From an uncultured delta proteobacterium (GTDB lineage: Bacteria > Desulfobacterota > Desulfobacteria > Desulfobacterales > UBA2156): a DNA stretch of 64,000 nucleotides. Below the pieces are notes generated by a model, which saw only the letters and a list, made by a program, of their open reading frames with translations, was not told where the DNA came from and made no database searches. Of the stretch, positions 1 to 64,000 are shown in pieces. Numbering within the stretch: the first letter of the stretch is position 1; each line of letters opens with the position of its first letter. The DNA lies in contig CAVTQK010000009.1 in the NCBI GenBank assembly GCA_963736855.1, positions 384,001-448,000 of the forward strand, in the 5' to 3' direction. Made by a program: the position numbers and the translations under genes.

Positions 1-187
<187 letters not shown>

Positions 188-266
188 TTAATGCATAAAT
201 GCCGGTTGTCAATTGAATCGGGTTATCTTAAAAAACGGCATGCTGGAATTTTAATGTCAGCAGGGT

Positions 267-1925
267 TTACCCCAGAAATGGCCGCCGTAAGATGGTATCT
301 TTTTTCCATCGATGATCGTCCTGTAAGGGATAGGCGATGTTATAATGAAGTCCGCGGCTTTCCTTGCGATGCAAGGCACTGCGGATGATCAGTTCGGCCA
401 CCGTGGCGATATTTCTCAACTCAATGAGATCTGGATCCACCTTGAAATCCCAATAATATTCCTGGATTTCATTGACGATGAGTTCGATACGCCGCTTGGC
501 CCTGGCCAGCCGCTTATCGGACCTGACGATACCCACGTAATTCCACATGAGCCTTCGAATCTCGTCCCAGTTCTGGGACACCACGATCCTTTCGTCGCTG
601 TCGGAGGTTCCCATCGGATCCCAGGGCGGCAGGTCCGGGAAAGGTTCTCCGGGCAGCACCGCTTGATCCCGGACTGCCTGGCAGGATGCGTTGTGAGCAT
701 AAACGAGGGCCTCGAGCAGCGAGTTGCTGGCCAATCGATTCGCACCGTGGAGGCCCGTACAAGCAGTTTCGCCGATGGCATACAAACGGTGGATATCGGT
801 CTTCCCGTTCATGTCCGTAACGATCCCTCCGCACATGTAATGGGCAGCAGGCACCACCGGTATGGGCTGACGGGTCATATCGATCCCGAATTCAAGGCAC
901 TTTTGGTAAAGGTTGGGAAATCGCTCGCGGATGAAATCCGAGTTTTTATGAGAGATATCCAGAAAGACGCAATCCTGGCCGCTGGCTTTTAGCTCTGTGT
1001 CGATGGCCCGAGCCACAACATCCCGACAGGCTAAGTCCTTACTTGGATCGTAGTCTCCCATGAACGCCTTGCCCGATGCATCGACGATCACCCCGCCTTC
1101 CCCCCGAACCGCTTCCGAGATGAGAAAGTTTTTAGCCTGTGGATGAAAAAGGCATGTGGGATGAAATTGCACAAACTCGAGATTGGCTACCGTGGCACCG
1201 GCACGATAGCCCATGGCAATACCGTCCCCGGTGGCAATATCCGGATTGCTGGTATACAGATAGACCTTTCCCGCTCCTCCGGTTGCAAGGACCGTGACTT
1301 TGGCCGAAAATGTTTTTACATACGCTCTTTTTCGATCCATCACGTACGCGCCACAGCAGATTGCTTCATGAGTGGTGGTGATAAGCCCCCGCTTCATCCT
1401 TGTGGAAATGGTGATCAGATCGACGGCGATGTGGTTCTCGAATAATCGGATGTTGGGGTGGCTTTTCACTCGGTCGACAAGAACCCGCTCCACCTCCCGG
1501 CCGGTCATATCACGGGCATGAACGATCCGCTTTCGGGAATGTCCCCCTTCCTGTCCCAGATGAAAAGGAAACGGTGAACCCGAGAATTCGCTCTGTTCTT
1601 GACCTTTCTGCAGGCTGAATGAAACGCCCATCTCCATCAACTCGCGGATCCGTTCTGGACCTTCTTTCACCACCATCTCCACCACGTCCGGATGACACAA
1701 CCCGGCGCCTGCAGCCAGGGTGTCCTTAATATGCAGGTCAAAGGAATCCGTATCCCCAAGGACGGAGGCGATACCGCCCTGGGCCAGGTTGGTATTGCTT
1801 TCCACTGCCGCTTTCTTGGTCACCATGGCCACCCGGCCGTGATCTGCAACCTTTAAGGCAAAAGAAAGCCCGGCGATCCCGCTGCCGATGATCAGAAAGT
1901 CCGACTGAATCTCTTCTTCCATCAT
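267..1925 (-). CDS. nadB: L-aspartate oxidase
   Basis: GSGIAG FAD motif, AQGGIA, EGGHS, QFHPT, HYMCGG, GLHGANRLASNSLLE, ESRGLHY. Confidence 0.95.
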   Translation of the reverse strand: MMEEEIQSDFLIIGSGIAGLSFALKVADHGRVAMVTKKAAVESNTNLAQGGIASVLGDTDSFDLHIKDTLAAGAGLCHPDVVEMVVKEGPERIRELMEMGVSFSLQKGQEQSEFSGSPFPFHLGQEGGHSRKRIVHARDMTGREVERVLVDRVKSHPNIRLFENHIAVDLITISTRMKRGLITTTHEAICCGAYVMDRKRAYVKTFSAKVTVLATGGAGKVYLYTSNPDIATGDGIAMGYRAGATVANLEFVQFHPTCLFHPQAKNFLISEAVRGEGGVIVDASGKAFMGDYDPSKDLACRDVVARAIDTELKASGQDCVFLDISHKNSDFIRERFPNLYQKCLEFGIDMTRQPIPVVPAAHYMCGGIVTDMNGKTDIHRLYAIGETACTGLHGANRLASNSLLEALVYAHNASCQAVRDQAVLPGEPFPDLPPWDPMGTSDSDERIVVSQNWDEIRRLMWNYVGIVRSDKRLARAKRRIELIVNEIQEYYWDFKVDPDLIELRNIATVAELIIRSALHRKESRGLHYNIAYPLQDDHRWKKDTILRRPFLG

Positions 1926-1942
1926 TTTTCAAGCCTGTTTCA

Positions 1943-2597
1943 TCACAAAAAAGAAGACCGTTTCCGCTGGCGCTTCGAACTGAAGCCGATGAGAAATCCC
2001 ACGACCAGCACGCCTGCGCCGCTCAGAAACCACCAAATATTTTGACGCAATTGCAGCCTTGTCAGATCTTTATCGTAATTCTCGGCCCGTTGAGTTATCT
2101 CTTTTAGTGCAGCCGCAGATTTTTCGTATTTGCCTTTCAGATCCAAATAATTCGAAGACCCCGTCTTCAGGGCTTCATGCTCCGATTTGAGTGCGGCCAG
2201 CTCGGCCCGGGTTTCTTCGAGCTCTTTTGTAAATTGCTTGACTTCCCCTGAAAGTCGAGTGTTTGTCGATGAAAGGTCGGCAAGTTTTTCCTTTTGACTT
2301 GTATTTTCCCGCCTGAGAGCCTCCACCAACAAGATGCTTGGAGGGTCAGTAGTCAGATGACGGGTCGACATCCACCCTTCTTTGCCATCCAATACTTGAA
2401 CTCTATTCCAATCTTCACGTTTTTCCAGCGATTCCACTTTCTGGCCGGCATTGACCATGTCGATAATCCGATAATCCATCCCCGGTCCGGATCTTAACGG
2501 CATTCGTGACAGAATCGCTGACAAACAACGTTTCGCCCCATGCATTCCAAGCGATCAACATCAAAGATGCAAAGAAAACCAAAAGCCGTCTCATCAC
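1943..2597 (-). CDS. SH3-domain membrane-anchored protein (TIGR04211-like), split by a +1 frameshift near 2507
   Basis: Signal peptide plus ETLFVSDSV (ORF 2415..2597) joins RMPLRSGPG...GWMS, a coiled coil and a C-terminal TM segment (ORF 1943..2545) if one base at about 2507 is removed. Confidence 0.75.
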
Positions 2598-2815
2598 CCC
2601 TATACTCCTTTTGGATCCATTTTTTCTCTATGGGTTTGAATGTTTTACCTTTTATCGTTGACGCACCTTTCATTTAGCATTATATATAGAATTTGGTCAA
2701 CCCCGCCTTCTTAAAAAAGGCGGGATATGAAGGGAACCCGATCGGTCCCGGCGCAATTTCCGGGAGAAATTTATTCATTTCAGCCCTATAAATCGATAAG
2801 ACACGCTGAAACGCC

Positions 2816-3235
2816 ATGATTATTTTCGATTTGAAATGTTCCAACGGGCATGTCTTCGAGGGATGGTTCGAAGATGCGAAAGCCTTTGAAAAACAGTGCC
2901 GCGAAAACCTTGTTACATGCCCGGTTTGTGAGGATACCGATATATCAAAAATTTTTTCTCCGTTTGCAATTAAATCGTCTCCCGGTTTCCAAGATTCCAC
3001 CCCCCCGTTAAAAGAAATGGAGCAGATGGGGGAAAAAATCGCTGAATTCGTGGAAAAGCACTTCGATAACGTGGGGTGTAATTTTGCAAGTGAAGCCCTG
3101 AAGATTCACTACGGGGTCATCGAACCGAGAAACATCCGCGGCGTCAGTACGGAGCAGGAAGAAAAGACGCTCAAAGAAGAAGGCATCGAATTTTTCAAAA
3201 TCCCCGCGCTTCCCTCGGAAAAAACCGACGCCTAG
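2816..3235 (+). CDS. DUF1178 family protein
   Basis: MIIFDLKCSNGHVFEGWF...CPVC...FDNVG..FA.EALKIHYG..EPRNIRG pattern. Confidence 0.85.
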   Translation: MIIFDLKCSNGHVFEGWFEDAKAFEKQCRENLVTCPVCEDTDISKIFSPFAIKSSPGFQDSTPPLKEMEQMGEKIAEFVEKHFDNVGCNFASEALKIHYGVIEPRNIRGVSTEQEEKTLKEEGIEFFKIPALPSEKTDA

Positions 3236-3238
3236 CCA

Positions 3239-3393
3239 TGATGGCTTCGTAAAAAGTCCATCTGCTGCGTTGCACTGCATCCTTCGTCATTGCGGTGTAC
3301 CCACATGTACGCCTCATTCCTCAGGATTTGCGCGCCTTGCATCTGAAGCTTTTTTCTTTGCCATCCCAATTTTGAGTTTTTACAATTTCATAA
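3239..3393. repeat. 155-bp MITE/REP-like intergenic element, copy 1
   Basis: About 95% identical (8 mismatches by manual alignment) to the reverse complement of 12762..12916; imperfect terminal inverted repeats TGATGGCTTCGTAAAAAGTC ... GAGTTTTTACAATTTCATAA. Confidence 0.9.
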
Positions 3394-3955
3394 ACCGTGA
3401 CGGCTTTTAAATAGAATCCATTGTGCGGCGCCGTACAGATCCGGTGCCACATAGTCGGACATTGACCCTTTTTCCACAAGCCGCTTTTCGGTTTCGCAAC
3501 CGCTTTCCTGTTCGAACCAAAACAGTATATCTGCAGCCTGCAGCCCTTGCGCAGAGGATATCCTTCTCGCTGTCCCCTACCATAAAAGCCGTCGACAGAT
3601 CGATTTCATACCGCTCTTGTGCCGTAATGATGAGGCCGGGTTTCGGCTTTCGGCAGGTGCAGCCGTCCTCTGGGAGGTGGGGACAGTAAAAAACATCCCG
3701 AATTTTTCCACCGCGACTCTGAACGGCAGCAAGCATCTTTCGGTGAAGTATTTCCAGGTCCGGTGCCGTCATCAACTTCCGGTTGACGACTGACTGGTTG
3801 GTGATCACAAAAAGTTCCAATCCACCGGCATAAAGATCGGCGATGGCCTCCAGACTTTTCGGGATAAAGAAAAATTCCTCCCAGCTTTTTACATAGTTCG
3901 GGGAGTCCTCGTTGATGACGCCATCGCGATCCATGAAAACAACTTTTTTCAGCAT
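3388..3955 (-). CDS. gmhB: D-glycero-D-manno-heptose 1,7-bisphosphate phosphatase, +1 frameshift near 3505
   Basis: DRDGVIN HAD motif, TNQS, CPH...CTCRKPKPG, VGD; the typical C-terminus (SDYVAPDLYGAAQWIL) lies in the shifted frame, ending at TGA 3388-3390. Confidence 0.85.
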
Positions 3956-3970
3956 GCCGTCCCTTGGCTG

Positions 3971-4726
3971 CTATTCGGCCACTACAAAAGCCTGGGTAAA
4001 CCCGTTTTCAATGAGATAGGCTTCATACTGGGTGGCCTCTTCCAGATTATTGGTGCGGCCTAAACGAATCCTGTAAAAGGTAGAACGGCCGTCAAAATAT
4101 TCCGAGATATGAACGTTTTTATACGTCTTGGAGAGCGACTGTGCCAGATGCTCGGCATTGGACCGGTCTGAAAAGGCCCCCACCTGGATCGTAAAATTAC
4201 CAGAAAAGTAATTGGGTGCGACATAAGACCCCGTTTGAGGGGGCGCGCCAACCCCAGATTCCGGTTTACCTAGGGCCACGATCTCCACGGGTCCGGTTCC
4301 CGAATTAAAGATTCCGATCTCCTTTGCCGCCCGGGCGGAAAGATCGATGACTCTGTCCCGGACAAAGGGTCCCCGATCGTTGATCCGCACCTTAATTTCC
4401 CGCCCGTTTTCCAGGTGTTTTACACCTACCATGGTGCCCAGAGGAAGGGTTTTATGGGCAGCAGTCAGTGCATTCATATCGTAGGTCTCGCCGTTTGACG
4501 TGCGTTTTCCGTGAAAATCGTCGCCGTACCAGGATGCGGTTCCGTGCTGCCGAAATCCCCTGGCATCGGGAATCGGCTGGTACCATTTCCCCATGACCCT
4601 ATAGGGTCTAGGGTATCCAGGTGGCGCCTGAGGGGGGGGAGCGGTACCGCAGGCGTGGAGAAAGACCGCCAGATATCCGGCAGCCGTCAGAATAAAAAAT
4701 CCGGTAAGGAAACGACGCTTTCTCAA
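3971..4726 (-). CDS. rlpA: Septal ring lytic transglycosylase RlpA family lipoprotein with SPOR domain
   Basis: Lipobox LHAC, ASWYG..FHG..TSNGE, TAAHKTLP, RINDRGPF, C-terminal IQVGAF SPOR; start codon uncertain. Confidence 0.9.
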   Translation of the reverse strand: MRKRRFLTGFFILTAAGYLAVFLHACGTAPPPQAPPGYPRPYRVMGKWYQPIPDARGFRQHGTASWYGDDFHGKRTSNGETYDMNALTAAHKTLPLGTMVGVKHLENGREIKVRINDRGPFVRDRVIDLSARAAKEIGIFNSGTGPVEIVALGKPESGVGAPPQTGSYVAPNYFSGNFTIQVGAFSDRSNAEHLAQSLSKTYKNVHISEYFDGRSTFYRIRLGRTNNLEEATQYEAYLIENGFTQAFVVAE

Positions 4727-4740
4727 GTTAATCCCATAGA

Positions 4741-7086
4741 CTACTTTTGGAGGGCCAGTTTGAGAACGTCCATCATCCTGTCGACAAATTGGAACTGGAT
4801 CTGACGTTGGACCTTTTTCGGAATGTCTTCCAAGTCCTTTTTATTCTGCCTGGGTAGGATCACCGTCTGAATTCCCATACGATGCGCAGCTAAAACTTTT
4901 TCCTTTATCCCGCCCACCGGCAATACTTGGCCTCTGAGGGTAATCTCCCCGGTCATGGCCAGGTCGTTTTTAACCATTTTCCCGGTTAAAAGGGATGCCA
5001 GGGAGGTGAGCATGGTGACGCCGGCAGAGGGTCCGTCTTTGGGAATGGCACCGGCCGGCAGATGAATATGCACATCCATATTCGCATAGAAATCTTCAGC
5101 GATGCCCAGTTCTACGGCATGGGAACGGATGAAACTCAAGGCGGTAGTGGCCGATTCCTTCATGATATCACCCAGTTGTCCGGTGAGGGTCAGGCCGCCT
5201 TTTCCTTTCATGACGGTTGCCTCCACGAACAGAATCTCCCCGCCGGCCTGGGTCCAGGCCAACCCTGTGGCGACTCCCGGTGCCTGGGTACGAGTGGTCT
5301 CCTCTGTCGTGAATCTCACATGTCCCAGGTACCGAGAAACATCTTTGACCCGAATGGAGATCGCTTCGGATTCTCCTTCGGCGATCCGGCTGGCCACACC
5401 CCGGCAGATGGATGCGATTTCGCGCTCAAGATTCCTCAAGCCCGCTTCCCGCGTATAGCCGTTAATGATGCGGCGAATGACCCCCCTGGAAAATTCGATC
5501 TGTTTCTCTGAAAGGCCATGGGCTTCACGCTGCCGGGGGATCAGGAACTTCTTGGCAATCTTGATCTTTTCGTCATCCGTGTAACCCATGAGCCTGATCA
5601 CTTCCATCCGATCAAGCAAGGGTGGAGGAATGGTGTCCAGGATATTGGCCGTGGTGATAAACATGACCTTGGACAGGTCAAAGGGGACATCGAGATAATG
5701 ATCCGAAAAGGAGAAGTTCTGCTCCGGATCCAAAACTTCCAGCAATGCCGAAGACGGGTCTCCCCTGAAGTCGCTTCCCAGTTTGTCGATCTCATCGAGC
5801 ATGAAAACCGGGTTATTCGACTCGCACCGGCGGATCCCCTGGATAATGCGGCCGGGAAGAGCCCCGACATAGGTCCGGCGATGCCCCCGGATCTCCGCCT
5901 CGTCCCGAACCCCACCTAACGAAATCCGATGGAATTTTCTTCCCATCGCCCGGGCGATGGATCGACCCAAGGAGGTCTTCCCGGTTCCAGGGGGACCGAC
6001 GAAACAGAGTATGGGTCCCTTGGAGTCCGGTTTGAGCTTTCGAACCGCCAGGTATTCGATGATGCGTTTTTTGGCCTTATCCAGGCCGAAATGGTCTTCG
6101 TCCAGAATTCTTCTTGCCTTTTTAATGTCCAGGACATCCTCGGTGCTCTCGTGCCAGGGCAGAGAAACCAGCCAGTCGAGATAGGTGGAGGCCACTGTAT
6201 ATTCCGACGAAGACGGATGCATGCGGGATAGACGATTCAGTTCGCGATCGGCTTCTTTCCGGACTTCTTCCGGGAGATTTTTTTTCTCAATCTTGGCCCG
6301 ATACTCTCCCACTTCGAACTGGGTTTCGTCCTTTTCTCCCAATTCTTCCTGAATGGCCTTCAACTGCTGGCGCAGATAGTAATCCCGCTGCTGTTTGTCC
6401 ATTCCCTCCTTGACCTGGCTTTGGATCTTATTTCCAAGCTCCAGGATCTCCTTTTGACGGTTGGCCTGCCGCAGAAGTTCCTTAAGCCGTTGCTTTAATT
6501 CTAGGGTCTCCAGGATCCTCTGCTTTTCTTCGAGAGTTGAGTTGATGGTGGAGGTTACCATGTCCGCCAGAGTACCGGGCTCCTGGATGGACTTGGCCAT
6601 TTGTATCATTTCCGACGGCAGACCCGGTGAAAGTTCCACGATTCGGATGAAAAGACCAACGAGGTTAGCCATCATGGCCTCGATCTCCGTGTCCTTTTTA
6701 TCTGCTTCCTGGATGTACTCGACGCGGGCCTGGAGGTAAGGTTTTCCATCAACAAATTCTTTGACCCGAAACCGCTTCATCCCCTGAACCAGAAGCTGGG
6801 CATGGTTCTCATCGGGTTTGGCCATCTTGAGAATCATGGCGCTGGTTCCCATCTGAAATAAGTCTTCCGGACCGTACTTGTCCTTGGAAGCTTGCTTGGA
6901 CACCAAGAGTCCGAAAATGCGATCCCCTGTCATGGCCTCGTCGACGAGCCGGATGGAATCCTCCTGTATGACCATCAAGGGAAGAACCATCTTCGGGAAA
7001 AGGACTGCATCAAAAAGAGGAAGAATGGGAAGGAGTTCGGGTAGCTTGTCGATATTCACATTAATGGGTGACTGCTGTTCGGTCAT
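4741..7086 (-). CDS. lon: ATP-dependent protease La
   Basis: Walker [25 protein letters not shown], catalytic PKDGPSAG and GGIKEK. Confidence 0.97.
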
Positions 7087-7301
7087 GGTTACCTCCGACC
7101 TTCAATATCACTTGAGTTCGCTTCAATCACATCTTCGGCCAACAAATCTGTTTGAGGCAGAATCGATATCATTATAAGTATTTCCAAATTGAGAGGTTAC
7201 TCTGAAAAGAATGCCGCGCTAAAAATCGAATCGTTCGATAAACCGCTTTGATGGGAGCGCCAGCGTGAAATGACAGATACCATGAGCACCCAAGGGTCAT
7301 G

Positions 7302-7754
7302 CTATCCTTCTGAGATAGGGATCTTTATGACAATATCCCGTGGAACTTTGGCCAGATGAATCCGAAGCAACCCATTGGAAAAGGAAGCGCTCACCGTTTC
7401 GGTATCAATAGGTGTAGGAAGAAATAAAACGCGCTCAAACCGGCCGTACTGGATCTCTGCCAGACGGTAGGTGCTATTTTCAACCTTGGACAGATATGAT
7501 CGGTTGCCGTGGATCCTCACCGCCTTACTGTTGATTTCCACTTCCAGCTGATCCTTTTCCACCCCTGCCAATTCGGCAAGAATAATGATTTCCTCCGGTG
7601 TTTCGTAAATATCCATCTGGGGCAGCCAGCTTCGTTCCGAAGTGGTGAACATGGGGCTGACCGGCCGGGGTCGGAAGATATTTTGGAACGCTTTCTCAAA
7701 ACCGACACTCAACCGCTCGAGGTCGTCTCCAAAGCGAATTTTGATGTAATCCAT
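7302..7754 (-). CDS. Hsp20/alpha-crystallin family protein
   Basis: PQMDIYET, AELAGV, EIQYGRFERVLFLP, ASFSNGLLRI; directly upstream of lon. Confidence 0.9.
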   Translation of the reverse strand: MDYIKIRFGDDLERLSVGFEKAFQNIFRPRPVSPMFTTSERSWLPQMDIYETPEEIIILAELAGVEKDQLEVEINSKAVRIHGNRSYLSKVENSTYRLAEIQYGRFERVLFLPTPIDTETVSASFSNGLLRIHLAKVPRDIVIKIPISEG

Positions 7755-8179
7755 TTCATTCTCCTTGTCGCCGTCGGATTCGTGTAAATTCCCCGCCGGC
7801 TGAAACCGGTATCTTTAAGAGCCGGGGGATTCAAGAACTCAAGGATTCCTTTTTATTACCCATATTTCCTTGGATCTTGAACCCCTTTAGGACAAAAAAC
7901 GATCAGAAAGCATCGTATTAGAGCCATTAAAGCAGATTTATTTCTCCCAATCTCCAAAAAGGACACCGAATAAATGGAACGAATAAACCTCAATAAAATA
8001 GCATCCCTTGTAGGATTTGTAAAGGGCAACACGCTTATGACTTTGCTCTGGAAGGAGTGCGCTTGGCCCTGGGTAAGATTCCGAACGACGGGCGTGATAT
8101 CGGCTTCCGGACTGATTATCCATTATGAACCGGAGTGTTCCTCCTTGCTTTTGGAAGTCGAATACTCTATTCCCAAGCT

Positions 8180-9340
8180 ATGCATCCGACCGTCTCCGGT
8201 TCCGGGCGCCTGATGCTCGGTTTCCAGTATTTCCTGCACTTCAGCGTTATGGGAATCGTCCTTCCTTATTTCAACCTATATTGCTTTCACATCGGCTTGA
8301 CCGGGTTTGAAATCGGAGCGTTATCCGCCCTGCGTTCGGCGACCTTGGTTCTCTTCTCTCTGGTGTGGAGTACCCTGGCCGATCGGTACTCGGCAAGAAA
8401 ACCCATATACATCCTCTGCATTTTTACCAGCACCGGAATTTGGTCCCTTTACCTTTTCACAGTCGACTTCTGGATGATCCTGGCCATCACGCTGATTTAC
8501 GGCATCTTCTATTCCTCGATCATCTCATTTTTGGAAGCTTTTACAATGGATGCCCTGGGTGTCGAAAAGACGCGCTATGGATCTATCCGAGCCTGGGGCT
8601 CTGTTTCCTTTATCGCAGTGGTCATTTTAATCGGGAAGATCATCGACCTTTACCGTATCGACATCATCCTCGTTCTAGTTCTTTTAGGCACCTCCTTACA
8701 AAGTATGGCCTCTTTCAAGATACCGGAAGTCAAACGATCCCGAAAACATCAGCCTTTCCTTTTCCCCATCACCCTTTTTCGGAAAGAGGTCATCGTATTT
8801 TTAGGCTGCGCATTCTTAATGCTGGCCAGCCACGGCGCCTATTACGCTTTTTTTTCCATTCATCTTGAAAGCCTCGGTTATACCAAGACCTTCATCGGAT
8901 TCGCCTGGGCCTTGGCTTCGCTGACCGAGATCGGGGTCATGATCCGTTCTAAAGCCATATTTGAAAACTACTCCCTGCATACCGTCTTGGTTTTTTCCTT
9001 CCTGGTGGCGGCCCTGCGGTGGGGATGCCTCATCTTTTTCCGGTCGGCCTTCACGATCCTGCTTTCCCAATGTCTTCATTCAATCACCTACGGTGCGTTT
9101 CATATGACCAGCATTCTTTACATGGACACCCTGGCCCCCGACGAGGCCAAGACCGTGGGTCAAGCCGCCAACAACGCCGTGACGTACGGACTTGGCCTGA
9201 TGGCCGGTTTTTTCGTGGCGGGCGCCTTGTATGAACCCATCGGCGCTAAAGGCCTTTTTGCCATCAGTGGGATCATCGCTCTTTCAGCGGGGGCTATTTT
9301 TCAGACCATGGGAAAACGAATTAAAGTTTTTCCACCTTGA
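8180..9340 (+). CDS. MFS transporter (MFS_1-like, HcaT/nucleoside permease type)
   Basis: About 12 hydrophobic segments, YGSIRAWGS motif; start uncertain (8135, 8180 or 8213). Confidence 0.8.
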   Translation: MHPTVSGSGRLMLGFQYFLHFSVMGIVLPYFNLYCFHIGLTGFEIGALSALRSATLVLFSLVWSTLADRYSARKPIYILCIFTSTGIWSLYLFTVDFWMILAITLIYGIFYSSIISFLEAFTMDALGVEKTRYGSIRAWGSVSFIAVVILIGKIIDLYRIDIILVLVLLGTSLQSMASFKIPEVKRSRKHQPFLFPITLFRKEVIVFLGCAFLMLASHGAYYAFFSIHLESLGYTKTFIGFAWALASLTEIGVMIRSKAIFENYSLHTVLVFSFLVAALRWGCLIFFRSAFTILLSQCLHSITYGAFHMTSILYMDTLAPDEAKTVGQAANNAVTYGLGLMAGFFVAGALYEPIGAKGLFAISGIIALSAGAIFQTMGKRIKVFPP

Positions 9341-9418
9341 CTTGACATGGCTGTCGGCATTAATATTCAATTATAGTCGGAAACCAAAATCCCTAATTCC
9401 AACTGAAAGGAGGAAAAG

Positions 9419-9634
9419 ATGGGTGACAGTGTTTACAAGGTAATAGAGCTGGTGGGAACCAGCACGGTGTCATGGGAAGACGCGGCAAAAAATGCCATTG
9501 AACGCGCGTCCAAAACCTTGAGAGATCTAAGGATCGCAGAAGTTTCCAAGCTCGATATGAAGGTGGAAAACGGTAAGGTGGTCGCCTATCGGACCCGGGT
9601 ATCGCTCTCGTTCAAATACGAAGGCGGAGAATAA
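9419..9634 (+). CDS. Dodecin family flavin-binding protein
   Basis: VYKVIELVGTS..SWEDAAKNAIERASKTLRDLR...YR...LSFK; RBS AGGAGG. Confidence 0.92.
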   Translation: MGDSVYKVIELVGTSTVSWEDAAKNAIERASKTLRDLRIAEVSKLDMKVENGKVVAYRTRVSLSFKYEGGE

Positions 9635-9731
9635 AGCGAATCCCCAATGAACCGGTGATTTGGAAGCTGCCGGGCAACGGGGAATCCTCTGATGAGCGCC
9701 GGTTCAATACAATTTTTTTAGATTATACCCC

Positions 9732-9768
9732 AAAGGCTCTCCGGTACGCATACCGGTGAGCCTTTTTT
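9732..9768 (+). terminator. Rho-independent terminator after dodecin
   Basis: AAAGGCTC-TCCGGTA-cgca-TACCGGT-GAGCC followed by a T tract. Confidence 0.75.
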
Positions 9769-9884
9769 ATTCCTTATTCCAATATCCTTTCCCTTTTGCT
9801 TTGACAATACCACCGAAATTGCATATCCATTACATGACGAATATCCAGTCCGGCACCAAAAATAATTTGTCGGGGGGAAAGACC

Positions 9885-11898
9885 ATGAATCCAAAAGCCT
9901 TTCGAAACGCTAAGTTCCTTTATATGGTTTTGATCGCCTGCATTTCCTTTTCAATACTTGGAAACCATCTCCTTGCTGCTCAACTTCCAGGCTCCCTCCC
10001 GGATATCGTGGTTAAAATAAGCCGTCTCGACAGAAGCCTGGAAGTGATCGATTCCCTTACGGCTGCCGGCGGCGGTGAGCCCGAAACTTCTCCGAGCGCC
10101 ATGGTAAAGGGTTTACTCCATGGAACCGACTGGATCGACTTTTCCCGTCCCATCGTGATCGGAATCGAAATCAAGGACCCGAAACCGGATGCAACCCTTT
10201 TGATTCCTTTCAGCAAACCCAACCCCGAATTCCTGGCCGGCTTTCAAGGTATTGCCGGGCCCGATTATTATCTTCTTGCACTTCCGCCTGGAGGAAAAAA
10301 ACCATCGGAAGCCCTGGGATCGGTCCTGGCGGCCGCCGCCCGGTCCAAACTCGGAGCGTCGGCGAGTGCCGAAATCGCCATGGATAACCTATTGAAAAAA
10401 GTCGACCCCAAGATTCAGCAGGCCTTGTCCTCCTTGAAGTCCCTCCCTCCGGAACAGATTCCTGAAAACATGCCCCTTTCACCGGACCAGCTACGGGCGA
10501 TGATCGAAAAAAGTATCGACACCGCCAGGCAAATCAAGACGCTGGATATCCGCCTCGATCTTTCATCCGACACGGTTGCCTATGAACTATCGCTTATCAC
10601 CAAGGCAGGCACCGAAATGGCCGAGCTATTCACCAAAGGGAAGGAAACCGGCCGGCTGGAAGGGTATCGCCCTCGGCTTCAGATGAACTTCAAATCCCGC
10701 TCTTTTCAGGCGGAAAAAATGCTTGCCCTCATCGGGAATACCTTCGGAAAGTTTTATCAGAGCATGGGAATCGATTTTGCCAAGAGTCGTTGAGCTTTGC
10801 ACCCATTTCACCGGCGAGATGGCGGGAGGAATGTCTATCGGTGAAAAGCAAATCACCCTCGAAATGATCTACGTCCTTAAGGGAGAAAAACAAAGGGACG
10901 ATTTTATCGAAAAGATCTATCTGCCCTGGCTGACCGATTTTGGTAAGGTCATGCAAGATGCCATGGAAAAACAACTCAACACTCCCGTGGAACCCATTTT
11001 TTCCCGGATGCCGGATTCCACGGTGGCCGGCCGTCCGGTCTATGGCATCCAATTTCGGGTACCCATACCTCCCGGCGCTCAAACAACACCCGATCCGCTT
11101 CTCTTCAAAGTACTTAGTAACTATGCATTTCGGATGACCATGGTCGACGACCTCCTGCTCGCCGCATCCACCGATGAGCAGCTGGGACGGCTGATTCAGG
11201 TTGCGGGCAAGTTACGACCTTCGCCGGAAAAGGGCCCTCTAATGACCGTTGACTACGATTTGGCCGCCTATGTCGAATCCCTCAGGAAAATACTCCCGGG
11301 ATTTCCCGGCACAAACCAACCCCTTCCCCGGCTGGGAAAAATGGTAATGATACTCGACGCAGACAAGGGTCGGGCCTCCCTGAAGTCCACGGTAAAAACA
11401 AAAGACATTCAAACTCTGGCCGGCTATTTAAGGGGCGTTCCTCCTTCCGGTATCCATGCAAGCAAGAAACAGGGCACCGGTCCGGAACCTGCAAAAGCCA
11501 AAACATCTGCCTCAGACCAGAAGGCGGGGCAGACCCCAAAAACCGAGGCCTCCGGTTGGTTGAAAAAGGGGACCCTCGCTGTCGTTTCAGGGGACAATCC
11601 TTCGGCCGTAGCGCACTTCAATAAAGCTATTGAACTCGAACCGGAAAACGGCGATGCCCATTTTCAACTCGGAGTGACTCTCGGTGAGATGGGTGAATAT
11701 TCTAACGCCATCGAAACCCTGAATCGCGCCATTTCCCTGAATCCGAAAAAAGGGGCTTATGCTTATGCCCGGGGTCGTGTATATTTGCTGTCCGGAGAAA
11801 AAGAAAAGGCCATGATCGATTTAAAACGAGCGGCTGAACTGGGAGATTTGGACGCACGGCACTATCTGGAAAAGGTTGTGACGTATCCTGGAAATTAG
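9885..11898 (+). CDS. Exported hypothetical protein with C-terminal TPR repeats, +1 frameshift near 10785
   Basis: ORFs 9756..10793 and 10723..11898 join (DFAK|VVELC) if one base is removed; N-terminal signal-like segment; TPR motifs (FNKAIELEPENGDAHFQLG, LNRAISLNP). Confidence 0.65.
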
Positions 11899-12707
11899 GG
11901 GAGGATTCCGGATGTTCTCAAGAATTCCCCCACATCCCTGAAAAAAACGCTCCAATCCGGCGGACAGTCATTATGCCCGGCGGGATAAGTGATCATTTTC
12001 CCTTTTTTTGCATTTTCAAAAAGGGTTAACCCGTGCCGATAGGGGATTGTTTCGTCCTTGTCCCCGTGAATGACGAGCACCGGACCTTCAAAGGAACGAA
12101 CAACCGACAGGTTATCAAAAGGATCTCGGACCAGCACCGTCGGCATCAGATAGCGGCGTGCAAAGGAACGGATACTGGTAAACGTAGACATTAAAATAAG
12201 CGCTTTTACCGGCCTCTTGGCAGCCAATGCACAAACGGCGCCACCGCCGAGGGATCGCCCGACCGGAATGATCCGCTTGGAATCCACATCTTTTCGAGAC
12301 ACCAAAAAGTCGTAAGCCTGAACAAAAACTTCGGTAACCGCCTCCTGGGAAGGGGAACCCGCACTCTTTCCATATCCCGGGTACTCCACCATAAACACCC
12401 CCATTCCCAAATCTAAAAAAGGGTAAAAGACTTCGGGCCAGAAATCGATCCGTTCCCCGTTACCGTGGGCAAACAGGACCATGGGGACCGGTTCCTTTGC
12501 CGAATCCCTATCCGGAAGCATCAAATAGGCCTCCACAGGGCCGAAGGACGTTTCGATCCACACGACATGGACGTTTGGGGGAAGCGTCAGGTTCTCAGGC
12601 GGCGGACCGACCATAAAACGGGGAAAAATCATCTGGCGCTGGAGAAGAAACAATAGTCCGCCGTAAACGGCGTATAACCCACCGATTCCGATAAGGATTT
12701 TTGCCAT
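11895..12707 (-). CDS. Alpha/beta hydrolase (ABHD13/BEM46-like)
   Basis: HGNGE, EYPGYG, GRSLGG nucleophile elbow, HGDKDETIP, AGHND; N-terminal TM anchor. Confidence 0.88.
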   Translation of the reverse strand: MAKILIGIGGLYAVYGGLLFLLQRQMIFPRFMVGPPPENLTLPPNVHVVWIETSFGPVEAYLMLPDRDSAKEPVPMVLFAHGNGERIDFWPEVFYPFLDLGMGVFMVEYPGYGKSAGSPSQEAVTEVFVQAYDFLVSRKDVDSKRIIPVGRSLGGGAVCALAAKRPVKALILMSTFTSIRSFARRYLMPTVLVRDPFDNLSVVRSFEGPVLVIHGDKDETIPYRHGLTLFENAKKGKMITYPAGHNDCPPDWSVFFRDVGEFLRTSGILP

Positions 12708-12761
12708 TGTCGATCGCTTCACGAAGGGGTGAGTTCCGCTTGTAAAAGCCTTTAACAATTT

Positions 12762-12916
12762 TGATGAAATTGTAAAAAGTCAAAATTAGGATGGCAAAGT
12801 AAAAAGCTTCAGATGCAAGGCGCGCAAATCCTGAGGAATGAGGCGTACATATGGGTACGCCGCAATGACAAAGGATGTAGTGCAACGCAGCAGATGGACT
12901 TTTTACGAAGCCATCA
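12762..12916. repeat. 155-bp MITE/REP-like intergenic element, copy 2 (inverted relative to copy 1)
   Basis: Reverse complement of 3239..3393; internal hairpin GGCGTAC...GTACGCC and a nested TIR-like motif GATGGCAAAGTAAAAAGC. Confidence 0.9.
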
Positions 12917-12920
12917 ATTT

Positions 12921-13829
12921 TTATTTTGCTATTAAAGACCGAAGCCGATCCAGATTAATGCGGTCATAATCGATGTCGCCCTCGAGTTTGGGCGTTTCGA
13001 TGATCTTGGGAACCTTTTCAAATTTAGGATCCTGCATGATAAATCCGAATGCGGGAAGGCCGATGCTTCCTTCTCCGATGTGTTCATGCCGGTCCACCCG
13101 GGAGCCGAGTTCCCGTTTGGCATCGTTGAGATGGATCACGAAAAGCCGGTGCAGGCCGATGATTCCTTCGAACTCGGTCAGGGTCCTTTCATAGGCGCTT
13201 CTGGTGCGGATGTCGTATCCGGCTGCAAATATGTGGCACGTATCCAGGCAGGCTCCCACCCGCTTTTGATTCGCTATTCCATTCATGATCGATTGAATAT
13301 GCTCAAACCGGCCCCCCACACTTGAACCCTGATCGGCCGTCGTTTCGAGCAGTAATCGTGTCTCCGATCCATGGATCGCATCGAAGATTTCGTTGATCCC
13401 GTCTGTAATCCTCCTGATCCCCTCGGTCACGCCGGCGCCCATGTGATTGCCGGGGTGTAAGATCACAAAGGGAATGGACAGAGCCGAAGACCTTGCAAGC
13501 TCCTGGGTCAGTGCATGGACGGACATCCGGAACTTTTTGGACTCCGGGGATGCCAGATTGAGCAAATACGCGGCATGGGATGCAATATGAGTGATGCCGG
13601 TTTCGATTTTTGCCCGCTCGAAGGCATCGATTTCCTTCTGAGAGAGGGTTCGCTCTTTCCAGGTGCTGGCGTTTTTCGTGAAAATCTGCAGCGCGTTACA
13701 TCCGTAAGAAGCGGCCTCATAGACGGCCCTGGAAAGCCCGTCTGCGATGGAAAAATGGGCTCCCATCAGGTATGGGCGGAGTCGGGTTTTTCCGATTTTG
13801 TTCTCTGAGTGCTGAAAAAGCGTTGTCAT
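12921..13829 (-). CDS. nfo: Endonuclease IV
   Basis: GAHFSI, HAAYLLNL, HPG, LLLET, CLDTCH.FAAGY, HLND, DRHEHIG, IETP. Confidence 0.95.
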   Translation of the reverse strand: MTTLFQHSENKIGKTRLRPYLMGAHFSIADGLSRAVYEAASYGCNALQIFTKNASTWKERTLSQKEIDAFERAKIETGITHIASHAAYLLNLASPESKKFRMSVHALTQELARSSALSIPFVILHPGNHMGAGVTEGIRRITDGINEIFDAIHGSETRLLLETTADQGSSVGGRFEHIQSIMNGIANQKRVGACLDTCHIFAAGYDIRTRSAYERTLTEFEGIIGLHRLFVIHLNDAKRELGSRVDRHEHIGEGSIGLPAFGFIMQDPKFEKVPKIIETPKLEGDIDYDRINLDRLRSLIAK

Positions 13830-13833
13830 TTAT

Positions 13834-13845
13834 TACATTTTTGTA
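13834..13845. promoter_or_regulatory. Palindromic TACA-N4-TGTA site between nfo and the sigma-54 activator gene
   Basis: TACATTTTTGTA; the same motif occurs upstream of the glnD sigma-54 promoter. Confidence 0.45.
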
Positions 13846-13939
13846 TTATCTAAAAAACAGTCGGATACAAAACTTCTTTCCGCGGCATTGGCAAGCCGTG
13901 ATAAAAGGAAACTCGGCAGAATATTCACCGGAGTCTTTG

Positions 13940-15463
13940 ATGCAGCGTATTGAACAAGTCACCCTGTTGTATGAGATCAGCAAGACCCTCCACGAGCACC
14001 TGGACCTTCGCAAATCCTTATACAAGGTTTTGGAGATCCTGTCCAATTCCATGAACATGGCCCGGGGGACCGTTTCCATCCTGGATCCGGTCAGAGATGA
14101 AATCAGCATCGAGGTCGCTCACGGTCTTTCTCGCTCCGCCATCGAGCGGGGCAAATATAAACCCGGGGAAGGTATCACCGGGCGGGTCATCCAAAGCGGA
14201 AAGTCCGTTATCATCCCTAAAATCAGCCAGGAGCCCCAGTTCTTGGACCGTACCGCCTCCCGAAGATCGCAAAACGGCCAGGAACTATCCTTCATCTGTG
14301 TGCCCATCAAAAAAGGAAAACAGGTCATCGGCGCCCTAAGCGCCGATCGACCCTATGATCCGGAGTATCCATTGAAGGACGGACTTCAGTTACTTTCCGT
14401 GATCGCCACAATGATCGCCCAGCACGTCATCAACCTGGAAACCATCCGGCTGGAAAAAGACCAACTCAGGGAAGAAAACCTCCGTCTCAGAAATGAACTG
14501 ACGGACAAATATCGGTTCGCCAACATCGTGGGAAACAGCAACAAGATGCGGGAGGTGTTTCAGATGATCTCGCACGTTTCCCAGAGCAACGCCACGGTCC
14601 TGATCCGGGGAGAGAGTGGAACCGGGAAGGAACTCGTGGCCAACTCCATCCACTACAACAGCCTGCGGTCCAAGAATTCGTTCGTCAAGGTCAACTGTGT
14701 GGCCCTTCCCGCTAACCTCATCGAAAGCGAGCTGTTCGGACATGAAAAAGGCGCCTTTACAGGTGCCGTCCGGCAAAAGTTCGGGAAATTCGAGATGGCG
14801 GACAAGGGCTCCATTTTCTTAGACGAGATCGGTTCCATCGATGTGGATGTTCAGGTCAAATTGCTTCGTGTGCTCCAGGAAAAGGAGTTCGAAAGGGTCG
14901 GGGGTCATAAAACCCTGAAAGTCGACGTCCGCATCATCGCAGCCACCAACAAGGATCTGGAAAAAGCCGTGGAAGAAGAAACCTTTCGGGGTGATCTATA
15001 CTATCGCCTCAACGTGTTTCCCATTTATATGCCGCCACTGAGGGAACACAAAACCGACATACTCCTTTTAGCCGATTTCTTCTTGGAAAAATACGCCCGG
15101 GAGAATAAAAAGGATATCCGTCGCTTTTCCACGCCTGCCATCGACATGCTCATGCAGTACCATTGGCCCGGCAACGTCCGGGAACTCGAAAACTGCATCG
15201 AGCGAGCGGTGTTGTTGTGTGAGGAAGGAGTCGTCCACAGCTACCACCTTCCCCCGACACTACAGACCGGTACCGAATCCGACACGCTCCCGGCCCGCTC
15301 CCTGGAGGAGGCCGTGGAAAACCTGGAACGGGAGATGATCATCGACTCCTTGAAAAACACCCGGGGAAACACCACCCAGGCCGCTGCCCTCCTCAAGACC
15401 ACCCTCCGCAGGTTCGCCTACAAGGCCAAGCGGTACGGCATCAATTATCGGCAGTATCGCTGA
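13940..15463 (+). CDS. GAF-domain sigma-54-dependent transcriptional activator (NifA-like architecture)
   Basis: N-terminal GAF (GEGITGRV, FICVPI), GESGTGKE, ESELFGHEKGAFTGA, FLDEIG, WPGNVRELEN, C-terminal Fis-type HTH; likely start MQRIEQ. Confidence 0.92.
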   Translation: MQRIEQVTLLYEISKTLHEHLDLRKSLYKVLEILSNSMNMARGTVSILDPVRDEISIEVAHGLSRSAIERGKYKPGEGITGRVIQSGKSVIIPKISQEPQFLDRTASRRSQNGQELSFICVPIKKGKQVIGALSADRPYDPEYPLKDGLQLLSVIATMIAQHVINLETIRLEKDQLREENLRLRNELTDKYRFANIVGNSNKMREVFQMISHVSQSNATVLIRGESGTGKELVANSIHYNSLRSKNSFVKVNCVALPANLIESELFGHEKGAFTGAVRQKFGKFEMADKGSIFLDEIGSIDVDVQVKLLRVLQEKEFERVGGHKTLKVDVRIIAATNKDLEKAVEEETFRGDLYYRLNVFPIYMPPLREHKTDILLLADFFLEKYARENKKDIRRFSTPAIDMLMQYHWPGNVRELENCIERAVLLCEEGVVHSYHLPPTLQTGTESDTLPARSLEEAVENLEREMIIDSLKNTRGNTTQAAALLKTTLRRFAYKAKRYGINYRQYR

Positions 15464-15576
15464 ACCGAACGCTGGGGCAGTGGAAAAATACGGCTTCCTT
15501 CGAATCGGAACTAGCCGATCAGACTGTGATTTGATTCAGATGAAACAACGATGAGAATGGAAGAAGGGTCGGGTTT

Positions 15577-15610
15577 GTCCGGGCGGTCCGGTGATCGGGC
15601 CGCCCGAGAC
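15577..15610. terminator. GC-rich hairpin between the convergent activator gene and glnA
   Basis: CGGGCGGTCCG-gtgat-CGGGCCGCCCG; no clear U tract on either strand. Confidence 0.4.
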
Positions 15611-15618
15611 GATGGTGC

Positions 15619-17034
15619 TTAAATGTCGAAATACAGCAAAAATTCATGGGGATGGGGTCGCAGCCGGACCGGATTTATTTCATGTTTTTGCTTGTAATCG
15701 ACCCACATATCGATGACATCCTGGGTGAAGACATCCCCTTTCATGAGAAACGCGGTATCTTCTTTCAGGGCTGCAAGGGACTCGTCCAGGGAACCTGGGG
15801 CGGATTCGATTTCAGCCAGTTCTTCCGGGGGTAAGTCATAGATATTTTTATCCAGGGGATCGCCGGGATCCATCTTGTTTTCGATGCCATCTAAAACCGC
15901 CATGAGAACGGCTGAAAAGGCCATGTAGCCGTTGCACGAAGGGTCCGGAGTCCTGAATTCAATGCGTTTGGCCTTGGGTGATGTCGAATACATCGGTATC
16001 CGGATGGCCGCGCTCCGGTTCCGGCTGGAGTAAGCCAGGTTGACGGGCGCCTCGAAGCCGGGAACCAGCCGCTTATAGGAATTCGTCGTAGGATTGGTGA
16101 AAGCGCACAGCGCCTTGCAATGTTTCAAGATCCCGCCGATGCCCCAGAGGGCTTCCTGGGAAAGGCCGGCATACTTGTCCCCGGCAAAAAGTGTTTTTCC
16201 CCCCTTCCAGATGCTGACATGGATGTGCATCCCGGACCCGTTGTCTTCAAACAGGGGCTTGGGCATGAAGGTTACGGTATGGCCGTGCCGAGTGGCTACG
16301 TTCTTGATCACGTACTTGAACCACATGAGCTGATCGGCCATCTCCACCAGAGGTTTAAATCGCATGTCGATTTCCGACTGGCCTGCCGTAGCCACCTCGT
16401 GGTGCTGGGCCTCAATGGGAATCCCGAGCTTCTCGAGGGTCATCAGCATCTCAGTGCGCAGATCCTGGAACTTGTCCATGGGCGGCACCGGGAAATAGCC
16501 TTCTTTTTGCCGGGGTTTATACCCCAAGTTCGGACATTCATCCCGGCCGCTGTTCCAGATCCCTTCCACGGAATCAATCTCATAAAACGCCCGGTTCCGC
16601 GACGATTCGAACCGGATATCGTCGAAGATGAAAAATTCGGCTTCGGGACCGAAAAAGGCCGTATCACCAATCCCGGTGCTTCTAAGATAGGTTTCCGCTT
16701 TTCGGGCAATGAAGCGCGGATCCCGCGAATAACTTTCCCGGGTCACCGGATCAACGATGTCACAGATCAAAACCAAAGTGGAAACCTCGAAAAAGGGATC
16801 CATTTTTGCAGTTTTAGGGTCCGGTATCACCAGCATGTCGCTGGCGTTGATGGGCTGCCAGCCGCGGATGCTGGAAGCGTCGAACCCGAATCCGTCTTCG
16901 AAACTGGATTCTTCCAGTTCGCCGATGGGCACCGTAAAATGCTGCCACAATCCCGGAAAGTCCATGAACCGAAGATCTACGACCTTGGCCCCGTTTTCCT
17001 GGGCCATTTTTAAAACGTCCGTTGATGTTGCCAT
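15619..17034 (-). CDS. glnA: Glutamine synthetase type I (GSI-beta)
   Basis: [53 protein letters not shown], adenylylation site NIYDLPPEE. Confidence 0.97.
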
Positions 17035-17143
17035 AAAAGCACCTCCTTTATTGTATGTTATTTGGGTGATGATTCATTTGAAACCGTTCTCGCTCGTTTG
17101 TCATTTCAAATTCATTTGAAACTTTCCCTGTACCGATCTTGCA

Positions 17144-17527
<384 letters not shown>

Positions 17528-18850
17528 TCAGACGATCTCAAATGCCCTCTCGCCATGAATTGAACTGTCGAGACCTTCGATTTCCTTCTCCGCCGGAACC
17601 CTCAGGCCGCCGGTTATCAAACTCGTCACTCCGATGACGATACCCGTACCCACGAGCGTGAACGCCGCGGTAGCCAGAATGGAAAGCACTTGGATCCAAA
17701 GCTGTTTCGGATTCCCATAAAAAAGCCCTTTCCCGGTTTCAATAATGGCCGGATTGGCAAAAAGGCCGGTAGCCAAGGCGCCCCACATGCCACACATCCC
17801 ATGAACGCCGAAAGCATCCAGGGAGTCGTCGTACCCTGCCCGACGTTTCAGTATGGCCACGGAAAAAAAGCCCAAAAGACCTGCGACCAGCCCGATCACC
17901 AGGGATGCCGGAAGATCCACGAAACCGGCCGCCGGCGTGATGGCCACCAGCCCTGCGACGATTCCGGAGGCGATTCCAAGTACCGTCGGCTTCCGGGTGA
18001 CGATCCACTCGGCGAACATCCACACCAGGGCTGCGGTAGCAGCCGATGTGTTGGTCACCAGAAAAGCCGATCCGGCCACCCCGTCTGCCGCCAACTGGCT
18101 TCCGGCATTGAAGCCGAACCACCCGAACCATAGCATGGCTGCCCCCAACGCCGTCAGGACGACGCTGGAGGGAAACATGGCCTCCTTACGATACCCGATC
18201 CGCTTCCCCACCACCAGTGCCAGAACAAGGCCTGCGAATCCGGCATTGATGTGCACCACAGTTCCGCCGGCAAAATCGAGGGCGCCCATCTTGGCCATCC
18301 ATCCCCCTCCCCAAACCCAGTGGGCTATCGGACAATAAACCAAAGTGACCCACAGCAGCGTGAAAATGATCCATGAGGAAAATTTCATTCGGTCCACAAT
18401 GGAGCCCAAGACGAGGGCCACGGTAATCCCGGCAAAGGTCATCTGGAAAAGGGCGAAAACCGACGTTGGGATGGTACCGTACATGCTCCCCACTCCGATA
18501 TCTTTCATGAAGACATGGTTCAGCCCGCCGATGATGCCCGCCTTGTCCGGCCCGAAGGCTAGTGTGTAACCCCACAGCATCCAGATCACGCTGGCCAGAC
18601 AATAAGCCACCAAGGTCATGGCAAGGGTGTTGAGCATATTCTTGTAACGGGACATGCCGCCGTAAAAAAGCGCCAACCCCGCCGGGGTCATCATCATGAC
18701 TAGGGCCGTGGAAACGATCATCCAGGCGGTATTTCCGGAATCCAATCCCTCTCCGGCAAAGGCATATGATATCGGCATTGCGGATAAAAGGGCTGCCGAC
18801 AGAATTTTTTTCAAACCAAAGTATCTCTTCACGACCGCTCTCCTTCTCAA
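17528..18850 (-). CDS. amtB: Ammonium transporter
   Basis: GLALFYGG, FQMTFA, HWVWGGG, DFAGGTVVH, LWFGWFGFN, DDSLDAFGVHG; the true start may be the GTG at about 18832. Confidence 0.96.
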   Translation of the reverse strand: MRRRAVVKRYFGLKKILSAALLSAMPISYAFAGEGLDSGNTAWMIVSTALVMMMTPAGLALFYGGMSRYKNMLNTLAMTLVAYCLASVIWMLWGYTLAFGPDKAGIIGGLNHVFMKDIGVGSMYGTIPTSVFALFQMTFAGITVALVLGSIVDRMKFSSWIIFTLLWVTLVYCPIAHWVWGGGWMAKMGALDFAGGTVVHINAGFAGLVLALVVGKRIGYRKEAMFPSSVVLTALGAAMLWFGWFGFNAGSQLAADGVAGSAFLVTNTSAATAALVWMFAEWIVTRKPTVLGIASGIVAGLVAITPAAGFVDLPASLVIGLVAGLLGFFSVAILKRRAGYDDSLDAFGVHGMCGMWGALATGLFANPAIIETGKGLFYGNPKQLWIQVLSILATAAFTLVGTGIVIGVTSLITGGLRVPAEKEIEGLDSSIHGERAFEIV

Positions 18851-18872
18851 TTAATGGTTTTGGGTTTTATCT

Positions 18873-21557
18873 TCAAAATCGGGCCTGCTTTCCTTCTTTT
18901 TGTCCATCTCGCGCCGCCAAGGGGCGCTGCAATGCAGCCTCCAGCGCTTTCCGGATCGATGCTTCCTGTTCCTGACTGTCGACCTTTTGTCCCTCCAGGT
19001 CCTTGACGTAAAAAACATCCACCACCTGATCCACCTTCGTAGAAATCTTGGCCACTCCGATATCGAGGCCGCACTGGAAAATGGCATTGCTGACGACATA
19101 TAAAAGTCCGGGGAAATCGTCGGCAAAAACCTCGATGAGGGTGAAAAAGTTGGAACTGGCGTTGTCCACCTTGATCTTTACCGGCCGCTTCGCCCCCCGA
19201 ACCCGGGTCGGTCGACCGGAAAAAATTTTATTTTCCAGGGCTTTTGAAAGATTCAGTACTCCGGAAAGTGCCCCATCCAGATGTTTTCGAGCCCGCTCCC
19301 ATCGTTCCTCTTCAAACAGGGTATCCGGCGGCGGCTTCACCGTGAAGATATCCAGGGCTGTTCCATTTTTCCAGGTGAAGGCCTGGACATCTAAAATATC
19401 GATGCTATTGAGCGTCATTACTCCGGCAATCTTTGAAAAGAGACCGGGACGATCCTTGGCGCACAGAGTGATCTCTCTTGTCTCTGGATCTTCCCCTTTG
19501 GCTACTTTCCAGATGAACTCTTTTTCGGCCAACCGCCGGTACATGAACACGTGACTCAAGATGGCTTCCGTTGAAACGGAGATCAGGTACCGGGGAGACA
19601 TGACGCTCAAAAGCCTGGCCATTTCGGCTTTTTCTTCGGTGCTTTTGACTGTCTGAACCAGGGCTAATCCTTTGGACTCCACCCTTTCCGTGACCTCCCG
19701 GGTTGCCAGTTCTCCCTTTTCGAGAATCCTCAAGGTCTTTAAAAACAGATCTCTCAAAAGGGCGTCCGCCCAGCCTGTCCATGCCTTGGGGCCAGTGGCC
19801 ATGGAGTCGGCTATCGTTAAAAGATAGAGCATCTTCAAGCATTCAGGATCCCTGATTCGGCGGGCGCAGAAAATGGCTGTTTCTTCATCCTGAAGATCGC
19901 GACGGGTGGCTGATTTCATCAGGAAGAGATGTTCCTTGATCAATAAAAAAACGGTCTCGGTATCCCCGGAGGAATAGCCTTTGTCTTCCAATACCGCCCG
20001 GGCCATGACAGCCCCCTCTTGGGCGTGATCCCCCTTCGAAGTCCCCTTCCCGATGTCATGAAGCAGGGCCGCCCAGAAAAGCAGCTTCTTTTTTTTGATC
20101 TCCGAAAAAAGCTTGGCTAAGATCGGATCCTTCGAACCGTTTTCTTTTTCCCCTAAACGATGCAAGGCCTTCACGGTGTGCAAAAGATGCAGATCCACGG
20201 GAAACAGATGATAGGCGTCATACTGAATGCGATGGATCACACCTTTAAGCTGAGGGATAAAAGCCGTCATGAATCCGGAATCCATCATCTCCTTGAGCAC
20301 CGGAAAGGCCCTGGAGGATGTGAGGATGCGCTCAAAGGAACGGAGGATGATCTGAGAACTTGCGTCGATAAGATGGGCAAGGTCCTGAACCAACCTCTTG
20401 GCCTCCCCGCTCAAGGGTATGTTCAAGCGAAGACTCTCTTCAAAGATCTCAATCAAAAGCTTTGGAGATTTCAGAACCGCCTCGGTTGATGTAAAAGAGA
20501 GCATATCGTTTTCCACGAACAGATCTTGAATCCGCGCCTGTTTTCGGGACCTTTTCTTCCGGCCGGAGGGTCTGTCAAGGCCTTGTTCGTATAGAAATCG
20601 AAGATGCTGTTGTTTGATGAAATCCATCTGGCCTTGCAAGGTGCTCAGAAACACCTCCACCGGCTCCTGACCGTTGATTTTTTTAAACCCCATGGAATCC
20701 GCCAGGTGGATCTGATTTTCGAAAAGGAGTCGGTCCCATTTCCTTCCCGACATGAGATGGAGGCGATTCCGGACATCCCAGATAAAGGCCAGCGCCTTTT
20801 TCAGAGATTCGAATTCCTTGTGGGAGAGGTATCCGATATATTCCAGTTCCCTGGGCTCTTTGAGATCGAACCGAATCCGCGCAATCCACAACAGCGTGTG
20901 ATAATCCCTTAAGCCGCCTTGCCCCTCCTTGAGATTCGGCTCTAAAAGATCGCTGGAATCGCCGAATTGGTAATGTCGGTTACGGTTGGTCTGGACCAGC
21001 CATTCGATTACCGCCTTTCCGTGTTTGGCCAGGACCTTCTCCCTAAGGCTTTCAGAAAGACGCGATGCCACCGGAGACATGCCGCAAACGAATCGGGCGT
21101 CCAAAAGGGGTGTCAGCATCTCGAAATCCTTTTTACACAATAAGAGACACTCCTTGAGGGTACGCACGGCATAACCGACGTCCATACCGATATCCCACAA
21201 GGGATAGACCACCTCTCGAATCAGGCCATCGGCCTTTTGCGGGATCCTGTTTTCAAATAAGAAAAGGAGGTCCACGTCGGAATGCACACATTGCTCCTGC
21301 CTGCCGTAACCGCCGAGGGCGATGATGGCGTAAGGATTGGCGCTGATTCGGATGGCAGGGCCGATGGTGGAGGCCTCGAAAGACGTCCGGAAATATTCAT
21401 CCAGCAACTGAGCATGACGTTTTAAAAAATCCGGCGATGAAACGGAAATAAGCTCCTTGAATAACGCACTCCGCTTCTTTTTGAGTATGGCGGCGGCATC
21501 TGTCCGGGTTTCCCCTTTCAGATTGCTTCCGTTGAAGTCCGATTTTTCCCTTTTCAT
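18873..21557 (-). CDS. glnD: PII uridylyltransferase/uridylyl-removing enzyme
   Basis: GGYGR...SDVDLL NT domain, EPNLKEGQGGLRD, LLHDIGKG HD domain, two ACT domains (DRPGLF, DDFPGLL); start placed downstream of the sigma-54 promoter. Confidence 0.93.
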   Translation of the reverse strand: MKREKSDFNGSNLKGETRTDAAAILKKKRSALFKELISVSSPDFLKRHAQLLDEYFRTSFEASTIGPAIRISANPYAIIALGGYGRQEQCVHSDVDLLFLFENRIPQKADGLIREVVYPLWDIGMDVGYAVRTLKECLLLCKKDFEMLTPLLDARFVCGMSPVASRLSESLREKVLAKHGKAVIEWLVQTNRNRHYQFGDSSDLLEPNLKEGQGGLRDYHTLLWIARIRFDLKEPRELEYIGYLSHKEFESLKKALAFIWDVRNRLHLMSGRKWDRLLFENQIHLADSMGFKKINGQEPVEVFLSTLQGQMDFIKQQHLRFLYEQGLDRPSGRKKRSRKQARIQDLFVENDMLSFTSTEAVLKSPKLLIEIFEESLRLNIPLSGEAKRLVQDLAHLIDASSQIILRSFERILTSSRAFPVLKEMMDSGFMTAFIPQLKGVIHRIQYDAYHLFPVDLHLLHTVKALHRLGEKENGSKDPILAKLFSEIKKKKLLFWAALLHDIGKGTSKGDHAQEGAVMARAVLEDKGYSSGDTETVFLLIKEHLFLMKSATRRDLQDEETAIFCARRIRDPECLKMLYLLTIADSMATGPKAWTGWADALLRDLFLKTLRILEKGELATREVTERVESKGLALVQTVKSTEEKAEMARLLSVMSPRYLISVSTEAILSHVFMYRRLAEKEFIWKVAKGEDPETREITLCAKDRPGLFSKIAGVMTLNSIDILDVQAFTWKNGTALDIFTVKPPPDTLFEEERWERARKHLDGALSGVLNLSKALENKIFSGRPTRVRGAKRPVKIKVDNASSNFFTLIEVFADDFPGLLYVVSNAIFQCGLDIGVAKISTKVDQVVDVFYVKDLEGQKVDSQEQEASIRKALEAALQRPLAARDGQKEGKQARF

Positions 21558-21605
21558 GCACACTTCGCCTTTGAGTTTCTTTCGAACCAATAACCGGTTC
21601 AATCA

Positions 21606-21621
21606 AGCAAACACCGTGCCA
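21606..21621 (-). promoter_or_regulatory. Sigma-54 (-24/-12) promoter of glnD-amtB-glnK-glnA
   Basis: Minus strand TGGCACGGTGTTTGCT is a perfect TGGCAC-N5-TTGC consensus, about 50 nt upstream of the glnD ATG. Confidence 0.88.
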
Positions 21622-21698
21622 GAAATCATCATGTTCATTTTAATCAAGGACACCTGCATGTTAAGGCTCATTAAATCATAATGAAAACAAAATATAAA

Positions 21699-21742
21699 TT
21701 ACAATTATGTAATAAAAAATGATAAATATTACAAATATGGAA
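21699..21742. promoter_or_regulatory. Putative tandem upstream activator sequences
   Basis: TTACAATTATGTAA (21699-21712) and TTACAAATATGGAA (21729-21742), 30 bp apart, 80-120 bp upstream of the -24 box in AT-rich DNA. Confidence 0.55.
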
Positions 21743-21757
21743 ATAACTTCGGTCCGG

Positions 21758-24658
21758 CTATTCTTCCAGGAGTTCGGTCCAGATGCGGCGAACCCCTTTA
21801 CGGAGCGCGACGAATCGGTCCGATGGAACCCGGTCGGGTTTTTCCTGAAGGTTGAGGCGGTGGAGGGTAGCGCGGTAGGTCAGAAATGCCCTCCTTAAGA
21901 AGTAAGCAGTTTGCTCATCGATGACCCCGCTCTCCATGAGAGACTGAAGGAGACGCACGTTATCGGTCCACTCAACGATCTGCGGATATCGGTTCGCACA
22001 AAGCAACACCAAATACTGGACGAGAAATTCCACATCCACCATTCCGCCCCGGCCTTCCTTGAGGTCGAACATTTCGGGCTCCGGCTTGACGTGTTCCTTA
22101 CGCATGCGTTCCCGCATCTCCCTGATGGCCTTTTTCAGGATGTCTCCCTCCCGGGGCAAGACAAGAATCTCTTTCCGAATCTCTTCGAAGTGCTGCACCA
22201 GGACCGGATCCCCGCCGATGGCTCTGGCGCGAACCAGGGCCTGATGTTCCCAGGTCCACGCCTGTTTCAACTGGTATTCCCGAAACCCCTCGATGTGGCT
22301 GACTAAAATCCCCGAAGCCCCGCTGGGACGAAGGCGCATGTCTATCTCATAAAGCGTTCCGGCCCGGGTGTTCGCGGTTAGGATGTGGATGACCCGCTGC
22401 CCCAAACGAGCAAAAAATTGGACGTTCTCTACGGGGCGGCTGCCCCCGGTTTGTCCTTCGTCCCCGGCATGGATAAATACCAGATCCAGATCCGATCGAT
22501 ACCCCAGCTCAATACCGCCGAGTTTTCCGTAGGCGATCATCACAAATCCCCGATCGCATTTCTTCCCATCCAGGCGGCACCGAGGTTTTCCGTGTTTTTC
22601 CACCAAATGAAGCCATGCCCATTCCAGCACTTCACCCAAAATGACCTCGGCGATGTAAGTCAGATGATCGCTGACCTTCATCAAAGGAAGCACGCCGGTA
22701 ATATCGGATGCCGCTACGCGCAGCATATTGACCTGTTTGAAGATACATAGGTTTTCGATCAAGTACTCAAGGTCTTCGGGGCCCAATGCCGCAATCCGAT
22801 CTTTCAATTCTTTTTGAAGGGCCGCCTTCTGCGGCGGCTTATAGAGGACACGGGTGTCCAGGAGCTCATCCAGCAGCACCGGATGCTGCCGCAGGAAGGC
22901 GGCAATCCATGGGCTGGAGTTGATCAGATTCATGAGATGAGTCAGCGCCGCGGGATTTTCCAGAAGCAGGGCGAGATAACTGGTTCGGCGCTCTATGGTG
23001 CGAACGAGGTCACAAACCCGGCTCAAGGTCGTCAGGGGTGTGTCTCCGCCGGTGATCGCATCGAGAATCATGGGCATCAGGCGGTCCAGCCGCCTGCGCC
23101 CTTCATGACTGAGGGCCCTCGTGGCCGGATCGGCTTTGAGATGATCTAAAATCTTGAGAGCCTGATCCGGATCCGTGAATCCGCTTGCACTCAACACTTT
23201 TCCGGCCCGTTCAGGGCTCATCATTCCCTGCCACACACCCGCGAGGTCGGATAAATGCTCATCCGACCGGGAGGGGGCCATCCGGGCGTCATCGGCCCGG
23301 AAAAGACCCTGGAAATGTCTATGTACGGATCCCCTTTGTTCGTCCAGCCGCCCGGCAAAGGCATTCCAGTCCGGAAAACCCATGGAAACAGCCAACCGCA
23401 GTCGGTTAAGGGATTCTTGGGGAAGCTTATGGGTCTGCTGATCGGAAAACTCCTGCAGTCGGTTCTCCGTTGTTCGAAGAAAAATATATGCTTCGCAAAG
23501 GATCTCACAGGTATTTTGCGAAATGACTCCCTGTTCGGAGAGAATGTGCAACACGTCCATAATCCGGCGGGTTTGCAGGGCGGGGATAACACCGCCGCGG
23601 ATGAGCTGAAAGACTTGTCCGAAAAATTCGATCTCCCGGATCCCCCCAGGACCCAACTTTACATCATCGCCGAGTCCTTTTCTTCTGACCTCCAGGGAGA
23701 TCTTGTGCTTCATATCCCTGAGTGATTCGAATGTGCCGTAATCCAGATACCGCCTGAAGACGAAAGGAGTTAGCCGATGAAGAAGGGCCCTTCCCTCCGC
23801 AATATCCCCGGCCGCGGCCCGGGCCTTGATCCAGGCGTATCGCTCCCATTCACGACCGTGGTTCTGGTAGTAATATTCCATGTTGTCGAAACTCATCACG
23901 ATGGGGCCGTTCTCCCCGTCGGGTCTGAGACGGATGTCCACACGAAAGATGAACCCGTCCGGGGAAGGGTTCCCGAGAAGCCGGATTAGTCGACGGCACA
24001 AGCGGCCGAAAAACTCGTCGTTGCTCATGTCCGTCGCTCCCCCTTGGGTATTGCCCGCTTCCGGAAAAGCGAAAATGAGATCCACATCCGAGGAAAAATT
24101 GAGTTCCTCCCCGCCGAGCTTCCCCATGGCGATGACTGCCAGGGACTGGGGCTCCCCCTTTTTGTTGATCGGAGTCCCACATTCCGTACACTGCCTCTGG
24201 TAGAGAAAAAAGAGGGTCTGATCGATAAGGGTATCTGCCAGGTTTGTCAGTTCTGCCATGGTCGCAAAAAGGTCGGAAAGGCCTAAAAGATCCCTCCATG
24301 CAATCCGAACCATTTCCCGGGACCGAACCCTTCTGAGGGATCGGGCCAGGTCCGATTCGTCGGAAACCCCATCAAAGAAATGCTTCACCCGCAAAGCATA
24401 TTCCGTTTTCGGATACGCCCTGTCCAAATCGCCTGATTGAAATAAATCCATGAGGATTTCCGGATTCCGAAAAGCGCATCGCGTCACAAAATCGCTCATG
24501 GTGAACACACGGGCGGCATCCTCCAGAAATCGGGAAGGAGGGGACATTTGAATTCCGGCATTACGGGCTGCGGTCAGAAATGCCTTCAGCTTCTCCTCCC
24601 CGTCCGATCGGAGAGGCTCGGGGAGGCTTTTCAAGTTTTTCAGGGTTCCCTTTTCCAT
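21758..24658 (-). CDS. glnE: Glutamine synthetase adenylyltransferase/adenylyl-removing enzyme
   Basis: Duplicated NT domains AMGKLGGEELNFSSDVDL and AYGKLGGIELGYRSDLDL, D.RLRP twice, KLGPGGIREIEF. Confidence 0.95.
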   Translation of the reverse strand: MEKGTLKNLKSLPEPLRSDGEEKLKAFLTAARNAGIQMSPPSRFLEDAARVFTMSDFVTRCAFRNPEILMDLFQSGDLDRAYPKTEYALRVKHFFDGVSDESDLARSLRRVRSREMVRIAWRDLLGLSDLFATMAELTNLADTLIDQTLFFLYQRQCTECGTPINKKGEPQSLAVIAMGKLGGEELNFSSDVDLIFAFPEAGNTQGGATDMSNDEFFGRLCRRLIRLLGNPSPDGFIFRVDIRLRPDGENGPIVMSFDNMEYYYQNHGREWERYAWIKARAAAGDIAEGRALLHRLTPFVFRRYLDYGTFESLRDMKHKISLEVRRKGLGDDVKLGPGGIREIEFFGQVFQLIRGGVIPALQTRRIMDVLHILSEQGVISQNTCEILCEAYIFLRTTENRLQEFSDQQTHKLPQESLNRLRLAVSMGFPDWNAFAGRLDEQRGSVHRHFQGLFRADDARMAPSRSDEHLSDLAGVWQGMMSPERAGKVLSASGFTDPDQALKILDHLKADPATRALSHEGRRRLDRLMPMILDAITGGDTPLTTLSRVCDLVRTIERRTSYLALLLENPAALTHLMNLINSSPWIAAFLRQHPVLLDELLDTRVLYKPPQKAALQKELKDRIAALGPEDLEYLIENLCIFKQVNMLRVAASDITGVLPLMKVSDHLTYIAEVILGEVLEWAWLHLVEKHGKPRCRLDGKKCDRGFVMIAYGKLGGIELGYRSDLDLVFIHAGDEGQTGGSRPVENVQFFARLGQRVIHILTANTRAGTLYEIDMRLRPSGASGILVSHIEGFREYQLKQAWTWEHQALVRARAIGGDPVLVQHFEEIRKEILVLPREGDILKKAIREMRERMRKEHVKPEPEMFDLKEGRGGMVDVEFLVQYLVLLCANRYPQIVEWTDNVRLLQSLMESGVIDEQTAYFLRRAFLTYRATLHRLNLQEKPDRVPSDRFVALRKGVRRIWTELLEE

Positions 24659-24738
24659 AAGATTTGCGTTCCCATAAAGGTCAGCGGCAGAAGGGACATG
24701 TAGGACCGCAATCAAAATCTTTTCGTGGAAAAATTGTA

Positions 24739-24767
24739 TTGACAGCTTAGACAATAAAGGTTAAAAG
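24739..24767 (+). promoter_or_regulatory. Probable sigma-70 promoter of the mvhD-metVF-glt operon
   Basis: TTGACA-17 nt-TAAAAG immediately before the structured leader; the -10 is imperfect. Confidence 0.5.
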
Positions 24768-24779
24768 GGCAAGAAATAC

Positions 24780-24838
24780 GACGCACAGTGCCGTGCGTCA
24801 CTTTGTGGCCAATGTCGGCCATACAGACAGGGACGTCT
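24780..24838 (+). promoter_or_regulatory. ANTAR-type antiterminator leader RNA with three hexaloop hairpins
   Basis: GACGCAC-AGTGCC-GTGCGTC; TGGCC-AATGTC-GGCCA; AGAC-AGGGAC-GTCT. Every loop is 6 nt with A1/G4 and a C-G closing pair, and hairpin 3 overlaps the terminator 5' arm. Confidence 0.8.
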
Positions 24839-24873
24839 ACCACTCCAAGGGGGAGGTAGGCGTTTTTTTTTTT
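24832..24873 (+). terminator. Intrinsic terminator (attenuator) in the leader upstream of mvhD
   Basis: GACGTCTACC...GGTAGGCGTT stem followed by a run of 11 T, about 40 nt before the mvhD ATG. Confidence 0.85.
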
Positions 24874-24912
24874 AGCAAAGAACCATCGGGCCTTTTCAGG
24901 GGGAGAGGTAAA

Positions 24913-25398
24913 ATGAAAAAATCCCATAAACTGTCGGTCTTTTTTTGTACCCGCACATTTGAAAATGAATCGGTCTTTTTGCCCAATGCTCCGGATTCTT
25001 TGGAGGTGCGGGGAGTCTCCATGGCATGTTCCAGCATGGTCAAAGACATTTTTTTGCTCAAGGCCTTCGAGGCCGGCGCCGATGCAGTGACCGTGTGGGT
25101 CTGTCCGGAGGGTGCATGCCGGCATGTCGAAGGAAATCTTCGTGCCCGAAAACGGGTAGAACGAGTCAAGGCACTTCTGGAGGCCATCGGCTTTGACAGC
25201 CGGCGCTTGACCTTTTTCAACATGGTCCCTGGAGATCTTGCATCGGCTTCGGACATCCTCGAAGGAATCGTTGCCGCATTCAACATCATCGACGGTAGTG
25301 CTTCGAAGGTATCGGGGTACTGTTTTCCCGGAAATGCCGCCTTGAAGATTCAAAGCACGTTTGGATCCAACCATTCGATTCAAACCGATTTAAGATAA
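24913..25398 (+). CDS. mvhD: MvhD/FlpD-family [2Fe-2S] electron-transfer subunit
   Basis: FFC, MACSSMV...LLKAFEAGADAV..VCPEGACRHVEGNLRA.KRV...LLEAIG...RL; RBS GGAGAGG before ATG 24913. Confidence 0.82.
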   Translation: MKKSHKLSVFFCTRTFENESVFLPNAPDSLEVRGVSMACSSMVKDIFLLKAFEAGADAVTVWVCPEGACRHVEGNLRARKRVERVKALLEAIGFDSRRLTFFNMVPGDLASASDILEGIVAAFNIIDGSASKVSGYCFPGNAALKIQSTFGSNHSIQTDLR

Positions 25399-25412
25399 AG
25401 GAGAATCGATTC

Positions 25413-26081
25413 ATGATTGTCGGCGAACAGAAACCCGTAATGGAAATCCTTCAAATGGTTTCGCCCAATAAGAAGCTCCTTATTTTAGGGTGCGATACCT
25501 GCGTTAAGACGTGTTTTGCCGGTGGCGAAGACGAAGTAACGACGCTGGCTTCGGTTTTGAGATTGGCTTTGAAGACAAAAGGCATTTTCGTTCAAATTGA
25601 AGAATTGACGGTTGAGCGTCAGTGCGAGGATGCTTTTATAGCGGAAGCCGCCGACGCCGTATCTCGTAACGAAGAGGTTCTTTCCCTGGCCTGCGGTGCC
25701 GGGGTACAGGCGGTGGCCCGCAGATTTCCTCGATCTCTGGTGTTGCCAGGCGTCAATACCACTTTCCTCGGAGTATTAGAACGCCGGGGTATGTTCACCG
25801 AAGAGTGCTCCGGGTGCGGGGATTGCCAGCTGGCTGTGTTTGGCGGAGTTTGCCCTTTTACCCGATGCGCCAAAAAGCTGCTCAACGGCCCATGCGGGGG
25901 ATCCCGAAACGGCAAATGCGAGGTGAATGCCGATACGGATTGCGCATGGCATCTCATCATCGAACGGTTGAGCGCCCAGGGGCGCCTGAACCAGCTGAGG
26001 GCCTATGTTCCCCCGAAGCAATGGCAGACCAGCCTTTCCGGAGGTCCCAGAAAATTGATCCGGGAGGATCATGTTATATGA
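25413..26081 (+). CDS. metV: Methylene-THF reductase Fe-S subunit MetV (MTHFR C-terminal domain protein)
   Basis: GCDTCV..C..GG, ERQCE, LACGAG, ECSGCGDC, GVCP.TRCAK.LLNGPCGG, KCEV...CAW. Confidence 0.88.
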   Translation: MIVGEQKPVMEILQMVSPNKKLLILGCDTCVKTCFAGGEDEVTTLASVLRLALKTKGIFVQIEELTVERQCEDAFIAEAADAVSRNEEVLSLACGAGVQAVARRFPRSLVLPGVNTTFLGVLERRGMFTEECSGCGDCQLAVFGGVCPFTRCAKKLLNGPCGGSRNGKCEVNADTDCAWHLIIERLSAQGRLNQLRAYVPPKQWQTSLSGGPRKLIREDHVI

Positions 26082-27001
26082 AGACGGAACCGATCAGCCA
26101 TCTGGAGCGCGTCCTTTCCGAGGGTCGGTTTGCCGTCACTGCGGAATGCGGCCCGCCCCGGGGAGCAAAGGCGGAAGTCATCCGAAAAAAAGGGGCCTTG
26201 CTCAAAGGGGTCGTGGATGCGGTGAACGTCACGGACAACCAGACCGCCATCGTTCGCATGTCCAGCATCAGCTCCTGTGCACATCTCCTTGCACAAGGTT
26301 TAGAACCGGTAATGCAAATGGTGACGCGGGACCGCAATCGCATCGCCTTACAGTCGGACATTCTGGGGGCTTATTCTCTGGGAATTCAAAACATTCTCTG
26401 TCTTTCGGGAGATCACCAGCGCTTCGGCAGCCAACCGGACTCCCTGAACGTCTTCGACATCGACTCCATGAACCTCATCCGCACGGTTTTCACCATGAGA
26501 GAAGAGGGAATGGACATGAGCGGGTACCTTCTTGATGGAGCTCCCCGGATGTATATCGGCGCCGCCGCCAATCCGTTTGCAGACCCCTTCGAGTATCGGG
26601 TCATACGCCTGGCCAAGAAGATTGATGCCGGAGCGGACTTCATCCAGACCCAATGTGTCTATAACCTGGAACGCTTCCGGCAGTGGATGAACATGGCTTC
26701 CGGCGAAGGACTGACCGAGAAGGTGCATATATTGGCAGGTGTCACCCCCATAAAATCCGCCGGGATGGCGCGGTATATGGCCAAAAACGTCGCCGGGATG
26801 GATGTCCCCGAATCGATCATCCGTCGCATGGCCGGAGTTTCAAAAGAAAAGGCCTCGGAAGAAGGGATCACCATTTGTCTGGAGACTGTCGCAGCGCTTC
26901 AGGAGATTTCGGGTGTCCACGGCATCCACATCATGGCCATTGAATGGGAAGAACAGGTCAAGACCATCGTTGAAAGGGCGGGCCTTTTACCGAGGCCTTA
27001 A
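26078..27001 (+). CDS. metF: Methylenetetrahydrofolate reductase
   Basis: VTAECGPP, NVTDNQ, RDRNRIALQSD, LSGDH, KKIDAGADFIQTQ, HIMAI; ATGA overlap with metV. Confidence 0.92.
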   Translation: MKTEPISHLERVLSEGRFAVTAECGPPRGAKAEVIRKKGALLKGVVDAVNVTDNQTAIVRMSSISSCAHLLAQGLEPVMQMVTRDRNRIALQSDILGAYSLGIQNILCLSGDHQRFGSQPDSLNVFDIDSMNLIRTVFTMREEGMDMSGYLLDGAPRMYIGAAANPFADPFEYRVIRLAKKIDAGADFIQTQCVYNLERFRQWMNMASGEGLTEKVHILAGVTPIKSAGMARYMAKNVAGMDVPESIIRRMAGVSKEKASEEGITICLETVAALQEISGVHGIHIMAIEWEEQVKTIVERAGLLPRP

Positions 27002-27012
27002 GGTAATCGAGC

Positions 27013-28425
27013 ATGCCGAAAAAATATCATGTCGCCGTTAAACCCGCTCCGCCGCGGTTCCCCGCCATCGGTAAATATGCGACCATCGAGTTTAAGGAAG
27101 ACTGTGCGGGAAGCTGTCGGGAATGCGTCAAGAAAAAGTGCGTCTACGGTGTATTCAGGGAAACACACGAACATGCATTGAAGATGATCGAACCGGAATA
27201 TTTGTACATCTGTCAGAGTTGTTTTCGATGCGTCCAGGAATGCACCAAGGGAATCTTTTCCCGGGTTATCAACCCGGCGTATCGAAATCTGGGAGACGAC
27301 TATTGGAGCCGGGACATCCTCCATCGCCTTTGGTACCAGGCGCACTTCGGAAAAATTCCGGTCTCCGGCGCCGGCTACCGCGGCCCTTTCACCGGAAAGG
27401 GGTTCGACAATATGTGGACGGACATGTCGGAAATCGTCCGCCCCACCCGTGATGGCATCCACGGCCGGGAGTATATCAATACGTCTATCGAACTTTCCCG
27501 GAGGAACACGTTTTTATCGTTTGCGCCGGATGGCTCGCTGGACTGTGAGCCTCCTCCCATCCTGGAAATCCCGATCCCGGTTCTTTTCCAGTGGCCCGGG
27601 AACATCGTGAAAAATAGATCCCTCATCCTTTCCACTGCCATGGCGGCCGTCGAACTTGGGACTCTGCTATTTCTGGATCCCGAAGACTTTTCCGAAGCGC
27701 TCTACCCTTATGCCGGCAACATAGTTTGCCGGATCAACGGCGACGATTTTTCGGACTTCTTACCTCTTTTACAACAAAGCCGCATGGTGGAAATCTCCGA
27801 TGGCCCAGAGCTTGCCCGCCTCATCGCAGATCTCAGAGAGTTACGGCCGGGGCTTATTGTGGCGGTGGGTGTCCCCCTCACCCCGGAAGCATCATCCACG
27901 GCTGCAAGGCTTGCCGAAGCCGATGTGGATTCGATCCACTTTTATGCCACGGAAAACGGATATGAAAAACATACGGCGTCCCCGCGGTTTCTCAAGGATT
28001 GTATCCGATCCGTTCACCTCGAACTCGTGGACCATTCCCTACGCCAAAAGGTCAACCTCCTTTTTTCAGGAGGGATCGCAATGGCCGAACACATGGCCAA
28101 GGCCATCATCTGCGGCGCGGATGGAGTCGTCGCAGACACCGTTTTACCGGTAGCCCTGGAGTGCCGCCTGTGTTCCCGGTGCCGGGAAGGTCTCTCCTGT
28201 CCGGTGAAGCTTGACGATGTCATCAATCCTCAATGGGGGAAGCAGCGCATCGTTAATCTAATGGGTGCCTGGCACGGCCAACTACTGGAGGTCATGGGCG
28301 CCATGGGTATCCGGGAAACCCGCAGGATCCGGGGAGAGATCGGCCGATCGATGCATTTCTACGAGCTGGAAAGAGAAATTTTCGGCCCCATTTTCGGGGA
28401 AAGAAAAGTGCCGGAGTGTGCTTAA
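27013..28425 (+). CDS. Glutamate synthase-related Fe-S/barrel subunit with degenerate FMN and 2-oxoglutarate motifs
   Basis: N-terminal Cys clusters (CAGSCRECVKKKC; CQSCFRCVQEC), GAGY.GPF.G.GFD, SGGI...AKAI.CGAD, ECRLCSRC, EVMGAMG; lacks the MSFGS and QGAKPG motifs. Confidence 0.75.
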   Translation: MPKKYHVAVKPAPPRFPAIGKYATIEFKEDCAGSCRECVKKKCVYGVFRETHEHALKMIEPEYLYICQSCFRCVQECTKGIFSRVINPAYRNLGDDYWSRDILHRLWYQAHFGKIPVSGAGYRGPFTGKGFDNMWTDMSEIVRPTRDGIHGREYINTSIELSRRNTFLSFAPDGSLDCEPPPILEIPIPVLFQWPGNIVKNRSLILSTAMAAVELGTLLFLDPEDFSEALYPYAGNIVCRINGDDFSDFLPLLQQSRMVEISDGPELARLIADLRELRPGLIVAVGVPLTPEASSTAARLAEADVDSIHFYATENGYEKHTASPRFLKDCIRSVHLELVDHSLRQKVNLLFSGGIAMAEHMAKAIICGADGVVADTVLPVALECRLCSRCREGLSCPVKLDDVINPQWGKQRIVNLMGAWHGQLLEVMGAMGIRETRRIRGEIGRSMHFYELEREIFGPIFGERKVPECA

Positions 28426-28426
28426 A

Positions 28427-29980
28427 ATGGAAGTTCAAGCGGTTGAACAACACGTTTTGCCGGAAACCCGAGTAACGCCGTCGCGCTTTCGCAACCCCAT
28501 AGGCAAGCACATGATCATCCGAAGCGATCGATGCACCAACTGCGGGCTTTGCGCGACCCTTTGCCCTTACGATGTGCACCCCGAATACGATGCGTATTCA
28601 CGAGCCCTCAAGCCGAGGAGTCATCGCTGCATCGGTTTTTCCTGCCGACAAAACGATTTTTATTGCATCGAACAGTGTCCTGAAGAGGCCCTGACGCTTA
28701 AATTCAACCCGATCCTGGAGACGTTGGGAGACTTTCGCTGGTCTGCCGAAATGCTCATCGGTCACTGGGAAATGGCTGAAACCGGGCGCTTGCCCTTGGT
28801 TGACCTGGAATATAACTTGGGTTGTTCCGGAGGCGGATTCGATAAAATGCGGTTCCGATACCCGGACCCTGAAGCCTATCTGGATCTTCCGGATGAGGCC
28901 ATCGACACCGAGATCGACCTTAACCGGCGCAGGGACGGCCGTCCCGATAAGAGACTCTCCCTCCCCTGTTACGGCGGCGGTATGTCCTTCGGTTCCACCG
29001 CTTTGTCGGTTATCGTCGGCAGGGCCCGCGCCGCCAAGCGTCTCAACACGCTGACTTGCACGGGAGAGGGGGGATACCCGGTGGAATTCATCCCTTACGC
29101 TGACCATGTCATCACTCAGGTCGCCACCGGTCTGTTCGGCGTCCGGGAAGAGACCATCCTTTTTGCTCCCGTGGTGGAATTCAAGTATGCCCAGGGAGCC
29201 AAACCGGGTTTGGGGGGTCATCTTCTAGGAGACAAGGTCACTCCCGAAGTGGCCGCCATGCGAGGGACCGTGGTGGGTAACGCCCTCTTTTCACCCTTCC
29301 CGTTTCACAGTGTCTACTCAGTAGAAGACCATAAAAAACATGTAGACTGGGTCAAGGAAATCAATCCCAGGGCACTGATTTCGGTAAAGGTCTCCACACC
29401 TACGGACGTGGATATGGTGGCGGTGGGGAGTTACTATGCCGGAGCCCACATCATCCATCTGGACGGAAGTTACGGCGGCACCGGCGCTGCCCCCGACATC
29501 GCCAAAAAGAACATCGCCATGCCCATCGAGTATGCCATTCCCAAGGTACACCGATTCTTGATCCAGGAAGGCGTCCGAGATGAGATCTGTCTCATCGCCA
29601 GCGGTGGAATCCGGAATGCCATGGATGTGGCCAAGGCCATCGCTTTGGGAGCGAACGGGGTGGTCATCGGCACAGCAGAACTGGTGGCACTGGAGTGCGT
29701 TCGATGCGGAAACTGTGAAAGCGGCCGGGGTTGCGCCCGGGGCATCGCCACCACCGACCCGGAGCTAGGAAGCATGATCGCCGAAGAGTGGGCCGAACAG
29801 CGCATCGTCAACATGTATTCGGCATGGCGAAAACAATGGTGCTCTCTTTTGAGACAGTGCGGACTCAAGAGCATCAATGAATTGGTGGGACGGACAGATC
29901 TTCTTGTCCATCTCGATTATCTGGACGAGGCCGAATGCGCCACCTATGCGCCGTCACCTCAAGGACAGGTGATCATCTGA
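28427..29980 (+). CDS. Glutamate synthase FMN-binding (synthase) subunit with N-terminal ferredoxin domain (GltB2-type)
   Basis: CTNCGLCATLCP, GMSFGS, TGEGG, QVATGLFG, EFKYAQGAKPGLGGHL.G.KV, DG..GGTGAAP, ASGGIR, C..C..CESGRGC.RGIAT. Confidence 0.9.
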   Translation: MEVQAVEQHVLPETRVTPSRFRNPIGKHMIIRSDRCTNCGLCATLCPYDVHPEYDAYSRALKPRSHRCIGFSCRQNDFYCIEQCPEEALTLKFNPILETLGDFRWSAEMLIGHWEMAETGRLPLVDLEYNLGCSGGGFDKMRFRYPDPEAYLDLPDEAIDTEIDLNRRRDGRPDKRLSLPCYGGGMSFGSTALSVIVGRARAAKRLNTLTCTGEGGYPVEFIPYADHVITQVATGLFGVREETILFAPVVEFKYAQGAKPGLGGHLLGDKVTPEVAAMRGTVVGNALFSPFPFHSVYSVEDHKKHVDWVKEINPRALISVKVSTPTDVDMVAVGSYYAGAHIIHLDGSYGGTGAAPDIAKKNIAMPIEYAIPKVHRFLIQEGVRDEICLIASGGIRNAMDVAKAIALGANGVVIGTAELVALECVRCGNCESGRGCARGIATTDPELGSMIAEEWAEQRIVNMYSAWRKQWCSLLRQCGLKSINELVGRTDLLVHLDYLDEAECATYAPSPQGQVII

Positions 29981-30042
29981 ACCGCTTACAAAAATGCGGG
30001 ACACAACCTGCAGCCATTCACGACAGGGAGTTCAAGACATCC

Positions 30043-32727
30043 ATGGAACCAAGAGCATCCATCATCGACAACCTCTTCAGGTCTCGAAAAAACCTCCCCC
30101 GGCCGAAAGGAGACCATGAAGAGCCTGCCGAAGAAGGCGGGTGCGGGGTTACCGGGTTCATCGCGTCGGTACCGGTATCCGGCCGCCATATCTACGAACC
30201 CTCGGTCCAGATGCATAACCGGGGTAACGGAAAGGGAGGGGGTATCGCCGCCGTGGGCATTTCCGCCGAAAGCCTGGGGGTTCCCCAGAACATCCTGGAT
30301 ACCCATTACCTGCTTCAGATTGCCCTCCTTGACCCGGAATCTCGAAAAAGCGTGGAAGCGGGCTATATCGACGGGCTTCTGGAAGTATACAAAGCCGAAA
30401 AAGTGCCCACCATGGAAAATTATCGCGATGTGGAAGGCCTTACGATCCGGCCGCCCGACGTGTGGCGTTATTTCGTTCGCGTGAAACCGGCGCACCTGGA
30501 TCGGTTTATGACCGAAAACAACCTTCAGGGTATGGACCCCTTGAGGGCCGAGGACGAATTCATCAACCAAAATTCCTTTCGACTCAACCGGGAATTTTAC
30601 GCCTCCACGGGGAAACAGCACGCATTCGTCCTTTCTCACGGAAAAAACATCATGGTCCTCAAGATCGTGGGATATGCCGAACAAGTCGCCCGGTACTACC
30701 TTCTGGAAGACTTCAAGGCTCACGGCTGGATCGCCCATCAGCGTTATCCCACCAAGGGTCGAGTATGGCATCCCGGCGGCGCACACCCTTTCATCGGAAT
30801 GCACGAAGCCCTGGTTCACAACGGTGACTTTGCAAACTATCATGCCGTCAGTGAATACCTTAAGCAGCATGGCATCCTTCCGCTCTTTCAGACGGATACG
30901 GAGGTCTCCATCCTCCTTTTCGACCTGTTGAACCGAACTTTCGGATATCCGCTGGAATACATTATCGAGGCCATGGCACCCACAACGGAATATGATTTCG
31001 ACCTTTTACCTCCCGATAAACAGCGAATTTATCGGCATATCCAATCATGTCACCTGGCGTCGTCTCCGGACGGCCCCTGGTTTTTCATCATCGCCCGAAA
31101 CGACGTGTGTAAGAAGCGCTTTCAACTGATCGGCATCACCGATACCGCCATGCTCAGACCCCAGGTTTTTGCCCTTCAGGAAGACGAAGTTCAAATCGGC
31201 TTGATCTGTTCGGAAAAGCAGGCCATCGATGCAACACTTCAAAGCCTTTCATCGGAAGACCCCCGCTTCGAGCCTATTGCGGATCGGTATTGGAATGCCC
31301 GGGGTGGAAGTGCCGCGGACGGGGGGGCCTTCATCTTTTCAGTCACGGACACGGAGGGGAAGGATAGCGGAAAACGGTTGACATGCACCAATAAATTCGG
31401 GGAACCGGTCAGGATCAACGGACATCTGACATCTTCTGCCGGAGCGATCCGCCTGACCGGGCCGACGGCCGACATGATTTTTAAAGAAGCATTTGAAAAG
31501 CCGACCTCCGGCTCCGTAGAAACGCTGATGGCACGCTGCCGAGAATTTTTGGGCACATGCGACGAGGATGGGCTCCGGGCTTTTTGCAGAAAACTCGAGG
31601 CAGCGGCTAAAAGCGGTGATTTCGAAAAAGAAAGAGGAATTGAAATATTATCTCATCTCATGGACCATCGCTTTCCCCTTGGACAAAAAAGGCGATGCAC
31701 CGTGCTGCGGATTCTCCGGGAAAGCCTTTCCGCCATTTTCGATGCATCTGCAAGGCTTGTAGAATCGGGCTCCGGCGCATACCGATACATCGACTGGTCT
31801 CTTCGCCACACTATCCGGGAGCCCCGAGACGGAGAAAGCACACTGGTGATCCACACCGAAGCGTTTCCGGCCGAGGGAGAAGAATGTGATGCCACTTTCA
31901 TTCGTCGCGCCTATCATTTGGGATGGAAAAGGTTCATCTGTTATGGGTATCGGGGACAGCGGTTTTGTGGGTGCGGGCTTTCAAAAGGATCCGACGGCGT
32001 CCGGATCGATGTGTATGACAACCCGGGGGATTACCTCGCCTCCGGCATCGACGGCCTGGAAATGGTCGTACATGGCAACGGCCAAGATCAGATCGGCCAG
32101 ATCATGAATAGCGGAAAGCTGGTGATCTACGGGGACGTGGGCCAGACCTTCATGTACGGTGCCAAAGGGGGAGAAGTCTACATCATGGGAAATGCCGCCG
32201 GCCGCCCCCTCATCAATGCCGTAGGTTCTCCCAAAGTCGTCATCAACGGCACCTGCCTCGACTATCTGGCAGAATCCTTCATGGCCGGCGATCCTCTGAA
32301 AGGAGGCGGCTTCGTGGTTTTAAACGGTATTCGGTTCAATGCAGTCGGAAAGATCGTCAACCACGATACCCCGTACCCCGGTTCCAATCTCTTCTCCTTG
32401 GCCTCCGGTGGCGCCATCTATGTCCGGGATCCTTTCAAAAAAGTGGTCCCCGATCAACTCAACGGGGGCGAACTGGTAAGACTTTCACCCGAAGACTGGA
32501 GATTGATCCTTCCGTTTTTGAAGGAAAATGAAAGGCTTTTCGGGATCTCCGTGGAAAACGACCTGCTGAAGGTCAACGGAGAAGCCAGGCCCTATCACGA
32601 GGTTTATCGGAAGGTACAGGCGGTTCCCCTGGATGTTTTATCCAAGGCTCCCGTCTCCCTTGAAGAATGGGGAGAAGACTGGAAAGATGAGGTCGGCACC
32701 GATCGTTTTCAGGTTGATTTAAATTAG
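30043..32727 (+). CDS. Glutamate synthase amidotransferase plus GXGXG subunit (GltB1+GltB3 fusion)
   Basis: Ntn Cys after a propeptide (EEGG|CGVTG), MHNRG, AHQRYPT, AHPF, HNGD, TDTE, DGPW; C-terminal GXGXG repeats (GNGQDQIG, GDVGQTFMYGAKGG, GNAAGRP). Confidence 0.9.
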   Translation: MEPRASIIDNLFRSRKNLPRPKGDHEEPAEEGGCGVTGFIASVPVSGRHIYEPSVQMHNRGNGKGGGIAAVGISAESLGVPQNILDTHYLLQIALLDPESRKSVEAGYIDGLLEVYKAEKVPTMENYRDVEGLTIRPPDVWRYFVRVKPAHLDRFMTENNLQGMDPLRAEDEFINQNSFRLNREFYASTGKQHAFVLSHGKNIMVLKIVGYAEQVARYYLLEDFKAHGWIAHQRYPTKGRVWHPGGAHPFIGMHEALVHNGDFANYHAVSEYLKQHGILPLFQTDTEVSILLFDLLNRTFGYPLEYIIEAMAPTTEYDFDLLPPDKQRIYRHIQSCHLASSPDGPWFFIIARNDVCKKRFQLIGITDTAMLRPQVFALQEDEVQIGLICSEKQAIDATLQSLSSEDPRFEPIADRYWNARGGSAADGGAFIFSVTDTEGKDSGKRLTCTNKFGEPVRINGHLTSSAGAIRLTGPTADMIFKEAFEKPTSGSVETLMARCREFLGTCDEDGLRAFCRKLEAAAKSGDFEKERGIEILSHLMDHRFPLGQKRRCTVLRILRESLSAIFDASARLVESGSGAYRYIDWSLRHTIREPRDGESTLVIHTEAFPAEGEECDATFIRRAYHLGWKRFICYGYRGQRFCGCGLSKGSDGVRIDVYDNPGDYLASGIDGLEMVVHGNGQDQIGQIMNSGKLVIYGDVGQTFMYGAKGGEVYIMGNAAGRPLINAVGSPKVVINGTCLDYLAESFMAGDPLKGGGFVVLNGIRFNAVGKIVNHDTPYPGSNLFSLASGGAIYVRDPFKKVVPDQLNGGELVRLSPEDWRLILPFLKENERLFGISVENDLLKVNGEARPYHEVYRKVQAVPLDVLSKAPVSLEEWGEDWKDEVGTDRFQVDLN

Positions 32728-32828
32728 GATTGTGTTATAAAGGGACAGCTCCGGAAAAACCTGCCTCCTTTTTCCAAAGCGGCAAAACTTTCAGTCAAAA
32801 CAAAGAATTATTAGGTTTATTAGGATCC

Positions 32829-33974
32829 ATGAACGGACTTCTCGCACTGGAAGACGGCCGGACGTTCTCCTGCCGTTCCTTTACCGGACCCGGTGAGTGT
32901 TCGGGCGAAATCGTTTTTAACACCAGCATGACAGGATACCAGGAGATCCTGACCGACCCGTCCTACCGGGGACAGATGGTCGCTATGACCTACCCCCTCA
33001 TCGGCAATTACGGAGTCAATCCGGAAGACGTGGAGTCGAATGGAATCCAGGTCAGTGGATTTTTTGTCCGGGAATATCAGCACCAATTTAGCAATTTCCG
33101 GGCTTCCGGTACATTGTCCGATTACCTTGCCGCCCAGGGCGTCCTTGGGATGGAAGGGATCGACACCCGGGCATTAACCCTGCACATCCGAAGCCGGGGG
33201 GCCATGCGCGCCGTGGTCTCCACAACCGATCCCGATCCGGCATCGCTGGTTCAAAAAGCAAAGGCCATACCCTCCATGGCCGGCTGTGATCTAGTTACCG
33301 GCGTTACCACCCAAAGACCTTATTTCTGGTTTCAAGGAAAATCAGTCCCTCTGCCCATGGGAGAAAAAGCCTTTCTCCCGGCGATCTGGGGGCCCAGAGA
33401 TGCCCGGTTTCGGGTCGTCGCCTTCGATTACGGCATTAAGTACAATATCTTAAGATCGCTGGAACATGTGGGGTGTCAGGTGCTGATTGTGCCGGCCGCA
33501 ACCCCGGCTGCCGCCATTCGGGACCTGGAACCTGACGGTATTTTCCTTTCCAACGGCCCCGGGGATCCGGAGCCGGTCACCTATGCCGTCAAAACCATTC
33601 AAAATCTCATGGGGTATCGTCCCATTTTTGGGATCTGTCTGGGGCATCAACTATTAGGACTGGCTTTGGGTGGTAAAACCTATAAATTGAAATTCGGCCA
33701 TCGGGGCGCCAACCAACCGGTAAAGAACCTGTTGTCGGGGCGTGTGGAAATCACATCACAGAATCACGGTTTTGCCGTGAACATCCAAACCCTCGAAAGC
33801 AAGGACATTGAAATAACCCACATCAACCTCAACGATAATACGCTGGAGGGATTTCGTCATCGAAAGCTTTCAGTCCTTGCGGTTCAATACCATCCGGAAG
33901 CATCTCCGGGGCCCCATGACGCCCGTTATCTCTTTGGTGTCTTCAAGGAGATGATGACACGAAATAAAGGGTAA
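32829..33974 (+). CDS. carA: Carbamoyl-phosphate synthase small subunit
   Basis: LALEDG, EIVFNTSMTGYQE..TDPSY, LSNGPGDP, GICLGHQ, HPEASPGP. Confidence 0.96.
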   Translation: MNGLLALEDGRTFSCRSFTGPGECSGEIVFNTSMTGYQEILTDPSYRGQMVAMTYPLIGNYGVNPEDVESNGIQVSGFFVREYQHQFSNFRASGTLSDYLAAQGVLGMEGIDTRALTLHIRSRGAMRAVVSTTDPDPASLVQKAKAIPSMAGCDLVTGVTTQRPYFWFQGKSVPLPMGEKAFLPAIWGPRDARFRVVAFDYGIKYNILRSLEHVGCQVLIVPAATPAAAIRDLEPDGIFLSNGPGDPEPVTYAVKTIQNLMGYRPIFGICLGHQLLGLALGGKTYKLKFGHRGANQPVKNLLSGRVEITSQNHGFAVNIQTLESKDIEITHINLNDNTLEGFRHRKLSVLAVQYHPEASPGPHDARYLFGVFKEMMTRNKG

Positions 33975-34013
33975 AGATTTTTTCTCGAAAAGGCAGACAT
34001 CGAACTTACGCAT

Positions 34014-37000
34014 ATGCCTAAACGCACCGACATCGAAAAAATACTGATCATCGGCGCCGGCCCCATCATCATCAGCCAGGCCTGCGAGTTCGACTATTCG
34101 GGGACCCAGGCCTGCAAGGCGCTCATGGAGGAAGGGTACCGAATCACCCTGATCAACAGCAATCCGGCCACCATCATGACCGACCCGGAAATGGCACATC
34201 GCACCTATGTGGAACCCATCACCCCTGAAATGGTTACTAAAATCATCGAAAAGGAGCGGCCGGACGCGCTGTTGCCCACTCTTGGCGGACAGACCGGTCT
34301 CAACACGGCCATCCGTGTCGCCCGAATGGGTGTTTTGGATCGATTCGGCGTGGAGATGATCGGAGCATCGGTGGCCTCCATCCAGAAGGCCGAGGATCGG
34401 GACCTGTTTCGCAAATCCATGGAACGGATCGGGCTTCGGATACCCAAAAGCGGGATCGCCATCCAAACTCAGCAATGTTTCGATATTGCCGAAAAGATCG
34501 GTTTCCCCATCATCCTGCGACCCAGCTTCACTTTAGGCGGGACTGGCGGCGGCATCGCCTATAATTTCGAAGACCTGGAAAACCTTGCCAAAGCCGGGTT
34601 GGATGCCAGCCTCATCGGCCAGATCATGCTGGAAGAGTCGGTCCTGGGGTGGAAAGAATATGAACTGGAGGTCATGCGGGATAAAAACGACAACGTGGTC
34701 ATCGTCTGCTCCATTGAAAACCTGGATCCCATGGGGATCCACACCGGCGACAGCATCACCGTCGCGCCTGCGCAGACCCTGAGCGATAAAGAGTATCAGG
34801 AGATGCGGGACGCTTCCATCGCGATCATGCGGGAGATCGGAGTGGACACGGGGGGTTCCAACGTCCAGTTTGCCGTCAATCCGAAAAATGGGGAAATGGT
34901 GGTGGTGGAAATGAACCCCAGGGTCTCCCGGAGCAGCGCGCTGGCTTCCAAAGCCACCGGCTTTCCCATCGCCAAGATCGCTGCAAAGCTGGCGGTGGGG
35001 TACACCCTCGATGAGATTCCCAATGACATCACCGGAGAAACACTGGCCTCCTTCGAGCCGACCCTGGATTATTGCGTGGTGAAAATTCCCCGATGGACCT
35101 TTGAAAAATTCCCGGAAACGCAAGATCTTTTGACCACCTCCATGAAATCCGTGGGAGAAACCATGGCCATCGGCCGAACCTTCAAAGAAGCCCTGCAAAA
35201 AGGTATCCGGTCTCTGGAAATCGGCCGTTTTGGACTCGGAGCCGACGGAAAGGATCCTGAGTGGATTCATTCAGATCCCGTTGGTGAAGCTGCGAAAAAG
35301 GCGATTCGGGACGAAATCGAACAAAAATTGGTCATCCCCAACTCCAAGCGTCTTTTCTATCTCCGATATGCAATGGAAAAGGGATTCTCCATCTCTACTC
35401 TGTACGAACTGACCCGGATCGATCCATGGTTTTTATACCAGATCGAACAAATTGTCTCCCTGGAAAAGCGCCTTAAAAATGAGGGCCGCCTCCAACCGAA
35501 TTCCGGACCAAATGAAGCCTTTTTCACCCCGGAGCTTCTCCGGGAGGCAAAATCTTTCGGATTTTCAGATATCCAGCTTGCCCAATTATCCGGTCTCGAT
35601 GAGGACCGGATCCGACAGATTCGCAAACGCTGGGGTATCACCCCCGTCTTCAAGCTCGTCGATACCTGCGCGGCTGAATTTCAGGCCGCCACGCCCTATT
35701 TTTACTCCACGTATGATATGGAAGACGAGGCGAGGGTTTCCGATAGAAAAAAGGTGATGATCCTGGGGGGTGGTCCCAACCGCATCGGTCAGGGGATCGA
35801 GTTTGATTATTGCTGCGTACATGCGTCTTTTGCTCTCCGGGAAGAAGGATTCGAAAGCATCATGGTCAACAGCAATCCCGAAACCGTGAGCACCGATTAC
35901 GATACTTCGGACAAGCTCTATTTCGAACCGCTGACCCGAGAAGATGTCCTTAACATCATCGATAAAGAAAAGCCCTTGGGTGTCATTGTCCAGTTCGGAG
36001 GACAGACGCCGCTCAACCTTTCCGAGCCGCTCTTTAATGCCGGCGTCCCCATCCTGGGTACCCAGCCGGAGAGCATCGACCGGGCCGAGGACCGAAAGCT
36101 CTTCCAGGAGATGTTGCGCAAATTATCCTTGACTCAGCCGGCGAATGGGACCGCCATGTCTGTAAACGAGGCGATAACCGTGGCGGAGACCATCGGGTAT
36201 CCCGTCATCGTCCGGCCTTCCTATGTCCTGGGAGGCAGGGCCATGAAAATCGTGTACGAACGGGAAAGCCTGGAGGCTTTTGCACACCTGGCTCTTGTGG
36301 AATCTTTCGGACATCCTATTCTCATCGACCAGTTCCTGGAAGACGCCATCGAGGTTGATGTAGATGCTCTTTCAGACGGAAAAGATACGGTCATCGGCGG
36401 CATCATGGAACACATCGAAGAGGCCGGAGTACACTCCGGAGATTCGGCTTGCGTATTGCCCCCCTATAGCCTCCCCGCCGCTCTCCAGGATGAAATCGTA
36501 AAGGCCACCAAGGCCTTAACCGCTGAACTCCATGTCGTCGGGCTCATGAACGTTCAGTATGCCATCAAAGACAACCGGTTGTTTGTCCTGGAAGTCAACC
36601 CGAGGGCTTCCCGGACCGTCCCTTTTGTGAGCAAGGCCACCGGTGTCCCTCTGGCAAAATTGGCCACCAAGGTGATGCTCGGAAAGACACTGCGGGACCT
36701 GGGCTTGACCCAGGAGATCATCCCTTCCCATGTTTCGGTCAAAGAGGCGGTCTTTCCCTTTGATCGGTTTCCGGACGTGGACACCCTCCTCGGTCCGGAG
36801 ATGAAATCCACCGGCGAGGTGATGGGCCTCGATATCGATTTCGGGTCCGCCTATGCCAAAGCCCAATTGGGCGCGGGACAAAAACTCCCTCTTTCGGGAA
36901 CAGTATTTATCAGCGTGAAAAACCGGGACAAGGCATCGGTACTTCCTTTGGCCAAGCGGTTTTTGGCCTTGGGATTCGATATCATTGCCACCCGGGGTAC

Positions 37001-37316
37001 TGCTCGTCTTCTGGCGGAAAATGGAATTGCCGCCCGTCGGATTTCCAAAGTCTCCATGGGGCGTCCCCATGTGGTGGATGCCGTCAAAAACGGGGAAATC
37101 CAGCTCATCATCAACACGGGAATCGGGGGGGATACCCGGCGAGACGGCTACATCATCCGTCGAAACGCCCTCAAATACAACATCCCATATGCCACCACCA
37201 TCGCCGGAGCGATTGCCATCAGCAGGGGGATCGAAATGATGATTCAAAAGGAACTGTCCGTCAAGGCATTGCAAGACTACCACCTCGAGATTTCTAAGGG
37301 AGGCGCAGCCAATTGA
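34014..37316 (+). CDS. carB: Carbamoyl-phosphate synthase large subunit
   Basis: [16 protein letters not shown], duplicated ATP-grasp halves, [16 protein letters not shown]-terminal MGS domain. Confidence 0.98.
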
Positions 37317-38761
37317 CTCCAATCGATTCGATAGTCAAAGAGGATCTTTTCTCGCCCTTCAAAGGGCCCAGGGAAGCCTGCGGCCTCTTCGGTATTTTCG
37401 GTCATCCCGATGCTTCGAAGCTTACCTATTTCGGCCTGTATGCCCTCCAACATCGAGGGCAGGAAAGCGCGGGTATCTGCGTCGCAGGCGATCAGGGTAT
37501 CGTCACCCACAAGGGAATGGGTCTGGTCCCTGATGTCTTTGACATGGCGCTTCTGGAACAATTGAAAGGAGAATGCGCCATCGGCCATGTGCGCTACTCC
37601 ACCACAGGAAGCTCAATTCTGGTCAATGCCCAGCCCTTCATGGTCCGGCATCGCAATCGATCCTACGCGGTGGCCCACAACGGGAATCTCGTCAACGCCC
37701 ATCGGCTGAAAAGCGAACTGGAGGAAAGCGGGTCCATTTTCCAGACCACCATGGACAGCGAGATTTTCCTCCACCTTTTTGTCAAGAACCTCAAACATGG
37801 ATTCGAAGGAGCGCTGATCAAGACACTCAAACGTCTGGAGGGTGCATATTCCTTCGTGGTCTTGACCAGCAACGGCGAAGTGATCGGCATCAAGGATCCC
37901 AACGGCTTCAGGCCCCTTTGCCTGGGAAAGGCCAACGGCGCCTTCGTGCTGGCCTCAGAATCATGCGCCCTGGACCTGGTTCAGGCCGAGTATATCCGGG
38001 AACTCGATCCCGGAGAGATCGTGATCATCGGAAAAGACGGGGTCAAAAGCATCCAGACGACACCGGCGGAAAATCGCTCTTTCTGTATTTTCGAATTCAT
38101 CTACTTCGCGCGACCGGACAGCAACATCTACGGACAAAACGTCTACCAGGTCCGTAAGGCCCACGGCGTCCGGCTGGCCAAAGAAGCCCCTGTGGACGCC
38201 GATCTGGTGATGCCCTTTCCGGACTCCGGTACCTATGCCGCCATCGGGTATGCCGAAGCCTCGGGAATCCCGTTTGAGTTAGGTATGATCCGGAATCATT
38301 ACGTCGGCAGGACCTTTATTCAGCCCACCCAGAGCATGCGGGATTTCGGCGTTCGGGTAAAATTGAACCCCATTAAAGAGTTGCTGACCGGCAAGGAGAT
38401 CGTCATCATCGAGGATTCCATTATCCGAGGAACCACTGCGAAAACGCGCGTGAAGGCGCTACGGGAGCTGGGCGTCAAGAAGATTCATATGCGGGTGGCA
38501 GGTCCTCCACACCGTTTCCCCTGCCATTACGGCATCGATTTTTCCACCAAGGGAGAATTGATCGCGGCCTCCAAATCCATCAAGGAGCTGACGCAATACC
38601 TGGGACTCGATTCCCTGTACTATCTCAGCCTGAAAGGGCTGCTGGAAGCCACCGGCGTTGAAGACCCTGAAACCCATTTCTGCAAGGCCTGTTTTGACGG
38701 GTGCTACCCGGTCACATTCGATACGGATGTCTCCAAGGATTGTCTCGAAAAGGGCCTGTAG
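37313..38761 (+). CDS. purF: Amidophosphoribosyltransferase
   Basis: REACGLFG Ntn Cys, [31 protein letters not shown] loop, Fe-S cysteines FCKACF. Confidence 0.97.
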
Positions 38762-38778
38762 GATTTCGGAGCAAAACC

Positions 38779-39774
38779 ATGAAAAAAACGGTTTCCTTTT
38801 CAAAAGATGCCACCAACGTGTTCTTCCATATCCTGACTCGCTGTAATCTGAAATGCCGCCATTGTTATATCAATTACAAACAACATGGGAAAAAAATTCT
38901 TCCTATAGAGACCATCCGAAGCTGGCTTGCGGAAATGGCCGGCCTCTCAAAACACAGCAACCTGATCTTCCTTGGCGGGGAACCCACCCTGCACCCCGAT
39001 CTTGCTGCTGCCGTTAAAGCGGCCAAAGAGATGGGGTATGCCTCCATCACCATCGATACGAACGGGTACCTTTTTCATAACATACTGGAAAAGGTAACTC
39101 CCGATTCGGTGGATTACTTCAGCTTCAGTCTCGACGGCACCGGGCCGGACACCAACGACTCCATCCGCGGAAAAGGATCCTTTAAGGCATGTATCGGCGG
39201 TATCCGAAAAGCCGTTGCCCGGGGATTTCAAACCAGCCTGATTTATACCGTCAGCCGAGCCAATATCCACGAGCTCCACCGGATGCCTCCTCTCCTGACG
39301 GATCTGAAGGTCGACCGATTTTTCATCCAGGTCATCGGCCTTCGAGGAAAAGCCGGCACCCAAAACGCCGGCTGCATGCCGGTTACCCGAAAGGAGTGGC
39401 TCAATACAATTCCCGAAATTGCCCGGATCACTGCCGCATCCGGTATCCGGGCCATTTATCCGAAAGTTTATCTGACTCCCGATGAACCCTTTGCATGTGC
39501 CGGCATGGTGGCGAATAATTACTTTCTCTTTCCCAACGGCCGCGTCTATCGTTGCCCCTTATGCGAAGATTATCCGATCCACAGCCTGCTATTCCAAAAG
39601 GATAAGCTGATCGCTATGCCCAGCATCAACGAGACCGACCTTTTTAATTTAACGATACCGGAAGGGTGTGTGATGAACAAGTTGGTTCAGCCGAAAACCC
39701 TCGACTATGAACCCGACGGATCGCCAACATACCGGATCGCCTGCTGCCTGCTCAAAGAAGAGATTCAGCGCTGA
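38779..39774 (+). CDS. Radical SAM protein of unknown function
   Basis: CNLKCRHC motif, GGEP, DTNG, SLDG; C-terminal Cys-rich region (FAC, RCPLC, EGC, ACC). Confidence 0.85.
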   Translation: MKKTVSFSKDATNVFFHILTRCNLKCRHCYINYKQHGKKILPIETIRSWLAEMAGLSKHSNLIFLGGEPTLHPDLAAAVKAAKEMGYASITIDTNGYLFHNILEKVTPDSVDYFSFSLDGTGPDTNDSIRGKGSFKACIGGIRKAVARGFQTSLIYTVSRANIHELHRMPPLLTDLKVDRFFIQVIGLRGKAGTQNAGCMPVTRKEWLNTIPEIARITAASGIRAIYPKVYLTPDEPFACAGMVANNYFLFPNGRVYRCPLCEDYPIHSLLFQKDKLIAMPSINETDLFNLTIPEGCVMNKLVQPKTLDYEPDGSPTYRIACCLLKEEIQR

Positions 39775-40988
39775 AACTCATAGAGCTGCGTCAAGTTATC
39801 GACGGGCGAGATGAAGCCGCCCGGTCCGACCTGTGAAAAGTAAACCAGGTTGGAACCCTGGTGGCTGCCCGGGCTGAATGAAAAAGAAAAGCCCCCAAGA
39901 TCCACCTTCGCCTGTTTTTCGGCTGTTTCGATGAATCCCTCCCGGGTGATGGGCTCGGGCGTTTCAGACAAAATCTTGCACAATGCCTTAGCCGCAATAA
40001 ACCCTTCCATACCGACAAAGCCGGGGTCCACTTCAGGTACATGCGCTCGAGTCATCTTGTGATAATCCGACACGACCGGAATCTTTTTGTTGAAAGGATA
40101 AGGCACAACCTGAGTCACCACCACACCCAGCCCCATGTTGGCCAAGGTTATCGCCAGGGCATCAGATCCAACAAAGGAGACATTGAGAAAAAAGGGATTG
40201 CTTCCCTTTTCCCTCATAAGCTTGATGAACTGCGCACAGGGTGCATAAGCGCCGATCATGACGATCGCCTCCGGCTTGGTCTCGAGCATGAGTTTCACGC
40301 CGGATTCCACTTCCAGGGTATTCCGGGGATAGGTCGCCTCGTTGACCATGGACATGCCCCTTCTTGCAAGGGCCAGTTTCGTACCTTCCAGGCCAGCCTT
40401 TCCATATGTATCATCCTGATAAAATACGGAAATGCGTTTGACACCCTTATCCTTTACCAGCCGATCCACCATGGCTTCGGTTTCCTGGTAGTAACTGGCA
40501 CGGATATTGAGGACATAGCGGTTGACCGGGTTTCTTAAGAATTCGGCGCCTGTGAACGGGGCAAAAAACGGCACATTTTTCTTTGTTGCGATGGGTACGG
40601 CCGCAGTCGCTGTAGGCGTGCCCACGTAGCCGAACAATAAAAATACCAGGTCCTGATCGATCAACCGGTTCGTGTTGGTGGCACACGCCTCCGGCTCGTA
40701 TCCGTCATCGTGACTGACGAGGCGGATTTTTCTCCCGTTGATGCCTCCTTTACTGTTGAGTTCCTTGAAGTAGGCCAGCGCGCCATCCCTCATGCCTAGC
40801 CCAAGAGCCTTGGTCGGGCCGGTGAGTGCACACGACTGTCCCAACACAATCTCGGTTTCTGTAATGCCGAGAGATGCCGCCGCTGAAAGATGGGGCCATA
40901 AAAGGACCCCGATCAGGGCGATGAGCAACAACGAACTGGTGAGGATGTAACTACGCTTTTCCGATCCCTTAAAACTTGTCTTCATCAT
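39765..40988 (-). CDS. Stand-alone ABC transporter substrate-binding protein (type I, branched-chain amino acid family)
   Basis: Signal peptide, GQSCALTGP, GGINGRKI.L...DDGYEP, GYVGTPT, RASY, YQDD.YG. Confidence 0.85.
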   Translation of the reverse strand: MMKTSFKGSEKRSYILTSSLLLIALIGVLLWPHLSAAASLGITETEIVLGQSCALTGPTKALGLGMRDGALAYFKELNSKGGINGRKIRLVSHDDGYEPEACATNTNRLIDQDLVFLLFGYVGTPTATAAVPIATKKNVPFFAPFTGAEFLRNPVNRYVLNIRASYYQETEAMVDRLVKDKGVKRISVFYQDDTYGKAGLEGTKLALARRGMSMVNEATYPRNTLEVESGVKLMLETKPEAIVMIGAYAPCAQFIKLMREKGSNPFFLNVSFVGSDALAITLANMGLGVVVTQVVPYPFNKKIPVVSDYHKMTRAHVPEVDPGFVGMEGFIAAKALCKILSETPEPITREGFIETAEKQAKVDLGGFSFSFSPGSHQGSNLVYFSQVGPGGFISPVDNLTQLYEFQR

Positions 40989-41244
40989 TTAACATTTCCT
41001 CCTTTCTGGAATAGTTTATCATTTCCTGAAGGAAAAAATGGGTCGTTATTTGAGAAAGCTTGATTTATTAAAGCGAATAGCTTTGCTTTATTTTTTGTTG
41101 TATTGATCGTGATGCGATCATTTCAAGCCATACCGGTCGGAAGGAGGCCGGTCGCCGGACTTTTTAGCAATAATAGCAGCTTGCAGCTGTAAATGCAATA
41201 TGTTGGAAGTTATCCATGTTCTTATGTCCTACTATTCAAGCCAG

Positions 41245-41529
41245 AAAGCTCTACATAAACGAAATGGATCAAACAACACCTTCGTATTTAAGGTTCTTTG
41301 AAAATTTCGATCCATTCCGGTTAGTAACAGAATCCTCTTGATCTGACACATGACATCTGAGCGGTGATTGATGATCTGCCACCGGGTCCTGAGTATTTGT
41401 CGGTGCGCCCGATTTTCAGGTGAGTGGACCCACACTCTTTTGAGCATATTGCTCTCAAGAAGCCTGGCAAATTTTAGGCTGTCATTTTTGTCCGTCTTGA
41501 CCTTGCTCCAGCTCTGGGTGGGTATCAGG
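41245..41529. mobile_element. Chimeric IS4 (+) / IS110 (-) transposase remnant, copy A
   Basis: KWIKQHLR (IS4) abuts KVKTDK..S.K.A.LLE.NMLKRV...RAHRQILRTR (IS110); 41262..41529 is about 88% identical to 43739..44006. Confidence 0.75.
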
Positions 41530-41558
41530 AGAAAGAAGGCGGGAGAGGATGACAGTGT

Positions 41559-41741
41559 GCCGGCGTTGATGGCGGCCACGCCGGTCGGGGCCGTCACCAC
41601 CAGCCGCTTGTGGTTCTTTTTCTTGATGGCATGGAGAAAAATGGTCTTTCCGGTGCCGGCCTTGCCCGTCAGAAAGATGTTGCAGCTGGTATGCTGGATA
41701 AACTCTTCGGCCAGCTGGAGTTCGGGATTTAAAATGTTCAT
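41559..41741 (-). pseudogene. N-terminal fragment of a Pif1/RecD-like helicase
   Basis: NPELQLAEEFIQHT..NIFLTGKAGTGKT.FL...VVTAPTGVAAINAG, then runs directly into IS sequence. Confidence 0.8.
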
Positions 41742-41871
41742 GGGACTGTTTCCTAAGCCGTCGAAACCGGAGATGAAATCGGAAAGTTTAGAGTTAAGGT
41801 ATTCCGCCTGTTGCAAACATACACCTTTTTTGGTGGATGCTAATGATAAAAGGTCCAATCTATAAGAAAGA

Positions 41872-43050
41872 TCACTGCACCGCTTTCAGGGCCCCTTTCC
41901 AGTGGCCGGCGATCCAGTACAGCGCCCCGAGGATCACCAGACCGCTGCCGAAGGCCAGCAAACCGATGACGCGGATGCGACTAGACCACTCCATGGAGAT
42001 GGCCGCCATGGCGCCGGCGCCGGCCACGAAGTAAAGAAAGATCATCAGCGACGAGGCCGTGCCGACATCCTGGGATACCTGTTCCAGCACCAGATTGTTG
42101 CTCAATGGCCTGGTCAGGCCGACACAGTAGGTGACCAGGAACATGGAGAAGGCAAAGGGCAGGGGCCCTTTAGGACCGATGAGCCAGATGCCCAGACCGC
42201 CGGCGGCCATTGCGGCGAAGCCCGCCTGCAGGAGGGGCCAGCCCGGCATGCGGCGGGCCAGGCGGCTGCAAGTGAAGGCACCGATCATGATGGCCAGGGC
42301 GTTGCCGCCGAAGAAGAGACCGAACATCTGGGCGTCCATGTGAAAATGAGTGATGTAGATGGCAGGCGATCCGGCGATGAAGGCGAAGACCGGCGTCATG
42401 ACCAGCGCCATCAGCACACTGATGGTGATGAAGCGTCTATTTTTGAACAGGCCCAGGTAGCGCCCCGGAATCTGTCTGAAGGTGGCTGGCACCTTGTTTT
42501 GCAGGGGTTCGGGCATGCGCAGGACGCCGATCCAGGCAAGCACCCCCCAAGCGGCCTGGATGAAAAAAATCCAGCGCCAGTTCAACCATTTGAGCACCCA
42601 CCCGCCTATCACGGGCGCCAGCATGGGCGCCAGGGCCACGATCACCCCCAGGTGTGCCAGCAGTTGCTGCCGCTCGCGGGCCAGGAAGAGATCCTTGGCG
42701 ATGGCCATGCAGAGCGCCGAGGCCGAAGCGGCGCCAAGCGCCTGTAGAATGCGAAACACGATCAGGCATCCCACACCATGGGCCGTGCCGCACAAGATGC
42801 TGGCGAGGATATAGACGGCGATCCCGGCCAGCAGCAAGGGGCGGCGACCGAAGCTGTCGGACACCGGGCCGTAGGCCAGCAGCGCGAAGCTGAAGAAGAC
42901 GAAGAAAAGGACCAGGGTCAGATTGATGGTGGAGAGGTCCGCACCCCAGGCGGTCTGCAGCATGGGCAGGGCCGGCAGATACATATCCGTGGATATGGGC
43001 GGGAATGCGGCCAACAGGGAAAGAAGCAGTAGTATGCGCGTATAGGGCAT
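41872..43050 (-). CDS. Bcr/CflA family multidrug efflux MFS transporter
   Basis: AFPPISTDMYLPALP, YGPVSDSFGRRP, FRILQALG, APMLAPVIGG, WRWIF; visibly more GC-rich than its flanks. Confidence 0.92.
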   Translation of the reverse strand: MPYTRILLLLSLLAAFPPISTDMYLPALPMLQTAWGADLSTINLTLVLFFVFFSFALLAYGPVSDSFGRRPLLLAGIAVYILASILCGTAHGVGCLIVFRILQALGAASASALCMAIAKDLFLARERQQLLAHLGVIVALAPMLAPVIGGWVLKWLNWRWIFFIQAAWGVLAWIGVLRMPEPLQNKVPATFRQIPGRYLGLFKNRRFITISVLMALVMTPVFAFIAGSPAIYITHFHMDAQMFGLFFGGNALAIMIGAFTCSRLARRMPGWPLLQAGFAAMAAGGLGIWLIGPKGPLPFAFSMFLVTYCVGLTRPLSNNLVLEQVSQDVGTASSLMIFLYFVAGAGAMAAISMEWSSRIRVIGLLAFGSGLVILGALYWIAGHWKGALKAVQ

Positions 43051-43377
43051 CGCCGAAGTTCCGGTTTCGAGGGTCACGTTCAAACGTCTTTCATACGCCA
43101 TTTGCGATCGCGCCACGAGGATGCTGGCCGCATTTTTCAGGGCGATCGCGGATTGTTGCCGATTCAAACGCCGTCGCATGATATTCCGAGAATGTTAATA
43201 CAGGCCTTTTCGTCCTGCGGCAAGAGATCCCACACTTGATAAATTCCAAAGAACTATGAGGTGATTTCAAAACGTCCCCTCGGGTTCAATATCTGCATTG
43301 GGGCGAGGCGTCCAATCCTCGAAATACGTGTATGGTATTCATTCATCGAAAAAAGCCCATCTCGTCATTGGCTGATA

Positions 43378-43775
43378 AAAGCTCTACATCAACAATTCTT
43401 TCGGTGTAGAATTGGATAGTCCTTTTACGCCTTGGATTCCACGACTATCGATCTGTGTCTTTCTCTTTTTCCCTGGGCCAAATTCCGGAAAAGAAAGGCA
43501 GCGGTGAAACTGCATATGCTTTTGGATCTTCTGGGAAGCATCCCCAGTGGTGTCATCATTACATCCGGCAAAGTCCACGACGTCAGAATCCTGGACCGGA
43601 TCGTTAAAAAAATTATCCGGCAAAGATACGGCGAATCCTCTGTCTGGACCCCGCCACCCAAAAACATCTGACTTTCTTAACCAACAATCTTTCTCTTTCT
43701 GCCACAGCCGTTGCCGATGGCACGTTGAATTGTTCTTTAAATGGATCAAACAACACCTGCGCATTAAAGATTCTT
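43378..43775 (+). mobile_element. IS4-family transposase remnant (internally deleted)
   Basis: LDSTTIDLCLSLFPWAKFRKRKAAVKLH.LLDL.GSIP...GKVHDV and RW.VELFFKWIKQHLRIK segments. Confidence 0.85.
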
Positions 43776-43789
43776 TGAGGATCTCGATC

Positions 43790-44060
43790 CATTCCGGTTA
43801 TTAGCAGCATGCTCTTGATCTAGCGCATGACATCTGAGCGGTGATTGATGATCTGCCACCTGGTCCTGAGTATTTGACGGTGCGCCCGATCTTCAGGAGA
43901 GAGAACCCACACCCTTTTGAGCATATTTCTCTCAAGAAGCCCGGCCAGTTTGAGGTTGTTCTTTTTATCCGTCTTGACCTTGCTCCCGCTCTGGGTGGGT
44001 ATCAGGGATGGAGGCGTTACAAGACAGTCAATGTCATCGACGGTCAGTCGGTCATATACG
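43790..44060 (-). mobile_element. IS110-family transposase remnant
   Basis: Manual translation YDRLTVDDIDCLVTPPSLIPTQSGSKVKTDKKNNLKLAGLLERNMLKRVWVLSPEDRAHRQILRTR, followed by a premature stop. Confidence 0.75.
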
Positions 44061-44074
44061 AGTCCAAAGGTTAC

Positions 44075-44437
44075 ACATCGTCCAAAACATTTAGTGCATC
44101 TCGATTTATGGGAAACTCGGAACTGTGACCCGCCGGCCGCAAAACATACACAAGTCCCCGAGTAGACATATGACGACGCATACCCCCAACTCCCATTTGC
44201 CGATGCCTGGATTCAATAAATTGTGAATTTAAGGCATACGGGACAGGTATCGTTAAAATCGGTGGAAATGACGCGGATCTTCAGGGTTTTTCTGGAATCA
44301 TCGACTCGTCCAGCATAACCGACCGATCCCCCGAAAACCACCACGAAACCCTCCACAATATAAAGTGCCTGCTAAAACTTGACATACAAGACGATTTCTG
44401 AGATACATCAAGTCGCGAAAAGGAAATTCTTATCCAT
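44075..44437 (+). mobile_element. IS91-family (Y2) transposase C-terminal remnant and downstream end region
   Basis: KHLVHLDLWETRNCDPP resembles the C-terminus of these transposases; ends in an 80-bp sequence that also follows the second IS91 fragment. Confidence 0.6.
44358..44437 (+). repeat. 80-bp direct repeat, copy 1 (putative IS91-like end)
   Basis: ATATAAAGT...TTGACATACAAG...AAAAGGAAATTCTTATCCAT; 4 mismatches versus 45291..45370. Confidence 0.9.
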
Positions 44438-44456
44438 GGAAAAATTAGGGCACATC

Positions 44457-44885
44457 ATGAAGAAAAAGATTGGTATCTGGATCGATCACAAGAAGGCAAT
44501 TTTAGTTTCGATAGAAGGCGGCCAAACAACGGTTGAGCGAATCGAGTCACACGCCGAAAGCCACTTTCGTCCATCAGGCGGGTGGAAAGCGGCTGGCACT
44601 TCCGTGGCTCAATCAGTATCAAAAGAGCGAAAAGCGGACGAGCGCCGCAAACACCAGTATCATAACTTCTATCAGCTGGTAATTAAAGAGGCCGGCAAAG
44701 CCGACAATATCTTCATCTTTGGCCCCGGTGAGGCGAAACTTGAGCTGGCAAAAGAAATTGAGAAAATAAAGGACAAGCGCGACAGGATTGCAACAGTCGA
44801 GGCCTCCGACAGATTAACTGAAAACCAAATAGTTGCGAAGGTGAGATCCTTTTTTATAGAGTCAGAGAATCGGAACTTACCATAG
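44457..44885 (+). CDS. eRF1-domain/host-attachment-like hypothetical protein
   Basis: KKIGIWIDHKKA.LV ... IFIFGPGEAK.EL ... D.LTENQIVAKVR pattern. Confidence 0.7.
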   Translation: MKKKIGIWIDHKKAILVSIEGGQTTVERIESHAESHFRPSGGWKAAGTSVAQSVSKERKADERRKHQYHNFYQLVIKEAGKADNIFIFGPGEAKLELAKEIEKIKDKRDRIATVEASDRLTENQIVAKVRSFFIESENRNLP

Positions 44886-44998
44886 GCTGAACGATAGCAA
44901 TTTTAGACGACAGGAATTTGACGCAGAACCTCCAAAAATCGTATCTCAATATTCCCCCGAAGCACTCGTCTCTGATCTTTATCGGCTCTCAGATCAAC

Positions 44999-45077
44999 CA
45001 GAAACCTCTTTACCGCGCCTACCAGCAAAATCCAAAGGCAATTAATTGCCCAATGGAAACAAGAAATCTTTCCGGAA
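44999..45077 (+). mobile_element. IS630-family transposase micro-fragment
   Basis: QKPLYRAYQQNPKAI, then a frameshift, then QWKQEIFPE; resembles the IS630 QKP.RRAYQQ.P....W motif. Confidence 0.55.
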
Positions 45078-45107
45078 GTAAATCATCCCCGCCTTAAAAG
45101 GCGCGGC

Positions 45108-45296
45108 ATGAGAAAGAAGGCGGGAGAGAATGACAGCGTGCCGACGTTGATGGAGCATGTTCTGATATCCCGCGCGTTTCGGAAGAACCGGGCCCGGCTG
45201 ATCCGGAAGATTTATCATGTGGACCCCTTGCTTTGCCCGAAGTGCCAGGAAGTCATGAAGATCATATCGTTTATCGAGGAGCCGGAAGTTATATAA
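45108..45296 (+). mobile_element. IS91-family transposase C-terminal fragment
   Basis: RKKAG...RKN.ARLI.KIY.VDPL.CPKC...MKIISFIE..EVI motif. Confidence 0.75.
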
Positions 45297-45370
45297 AGTA
45301 TCTGCTAAAACTTGACATACAAGACGATTTCTGAGATACGTCAAGTCACGAAAAGGAAATTCTTATCCAT
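45291..45370 (+). repeat. 80-bp direct repeat, copy 2
   Basis: Near-identical to 44358..44437. Confidence 0.9.
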
Positions 45371-45408
45371 CATCTTTCACCCAATAAGATCACGCCCGTG
45401 CCGGGCAT

Positions 45409-45465
45409 TCACAACCGGTTGCAGCGGACGACGCTGCGTGCCGGCGCTGAACCGGAGCGTTAAAC
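45409..45465 (+). other. Integron attC-like recombination site
   Basis: CGGTT-G-CAGCG ... CGCTG-AACCG stem with an extrahelical G; R' box GTTAAAC (GTTRRRY) at 45459-45465; R'' box degenerate; a promoterless ORF starts 25 nt later. Confidence 0.7.
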
Positions 45466-45489
45466 CCCAAATTGAAGGAGAGATGATAA

Positions 45490-45834
45490 ATGAGCAAGAA
45501 AACACATCTCTATGTGTTATGGACTAATGACAATCCGATTACTGCAGAAAAAATGGTATTTATGTATACCGTAAATTCTCTCATTCATGGTTGGTGGGAA
45601 AAAGTCACTCTTATTATTTGGGGCGCGTCTGCTAAATTGGTGAGCGAAGATGACAATATTCAAAAAATGGTTAAGAAAGCATTAAAAGCAGGAGTTCATA
45701 TAACTGCTTGCAAGGCTTGCGCAGATCAATTGGGCGTAACGAAAACTCTAGAAAAACTTAACATTGAAGTCAAGTATTGGGGAATCCCGTTAACAGAGAT
45801 CTTAACAAATGAGGAAAAGCTGTTAACAATATGA
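45490..45834 (+). CDS. DsrE-family protein (cassette-like, low GC)
   Basis: LYVLWT..N..TAEKMVFMY..NS....WWEKVTLIIWG...ACKACADQLG...YWG.PLT; RBS GAAGGAG. Confidence 0.85.
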   Translation: MSKKTHLYVLWTNDNPITAEKMVFMYTVNSLIHGWWEKVTLIIWGASAKLVSEDDNIQKMVKKALKAGVHITACKACADQLGVTKTLEKLNIEVKYWGIPLTEILTNEEKLLTI

Positions 45835-45924
45835 AATAGCACGGATTCCCATGAAGGGTATAAAGCCTTTCGGATTCTCAGTCCACCATGGTTAAGAGGC
45901 GTCTTTTGATCATTCATATGTTAA

Positions 45925-46120
45925 CAGTGCTGTCTGGCTAAAATTTTAAAAATTGTACATAACTAATTGATATTATATATTATATTGACGAAATTGAGAG
46001 GGATCGACTTGAAATTCGTTTAGGTCTGGCCCCATACTCCTTTGCCGGCAAACTTCGCGTGCGAAAGGAGTACAGCAATGTATCAGAGGCAGACCGTTTT
46101 TTCCCAGGTGATGGACTTTT
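45925..46120 (+). mobile_element. IS4-family left end and transposase 5' fragment
   Basis: IR-like CAGTGCTGTCTGGCTAAAA, RBS AAGGAG, then MYQRQTVFSQVMDF, a typical IS4 transposase N-terminus, truncated. Confidence 0.6.
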
Positions 46121-46171
46121 TCGTTCTTTTACATGCTATTGTAGTGTCTCAGTAACGGCTTTACAATAGGT

Positions 46172-46235
46172 GTCATTGCGGGCTTGCCCCGGAATCCAGT
46201 CCTTTAAGCTGGAATCCCGTTTTCACGGGAATGAC
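46172..46235. repeat. REP-like palindromic element
   Basis: GTCATT...GGAATCCAG-n9-CTGGAATCCCG..CGGGAATGAC nested inverted repeats; single copy in the window. Confidence 0.55.
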
Positions 46236-46434
46236 GGATTATGGACTATTTTAAAGTTTTTTTTAGATACACACCACTAGGATGGTTCAGCACGATGCGA
46301 AGGGGGACATTTGATCCGATGAGATATGTCGGAAGGTATGCTTGGAACCATGGCCCTATCAATCCGGGATTACCCTTCATACAAGAACATTTAATGGCCA
46401 AAAAGACCGGTTTTGAGGAACAGCTATTTAATAA

Positions 46435-46555
46435 ACAAGGGGAGCCCCCGAAGGTGGGAGTCCGGTATTGCGGATTTACAGGTCGATTGTTTTTCCGGAT
46501 AACCACCGAGAACGTTGATCTTCGAGAAAATCCGGCCGAAGGCGGGTTGGCAAGA
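46435..46555 (+). ncRNA. Candidate structured cis-regulatory RNA upstream of the PilZ gene
   Basis: Nested stems GGTGG/CCACC and GTCCGG/CCGGAT, hairpins TCT-TCG-AGA and AATCC-G-GCC-GAA-GGC-GGGTT; ends about 30 nt before the RBS. Confidence 0.35.
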
Positions 46556-46592
46556 CGAAGACCAATGACCAAACCACATCAAAGGAGGAAAT

Positions 46593-46997
46593 ATGCCCGA
46601 CGAATATGAAAGTGCCAATCGAAGAGAATTTAAGCGTATTCCGTTCTCACCGTCGGAAGAAGTATTAGGTGTTGTTAGTCTTACTGAAACGGATCGGGAT
46701 ATCTATCATTTTAAAATCGCGGATATCGGAGCCGGCGGGTTGAGGTTTATTGTCCGTCGGGAGGATTTACCGACTATCGATTACGGTAATAGGCTTTTTC
46801 TTAAATCAATTAACGGAGAGAGCCAACTCGCTTTCTTATGCCCTCAGGAACTGGAAATCATGTGGTTTTTGGATAAACGCATTTTTACCTATGTGCTCAT
46901 CGGTTGCCAGTTCAAGAAGATATCGAAAGACAAACAACAACGTGTCGATGAATTCATCGAATTCAAAATCCACCAAGGGAAAAAAGGAAATGCATGA
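46593..46997 (+). CDS. PilZ-domain (c-di-GMP-binding) protein
   Basis: RREFKR (RxxxR) and DIGAGG motifs, IGCQF; strong RBS AAAGGAGG. Confidence 0.85.
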   Translation: MPDEYESANRREFKRIPFSPSEEVLGVVSLTETDRDIYHFKIADIGAGGLRFIVRREDLPTIDYGNRLFLKSINGESQLAFLCPQELEIMWFLDKRIFTYVLIGCQFKKISKDKQQRVDEFIEFKIHQGKKGNA

Positions 46998-47241
46998 TAA
47001 GGGTCCGAGGGTTTTCGATCTTGGAAAATTCCACCGACGTAAGCGTACAGCGGTTATCATGGGATGGGTGACACTACTGCACACGGAGGTTCAAGTAAGC
47101 CGCTTCACGGCAGAAACAAACCCGCGCAAATAATTCAAAAGTACCTGTGGTTCCTGCCCTGATCTAACCTGCCTATTTTATTATATTATCTCCCCTTAAA
47201 GCCACTTGCAAGAGGCAGATGGCAGCGAAGTTGCCCGACTT

Positions 47242-48642
47242 TCATGGCCGCTGGGCTTCGATGAAGGCAATCGCCCTCATTAAGCGCTCGACGGTACGCT
47301 GTTTGCCCAGCACATGCAAAATCTCGAAGATGCCGGGGCTTGCCGTCTTGCCGGTCAAGGCCACCCTCACTGGTTGAGCGACCTTGCCCAATTTAAGACC
47401 GGTTTGTTCCATGGCCGATTTAAAAACGCCCTCCAGTTCTTTTTCCCCGAAGGTATTCAAGGCTTCCAATTTCTTCGTGATATGATGAAGAATAGCGGCA
47501 GATTCGGCGTTGAGAAATTTTTTAGCCACCGCTTCTTCGTAAACGATGTTTGCGGAAAAATAAAATAAGGCGCTGTCGGCCATCTCCGCAAGGGTCTTGC
47601 TTCGCTCGACAAGAGTGGAAACCGCCCCTTCAAGATCCGGCCCGCCTTCCACTTGAACGCCTCGTGCGACAAGGAACGGATGAAGCTGTTCGGCCAGGAT
47701 TCCGGCAGACATTCGCTTGATGTGCTCCGCGTTGACGGACAAAAGTTTTTCCGGGTTGAAGACTCCGGGGGATTTTCCGAGCCTTTCCATTGAAAATTTT
47801 TCAATGAGGTCATCCCGGGTAAATATCTCCTGATCCCCGTATGACCATCCCAGGCGGACCAGATAGTTGATGAGGGCCTCCGGGAGATACCCCATATCCC
47901 GGTAGGCCAGCACCGACATGGCGCCATGGCGCTTGCTCAGGCGGGAACGGTCGCTACCTAAAACCATAGGAACGTGACCGAATATGGGAAGGGCCGCACC
48001 CAGGGCCTTATAGATCAGGATCTGCTTAGGGGTGTTCATCACATGATCGTCGCCGCGAATGATCACATTGATGCCCATGGTGATATCATCCACTACCACT
48101 ACAAAATTGTAGGTGGGCGTACCGTCCTTCCGGGCGATGATGAAATCGTCCAGCTCGCTGTTTTCAAAAACGATGCTTCCCTTGACGACATCGTTTAGGA
48201 TCGTCGTTCCGATCTGGGGAGCCTTGAACCGGACCACCGTTTCTTCGGAAGGCTTCAGACCCCGCTCCCGGCATTTCCCATCGTACTTGGGCTTCCCACC
48301 CGAGGCCATGGCGTTTTTACGGATTTCTTCGAGCCTTTCCGGGGGACAATCGCAATAGTAGGCGTGATCCGATTCGATAAGCTTTTGGATATGATCCTGA
48401 TAGATATTGAAACGTTGGGATTGAAAGTATGGCCCCTCATCCCAGTCGATACCCAGCCACTTGAGCGACTCCAGGATGGCGTCCACAGATTCCTGCGAGG
48501 AGCGTACCGTGTCCGTGTCCTCGATTCTTAAGATAAATTTTCCCTTGGTGTGTCGGGCATACAGCCAGTTGAACAGAGCCGTCCGGGCGCCTCCCAGATG
48601 AAGATTCCCGGTTGGACTCGGAGGAAATCGCGTAACGATCAT
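47242..48642 (-). CDS. gltX: Glutamate--tRNA ligase
   Basis: RFPPSPTG.LHLGG, LRIEDTD, IRGDDH, RLSKRH. Confidence 0.97.
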   Translation of the reverse strand: MIVTRFPPSPTGNLHLGGARTALFNWLYARHTKGKFILRIEDTDTVRSSQESVDAILESLKWLGIDWDEGPYFQSQRFNIYQDHIQKLIESDHAYYCDCPPERLEEIRKNAMASGGKPKYDGKCRERGLKPSEETVVRFKAPQIGTTILNDVVKGSIVFENSELDDFIIARKDGTPTYNFVVVVDDITMGINVIIRGDDHVMNTPKQILIYKALGAALPIFGHVPMVLGSDRSRLSKRHGAMSVLAYRDMGYLPEALINYLVRLGWSYGDQEIFTRDDLIEKFSMERLGKSPGVFNPEKLLSVNAEHIKRMSAGILAEQLHPFLVARGVQVEGGPDLEGAVSTLVERSKTLAEMADSALFYFSANIVYEEAVAKKFLNAESAAILHHITKKLEALNTFGEKELEGVFKSAMEQTGLKLGKVAQPVRVALTGKTASPGIFEILHVLGKQRTVERLMRAIAFIEAQRP

Positions 48643-49118
48643 TGCTTATCATTTCCTTTTCGATATTTATAAAATTGCCGTCGATTTATTAGTAACCATT
48701 TGAATATTATATTCTTATTATTATCCACTCACGCAATATTTTTCAGCTTAGCTCATCGACTTTTTTCTAACCTAGTCATTAAAAGGCAGAACCTTCTTTT
48801 TCCAGCCGTAATCCTGCGGGTGCTTTCCGGCTTGATATCCCATCCTTTCCTACAATGCTTTCGGATGAGGGCCCCGTATAATCCGTTATGAATTTATATT
48901 TAATTTTATCAATTAGTTAAATCCATTTCCCACATCGATCCATTCGGCGAACTTTTTCATATCACATGCCGTATCCGAGTACAAGAGGAACAATTTTAGT
49001 TGCGCCGATGAAAAGTCCTTGACAACGTTTCGGTTTTCAATTACTAGATGCCAATTATTTCGATTCAGATTCATTTTGTAAAAATAAATAGCAATGTCAA
49101 TTAGTTAGGAGATTACTT

Positions 49119-49298
49119 ATGCCACTGCCAAAACGTAGGAAATCCAAGTCAAAACGTGACATGCGCCGGGCGCATTATAAGACCGACCTTCCCAATCTGT
49201 CGCCGTGCCCCCAATGCGGGGAGGCCAAGCCGTCGCATCGCGCCTGCCCCAACTGCGGTACCTACAAGGGGCGCAAAGTGATCGAAACCGAAGAATAA
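49119..49298 (+). CDS. rpmF: 50S ribosomal protein L32 (zinc-ribbon type)
   Basis: Manual translation MPLPKRRKSKSKRDMRRAHYKTDLPNLSPCPQCGEAKPSHRACPNCGTYKGRKVIETEE (59 aa, below the ORF-track cut-off); RBS AGGAGA. Confidence 0.95.
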   Translation: MPLPKRRKSKSKRDMRRAHYKTDLPNLSPCPQCGEAKPSHRACPNCGTYKGRKVIETEE

Positions 49299-49321
49299 GT
49301 CCCCAGAAAGCCCTTTTCGAT

Positions 49322-50992
49322 ATGGCCTCTGATCCTGCCACCCAATTTCAAACCAACGGTCTGGACCCGGAAACCCGGCAGATGGTCGTCGAAACGGTCC
49401 TGCAGCTGAAAAACCGGCTCCTGACCAAGGAAAAAGTCCTTGAGTTGGATAAACACGAGGCTTTTCCTGAAGATATCATCCGCCAAATGTTGAGCCCCGA
49501 GATCGGGCTCCAGCTCCTGTTCATCCCGGAAGCTTACGGCGGGATGGGGGGTGGTGCCGCAGATTGCTGCGAGATCACTCGGGAAATGGCCAAGATCTGC
49601 CTGGGGGTCTCCACGGCTTTTTTCGCCATCCAGTTAGGGTCAGACCCCCTTCGAGTCGGCGGAACCGAAATGCAAAAGAAAAAGTGGCTTTCCGCCATCG
49701 CCGAGGGAAAATCTCTGGTTGCTTATGCCGTGACGGAGCCCGAAGCCGGAAGCAACCTGGCATCCTTAAAAACCAAGGCGGATCCGGTCTTGGGATCTTC
49801 GGGAGAGATTATCGGCTATAAAATAAACGGAAGCAAGCAGTTCATCTCCACGGGTGGATACGCCGACTTTATCACTGTTCTGGCCAAGGCCCCGGAAGGG
49901 CCTTCCTTTTTTGTTGTGGAGAAAGGTTCGGAAGGGTTTGTGCAGGGAAAAGGCGAAGAAAAGCATGGAATCCGCGCTTCCAACACCTCTCCCCTCACCT
50001 TCACCGATGTTTTCGTCCCGAAGGATAACCTCATCGGCGGGGTTCCGGGCCTCGGACTCAAGCAAGCCAACGAAGTCTTCGGCTACACGCGACTGATGGT
50101 GGCCGCCATGGCCCTTGGTGCCGGCCAAGCTGCCATGGACATTGTTATTCCGTATGCCAAGGAACGGATCCAATTCGGATCCCCCCTCTCTGAAAAGCAA
50201 GGGTATACCCACAAGCTCGTAGTTCCCCACGTGGTCCGTCTGGAAGCCGCTGCCGCTTATCTAGCGGAAACAGCAAAGCGGCTGGATGAAACCCGGGAAG
50301 ACCTGCAGGTGGAAGGCTCCATCGCCAAGCTCTTTGCTACCGAAGCCGCCAACAAAGCCGCGGACGACGCCATGCAGGCTCTCGGCGGATACGGTTACAT
50401 CCGGGAGTTTATGGTGGAAAAGATCAAACGGGATGTGAAAATTACCTGCATTTATGAGGGGACCAGCGAAATCCAGCAAAACATCATCAGCACGTTCCGC
50501 TGGAAAAAGACCCGAAAATCCAAGGGGGCCTTTTATTCGGATATCGCCCTGGAGATGGATCAAATAGATGCTTTATACCCCGATATGGGAGGCAAACTCA
50601 TCGGGTTGGCGGCCCGGGCGTTGAATGAAATCGTGACATTGGCCCATGACCACAAACTCACCCGGCAACAGGTGGTGATGTTTGCGTTAGCCGATATGAT
50701 GACCCATGTGGAAATCGGGGCCAGTTTCGTGAAAAAAGCCAAAGGCCTGGAAGAACAACAGCATCCCGCATCTAAAAAAATCAAGGCCTTTTCAAGAATT
50801 TTTGCCCGTGAGGTAGCTCAAGCAATATCACAAAATGCCGCGAAAATCATCCTGGGAAGCGGGCTTTTCGATTCGGAAAAATCTTTGTCATTCCTGGACC
50901 GCATCGCCTTCGCATCGCTGACTGCCGGATATCAAAACCTCTTCAACGACTTGGACCTTGCGGCCGACTATATCTTTGAGAGGCAGAAATGA
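49322..50992 (+). CDS. Acyl-CoA dehydrogenase family protein with C-terminal extension
   Basis: IPEAYGG.G, YAVTEPEAGS, INGSKQFIS, E.K.GIRAS.T, R.QFG.P, QALGGYGY, catalytic IYEGTSEIQ; the longer ORF-track start overlaps rpmF and is spurious. Confidence 0.9.
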   Translation: MASDPATQFQTNGLDPETRQMVVETVLQLKNRLLTKEKVLELDKHEAFPEDIIRQMLSPEIGLQLLFIPEAYGGMGGGAADCCEITREMAKICLGVSTAFFAIQLGSDPLRVGGTEMQKKKWLSAIAEGKSLVAYAVTEPEAGSNLASLKTKADPVLGSSGEIIGYKINGSKQFISTGGYADFITVLAKAPEGPSFFVVEKGSEGFVQGKGEEKHGIRASNTSPLTFTDVFVPKDNLIGGVPGLGLKQANEVFGYTRLMVAAMALGAGQAAMDIVIPYAKERIQFGSPLSEKQGYTHKLVVPHVVRLEAAAAYLAETAKRLDETREDLQVEGSIAKLFATEAANKAADDAMQALGGYGYIREFMVEKIKRDVKITCIYEGTSEIQQNIISTFRWKKTRKSKGAFYSDIALEMDQIDALYPDMGGKLIGLAARALNEIVTLAHDHKLTRQQVVMFALADMMTHVEIGASFVKKAKGLEEQQHPASKKIKAFSRIFAREVAQAISQNAAKIILGSGLFDSEKSLSFLDRIAFASLTAGYQNLFNDLDLAADYIFERQK

Positions 50993-51753
50993 CAACCGGG
51001 GAAAAACGGGTGGCTGTGGTCACCGGAGGCTCACGGGGAATTGGACGCGCTATTTGCCTGGCACTTTCGGGAACGGATACGCAAATTTACTTCAACTATT
51101 TTTCTCCCACCGACCCGGAAGGCGAAAAGATCCATGCGAAAAAAACCGAGACCCTTATAGAAGAAGTCGGGGGATCCGCGAAAAGCGGCAGCGTCAACGT
51201 GGCTTCGGAGGCCGAAGTCAAGGCTTTCTTCGAGAACATCATCGCCGAAACCGGGCGCATCGATGTTCTAGTCAACAACGCCGGAATCACCAAAGATAAA
51301 TTGCTCATGCGTATGAACGAACAGGACTGGGATGCCGTCATGGCCGTCAATCTGAAGGGCGCCTTCCATTGCACTCGATTTGCGGCCCGCGCTATGGTGA
51401 ATCAGCGGTTCGGGCGCATCATCAACATTGCCTCCATTGTGGGGGTTATCGGAAATGTCGGCCAGGCCAACTACGTGGCTTCCAAGGCGGGAATCATCGG
51501 TTTGACTAAAACCGCCGCCAGGGAATTCGCTCAGCGGGGTATTACCGTGAACGCGGTGGCACCGGGATTCATCGAAACGGACATGACTGCCTCCCTTCCC
51601 CAGAAGGTGAGGGAAGGCATGCTCGCACAGATCCCCCTGGGCCGAACCGGGCAGCCCGAAGACGTAGCGCATATGGTGGCCTTCCTGGCTTCCGATGAAG
51701 CGGCATATATTACCGGCCAGGTCATCCATGTCAGTGGCGGCATGTATATTTAG
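50989..51753 (+). CDS. fabG: 3-oxoacyl-ACP reductase
   Basis: TGGSRGIG, NNAGIT.D, YVASKAG, VAPGFI.TDMT. Confidence 0.93.
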   Translation: MTTGEKRVAVVTGGSRGIGRAICLALSGTDTQIYFNYFSPTDPEGEKIHAKKTETLIEEVGGSAKSGSVNVASEAEVKAFFENIIAETGRIDVLVNNAGITKDKLLMRMNEQDWDAVMAVNLKGAFHCTRFAARAMVNQRFGRIINIASIVGVIGNVGQANYVASKAGIIGLTKTAAREFAQRGITVNAVAPGFIETDMTASLPQKVREGMLAQIPLGRTGQPEDVAHMVAFLASDEAAYITGQVIHVSGGMYI

Positions 51754-51800
51754 CAACTTAATAAATGCTATCCCGGAAAGCTATGAAGGAGGAAACGATC

Positions 51801-52031
51801 ATGTCACTTGAGGATAAGGTCAAAAAGATCATCGCGGAAAAACTGAGCGTGGACATCAACGACATCGTACCGGAGGCTTCCTTCGTGGATGACCTGGGCG
51901 CGGACTCCTTGGATCTGGTGGAACTCATCATGTCCATGGAGGAGGAGTTTGATATCGAGATTTCGGACGAAGAGGCGGAAAAACTCGTCACTGTGAAAGA
52001 CGTCCTGGATTATATCGCCAAACATTCTTAA
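51801..52031 (+). CDS. acpP: Acyl carrier protein
   Basis: [12 protein letters not shown] motif; RBS AGGAGG. Confidence 0.96.
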
Positions 52032-52111
52032 TCGCTCATCATCCGTCCCGATAACGGAGATTTTTTTCCGGGCTTTGATGCCCGCTCAAAGATGGATACA
52101 GGGAGGAAGCT

Positions 52112-53356
52112 TTGATTAAAAAAAGGGTCGCGATCACCGGCGTCGGTCTGGTGACACCCCTGGGCGTGGGAGTGAAAGAAACCTGGACCGCTCTTTGCGA
52201 CGGAAAGTCCGGGATCGGACGGATCACGCGGTTCGACGCCACTCAGTACCAGACCCAAATCGCGGGCGAGATCAAAGACTTCAACCCCACCGATTTCATG
52301 TCCCAAAAGGACGCCAACCGGTCCACACCGTTCATCGCCTATTCCGTGGCCGCCTCCCGGATGGCTATGGAAGATTCCGGCTTGACCATCGATTCTGCAA
52401 ATGCTCCACGGGTCGGTGTATTCACGGGGTGCGGTCTGGGGGGGCTTTCTTTTCTGGAGGAAACGACCCGGGTCATCGAACATAAAGGGCCCAAACGGGT
52501 GAGCCCGTTTTTCATCCCGATGATGATAGGGAACATGGCCGCCGGAATGATCTCCATCCTTTTTGGGGCAAAAGGCCCCAACGCATCCATGGCCACCGCA
52601 TGTGCCGCCGGAACCCACGCCGTCGGCGAGGCCTTCAAGATCATTCAAAGCGGTCGTGCCGATGCCATGATCACCGGAGGCGTGGAGTCTGTGGTAACCC
52701 CTACAGCTGTTGCCGGATTCAACGCGATGAAGGCCCTTTCCACCCGAAACGACGCGCCGGAGAAGGCTTCCAGGCCTTTCGACCGGGACCGTGACGGATT
52801 CGTCATCGGAGAGGGCTCCGGTATCCTGATCCTGGAAAGCCTGGAAAACGCCGAAAAACGCGGAGCCCGTATCTATGCCGAGATTGTCGGATATGGAATG
52901 AGCGGGGACGCCTTCCACATCAGCGCCCCTTCACAGGATGGCGAGGGGATGGCGCGATGCATGGCGGCCGCCATTGAAGATTCAGGAATTTTGCCTGAGG
53001 CTGTGGAATATATCAATGCCCACGGTACCTCCACCCTCCTCAATGACCTATATGAAACCCGGGCCATCAAGACCGTCTTTGCGGAACATGCCCGGACGGT
53101 TGCCGTCAGTTCCACGAAATCCATGACCGGCCATCTTCTCGGCGGCGCCGGTGGGATCGAGACCGTTTTTACGGCCCTGACCCTATACCATGACATCCTT
53201 CCCCCCACCATCAATTTTGAAAATCCCGGGGAGGAATGCGATCTCGACTATGTTCCCAACGTCTCCCGCAAAAAAGCCGTCGAGTACGCCATGAACAACT
53301 CCTTTGGTTTTGGCGGAACCAACGCCTGCCTGGTTCTTAAAAAATTCCACCCTTAA
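52112..53356 (+). CDS. fabF: 3-oxoacyl-ACP synthase II
   Basis: TACAAG, NAHGTST, STKSMTGHLLG, NSFGFGG. Confidence 0.96.
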   Translation: MIKKRVAITGVGLVTPLGVGVKETWTALCDGKSGIGRITRFDATQYQTQIAGEIKDFNPTDFMSQKDANRSTPFIAYSVAASRMAMEDSGLTIDSANAPRVGVFTGCGLGGLSFLEETTRVIEHKGPKRVSPFFIPMMIGNMAAGMISILFGAKGPNASMATACAAGTHAVGEAFKIIQSGRADAMITGGVESVVTPTAVAGFNAMKALSTRNDAPEKASRPFDRDRDGFVIGEGSGILILESLENAEKRGARIYAEIVGYGMSGDAFHISAPSQDGEGMARCMAAAIEDSGILPEAVEYINAHGTSTLLNDLYETRAIKTVFAEHARTVAVSSTKSMTGHLLGGAGGIETVFTALTLYHDILPPTINFENPGEECDLDYVPNVSRKKAVEYAMNNSFGFGGTNACLVLKKFHP

Positions 53357-53472
53357 ATCCTTAATAATTCGTCCATTTTCCCTTGCCCAAGCTCAAGGGG
53401 CATGATATAATAATTATTTGTAGGAAATCATCGACCGTATTCATCGCGCGATAAAAAAGAAAGGCATTGGAT

Positions 53473-53961
53473 ATGGAAGACATCACGGGCCCCATTGCCA
53501 TCGGCTGTGATCATGCCGCCTATGCGCTCAAGGAGGTCATCAAGAAATTCCTGCTCCAAAAAGGGATCGAGATAGTGGATGTGGGAACAAACGGGGAAGC
53601 CTCTGTCGATTATCCCGACTTCGGGAAGAAGGTGGCGGCCATGGTCTCTTCGAAAAAGGTCCGTCGCGGCATTCTCATTTGTGGTACCGGAATCGGCATG
53701 TCCATAGTGGCCAACCGGTTTCCCGGTGTACGGGCCGCCCTTTGTTCAGATATGTATTCCGCCACCATGAGCCGGCGACACAACGACGCCAACATTCTCG
53801 CCTTGGGCGCCCGGGTGATTGGTGAAGGGCTCGCCCTGGAAATCGTGCGGGTGTGGCTCGATACTCCCTTCGAAGGCGGGCGCCACCAGATACGCGTCAA
53901 TAAGATCGAACAGGCGGCATTACAGAAAGCCGAAGAGCCGAATCCAGGCACCTCCCGTTGA
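53473..53961 (+). CDS. rpiB: Ribose 5-phosphate isomerase B
   Basis: [33 protein letters not shown]. Confidence 0.95.
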
Positions 53962-53995
53962 ATTCATCCCACGATGTGTGGTCTTGCAGAACGAA

Positions 53996-55273
53996 ATGGA
54001 AAACACGCTGACATTGGACGCAATACAAAGAACAGATCCTGAAATCGCCTCAGCCATCCGTGCCGAGTTTATTCGCCAACGAGACACGCTTGAACTGATC
54101 GCATCGGAAAACATCGCCAGCCAAGCGGTCATGGAAGCACAGGGGAGCGTGCTCACGAACAAATACGCCGAGGGTTATCCGGGGAAACGGTATTATGGTG
54201 GATGTGAGTACATGGACCAGACGGAGCGTTTGGCGACAGACCGTGCCAAGTCGCTGTTTAAGGCTGAGTATGCCAACGTTCAGCCGCATTCGGGCTCCCA
54301 AGCCAACATGGCCGTATACTTTTCGCTGCTCGATCCCGGAGATTCCATTCTGGGTATGAGCCTGACCCATGGCGGACACCTGACGCATGGGAGCCCGGCC
54401 AGTTTCTCTGGCCGGTTTTTTCAGTTTTCCCACTACGGCGTGGACAAGACAACCGGACGCATCGACTATACCGAGGTAGAACGGATCGCCCGTCACGTAC
54501 GGCCAAAGATGATCGTTGCCGGAGCTAGCGCCTATCCCCGAATCATCGATTTTGACGCCTTTTCAAACATCGCCCGATCGGTGGGGGCCATTTTGATGGT
54601 GGATATGGCCCACATCGCCGGCCTGGTAGCAGCCGGGCTGCATCCATCCCCTATTCAAACGGCTGATGCGGTCACTTCTACCACGCACAAAACCCTCCGA
54701 GGTCCACGGGGCGGACTGATTCTTTCTCGAGTGATACACAAAGAAAAATTCGACCGGGAGATCTTTCCCGGGATTCAAGGCGGACCCCTCATGCACGTCA
54801 TCGCCGCCAAGGCTGTAGCATTCAAGGAAGCCCTCGGGGACACATTCAAGGCTTATCAAAAACGGGTCGTCGAAAATGCCAAAGCCCTGGCTTCCGGCCT
54901 TCTGGGTGAAGGGGTGGATTTGGTGTCCGGAGGAACAGACAACCACATGCTGCTGCTCGATCTGAGAAGCCTGAACCTCACCGGCAAGACGGCCCAAGAA
55001 ATGCTGGAGCGGGCGGGTATCACCACCAACAAAAACGCCATTCCCTTCGATCCTGCCGGGCCGGCGGTCACCAGCGGGATCCGCATCGGCACCCCGGTGG
55101 TAACCACTCGGGGAATGGGCCTGTCTGAGATGGCCCATATCGCCAATCTGATCGTTCGGGTCTTGATAAAACCGGGAGACGACAAGACGATTCAAGAGAT
55201 CCGAAAAAAAACCCTGGATCTCTGCAGGGCGTTTCCGATTTATCCGCAATTTAACCCGGGAGAGTCCAACTGA
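53996..55273 (+). CDS. glyA: Serine hydroxymethyltransferase
   Basis: [41 protein letters not shown]. Confidence 0.97.
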
Positions 55274-55753
55274 ATGGAAAATTGCGACAGCCGCCCCTCT
55301 TGGGAAACTTATTTCATGGATATCGCATCCCTGGTGGCCAAGCGCTCCACTTGCCTCAGACGGTCCGTGGGAGCGATCATCGTCAAGGAAAAGCGGATTC
55401 TAAGTACCGGATATAACGGCGCCCCTTCGGGAATCCGGCATTGTCTGGAAACGGGATGCCTTCGGGAACAGATGGGGCTTGCTTCCGGCGAAAGGCACGA
55501 GCTTTGCCGGGGGATCCATGCGGAGCAAAATGCCATCATCCAGGCAGCTCTTCACGGCGTCTCCATCAAGGATGCCGATCTTTTTTGCACCAATTTACCC
55601 TGTGCCATCTGTGCCAAGATGCTCATCAATGCCGGCATCCGAAAGATATACTACCAATCCGGTTATGCGGACCACATGTCCACTCAGATGTTCGAGGAGG
55701 CGGGAGTCGCTGTCATCCATCTGGAAAATCCTAAACAAGGAAGCCAAGCATGA
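55274..55753 (+). CDS. dCMP deaminase family (ComEB-like) protein
   Basis: RPSW..YFM, RSTC.RR.VGA, TGYNG, HAEQNA, PCAICAK. Confidence 0.9.
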
Positions 55754-56205
55754 AATGTCCATTCTGCTCCGAACTCGACAACAAGGTGATCGATTCCAGA
55801 CTCGGCAAAGACGGTGAAGTCATTCGGCGGAGACGGGAATGCATCGCTTGCGGCAGGCGGTTCACCACGTACGAACACGTCGAGGAGATCCCCCTGACGA
55901 TCATCAAGAAAGATGGCCGCCGGGAGGTCTTTTCGCGGGGAAAAGTCCTTTCCGGAATGAAGAAAGCCTGCGAGAAGCGAAACATCAGTATCAACGAGAT
56001 CGAGTCGTTTGTCGACGACCTGGAACGGGATTTAAGGGAGATCGGAGAAAAGGAAATCTCTTCCCATGTTGTGGGTGAAAAAATAATGGCCAAGCTTCAC
56101 ACCATCGATGACGTAGCCTACGTCCGGTTTGCCTCCGTCTACCGGGAATTCAAGGATGTTAACGACTTTTTCGATGAACTCAAAAATCTCTTGAATAAGC
56201 AATAG
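55750..56205 (+). CDS. nrdR: Transcriptional repressor NrdR
   Basis: MKCPFC, RRRREC..C..RFTTYE, ATP cone, [10 protein letters not shown]. Confidence 0.97.
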
Positions 56206-56232
56206 TCTCATCTCAAGTTTCCCAAAATACCC

Positions 56233-57390
56233 ATGGATGATCGATTCTTTATGAAAATGGCCCTCACCCTTGCACGGAAAGGGATGGGGTTCACCTCCCC
56301 CAACCCCATGGTAGGAGCCGTCGTGGTAAAAGATGAGAAGGTCGTAGGAAAAGGGTTCCATCGAAAGGTGGGCAGGCCCCATGCCGAGATCGAGGCCATC
56401 CAGGATGCGGGGCCACTTTCCAAGGGGGCGACCCTTTTCGTAACTCTGGAGCCGTGCAACCATTTCGGCCGGACACCCCCGTGCACCCGGGCTATCCTTG
56501 AAGCCGGGATCCGGCGCATTGTGGCCGCCATGAAAGACCCCAATCCGGATGTGACCGGCAGAGGTATCGATTTTCTCCATGAAAATGGTGTGGAGACCAC
56601 CCTGGGAGTCCTTGAGACCGAAGCCAGGACCCTCAATGAAGCTTATGTGAAGTATGTTTTGACAAAGCGGCCCTTTGTCATTGCCAAATGCGCGGCCACG
56701 CTGGATGGATGGATCGCTACCCGGACCGGTGACTCCCGTTGGGTCACTGGGGAACGATCCAGAGCCTATGTCCATCGGATGCGACATGCCGTAGATGCCA
56801 TTCTGGTCGGTGTCGGTACAATTAAACGGGATGACCCTCAATTGACGACCCGGATTCCTGGAAAAAAAGTTTCCCATCCGATCAGAGTCATCCTGGACAC
56901 CCGGCTTAGCCTCCCCGAGGAGGCAAAGGTATTGCAGCACAACACCGACTCTGGTACATTAATTATTATCGGTGAAGCCTATCAAAACGTCCCCGATGTC
57001 GTCGCCAAAAAAAGCCGGATCGAAACATCCGGGGTCAAGGTCATTGCAGCTCCGACCCGAGACGACCGGATCGACCTTTACAGGCTCATGGATCGTCTGG
57101 GCGCCCTGGGTATCACCAGCCTGCTCATCGAAGGCGGAAGCCGCACGCTGGGATCCGCCTTTTTGTCAGGCGTGGTGGATAAAATTGCCTTTATCTTCGC
57201 ACCAAAGATCCTGGGGGGAGATGACGGATACCCCATCTGCCGGGGGCCAGGCCCTGAATGGATGGCTGCAAGCATACCGATGGAGCGTATCCGCCTGCAT
57301 CGATTTAAAGATGATATCATGATCGAAGGGTACATAACCTCCCAAAAAAAGGCGGAAAATAGTCCGCGATCCGGAAATCCGAAACGATAA
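56233..57390 (+). CDS. ribD: Riboflavin biosynthesis deaminase/reductase
   Basis: PNPMVG, HAE, TLEPCNH.G.TPPC, TLDG.IAT, LIEGG. Confidence 0.96.
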   Translation: MDDRFFMKMALTLARKGMGFTSPNPMVGAVVVKDEKVVGKGFHRKVGRPHAEIEAIQDAGPLSKGATLFVTLEPCNHFGRTPPCTRAILEAGIRRIVAAMKDPNPDVTGRGIDFLHENGVETTLGVLETEARTLNEAYVKYVLTKRPFVIAKCAATLDGWIATRTGDSRWVTGERSRAYVHRMRHAVDAILVGVGTIKRDDPQLTTRIPGKKVSHPIRVILDTRLSLPEEAKVLQHNTDSGTLIIIGEAYQNVPDVVAKKSRIETSGVKVIAAPTRDDRIDLYRLMDRLGALGITSLLIEGGSRTLGSAFLSGVVDKIAFIFAPKILGGDDGYPICRGPGPEWMAASIPMERIRLHRFKDDIMIEGYITSQKKAENSPRSGNPKR

Positions 57391-57394
57391 AACC

Positions 57395-58063
57395 ATGTTT
57401 ACAGGAATCATCGAAGGGCAGGGGACCATCGCAGCGATTCAGGCTGCAGAACAGGGTCGGCGATTTGTCTTTGCTGTCGAACTCACCTTGAACGAACCCC
57501 GAATCGGGGACAGCATTGCGGTCAACGGCGTCTGTCTGACGGCAGTGACTTTTTCCGGAAACCGCTTCGCCGCAGATGTATCACCGGAAACCTTAGAAAA
57601 AACGACGCTCGGAAAAGCCCGGATCGGAGATCGAGTCAACATCGAGCGCGCCATGCGATTTTCCGACCGGATCGGTGGGCACCTGGTTTCCGGCCATATC
57701 GATGGCGTCGGACGGATCCGGGAAAAGACCCGCATGGCAAACGCTTTTCGGGTGATCATCCAAGCGCCCGAGCATATCCTTGAATTCATGGTTCCGAAAG
57801 GATCCGTGGCGGTGGACGGGGTGAGCCTAACCCTCAACGACTGCCGTCCGGATACCTTCGAGGTCAGCATCATTCCTCATACGGCGCAAATGACCACCGT
57901 GGGGACTAAAAAACCAAACGATCCTGTTAACATCGAAGCGGACATGATCGGAAAATATGTCGCCCATTTCTTATCCCGGCAAAAAAAATCTTCATCCGAA
58001 AAACGGGCTATAGAGGGTTCACTTCTAGACCGTGCATATCTGGAAAAGACCGGTTTCCTTTGA
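57395..58063 (+). CDS. ribE: Riboflavin synthase (alpha chain)
   Basis: MFTGIIE, GDSIAVNGVCLT, GGH.VSGHIDG, KGSVAVDGVSLT (called ribC in E. coli nomenclature). Confidence 0.95.
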   Translation: MFTGIIEGQGTIAAIQAAEQGRRFVFAVELTLNEPRIGDSIAVNGVCLTAVTFSGNRFAADVSPETLEKTTLGKARIGDRVNIERAMRFSDRIGGHLVSGHIDGVGRIREKTRMANAFRVIIQAPEHILEFMVPKGSVAVDGVSLTLNDCRPDTFEVSIIPHTAQMTTVGTKKPNDPVNIEADMIGKYVAHFLSRQKKSSSEKRAIEGSLLDRAYLEKTGFL

Positions 58064-58112
58064 AAGGCTTTTCTTTTAATTATTCAGATCAGACAAGGAG
58101 TTAAAAGATCCG

Positions 58113-59327
58113 ATGCCAAAAATTTCCATTGAAAAGGCCATTGAAGAGATTCGACAAGGTAAAATGGTGATCCTGGTCGATGACGAAGACCGGGAAAACG
58201 AAGGGGATCTCACCATGGCCGCCGAAAAAGTGACCCCTGAAGCCATCAATTTCATGGCCAAATACGCCAGGGGGTTGATTTGTCTTTCCATGACGGAGAA
58301 AAAGATTGATTCCCTGGATCTTCCTCCCATGGTCAACAACAACACTTCACGGTTTCAGACCGGATTCACCGTTTCCATTGAAGCTCGGTGCGGCGTGACT
58401 ACCGGCATCTCCGCATTCGATCGCGCCACCACCATCCTCACCGCCACTGCAGATAACGCCAAACCCGGCGACCTGGTCCGGCCGGGGCACATCTTCCCCC
58501 TGAGGGCAAGAAACGGCGGCGTCATGGTCCGGGCCGGTCAAACCGAAGGGTCCGTGGATCTGGCCCGCCTGGCCGGACTCAAGCATGCCGGAGTGATTTG
58601 CGAAATCATGGACGAAGATGGGACGATGGCCAGGATGCCCGCCCTCGTGGAATTCAGCAAGCAGCACGATATCGGGATTTGTACCATCGCCGACCTCATC
58701 GAGTATCGGATGCGGACCGAATCATTCGTATCCCGAGCTGCGGAAACCGTCATCCCCACCTCCATCGCCGGCACCTTCAAGGCCATCGTCTTTGAAAACA
58801 AAATCGACGACCTGCTGCACATTGCCCTGATCAAAGGGGAGATCGATCCGAACGAGCCGATTCTGGTCCGTGTTCATTCCGAATGTCTGACCGGAGACAT
58901 CTTCGGTTCCCTTCGCTGTGATTGCGGAGAACAACTCCACCAGGCCATGAAAAGGATGGACAAGGAAGGCAGGGGCGTTCTGCTGTATATCCGTCAAGAG
59001 GGCCGGGGGATCGGCCTTATTAATAAGCTGAAGGCCTATGCTCTCCAGGACCAGGGACTCGACACGGTGGAAGCCAACCAGGCACTGGGATTCAAGCCGG
59101 ATCTGAGAAACTACGGGATCGGTGCCCAGATCCTGGCCAATCTCGGCGTCCGAAAGATGCGGCTTCTGACCAACAATCCCAAGAAAATCGTGGGACTGGA
59201 AGGTTATGGGATGAGCGTCGTGGAACAGGTTCCCATCGCTGTTGAACCCAACGAATTCAACCGTTGCTACCTGAAATGTAAGGAACTGAAGATGGGACAT
59301 CTGCTCAATATCGACGCCAATCCGTGA
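58113..59327 (+). CDS. ribBA: Bifunctional DHBP synthase/GTP cyclohydrolase II
   Basis: [49 protein letters not shown]. Confidence 0.97.
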
Positions 59328-59390
59328 TTTTAAAAAAAGGGTTCTTTCGATATTCTGTCTGATGAAAAAACCCACAAAAGGGGGGCGCAC

Positions 59391-59864
59391 ATGCCGAAAA
59401 CAGTAGAAGGGAAACTGAATGCTCAGGGGAAGCGGTTCGCATTGGTGGTCAGCCGCTTCAATGACTTTATCACGGAAAAACTCCTGTCAGGGGCCCTCGA
59501 TGCGCTGATCCGTTGCGGCGCACGGGAAGAGGATCTTGAAATCGTCAAGGTTCCGGGATCCTTTGAAATCCCGCTGGCAGCTAAAAAATTGGCCGAGAAA
59601 AGGAGCCATCACGCTGTGATTTGCCTGGGAGCGGTCATTCGAGGTGCCACCCCACATTTCGATTATATCAGCGCAGAGGTCTCCAAGGGGATCGCCACGG
59701 TGGGTTTGGAGTGCGGGGTTCCGGTGATCTTCGGCGTCGTCACTACCGATACCATCGAACAGGCCATCGAACGGGCCGGGACCAAGGCCGGAAACAAAGG
59801 GTGGAGCGCTGCCATCACCGCTATAGAAATGGCCGATCTGATGGAGGCGTTGGATCGGAAATAA
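59391..59864 (+). CDS. ribH: 6,7-dimethyl-8-ribityllumazine synthase
   Basis: [33 protein letters not shown]. Confidence 0.97.
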
Positions 59865-59867
59865 CCC

Positions 59868-60302
59868 ATGGGGAGCCGCCGCCGATCCAGGGAACTCGCC
59901 ATGCAAGCCTTGTTCTTCATGGACATGGCCCATGGTGTGAACGAAGAAGCACTAAAGCGCTACCTGGATCATTTCCCCCCTCCTGAACACGCAGGCGCCT
60001 TTTTCCTGGATCTGGTCAAAGGGGTGATGCAGACCATGCCCGAAATCGACGCCTTGATCGAATCGGCCTCAGACAACTGGAAATTGAGCCGGATGTCCTG
60101 CGTCGACCGAAATGTCATGCGGATTGCGGTTTATGAACTCAAGTACCGTAACGATATTCCCCCTAAAGTGGCCATGAACGAGGCTATCGATGTGGGGAAA
60201 AAATACGGCACCGAGGATTCCGGCGCCTTCATCAACGGAATCCTGGACACCATACATATGAAACTCATTAAAAAACAGGGGGATCAAGACAACAACGGAT
60301 GA
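59868..60302 (+). CDS. nusB: Transcription antitermination factor NusB
   Basis: RRRSRE.AMQAL, W..SRM..VDR, P.KVA.NEA, FINGILD. Confidence 0.95.
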   Translation: MGSRRRSRELAMQALFFMDMAHGVNEEALKRYLDHFPPPEHAGAFFLDLVKGVMQTMPEIDALIESASDNWKLSRMSCVDRNVMRIAVYELKYRNDIPPKVAMNEAIDVGKKYGTEDSGAFINGILDTIHMKLIKKQGDQDNNG

Positions 60303-60958
60303 AAGCACACACTACCCAAAAGAGCGGGGAATTGATCATTCACAAACTGACCGTCGGCCCCCTCATGTCTAATTGTTTCATCGTCGGGTGCCAAAAGACA
60401 AAAATAGCCGCAGTCATCGATCCCGGGGACGAGACAGAGAGGATTCTACTTGCCCTGGCCCGGTCCAGCCTGACCTTGAAAAATATTATCAACACCCACG
60501 GTCATTTCGATCACGTCAGCGGTAATAAGAAGCTCAAAGACGCCACCGGGGCCGAAATTCTCATCCACCCCCTCGATGCCCCCATGTTGAGACACATTTC
60601 CGCAAGCGCCGCGTACTTCGGTCTTTCCTCCGATGATTCACCCTCTCCTGACCGGACCGTAAATGAGGGAGATACCATCGCTTTCGGGGAGGTGATCCTG
60701 GAGGTCATTCACACACCCGGCCACACACCCGGCGGAATTTCCCTTTCCACGGACGGCGTCGTCTTTGTGGGCGATACCCTCTTTGCCGGATCCATCGGCC
60801 GGACCGATCTTCCGGGAGGGGATTACGACACGCTTATTTCCAGCATCCGAAAAAAACTGTTTCAGCTCCCGGACACCGTGCGGGTCCTTTGCGGGCACGG
60901 CCCGGAAACAACCATCGGTATCGAGAAACGCACCAACCCATTCGCCGCAATCCGATGA
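60299..60958 (+). CDS. MBL-fold metallo-hydrolase (glyoxalase II/YcbL-like)
   Basis: THGHFDH, HTPGHTPG, GDTLF.GSIGRTD, GHG. Confidence 0.9.
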   Translation: MKAHTTQKSGELIIHKLTVGPLMSNCFIVGCQKTKIAAVIDPGDETERILLALARSSLTLKNIINTHGHFDHVSGNKKLKDATGAEILIHPLDAPMLRHISASAAYFGLSSDDSPSPDRTVNEGDTIAFGEVILEVIHTPGHTPGGISLSTDGVVFVGDTLFAGSIGRTDLPGGDYDTLISSIRKKLFQLPDTVRVLCGHGPETTIGIEKRTNPFAAIR

Positions 60959-61114
60959 TCTAACCCATCAAGAACAATAGTTCATTTCTTCTTATCGGTT
61001 CTTTTCTTGCCATGGGCTCGTACAGGGTAAAAAAATGGTAAGAGGCTCAATGTGAGGCGGACGACTCGAATAAACACCTACCAATATCTGCCAATGTTTT
61101 CTTTAGGCAGTCAT

Positions 61115-61712
61115 TCATTTGGAAGAACGATTCAATAGTGTTTCAGTTGGTGGACACCTTCTCTTTCTTACCGCTTTCGCTGGGTTGCCAGCAGCAATTG
61201 TATACTCTGGCACATCATCCAAGACAATGGCACCGGCACCAATGATGGAACCGGATCCCACAATAACCCCACCCTTGAGGAAGGCATGTGCGCCGATCCA
61301 GACATCGTCCCCAATAGTGACGGGTTGCTCGATATGATTCAGAGAGGTCATGGGTTCCCCCGGCTTATCAAAATGATGGGTCGAGGATACGATGATCGCG
61401 TAGGGGCCAATCATCACGCCGTCTCACATTTTGATTCCTCCTCTTCCATCAAGCATAGCTCCTGTATTGATGGAAAAGTAATCGCCGGCCTCAATACCAT
61501 ATGTATGGGTTAGGTAGGCTCCGGCATAGATGATAGATGACTTTCCTAAACTTTTAAAAAGTCATGCATAGATCTTTCTGCGTAACAGCATACCTTCCAG
61601 GCCCGGCAAATAGCGGCAAATAAAACATAGATATTCCTCGGCAAGCAGATGGAGCAGTATACCCCTTATATTTCTTGGAAAATCTTTTTATGGGACTCTC
61701 GATATTTCCCAT
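61115..61712 (-). pseudogene. Hexapeptide-repeat acyltransferase pseudogene
   Basis: From ATG 61712: a frameshift in a G4 run at about 61663, in-frame TGAs at 61562-61564 and 61424-61426, then VMIGP...IGDDVWIG...IGAGAIV..DVP...AGNPAK. Confidence 0.8.
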
Positions 61713-61785
61713 GACAGCTTCTCATTTCTTATTTGGAATGAAGTTCTTAAACGGTTTCCCATGATAAGAAATTGATAAATTTGTT

Positions 61786-62559
61786 TTAGTTTTTGACAAG
61801 AATCACCGTGGCGAATGAACAGAACAGCTTTCGCATCAAAAGCGATAAAAACAGGTCCAACTCGAATACTATTCTATAGAAGACATTTGGGATATAAGAA
61901 TTGTGTGAGATTCCACCGGTCAGAAAATAAGATATAAAAGTGAACGGCTTCACCGATTTTATTGAATATATCCTGGATAACCTCTTAATAAATGCTTTCC
62001 TGGAGAAGAATATCATGTGGGGAAGAGCCTGATTTGCAGAGCTGAGAGGCCCTTCAATAGACGCAAGTTCCGGTTTTTCGATCGAAAAATCTATGGGTTC
62101 ATGATGGATGAACTTGAAAATAGGATATGAGAAGATCGAAAAATACGGTTCGGTTATGATTATCTTTCCTCCCGGTTTTAGCTTTATTGCCGCTTTCTCA
62201 AGAAATAAAATGGGTTTTTGAAGATGGTGGATGACATTGGTCATTGTTATTACATCGATGCTGCAATCCTTAAATTTTTTGACTTTGTCAATATCATGGC
62301 AGTCGAATATTATATCGAGATGTTCCATGTCCAGTATATCGCTCGTTGTAACGGAAGGATAAAACCGCTTCAGAGGCGAAGTTCCACTGCCGATTTCGAG
62401 GATATTTAGTTTCATAATATCCTCCATGTTTCCAAATATGCTCCTGTAAAGTCGCTCATACCAAAACATCAGATTCCAATTATGTATGAGTCTTTCCCTG
62501 TTGAAAAGCGTTTTTTCCTTATCAGAGTGAAACTGGTCTGAGTTTTTTGATGAGATCAT
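61786..62559 (-). CDS. Class I SAM-dependent methyltransferase (low GC)
   Basis: ILEIGSG motif I, TSDI, IDVI.M.NVIHH, LKPGG.III.EP. Confidence 0.8.
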   Translation of the reverse strand: MISSKNSDQFHSDKEKTLFNRERLIHNWNLMFWYERLYRSIFGNMEDIMKLNILEIGSGTSPLKRFYPSVTTSDILDMEHLDIIFDCHDIDKVKKFKDCSIDVITMTNVIHHLQKPILFLEKAAIKLKPGGKIIITEPYFSIFSYPIFKFIHHEPIDFSIEKPELASIEGPLSSANQALPHMIFFSRKAFIKRLSRIYSIKSVKPFTFISYFLTGGISHNSYIPNVFYRIVFELDLFLSLLMRKLFCSFATVILVKN

Positions 62560-62825
62560 TCGTCGTTATTTCCGATTGAATCTATTTTTATCTTACAACT
62601 TTATTGAATTTTGTTTGACAACTTCACGTATTCAACATTTCCTGTGTTACAGAGAAGCATGATGATTTCTGGCTTGTATCCATGCGATTTATTCGAGAAG
62701 AATTTCAAAAGTATGCTGTTTCATCGGCAACATGGCTTCGATTGGAATTCTAAGCTACGAAATTGTACTGGTCTGCGCTTTTGTTCCTATCGGGTCTTTA
62801 ATGACGGGTATTTTCTAACGGGCCT

Positions 62826-63275
62826 TTAAAATGCACCGAGCTGACATGCGGTGATTTTGATCTTCATGGCTTCACATGCTGCACTAACGGTCATCCTGGA
62901 TACCCCTAATGTCTCAGCGATGTTCCAGGCTGCCTCGCAATGAAGTTTTCCGTCTTTCAATGCACCTGAAATGGCCTTTCGGAGAGTCCCATCGACATGT
63001 TCCGCCGGAGCGACGATCTTTTTTTCGGGTAAGTAACCGAAAAGACCCAGCTGGCATTTTGACAAATGGATGCCGAGCAGATCGGCCGTGTTTCCCACCT
63101 CTTTTGGCAGCCGCCTGATATCCTTTGCGATCGCAAATGCCACAGCGCACGGCAGTTTGTCTTTTCCTTTGAGGCGTTTTTCGATTTCAGCCCGAATCGT
63201 GGCATCCGGGACAGCCTCTTTCGGGTGTTTTTTACTGAAATTGGATTTCTTTTCAGCCTGCATCTTTCCCTCCAT
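62826..63275 (-). CDS. Hypothetical protein with a duplicated Cys-containing domain
   Basis: LPCAVAF.IA...CQLGLF and LHCEAAW.IA...CQLGAF repeats. Confidence 0.7.
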   Translation of the reverse strand: MEGKMQAEKKSNFSKKHPKEAVPDATIRAEIEKRLKGKDKLPCAVAFAIAKDIRRLPKEVGNTADLLGIHLSKCQLGLFGYLPEKKIVAPAEHVDGTLRKAISGALKDGKLHCEAAWNIAETLGVSRMTVSAACEAMKIKITACQLGAF

Positions 63276-63623
63276 TCGACATCTTGATGCGACATCTGCA
63301 CTTTTTCAGTGCCGGAAGCTTTTCGAGTTTTTTTCCCTTGTCTTTAAAAGCTCAGTCGGCGAATTCCCCCTCTTACAATAGGATTCGCGAGCGAATCCGG
63401 ATGGTACCAAAATTTATAACCGTCGAGAATTCCCTACTATCAAAACAGTTATCTTTAATTTTTAGCAGATCCGATCTTTGTGTTCAAGAAAAAGAGGGTT
63501 GGGCCAATTTGCCGGATTTGTATGTTGTTTTTATAGCCAAAGTACACTATGGATAACTTGGAATAGAAAGGCCATTTGACCGTAAACCCTCTGATAACCG
63601 CAGAAAAAGCCTCTGGCAGGTTC

Positions 63624-64000
63624 ATGGCATTTGAAATTCTCCGGAGACCGACCCGACAGATCTCGGTGGGTAATGTAAAAATCGGTGGGGATGCGCTGAT
63701 CTCGGTGCAATCCATGACCAACACACCCACCCAGAACATCCGGGCCACCGTATCTCAGATTCGGCGCCTCGAAAAGGCAGGATGTGAAATCGTCCGTGTA
63801 GCCGTACCCGACATGGATGCGGCAAAAGCCATTTCCGCCATTAAGAAAAAAATTACGATCCCGGTGATTGCGGATATCCATTTCGATTTCCGGCTCGCTC
63901 TGGCCGCTGCCGAAGCCGGAGCCGACGGGTTGCGAATCAATCCCGGAAATATCGGGGGTAAAAAGAAAGTCAAATCCGTCGTCGATTGCGCAAAAGACAG
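63624..64000 (+). CDS. ispG: HMBPP synthase (truncated by window edge)
   Basis: Manual translation [25 protein letters not shown]...[10 protein letters not shown]...PVIADIHFD...LRINPGNIG. Confidence 0.95.

Follow-up and report, generated by a model that had tools for sequence, protein, structure and literature searches.

Six tightly packed genes in the window, the whole 64,000-nucleotide stretch of Desulfobacterales DNA analysed here, most likely encode a form, not yet described, of glutamate synthase (GOGAT, GltS), which brings ammonia nitrogen into amino acids; in this form a folate-reductase module acting through a small Fe-S adaptor replaces the NADPH-reading subunit, so that in these anaerobes one-carbon metabolism may supply the electrons used to assimilate nitrogen. 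We lean towards the reading that the operon brings its own electron-input chain and that methyl-THF reduces the split synthase through MetF, MetV and MvhD. The electron donor of the glutamate synthases characterised so far is NAD(P)H or ferredoxin (PMC8097209), and no description of the operon was found in the literature searched, subscription journals and supplements lying outside the search.

The operon, its leader and its genome

The original prediction had described six co-oriented ORFs with gaps of 14, −4, 11, 1 and 62 nt in a window free of gltD, hdrA and hydrogenase genes. The ORFs and gaps were reproduced exactly (Table 1), and a Pfam scan of 54 window ORFs (14 + 40, leaving out five further ORFs of 79–122 aa) gave zero matches to any of these three. 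Of the marks of bacterial NADPH-GltS, neither a GltD nor a single 150 kDa alpha chain was found among these 54 ORFs. Gene 6 has an alternative in-frame ATG upstream at 29935; most homologues align from residues 1–8 of the 30043 start. The neighbours also include nrpR, and a carA family gene accompanies 23 of 80 close loci, in most cases immediately downstream.

Table 1. Features of the operon and its surroundings, in window positions
Feature	Position	Strand	Evidence
Divergent nitrogen island: glnE, glnD, amt, glnK (P-II), glnA	15619..24754	-	context, Pfam
Candidate sigma-70-type promoter with a perfect -35 hexamer (24739) and a weak -10 region	24739..24766	+	kept in four closest relatives
Antitermination leader of ANTAR type with three hairpins, each hexaloop carrying A1 and G4	24781..24873	+	fold z = -5.7; motif scan
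mvhD (gene 1): MvhD/FlpD-type [2Fe-2S] adaptor, divergent from Hdr-associated MvhDs	24913..25398	+	Pfam FlpD/MvhD 76.6 bits
metV (gene 2): Fe-S subunit of methylene-THF reductase	25413..26081	+	PF12225 122.5 bits
metF (gene 3): MetVF-type flavoprotein; E23, D112 and Q192 intact	26078..27001	+	PF02219 (MTHFR) 135.3 bits
Gene 4 (barrel A): N-terminal 8-Cys ferredoxin domain and non-catalytic synthase-barrel copy, four-Cys cluster motif kept	27013..28425	+	Glu_synthase 55.1 bits; gene 5 paralogue
Gene 5 (barrel B): N-terminal 8-Cys ferredoxin domain and FMN/2-oxoglutarate synthase barrel, four-Cys cluster motif	28427..29980	+	Glu_synthase 293.8 bits and ferredoxin; E = 1.3e-48 to 1ea0/2vdc
Gene 6: Ntn-type glutaminase (propeptide, then candidate nucleophile Cys34) fused to GXGXG beta-helix	30043..32727	+	GATase_6 27.1 bits, GXGXG (PF01493) 47.2 bits
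carA, carB, purF: glutamine consumers directly downstream	32832..38761	+	context, Pfam

The original prediction named a leader but overlooked its structure, which is that of an attenuator. The leader hairpins span 24781–24798, 24805–24822 and 24825–24838, the third overlapping the 5′ stem strand of an intrinsic terminator (24832–24864) with 11 T residues in a row behind it, and none of 200 shuffles folded as stably. With full stems, hairpins 1 and 2 are 6 nt apart and hairpins 2 and 3 are 2 nt apart, compared with linkers of 5–12 nt in eut leaders. Like the ANTAR leaders of EutV, NasR and AmiR (PMC3369931, also the source for the eut linkers), this leader has A1/G4 hexaloop hairpins, the last of them over a terminator, and precedes nitrogen genes; unlike them, it has three hairpins, and the genome's one ANTAR protein is uncharacterised. 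This single ANTAR match (G000:C15:676382, E 2.9e-19) had no equivalent in 14 control genomes. Of 129 mvhD upstream regions, 33 showed the hairpin pattern, that of the window among them, and 10 had a sigma-54 motif, which the window leader lacks. An Rfam search of the leader gave three matches, all far under gathering scores, and a sigma-70 and terminator scan of 24400–34100 did no better than chance and failed to pick up the terminator in the leader. The promoter candidate was not listed by a strict consensus scan. We infer that the operon may be controlled by nitrogen status.

The window operon is the only complete GOGAT set of a 100%-complete genome, which holds one further orphan synthase barrel, no central-domain GltB (PF04898) at 1e-20 and, in gene 6, its only GXGXG match. 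The best GltD-like gene lies on another contig, where its partner is a PyrK-like gene. The genome also encodes a GDH and a GltD homologue of the NfnAB type, which could act in trans. DsrA, ACS, Fhs and FolD are present as well. The proposed check for a second metVF elsewhere found separate metF copies, encoding two other MetFs 60–63% identical to that of the window, and Hdr-linked mvhD and metV genes in an hdrC-hdrB-hdrA-mvhD-metV run on contig C12 (labels by sequence likeness).

The synthase core and its adaptor proteins

Key motifs of gene 5 were conserved at 99–100% in 157 alignment rows. Equivalents of the FMN/2-oxoglutarate barrel residues E886, Q909, K931, Q934, K937, R957 and E978 of Azospirillum brasilense GltS are present and invariant in the family, as are two loop changes relative to that enzyme (E940 to L262 and Q943 to H265). 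The three cluster cysteines of GltS align and a fourth invariant Cys is added (C424, C427, C430, C436); because of this fourth Cys, the gene 5 cluster may be [4Fe-4S] instead of [3Fe-4S]. Barrel A is a full-length paralogue of gene 5 that lacks about 44 residues of the catalytic loop and has no catalytic motifs, a loss that the original prediction did not notice. A two-barrel model, built from a natural gene 4–5 fusion (P0004, 49% identical to gene 4) and not from the window's own proteins, overlaid residues 448–1184 of 1ea0 with 637 residues aligned (rmsd 3.5, Z 33.6), and single barrels reached Z 24.9 with about 290 aligned. The model predicts that barrel A is placed like the GltB central domain, against the synthase barrel; in GltS the central domain covers residues 423–780 and the synthase domain 781–1202 (PMC8097209). 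In gene 6, the Cys34 motif was found in 127 of 129 rows and the other Ntn motifs in 98–100%. Its glutaminase part gave GlmS/PurF-type matches and is too divergent to match the GltB glutaminase domain. The cofactors named for the complex, here and in Table 1, are putative.

Four cysteines of MvhD (C12, C39, C64 and C69) were invariant in 95 of 95 rows. Complex prediction, proposed with the original prediction as a check, placed MvhD on the synthase: the MvhD–barrel A pair scored 0.66 and the best of three controls 0.00, with at least 91% of contacts agreeing between runs and a partner pLDDT of at least 82. The predicted interface is the gene 4 ferredoxin domain and includes MvhD Cys39. In calibration, 116 of 157 solved complexes passed the docking threshold, as did 2 of 215 mismatched pairs; unlike the calibration, the present input consisted of custom alignments and three cut chains, MetV and the gene 5 ferredoxin domain being left out. 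The score may reflect likeness to solved HdrA–MvhD complexes. MetV would presumably contact MvhD. A weak search for MvhD fusions returned one 266-aa protein, and none of 120 listed gene 4–5 fusions, in a similarly weak search, carried an MvhD, MetV, MetF or FAD part; neither search turned up an MvhD–MetV, MvhD–barrel or MetF–barrel fusion.

In MetV, 13 cysteines were kept in 111–112 of 112 rows. MetF residues D112 and Q192 align with solved MTHFRs, and 107 of 112 rows kept E23, D112 and Q192 together; the other five come from operons with hdr genes. Among Hdr-containing operons, the folate Asp was lost in 7/10 and kept in 3/10. Retention without Hdr, and in most cases loss of one residue with it, would be expected if MetF served as catalytic donor in Hdr-free operons only. 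The loss is a tendency only, and a stricter rule, by which MetF would degenerate in every operon with Hdr, is weakened by loci L203–L205. A tree of 75 of the 112 rows, made by a quick method with the careful search unfinished, separated the window MetF from the two others of the genome and placed it in a group of 37 rows (support 98); as the tree had no broad outgroup, a dedicated synthase-linked clade does not follow from it. We also considered MetF as an NADH dehydrogenase replacing GltD, which is unlikely given that MetVF enzymes have no NADH site (PMC8760232) and that the folate residues are intact.

Distribution and electron-input modules

The predicted linkage was retained in relatives: the order mvhD-metV-metF-barrel A-barrel B-glutaminase was found in 60 of 62 informative close loci, which argues against a chance arrangement, in genomes that are kin, so that this and the following counts overstate independence. 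GltD near the relatives' loci was judged from flanking-gene lists and not by a family scan. No named cultured strain occurred among the best 120 proteins listed. In a 301-genome phylum sample, the synthase core was found in 91 genomes, and ordinary GltB in 5 of these 91 compared with 58 of the 210 without the core.

At 38 of the 91 loci mvhD-metV-metF lay directly upstream of the synthase, and ACS was detected in 35 of the 38 genomes with this six-gene form, the other three having no ACS match. An mvhD gene was in the operon at 73 of 86 loci with visible upstream DNA; the synthase was preceded by mvhD only at 19/91 loci and by mvhD-metV only at 6/91, and metF was not beside the synthase at 25/91. 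A close MetF was encoded elsewhere in 18 of 19 mvhD-only genomes and in 7 of 7 mvhD-metV genomes. The operon also held hdr genes at 10 of the 91 loci. A FAD_binding_4/FAD-oxidase/4Fe-4S dehydrogenase occupied the upstream slot instead at 12/91 loci, fused to the synthase in 6; at locus L219 a FAD dehydrogenase was fused to barrel A alone. Five of the six genomes with a free FAD module had no close MetF, and all six with a giant FAD fusion also had a MetVF-type MetF. No input module was found at L171 of the 91-locus set, nor at the four G301 phylum-sample loci L215–L218. Judged by gene content, the upstream slot is a modular electron-input slot, filled by MvhD with or without MetVF, by MvhD with Hdr, or by a FAD dehydrogenase. 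The proposal of a methyl-THF-coupled GOGAT is partly supported, by linkage, by the separate metF copies and Hdr-linked genes, by the rarity of ordinary GltB and by the predicted MvhD dock, and is narrowed by MetF not being a constant partner; since MetF is absent from part of the loci and a FAD dehydrogenase occurs at others, methyl-THF coupling would be one version of a modular enzyme.

Proposed mechanism, alternatives and known systems

In the mechanism we favour, gene 6 would hydrolyse glutamine and the ammonia would pass to 2-oxoglutarate in the FMN barrel of gene 5, with gene 4 as a non-catalytic partner barrel whose N-terminal ferredoxin domain would be the electron entry port. MvhD would dock on this domain as it does on HdrA in Hdr complexes, and MetF would oxidise methyl-THF to methylene-THF, the electrons reaching the synthase by way of MetV and the [2Fe-2S] cluster of MvhD. 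The net reaction would be methyl-THF + Gln + 2-oxoglutarate -> methylene-THF + 2 Glu. Co-input of reduced ferredoxin through the gene 5 ferredoxin domain may be needed too. Both the direction of electron flow and methyl-THF as the donor are presumed here. With −45 to −50 kJ/mol for NADPH-GOGAT, the overall methyl-THF-driven reaction was computed at −22 to −27 kJ/mol. The donor couple lies at −200 mV (PMC9430772, PMC8760232). The FMN of A. brasilense GltS lies at −240 mV (−270 with 2-oxoglutarate), with a first one-electron step near −300 to −330 mV (PMC8097209); these potentials are all uphill from −200 mV and count against methyl-THF as donor.

The same potentials would favour a low-potential donor, as in the main rival explanation, the alternative already offered in the original prediction: MvhD, MetVF and the synthase would form one Fe-S-wired assembly fed by reduced ferredoxin or by an HdrA encoded elsewhere, with methylene-THF and 2-iminoglutarate both as sinks. 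The use of reduced ferredoxin by MetVF enzymes in vitro, the ferredoxin domain of gene 5 itself, the hdr-containing operons and the many HdrA-like genes in the genome are consistent with this arrangement. We nevertheless regard it as possible but rather unlikely, because a third MetF behind a nitrogen-type leader needs a reason in a genome with two others, because loss of the folate Asp in most Hdr operons fits a replaced donor better than a kept sink, and because the FAD-dehydrogenase swap and fusion show that donors occupy the upstream slot.

Co-regulation without electron transfer from MetF appears improbable. Here MvhD would adapt the synthase to another donor and metVF would be a passenger, making methyl-THF for biosynthesis upon induction of nitrogen assimilation, which agrees with the loci where mvhD or mvhD-metV stands alone before the synthase and with the lack of fusions in the weak searches; it is at odds with the constant gene order, shared by many families and two phyla, that places metV and metF after mvhD and before gene 4, with the six loci that keep metV without metF and so point to a MetV–MvhD–synthase link, and with the MetVF-type MetF encoded elsewhere in 25 of 26 genomes without an adjacent metF. 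A function other than assimilatory GOGAT, either glutamate oxidation to reduce methylene-THF or use of another amine as in N-methylglutamate synthase, is more doubtful still: the two loop changes and the divergence of gene 6 would suit it, but the neighbours are glnA, glnK, amt, glnD, glnE and nrpR, the core and ordinary GltB rarely share a genome, the equivalents of K931, K937, R957, E886 and E978 are conserved, and glutamate oxidation to methylene-THF would run uphill. N-methylglutamate synthase MgsABC clusters with gmaS and mgdABCD and is not known to use an external electron chain; in a comparison of neighbours, no gmaS/mgdABCD-type genes were recognised in the window, where many Fe-S motifs are present.

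Compared with GltBD of A. brasilense (1ea0, 2vdc, 6s6s) and ferredoxin-GltS of Synechocystis (1llw, 1ofd), all four alpha-subunit domains have counterparts and the synthase-barrel residues are conserved. Unlike in those enzymes, the window synthase consists of three genes in permuted order without GltD, each barrel has a ferredoxin domain and a four-Cys motif where those enzymes have one [3Fe-4S] site, a full-length paralogue stands in for the central domain, and the input is MvhD-MetVF, Hdr or a FAD dehydrogenase. Archaeal split glutamate synthases have one barrel, compared with two in the window operon. These archaeal forms, including putative F420-dependent ones with FrhB paralogues (PMC9012536), likewise have separate glutaminase, barrel and beta-helix modules and a swapped electron-input subunit, and differ in that the window glutaminase is fused to the beta-helix and the input is MvhD/MetVF. 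The type IV methylene-THF reductase HdrCBA-MvhD-MetVF of Moorella thermoacetica and Sporomusa ovata (PMC8760232, PMC9430772) shares the mvhD-metV-metF run and conserved cofactor ligands; unlike it, the window operon has no hdrABC, a divergent MvhD whose predicted partner is the synthase ferredoxin domain, and a nitrogen-type leader.

We hold it evenly balanced whether the family is a third glutamate synthase class besides the pyridine-nucleotide and ferredoxin forms, in about three of ten sampled genomes of the phylum, in which weak donors unable to reduce NAD+ would enter via plug-in modules that share a single ferredoxin port. MvhD-MetVF would serve methyl-THF and the FAD dehydrogenase a 2-hydroxyacid-like substrate, with Hdr as a further module; such enzymes may confurcate these electrons with ferredoxin. 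The family bears on the origin of the GltB central domain by duplication of the synthase barrel, which was left open in PMC8097209 and asserted in PMC5011417; if the reading is true, the intact second barrel would show that duplication. MvhD would then serve as an adaptor of general use, which is a new role for it, reverse Wood-Ljungdahl organisms would have a downhill methyl-THF oxidation route, and widespread sulfate reducers and anaerobes related to them would possess a new reaction that couples nitrogen to one-carbon metabolism.

Operon layout and host genome

The coordinates of the six open reading frames were rechecked and agreed with the original prediction, as did their gaps of 14, −4, 11, 1 and 62 nt, and its claim that the window lacks GltD, HdrA and hydrogenase held for all 54 window ORFs scanned with Pfam. 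In gene order, Pfam named the products MvhD/FlpD, MetV, MetF, a weak glutamate-synthase barrel (gene 4), a strong one (gene 5) and a glutaminase with a GXGXG helix (gene 6), genes 4–6 being the split synthase core. The divergent neighbours were glnE-glnD-amt-glnK-glnA, carA-carB-purF followed directly downstream, and the closest named relatives were Desulfobacterales genomes. The operon belongs neither to GltBD nor to type IV MTHFR, and no description of it was found in the main-text literature searched, which included PMC5736913, PMC7325909, PMC9012536, PMC6085437 and PMC2702500.

The host genome (100% complete, 2.8% contamination) encodes DsrA, ACS, Fhs and FolD, two further MetFs with 60–63% identity to that of the operon, and several extra metV and mvhD copies, some adjoining Hdr-like genes. 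Gene 6 was its sole GXGXG match, the GltB central domain had no match in it, and elsewhere it held an orphan barrel, a GDH, and a gene pair, GltD-like and PyrK-like, which we read as NfnAB. The operon is therefore the only complete glutamate-synthase set of the host.

Features in the host genome (G000; C, contigs), the window and inspected loci (L)
Location	Strand	Feature and context
Window 13772-15463	+	Possible regulatory gene (GAF, sigma-54 activator) that converges on glnA where the nitrogen island ends, away from the operon
Window 38779-39774	+	Radical SAM gene 3' of purF; similar gene in 6/80 close loci
Window 50989-60958	+	Unremarkable series: fabG, acp, fabF, rpiB, glyA, deaminase, nrdR, riboflavin genes and nusB; the methylene-THF produced by the proposed reaction would be consumed by glyA
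G000:C15:675683-676408 (= L202:1474-2199)		Single ANTAR gene of the host, 241 aa; N-terminal sensor-like domain, which we take to be GAF; adjoins pyrG
G000:C17:91600-93252		Orphan glutamate-synthase-related barrel, 550 aa, without glutaminase or beta-helix neighbours; similar gene near the operon in 3/80 close loci, L019 and L021 among them
G000:C6:133928-145526		Two additional metF genes: one closes a run of a large HdrA-like gene, mvhD and metV; the second lies behind a metV fragment and adjoins insertion-sequence-like ORFs
G000:C9:73957-77500		ACS/CODH genes split into several short frames (245-336 aa), perhaps by frameshifts or assembly errors
G000:C9:581186-588512		HdrA/MvhD-like region, also in pieces
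L021:4099-5400, L049:2648-3985, L079:11697-14501, L116:12528-15116		Members of a protein family (430-930 aa, conserved N-terminus) adjoining the operon in 9/80 close loci and several distant loci
L130:3872-5089; also L125, L163, L164, L169, L196, L214		NrpR-type nitrogen regulator genes adjoining the operon in several distant genomes

Structure of the synthase core

Gene 5 matched solved GltS with E = 1.3e-48 and retained the equivalents of E886, Q909, K931, Q934, K937, R957 and E978 (numbers counted from the alignment), residues whose roles in GltS we take as given, while two loop positions differed; its key motifs were 99–100% conserved over 157 rows. Gene 4 aligned with gene 5 over 409 columns (probability 100%) as its full-length paralogue; about 44 residues of the catalytic loop are missing from it, and it retains eight ferredoxin cysteines and a four-Cys motif in the barrel. 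The Ntn cysteine motif of gene 6 was retained in 127 of 129 rows. The core is predicted to work like GltB. At three loci (L216–L218) barrel B, the gene 5 equivalent, seemed largely devoid of its ferredoxin domain, with no input module adjacent.

Fusions of genes 4 and 5 were frequent, with 815 longer matching proteins among 8000 candidates, and the 120 of these that were listed were 968–1069 aa long with synthase-barrel domains. The AlphaFold model of one natural fusion (P0004, 49% identical to gene 4; 117-row alignment) reached a pLDDT of 88 and a pTM of 0.92 and overlaid residues 448–1184 of Azospirillum brasilense GltS over 637 residues (Z 33.6, rmsd 3.5), compared with only about 290 for single barrels. 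This two-barrel overlay places gene 4, as modelled, where the GltB central domain lies and makes it the positional counterpart of that domain. According to PMC8097209 the central domain may stem from barrel duplication, and PMC5011417 states that it did.

Electron-input modules upstream of the core

Among the close loci, the best 80 of 147 confirmed gene 4 relatives, mvhD-metV-metF stood directly upstream of gene 4 in 60 (counted by eye), 18 were cut by a contig end, L019 had mvhD-metV only and L014 had no module. Because this set holds only the closest hits, we also sampled 301 genomes evenly across the host phylum and fetched every listed match scoring above 100 bits, 91 in all, from the host and 90 other genomes. 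Upstream of the core, 38 had mvhD-metV-metF, 19 mvhD only, 6 mvhD-metV, 12 a FAD dehydrogenase and 1 no module; in 10 the operon combined mvhD or mvhD-metF with hdr genes, and 5 were cut off. In another phylum, that of a Dehalococcoidales genome (G301; 201 genomes sampled), nine matches were found; of seven loci inspected, four had no adjacent module, two carried mvhD-metF ahead of the core and one showed a fusion of the FAD protein with barrel A, the gene 4 equivalent. Of the 91 genomes with the core, 5 had ordinary GltB and 78 had ACS, compared with 58 and 125 of the 210 without it; no P value is attached to these counts since the genomes are kin and not independent.

The upstream slot is a place for electron input. 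Its alternative occupant, a FAD_binding_4/FAD-oxidase/4Fe-4S protein, has LctD, D-lactate dehydrogenase and glycolate oxidase among its solved relatives, with alkyl-DHAP synthase scoring equally. In six loci this module and the barrels were joined in one reading frame, mostly adjoining glnA, and four of the six fusions were one chain of about 2530 residues including the glutaminase and beta-helix. MetVF-type MetF was missing (best identity 27–31%) from five of six genomes with a free FAD gene, which came from only two families, and present in all six with a FAD fusion; a MetF of at least 58% identity was encoded elsewhere in 18 of 19 mvhD-only and 7 of 7 mvhD-metV genomes.

E23, D112 and Q192 were retained in 107 of 112 MetF rows, which include the two other host MetFs and two genomes appearing twice, and all five exceptions sat in operons with hdr genes. 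Among ten Hdr-containing operons inspected, the Asp was lost in seven and kept in three; it was also lost at L214, whose contig ends early. This residue pattern fits, as a tendency, MetF being a working donor where Hdr is absent.

Probable control and proposed electron route

The operon leader was far more stable than its shuffles (z = −5.7) and comprised three hexaloop hairpins of the A1/G4 type; a terminator overlaps the third. By its sequence it matches the ANTAR target type, namely such paired hairpins, mostly before nitrogen genes (PMC3369931). A genome scan gave 11 matches and two block-shuffled controls gave 0 and 3; the operon leader alone among them had 7-bp upstream stems, and the motif passed in 33 of 129 mvhD upstream regions. 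Given an ANTAR-type leader before mvhD and one ANTAR gene in the host, mvhD-metV-metF are probably controlled together with the synthase.

Complex prediction of three chains, gene 4 (1–462), gene 5 without its ferredoxin domain (92–500) and MvhD (5–125), each with a 95-row alignment, gave a docking score of 0.66 (runs 0.66, 0.71 and 0.46) against 0.00 for the best control, passing a mark that solved complexes reached in 116 of 157 cases and mismatched pairs in 2 of 215. Contact agreement between runs was at least 91% and partner pLDDT at least 82, and the predicted interface joined the gene 4 ferredoxin domain to MvhD residues 35–54 and 70–84, including Cys39. As MvhD-HdrA complexes are already solved (PMC13518236), this pass may reflect likeness to them.

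It is very improbable that the core is not an assimilatory GOGAT. That MetVF is only co-regulated with the synthase we also regard as improbable. A shared ferredoxin or Hdr input feeding two sinks is unlikely in our estimate, though the main alternative: MetVF enzymes run from ferredoxin in vitro, which counts against methyl-THF as the driver.

With −45 to −50 kJ/mol taken for NADPH-dependent GOGAT, we computed −22 to −27 kJ/mol overall for methyl-THF-driven glutamate synthesis. The methylene-/methyl-THF couple lies at −200 mV (PMC9430772 and PMC8760232); the potentials of the GltS FMN, −240 to −270 mV and about −300 to −330 mV for its first step, also count against this drive (PMC8097209). 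Gene 5 carries an extra ferredoxin domain, absent from the giant fusions, that could admit a second, low-potential electron. On balance we lean towards a route in which methyl-THF would give electrons to MetF, to be passed through MetV and MvhD to the gene 4 ferredoxin domain and on to the gene 5 FMN for glutamate formation, with ferredoxin as an optional co-input.
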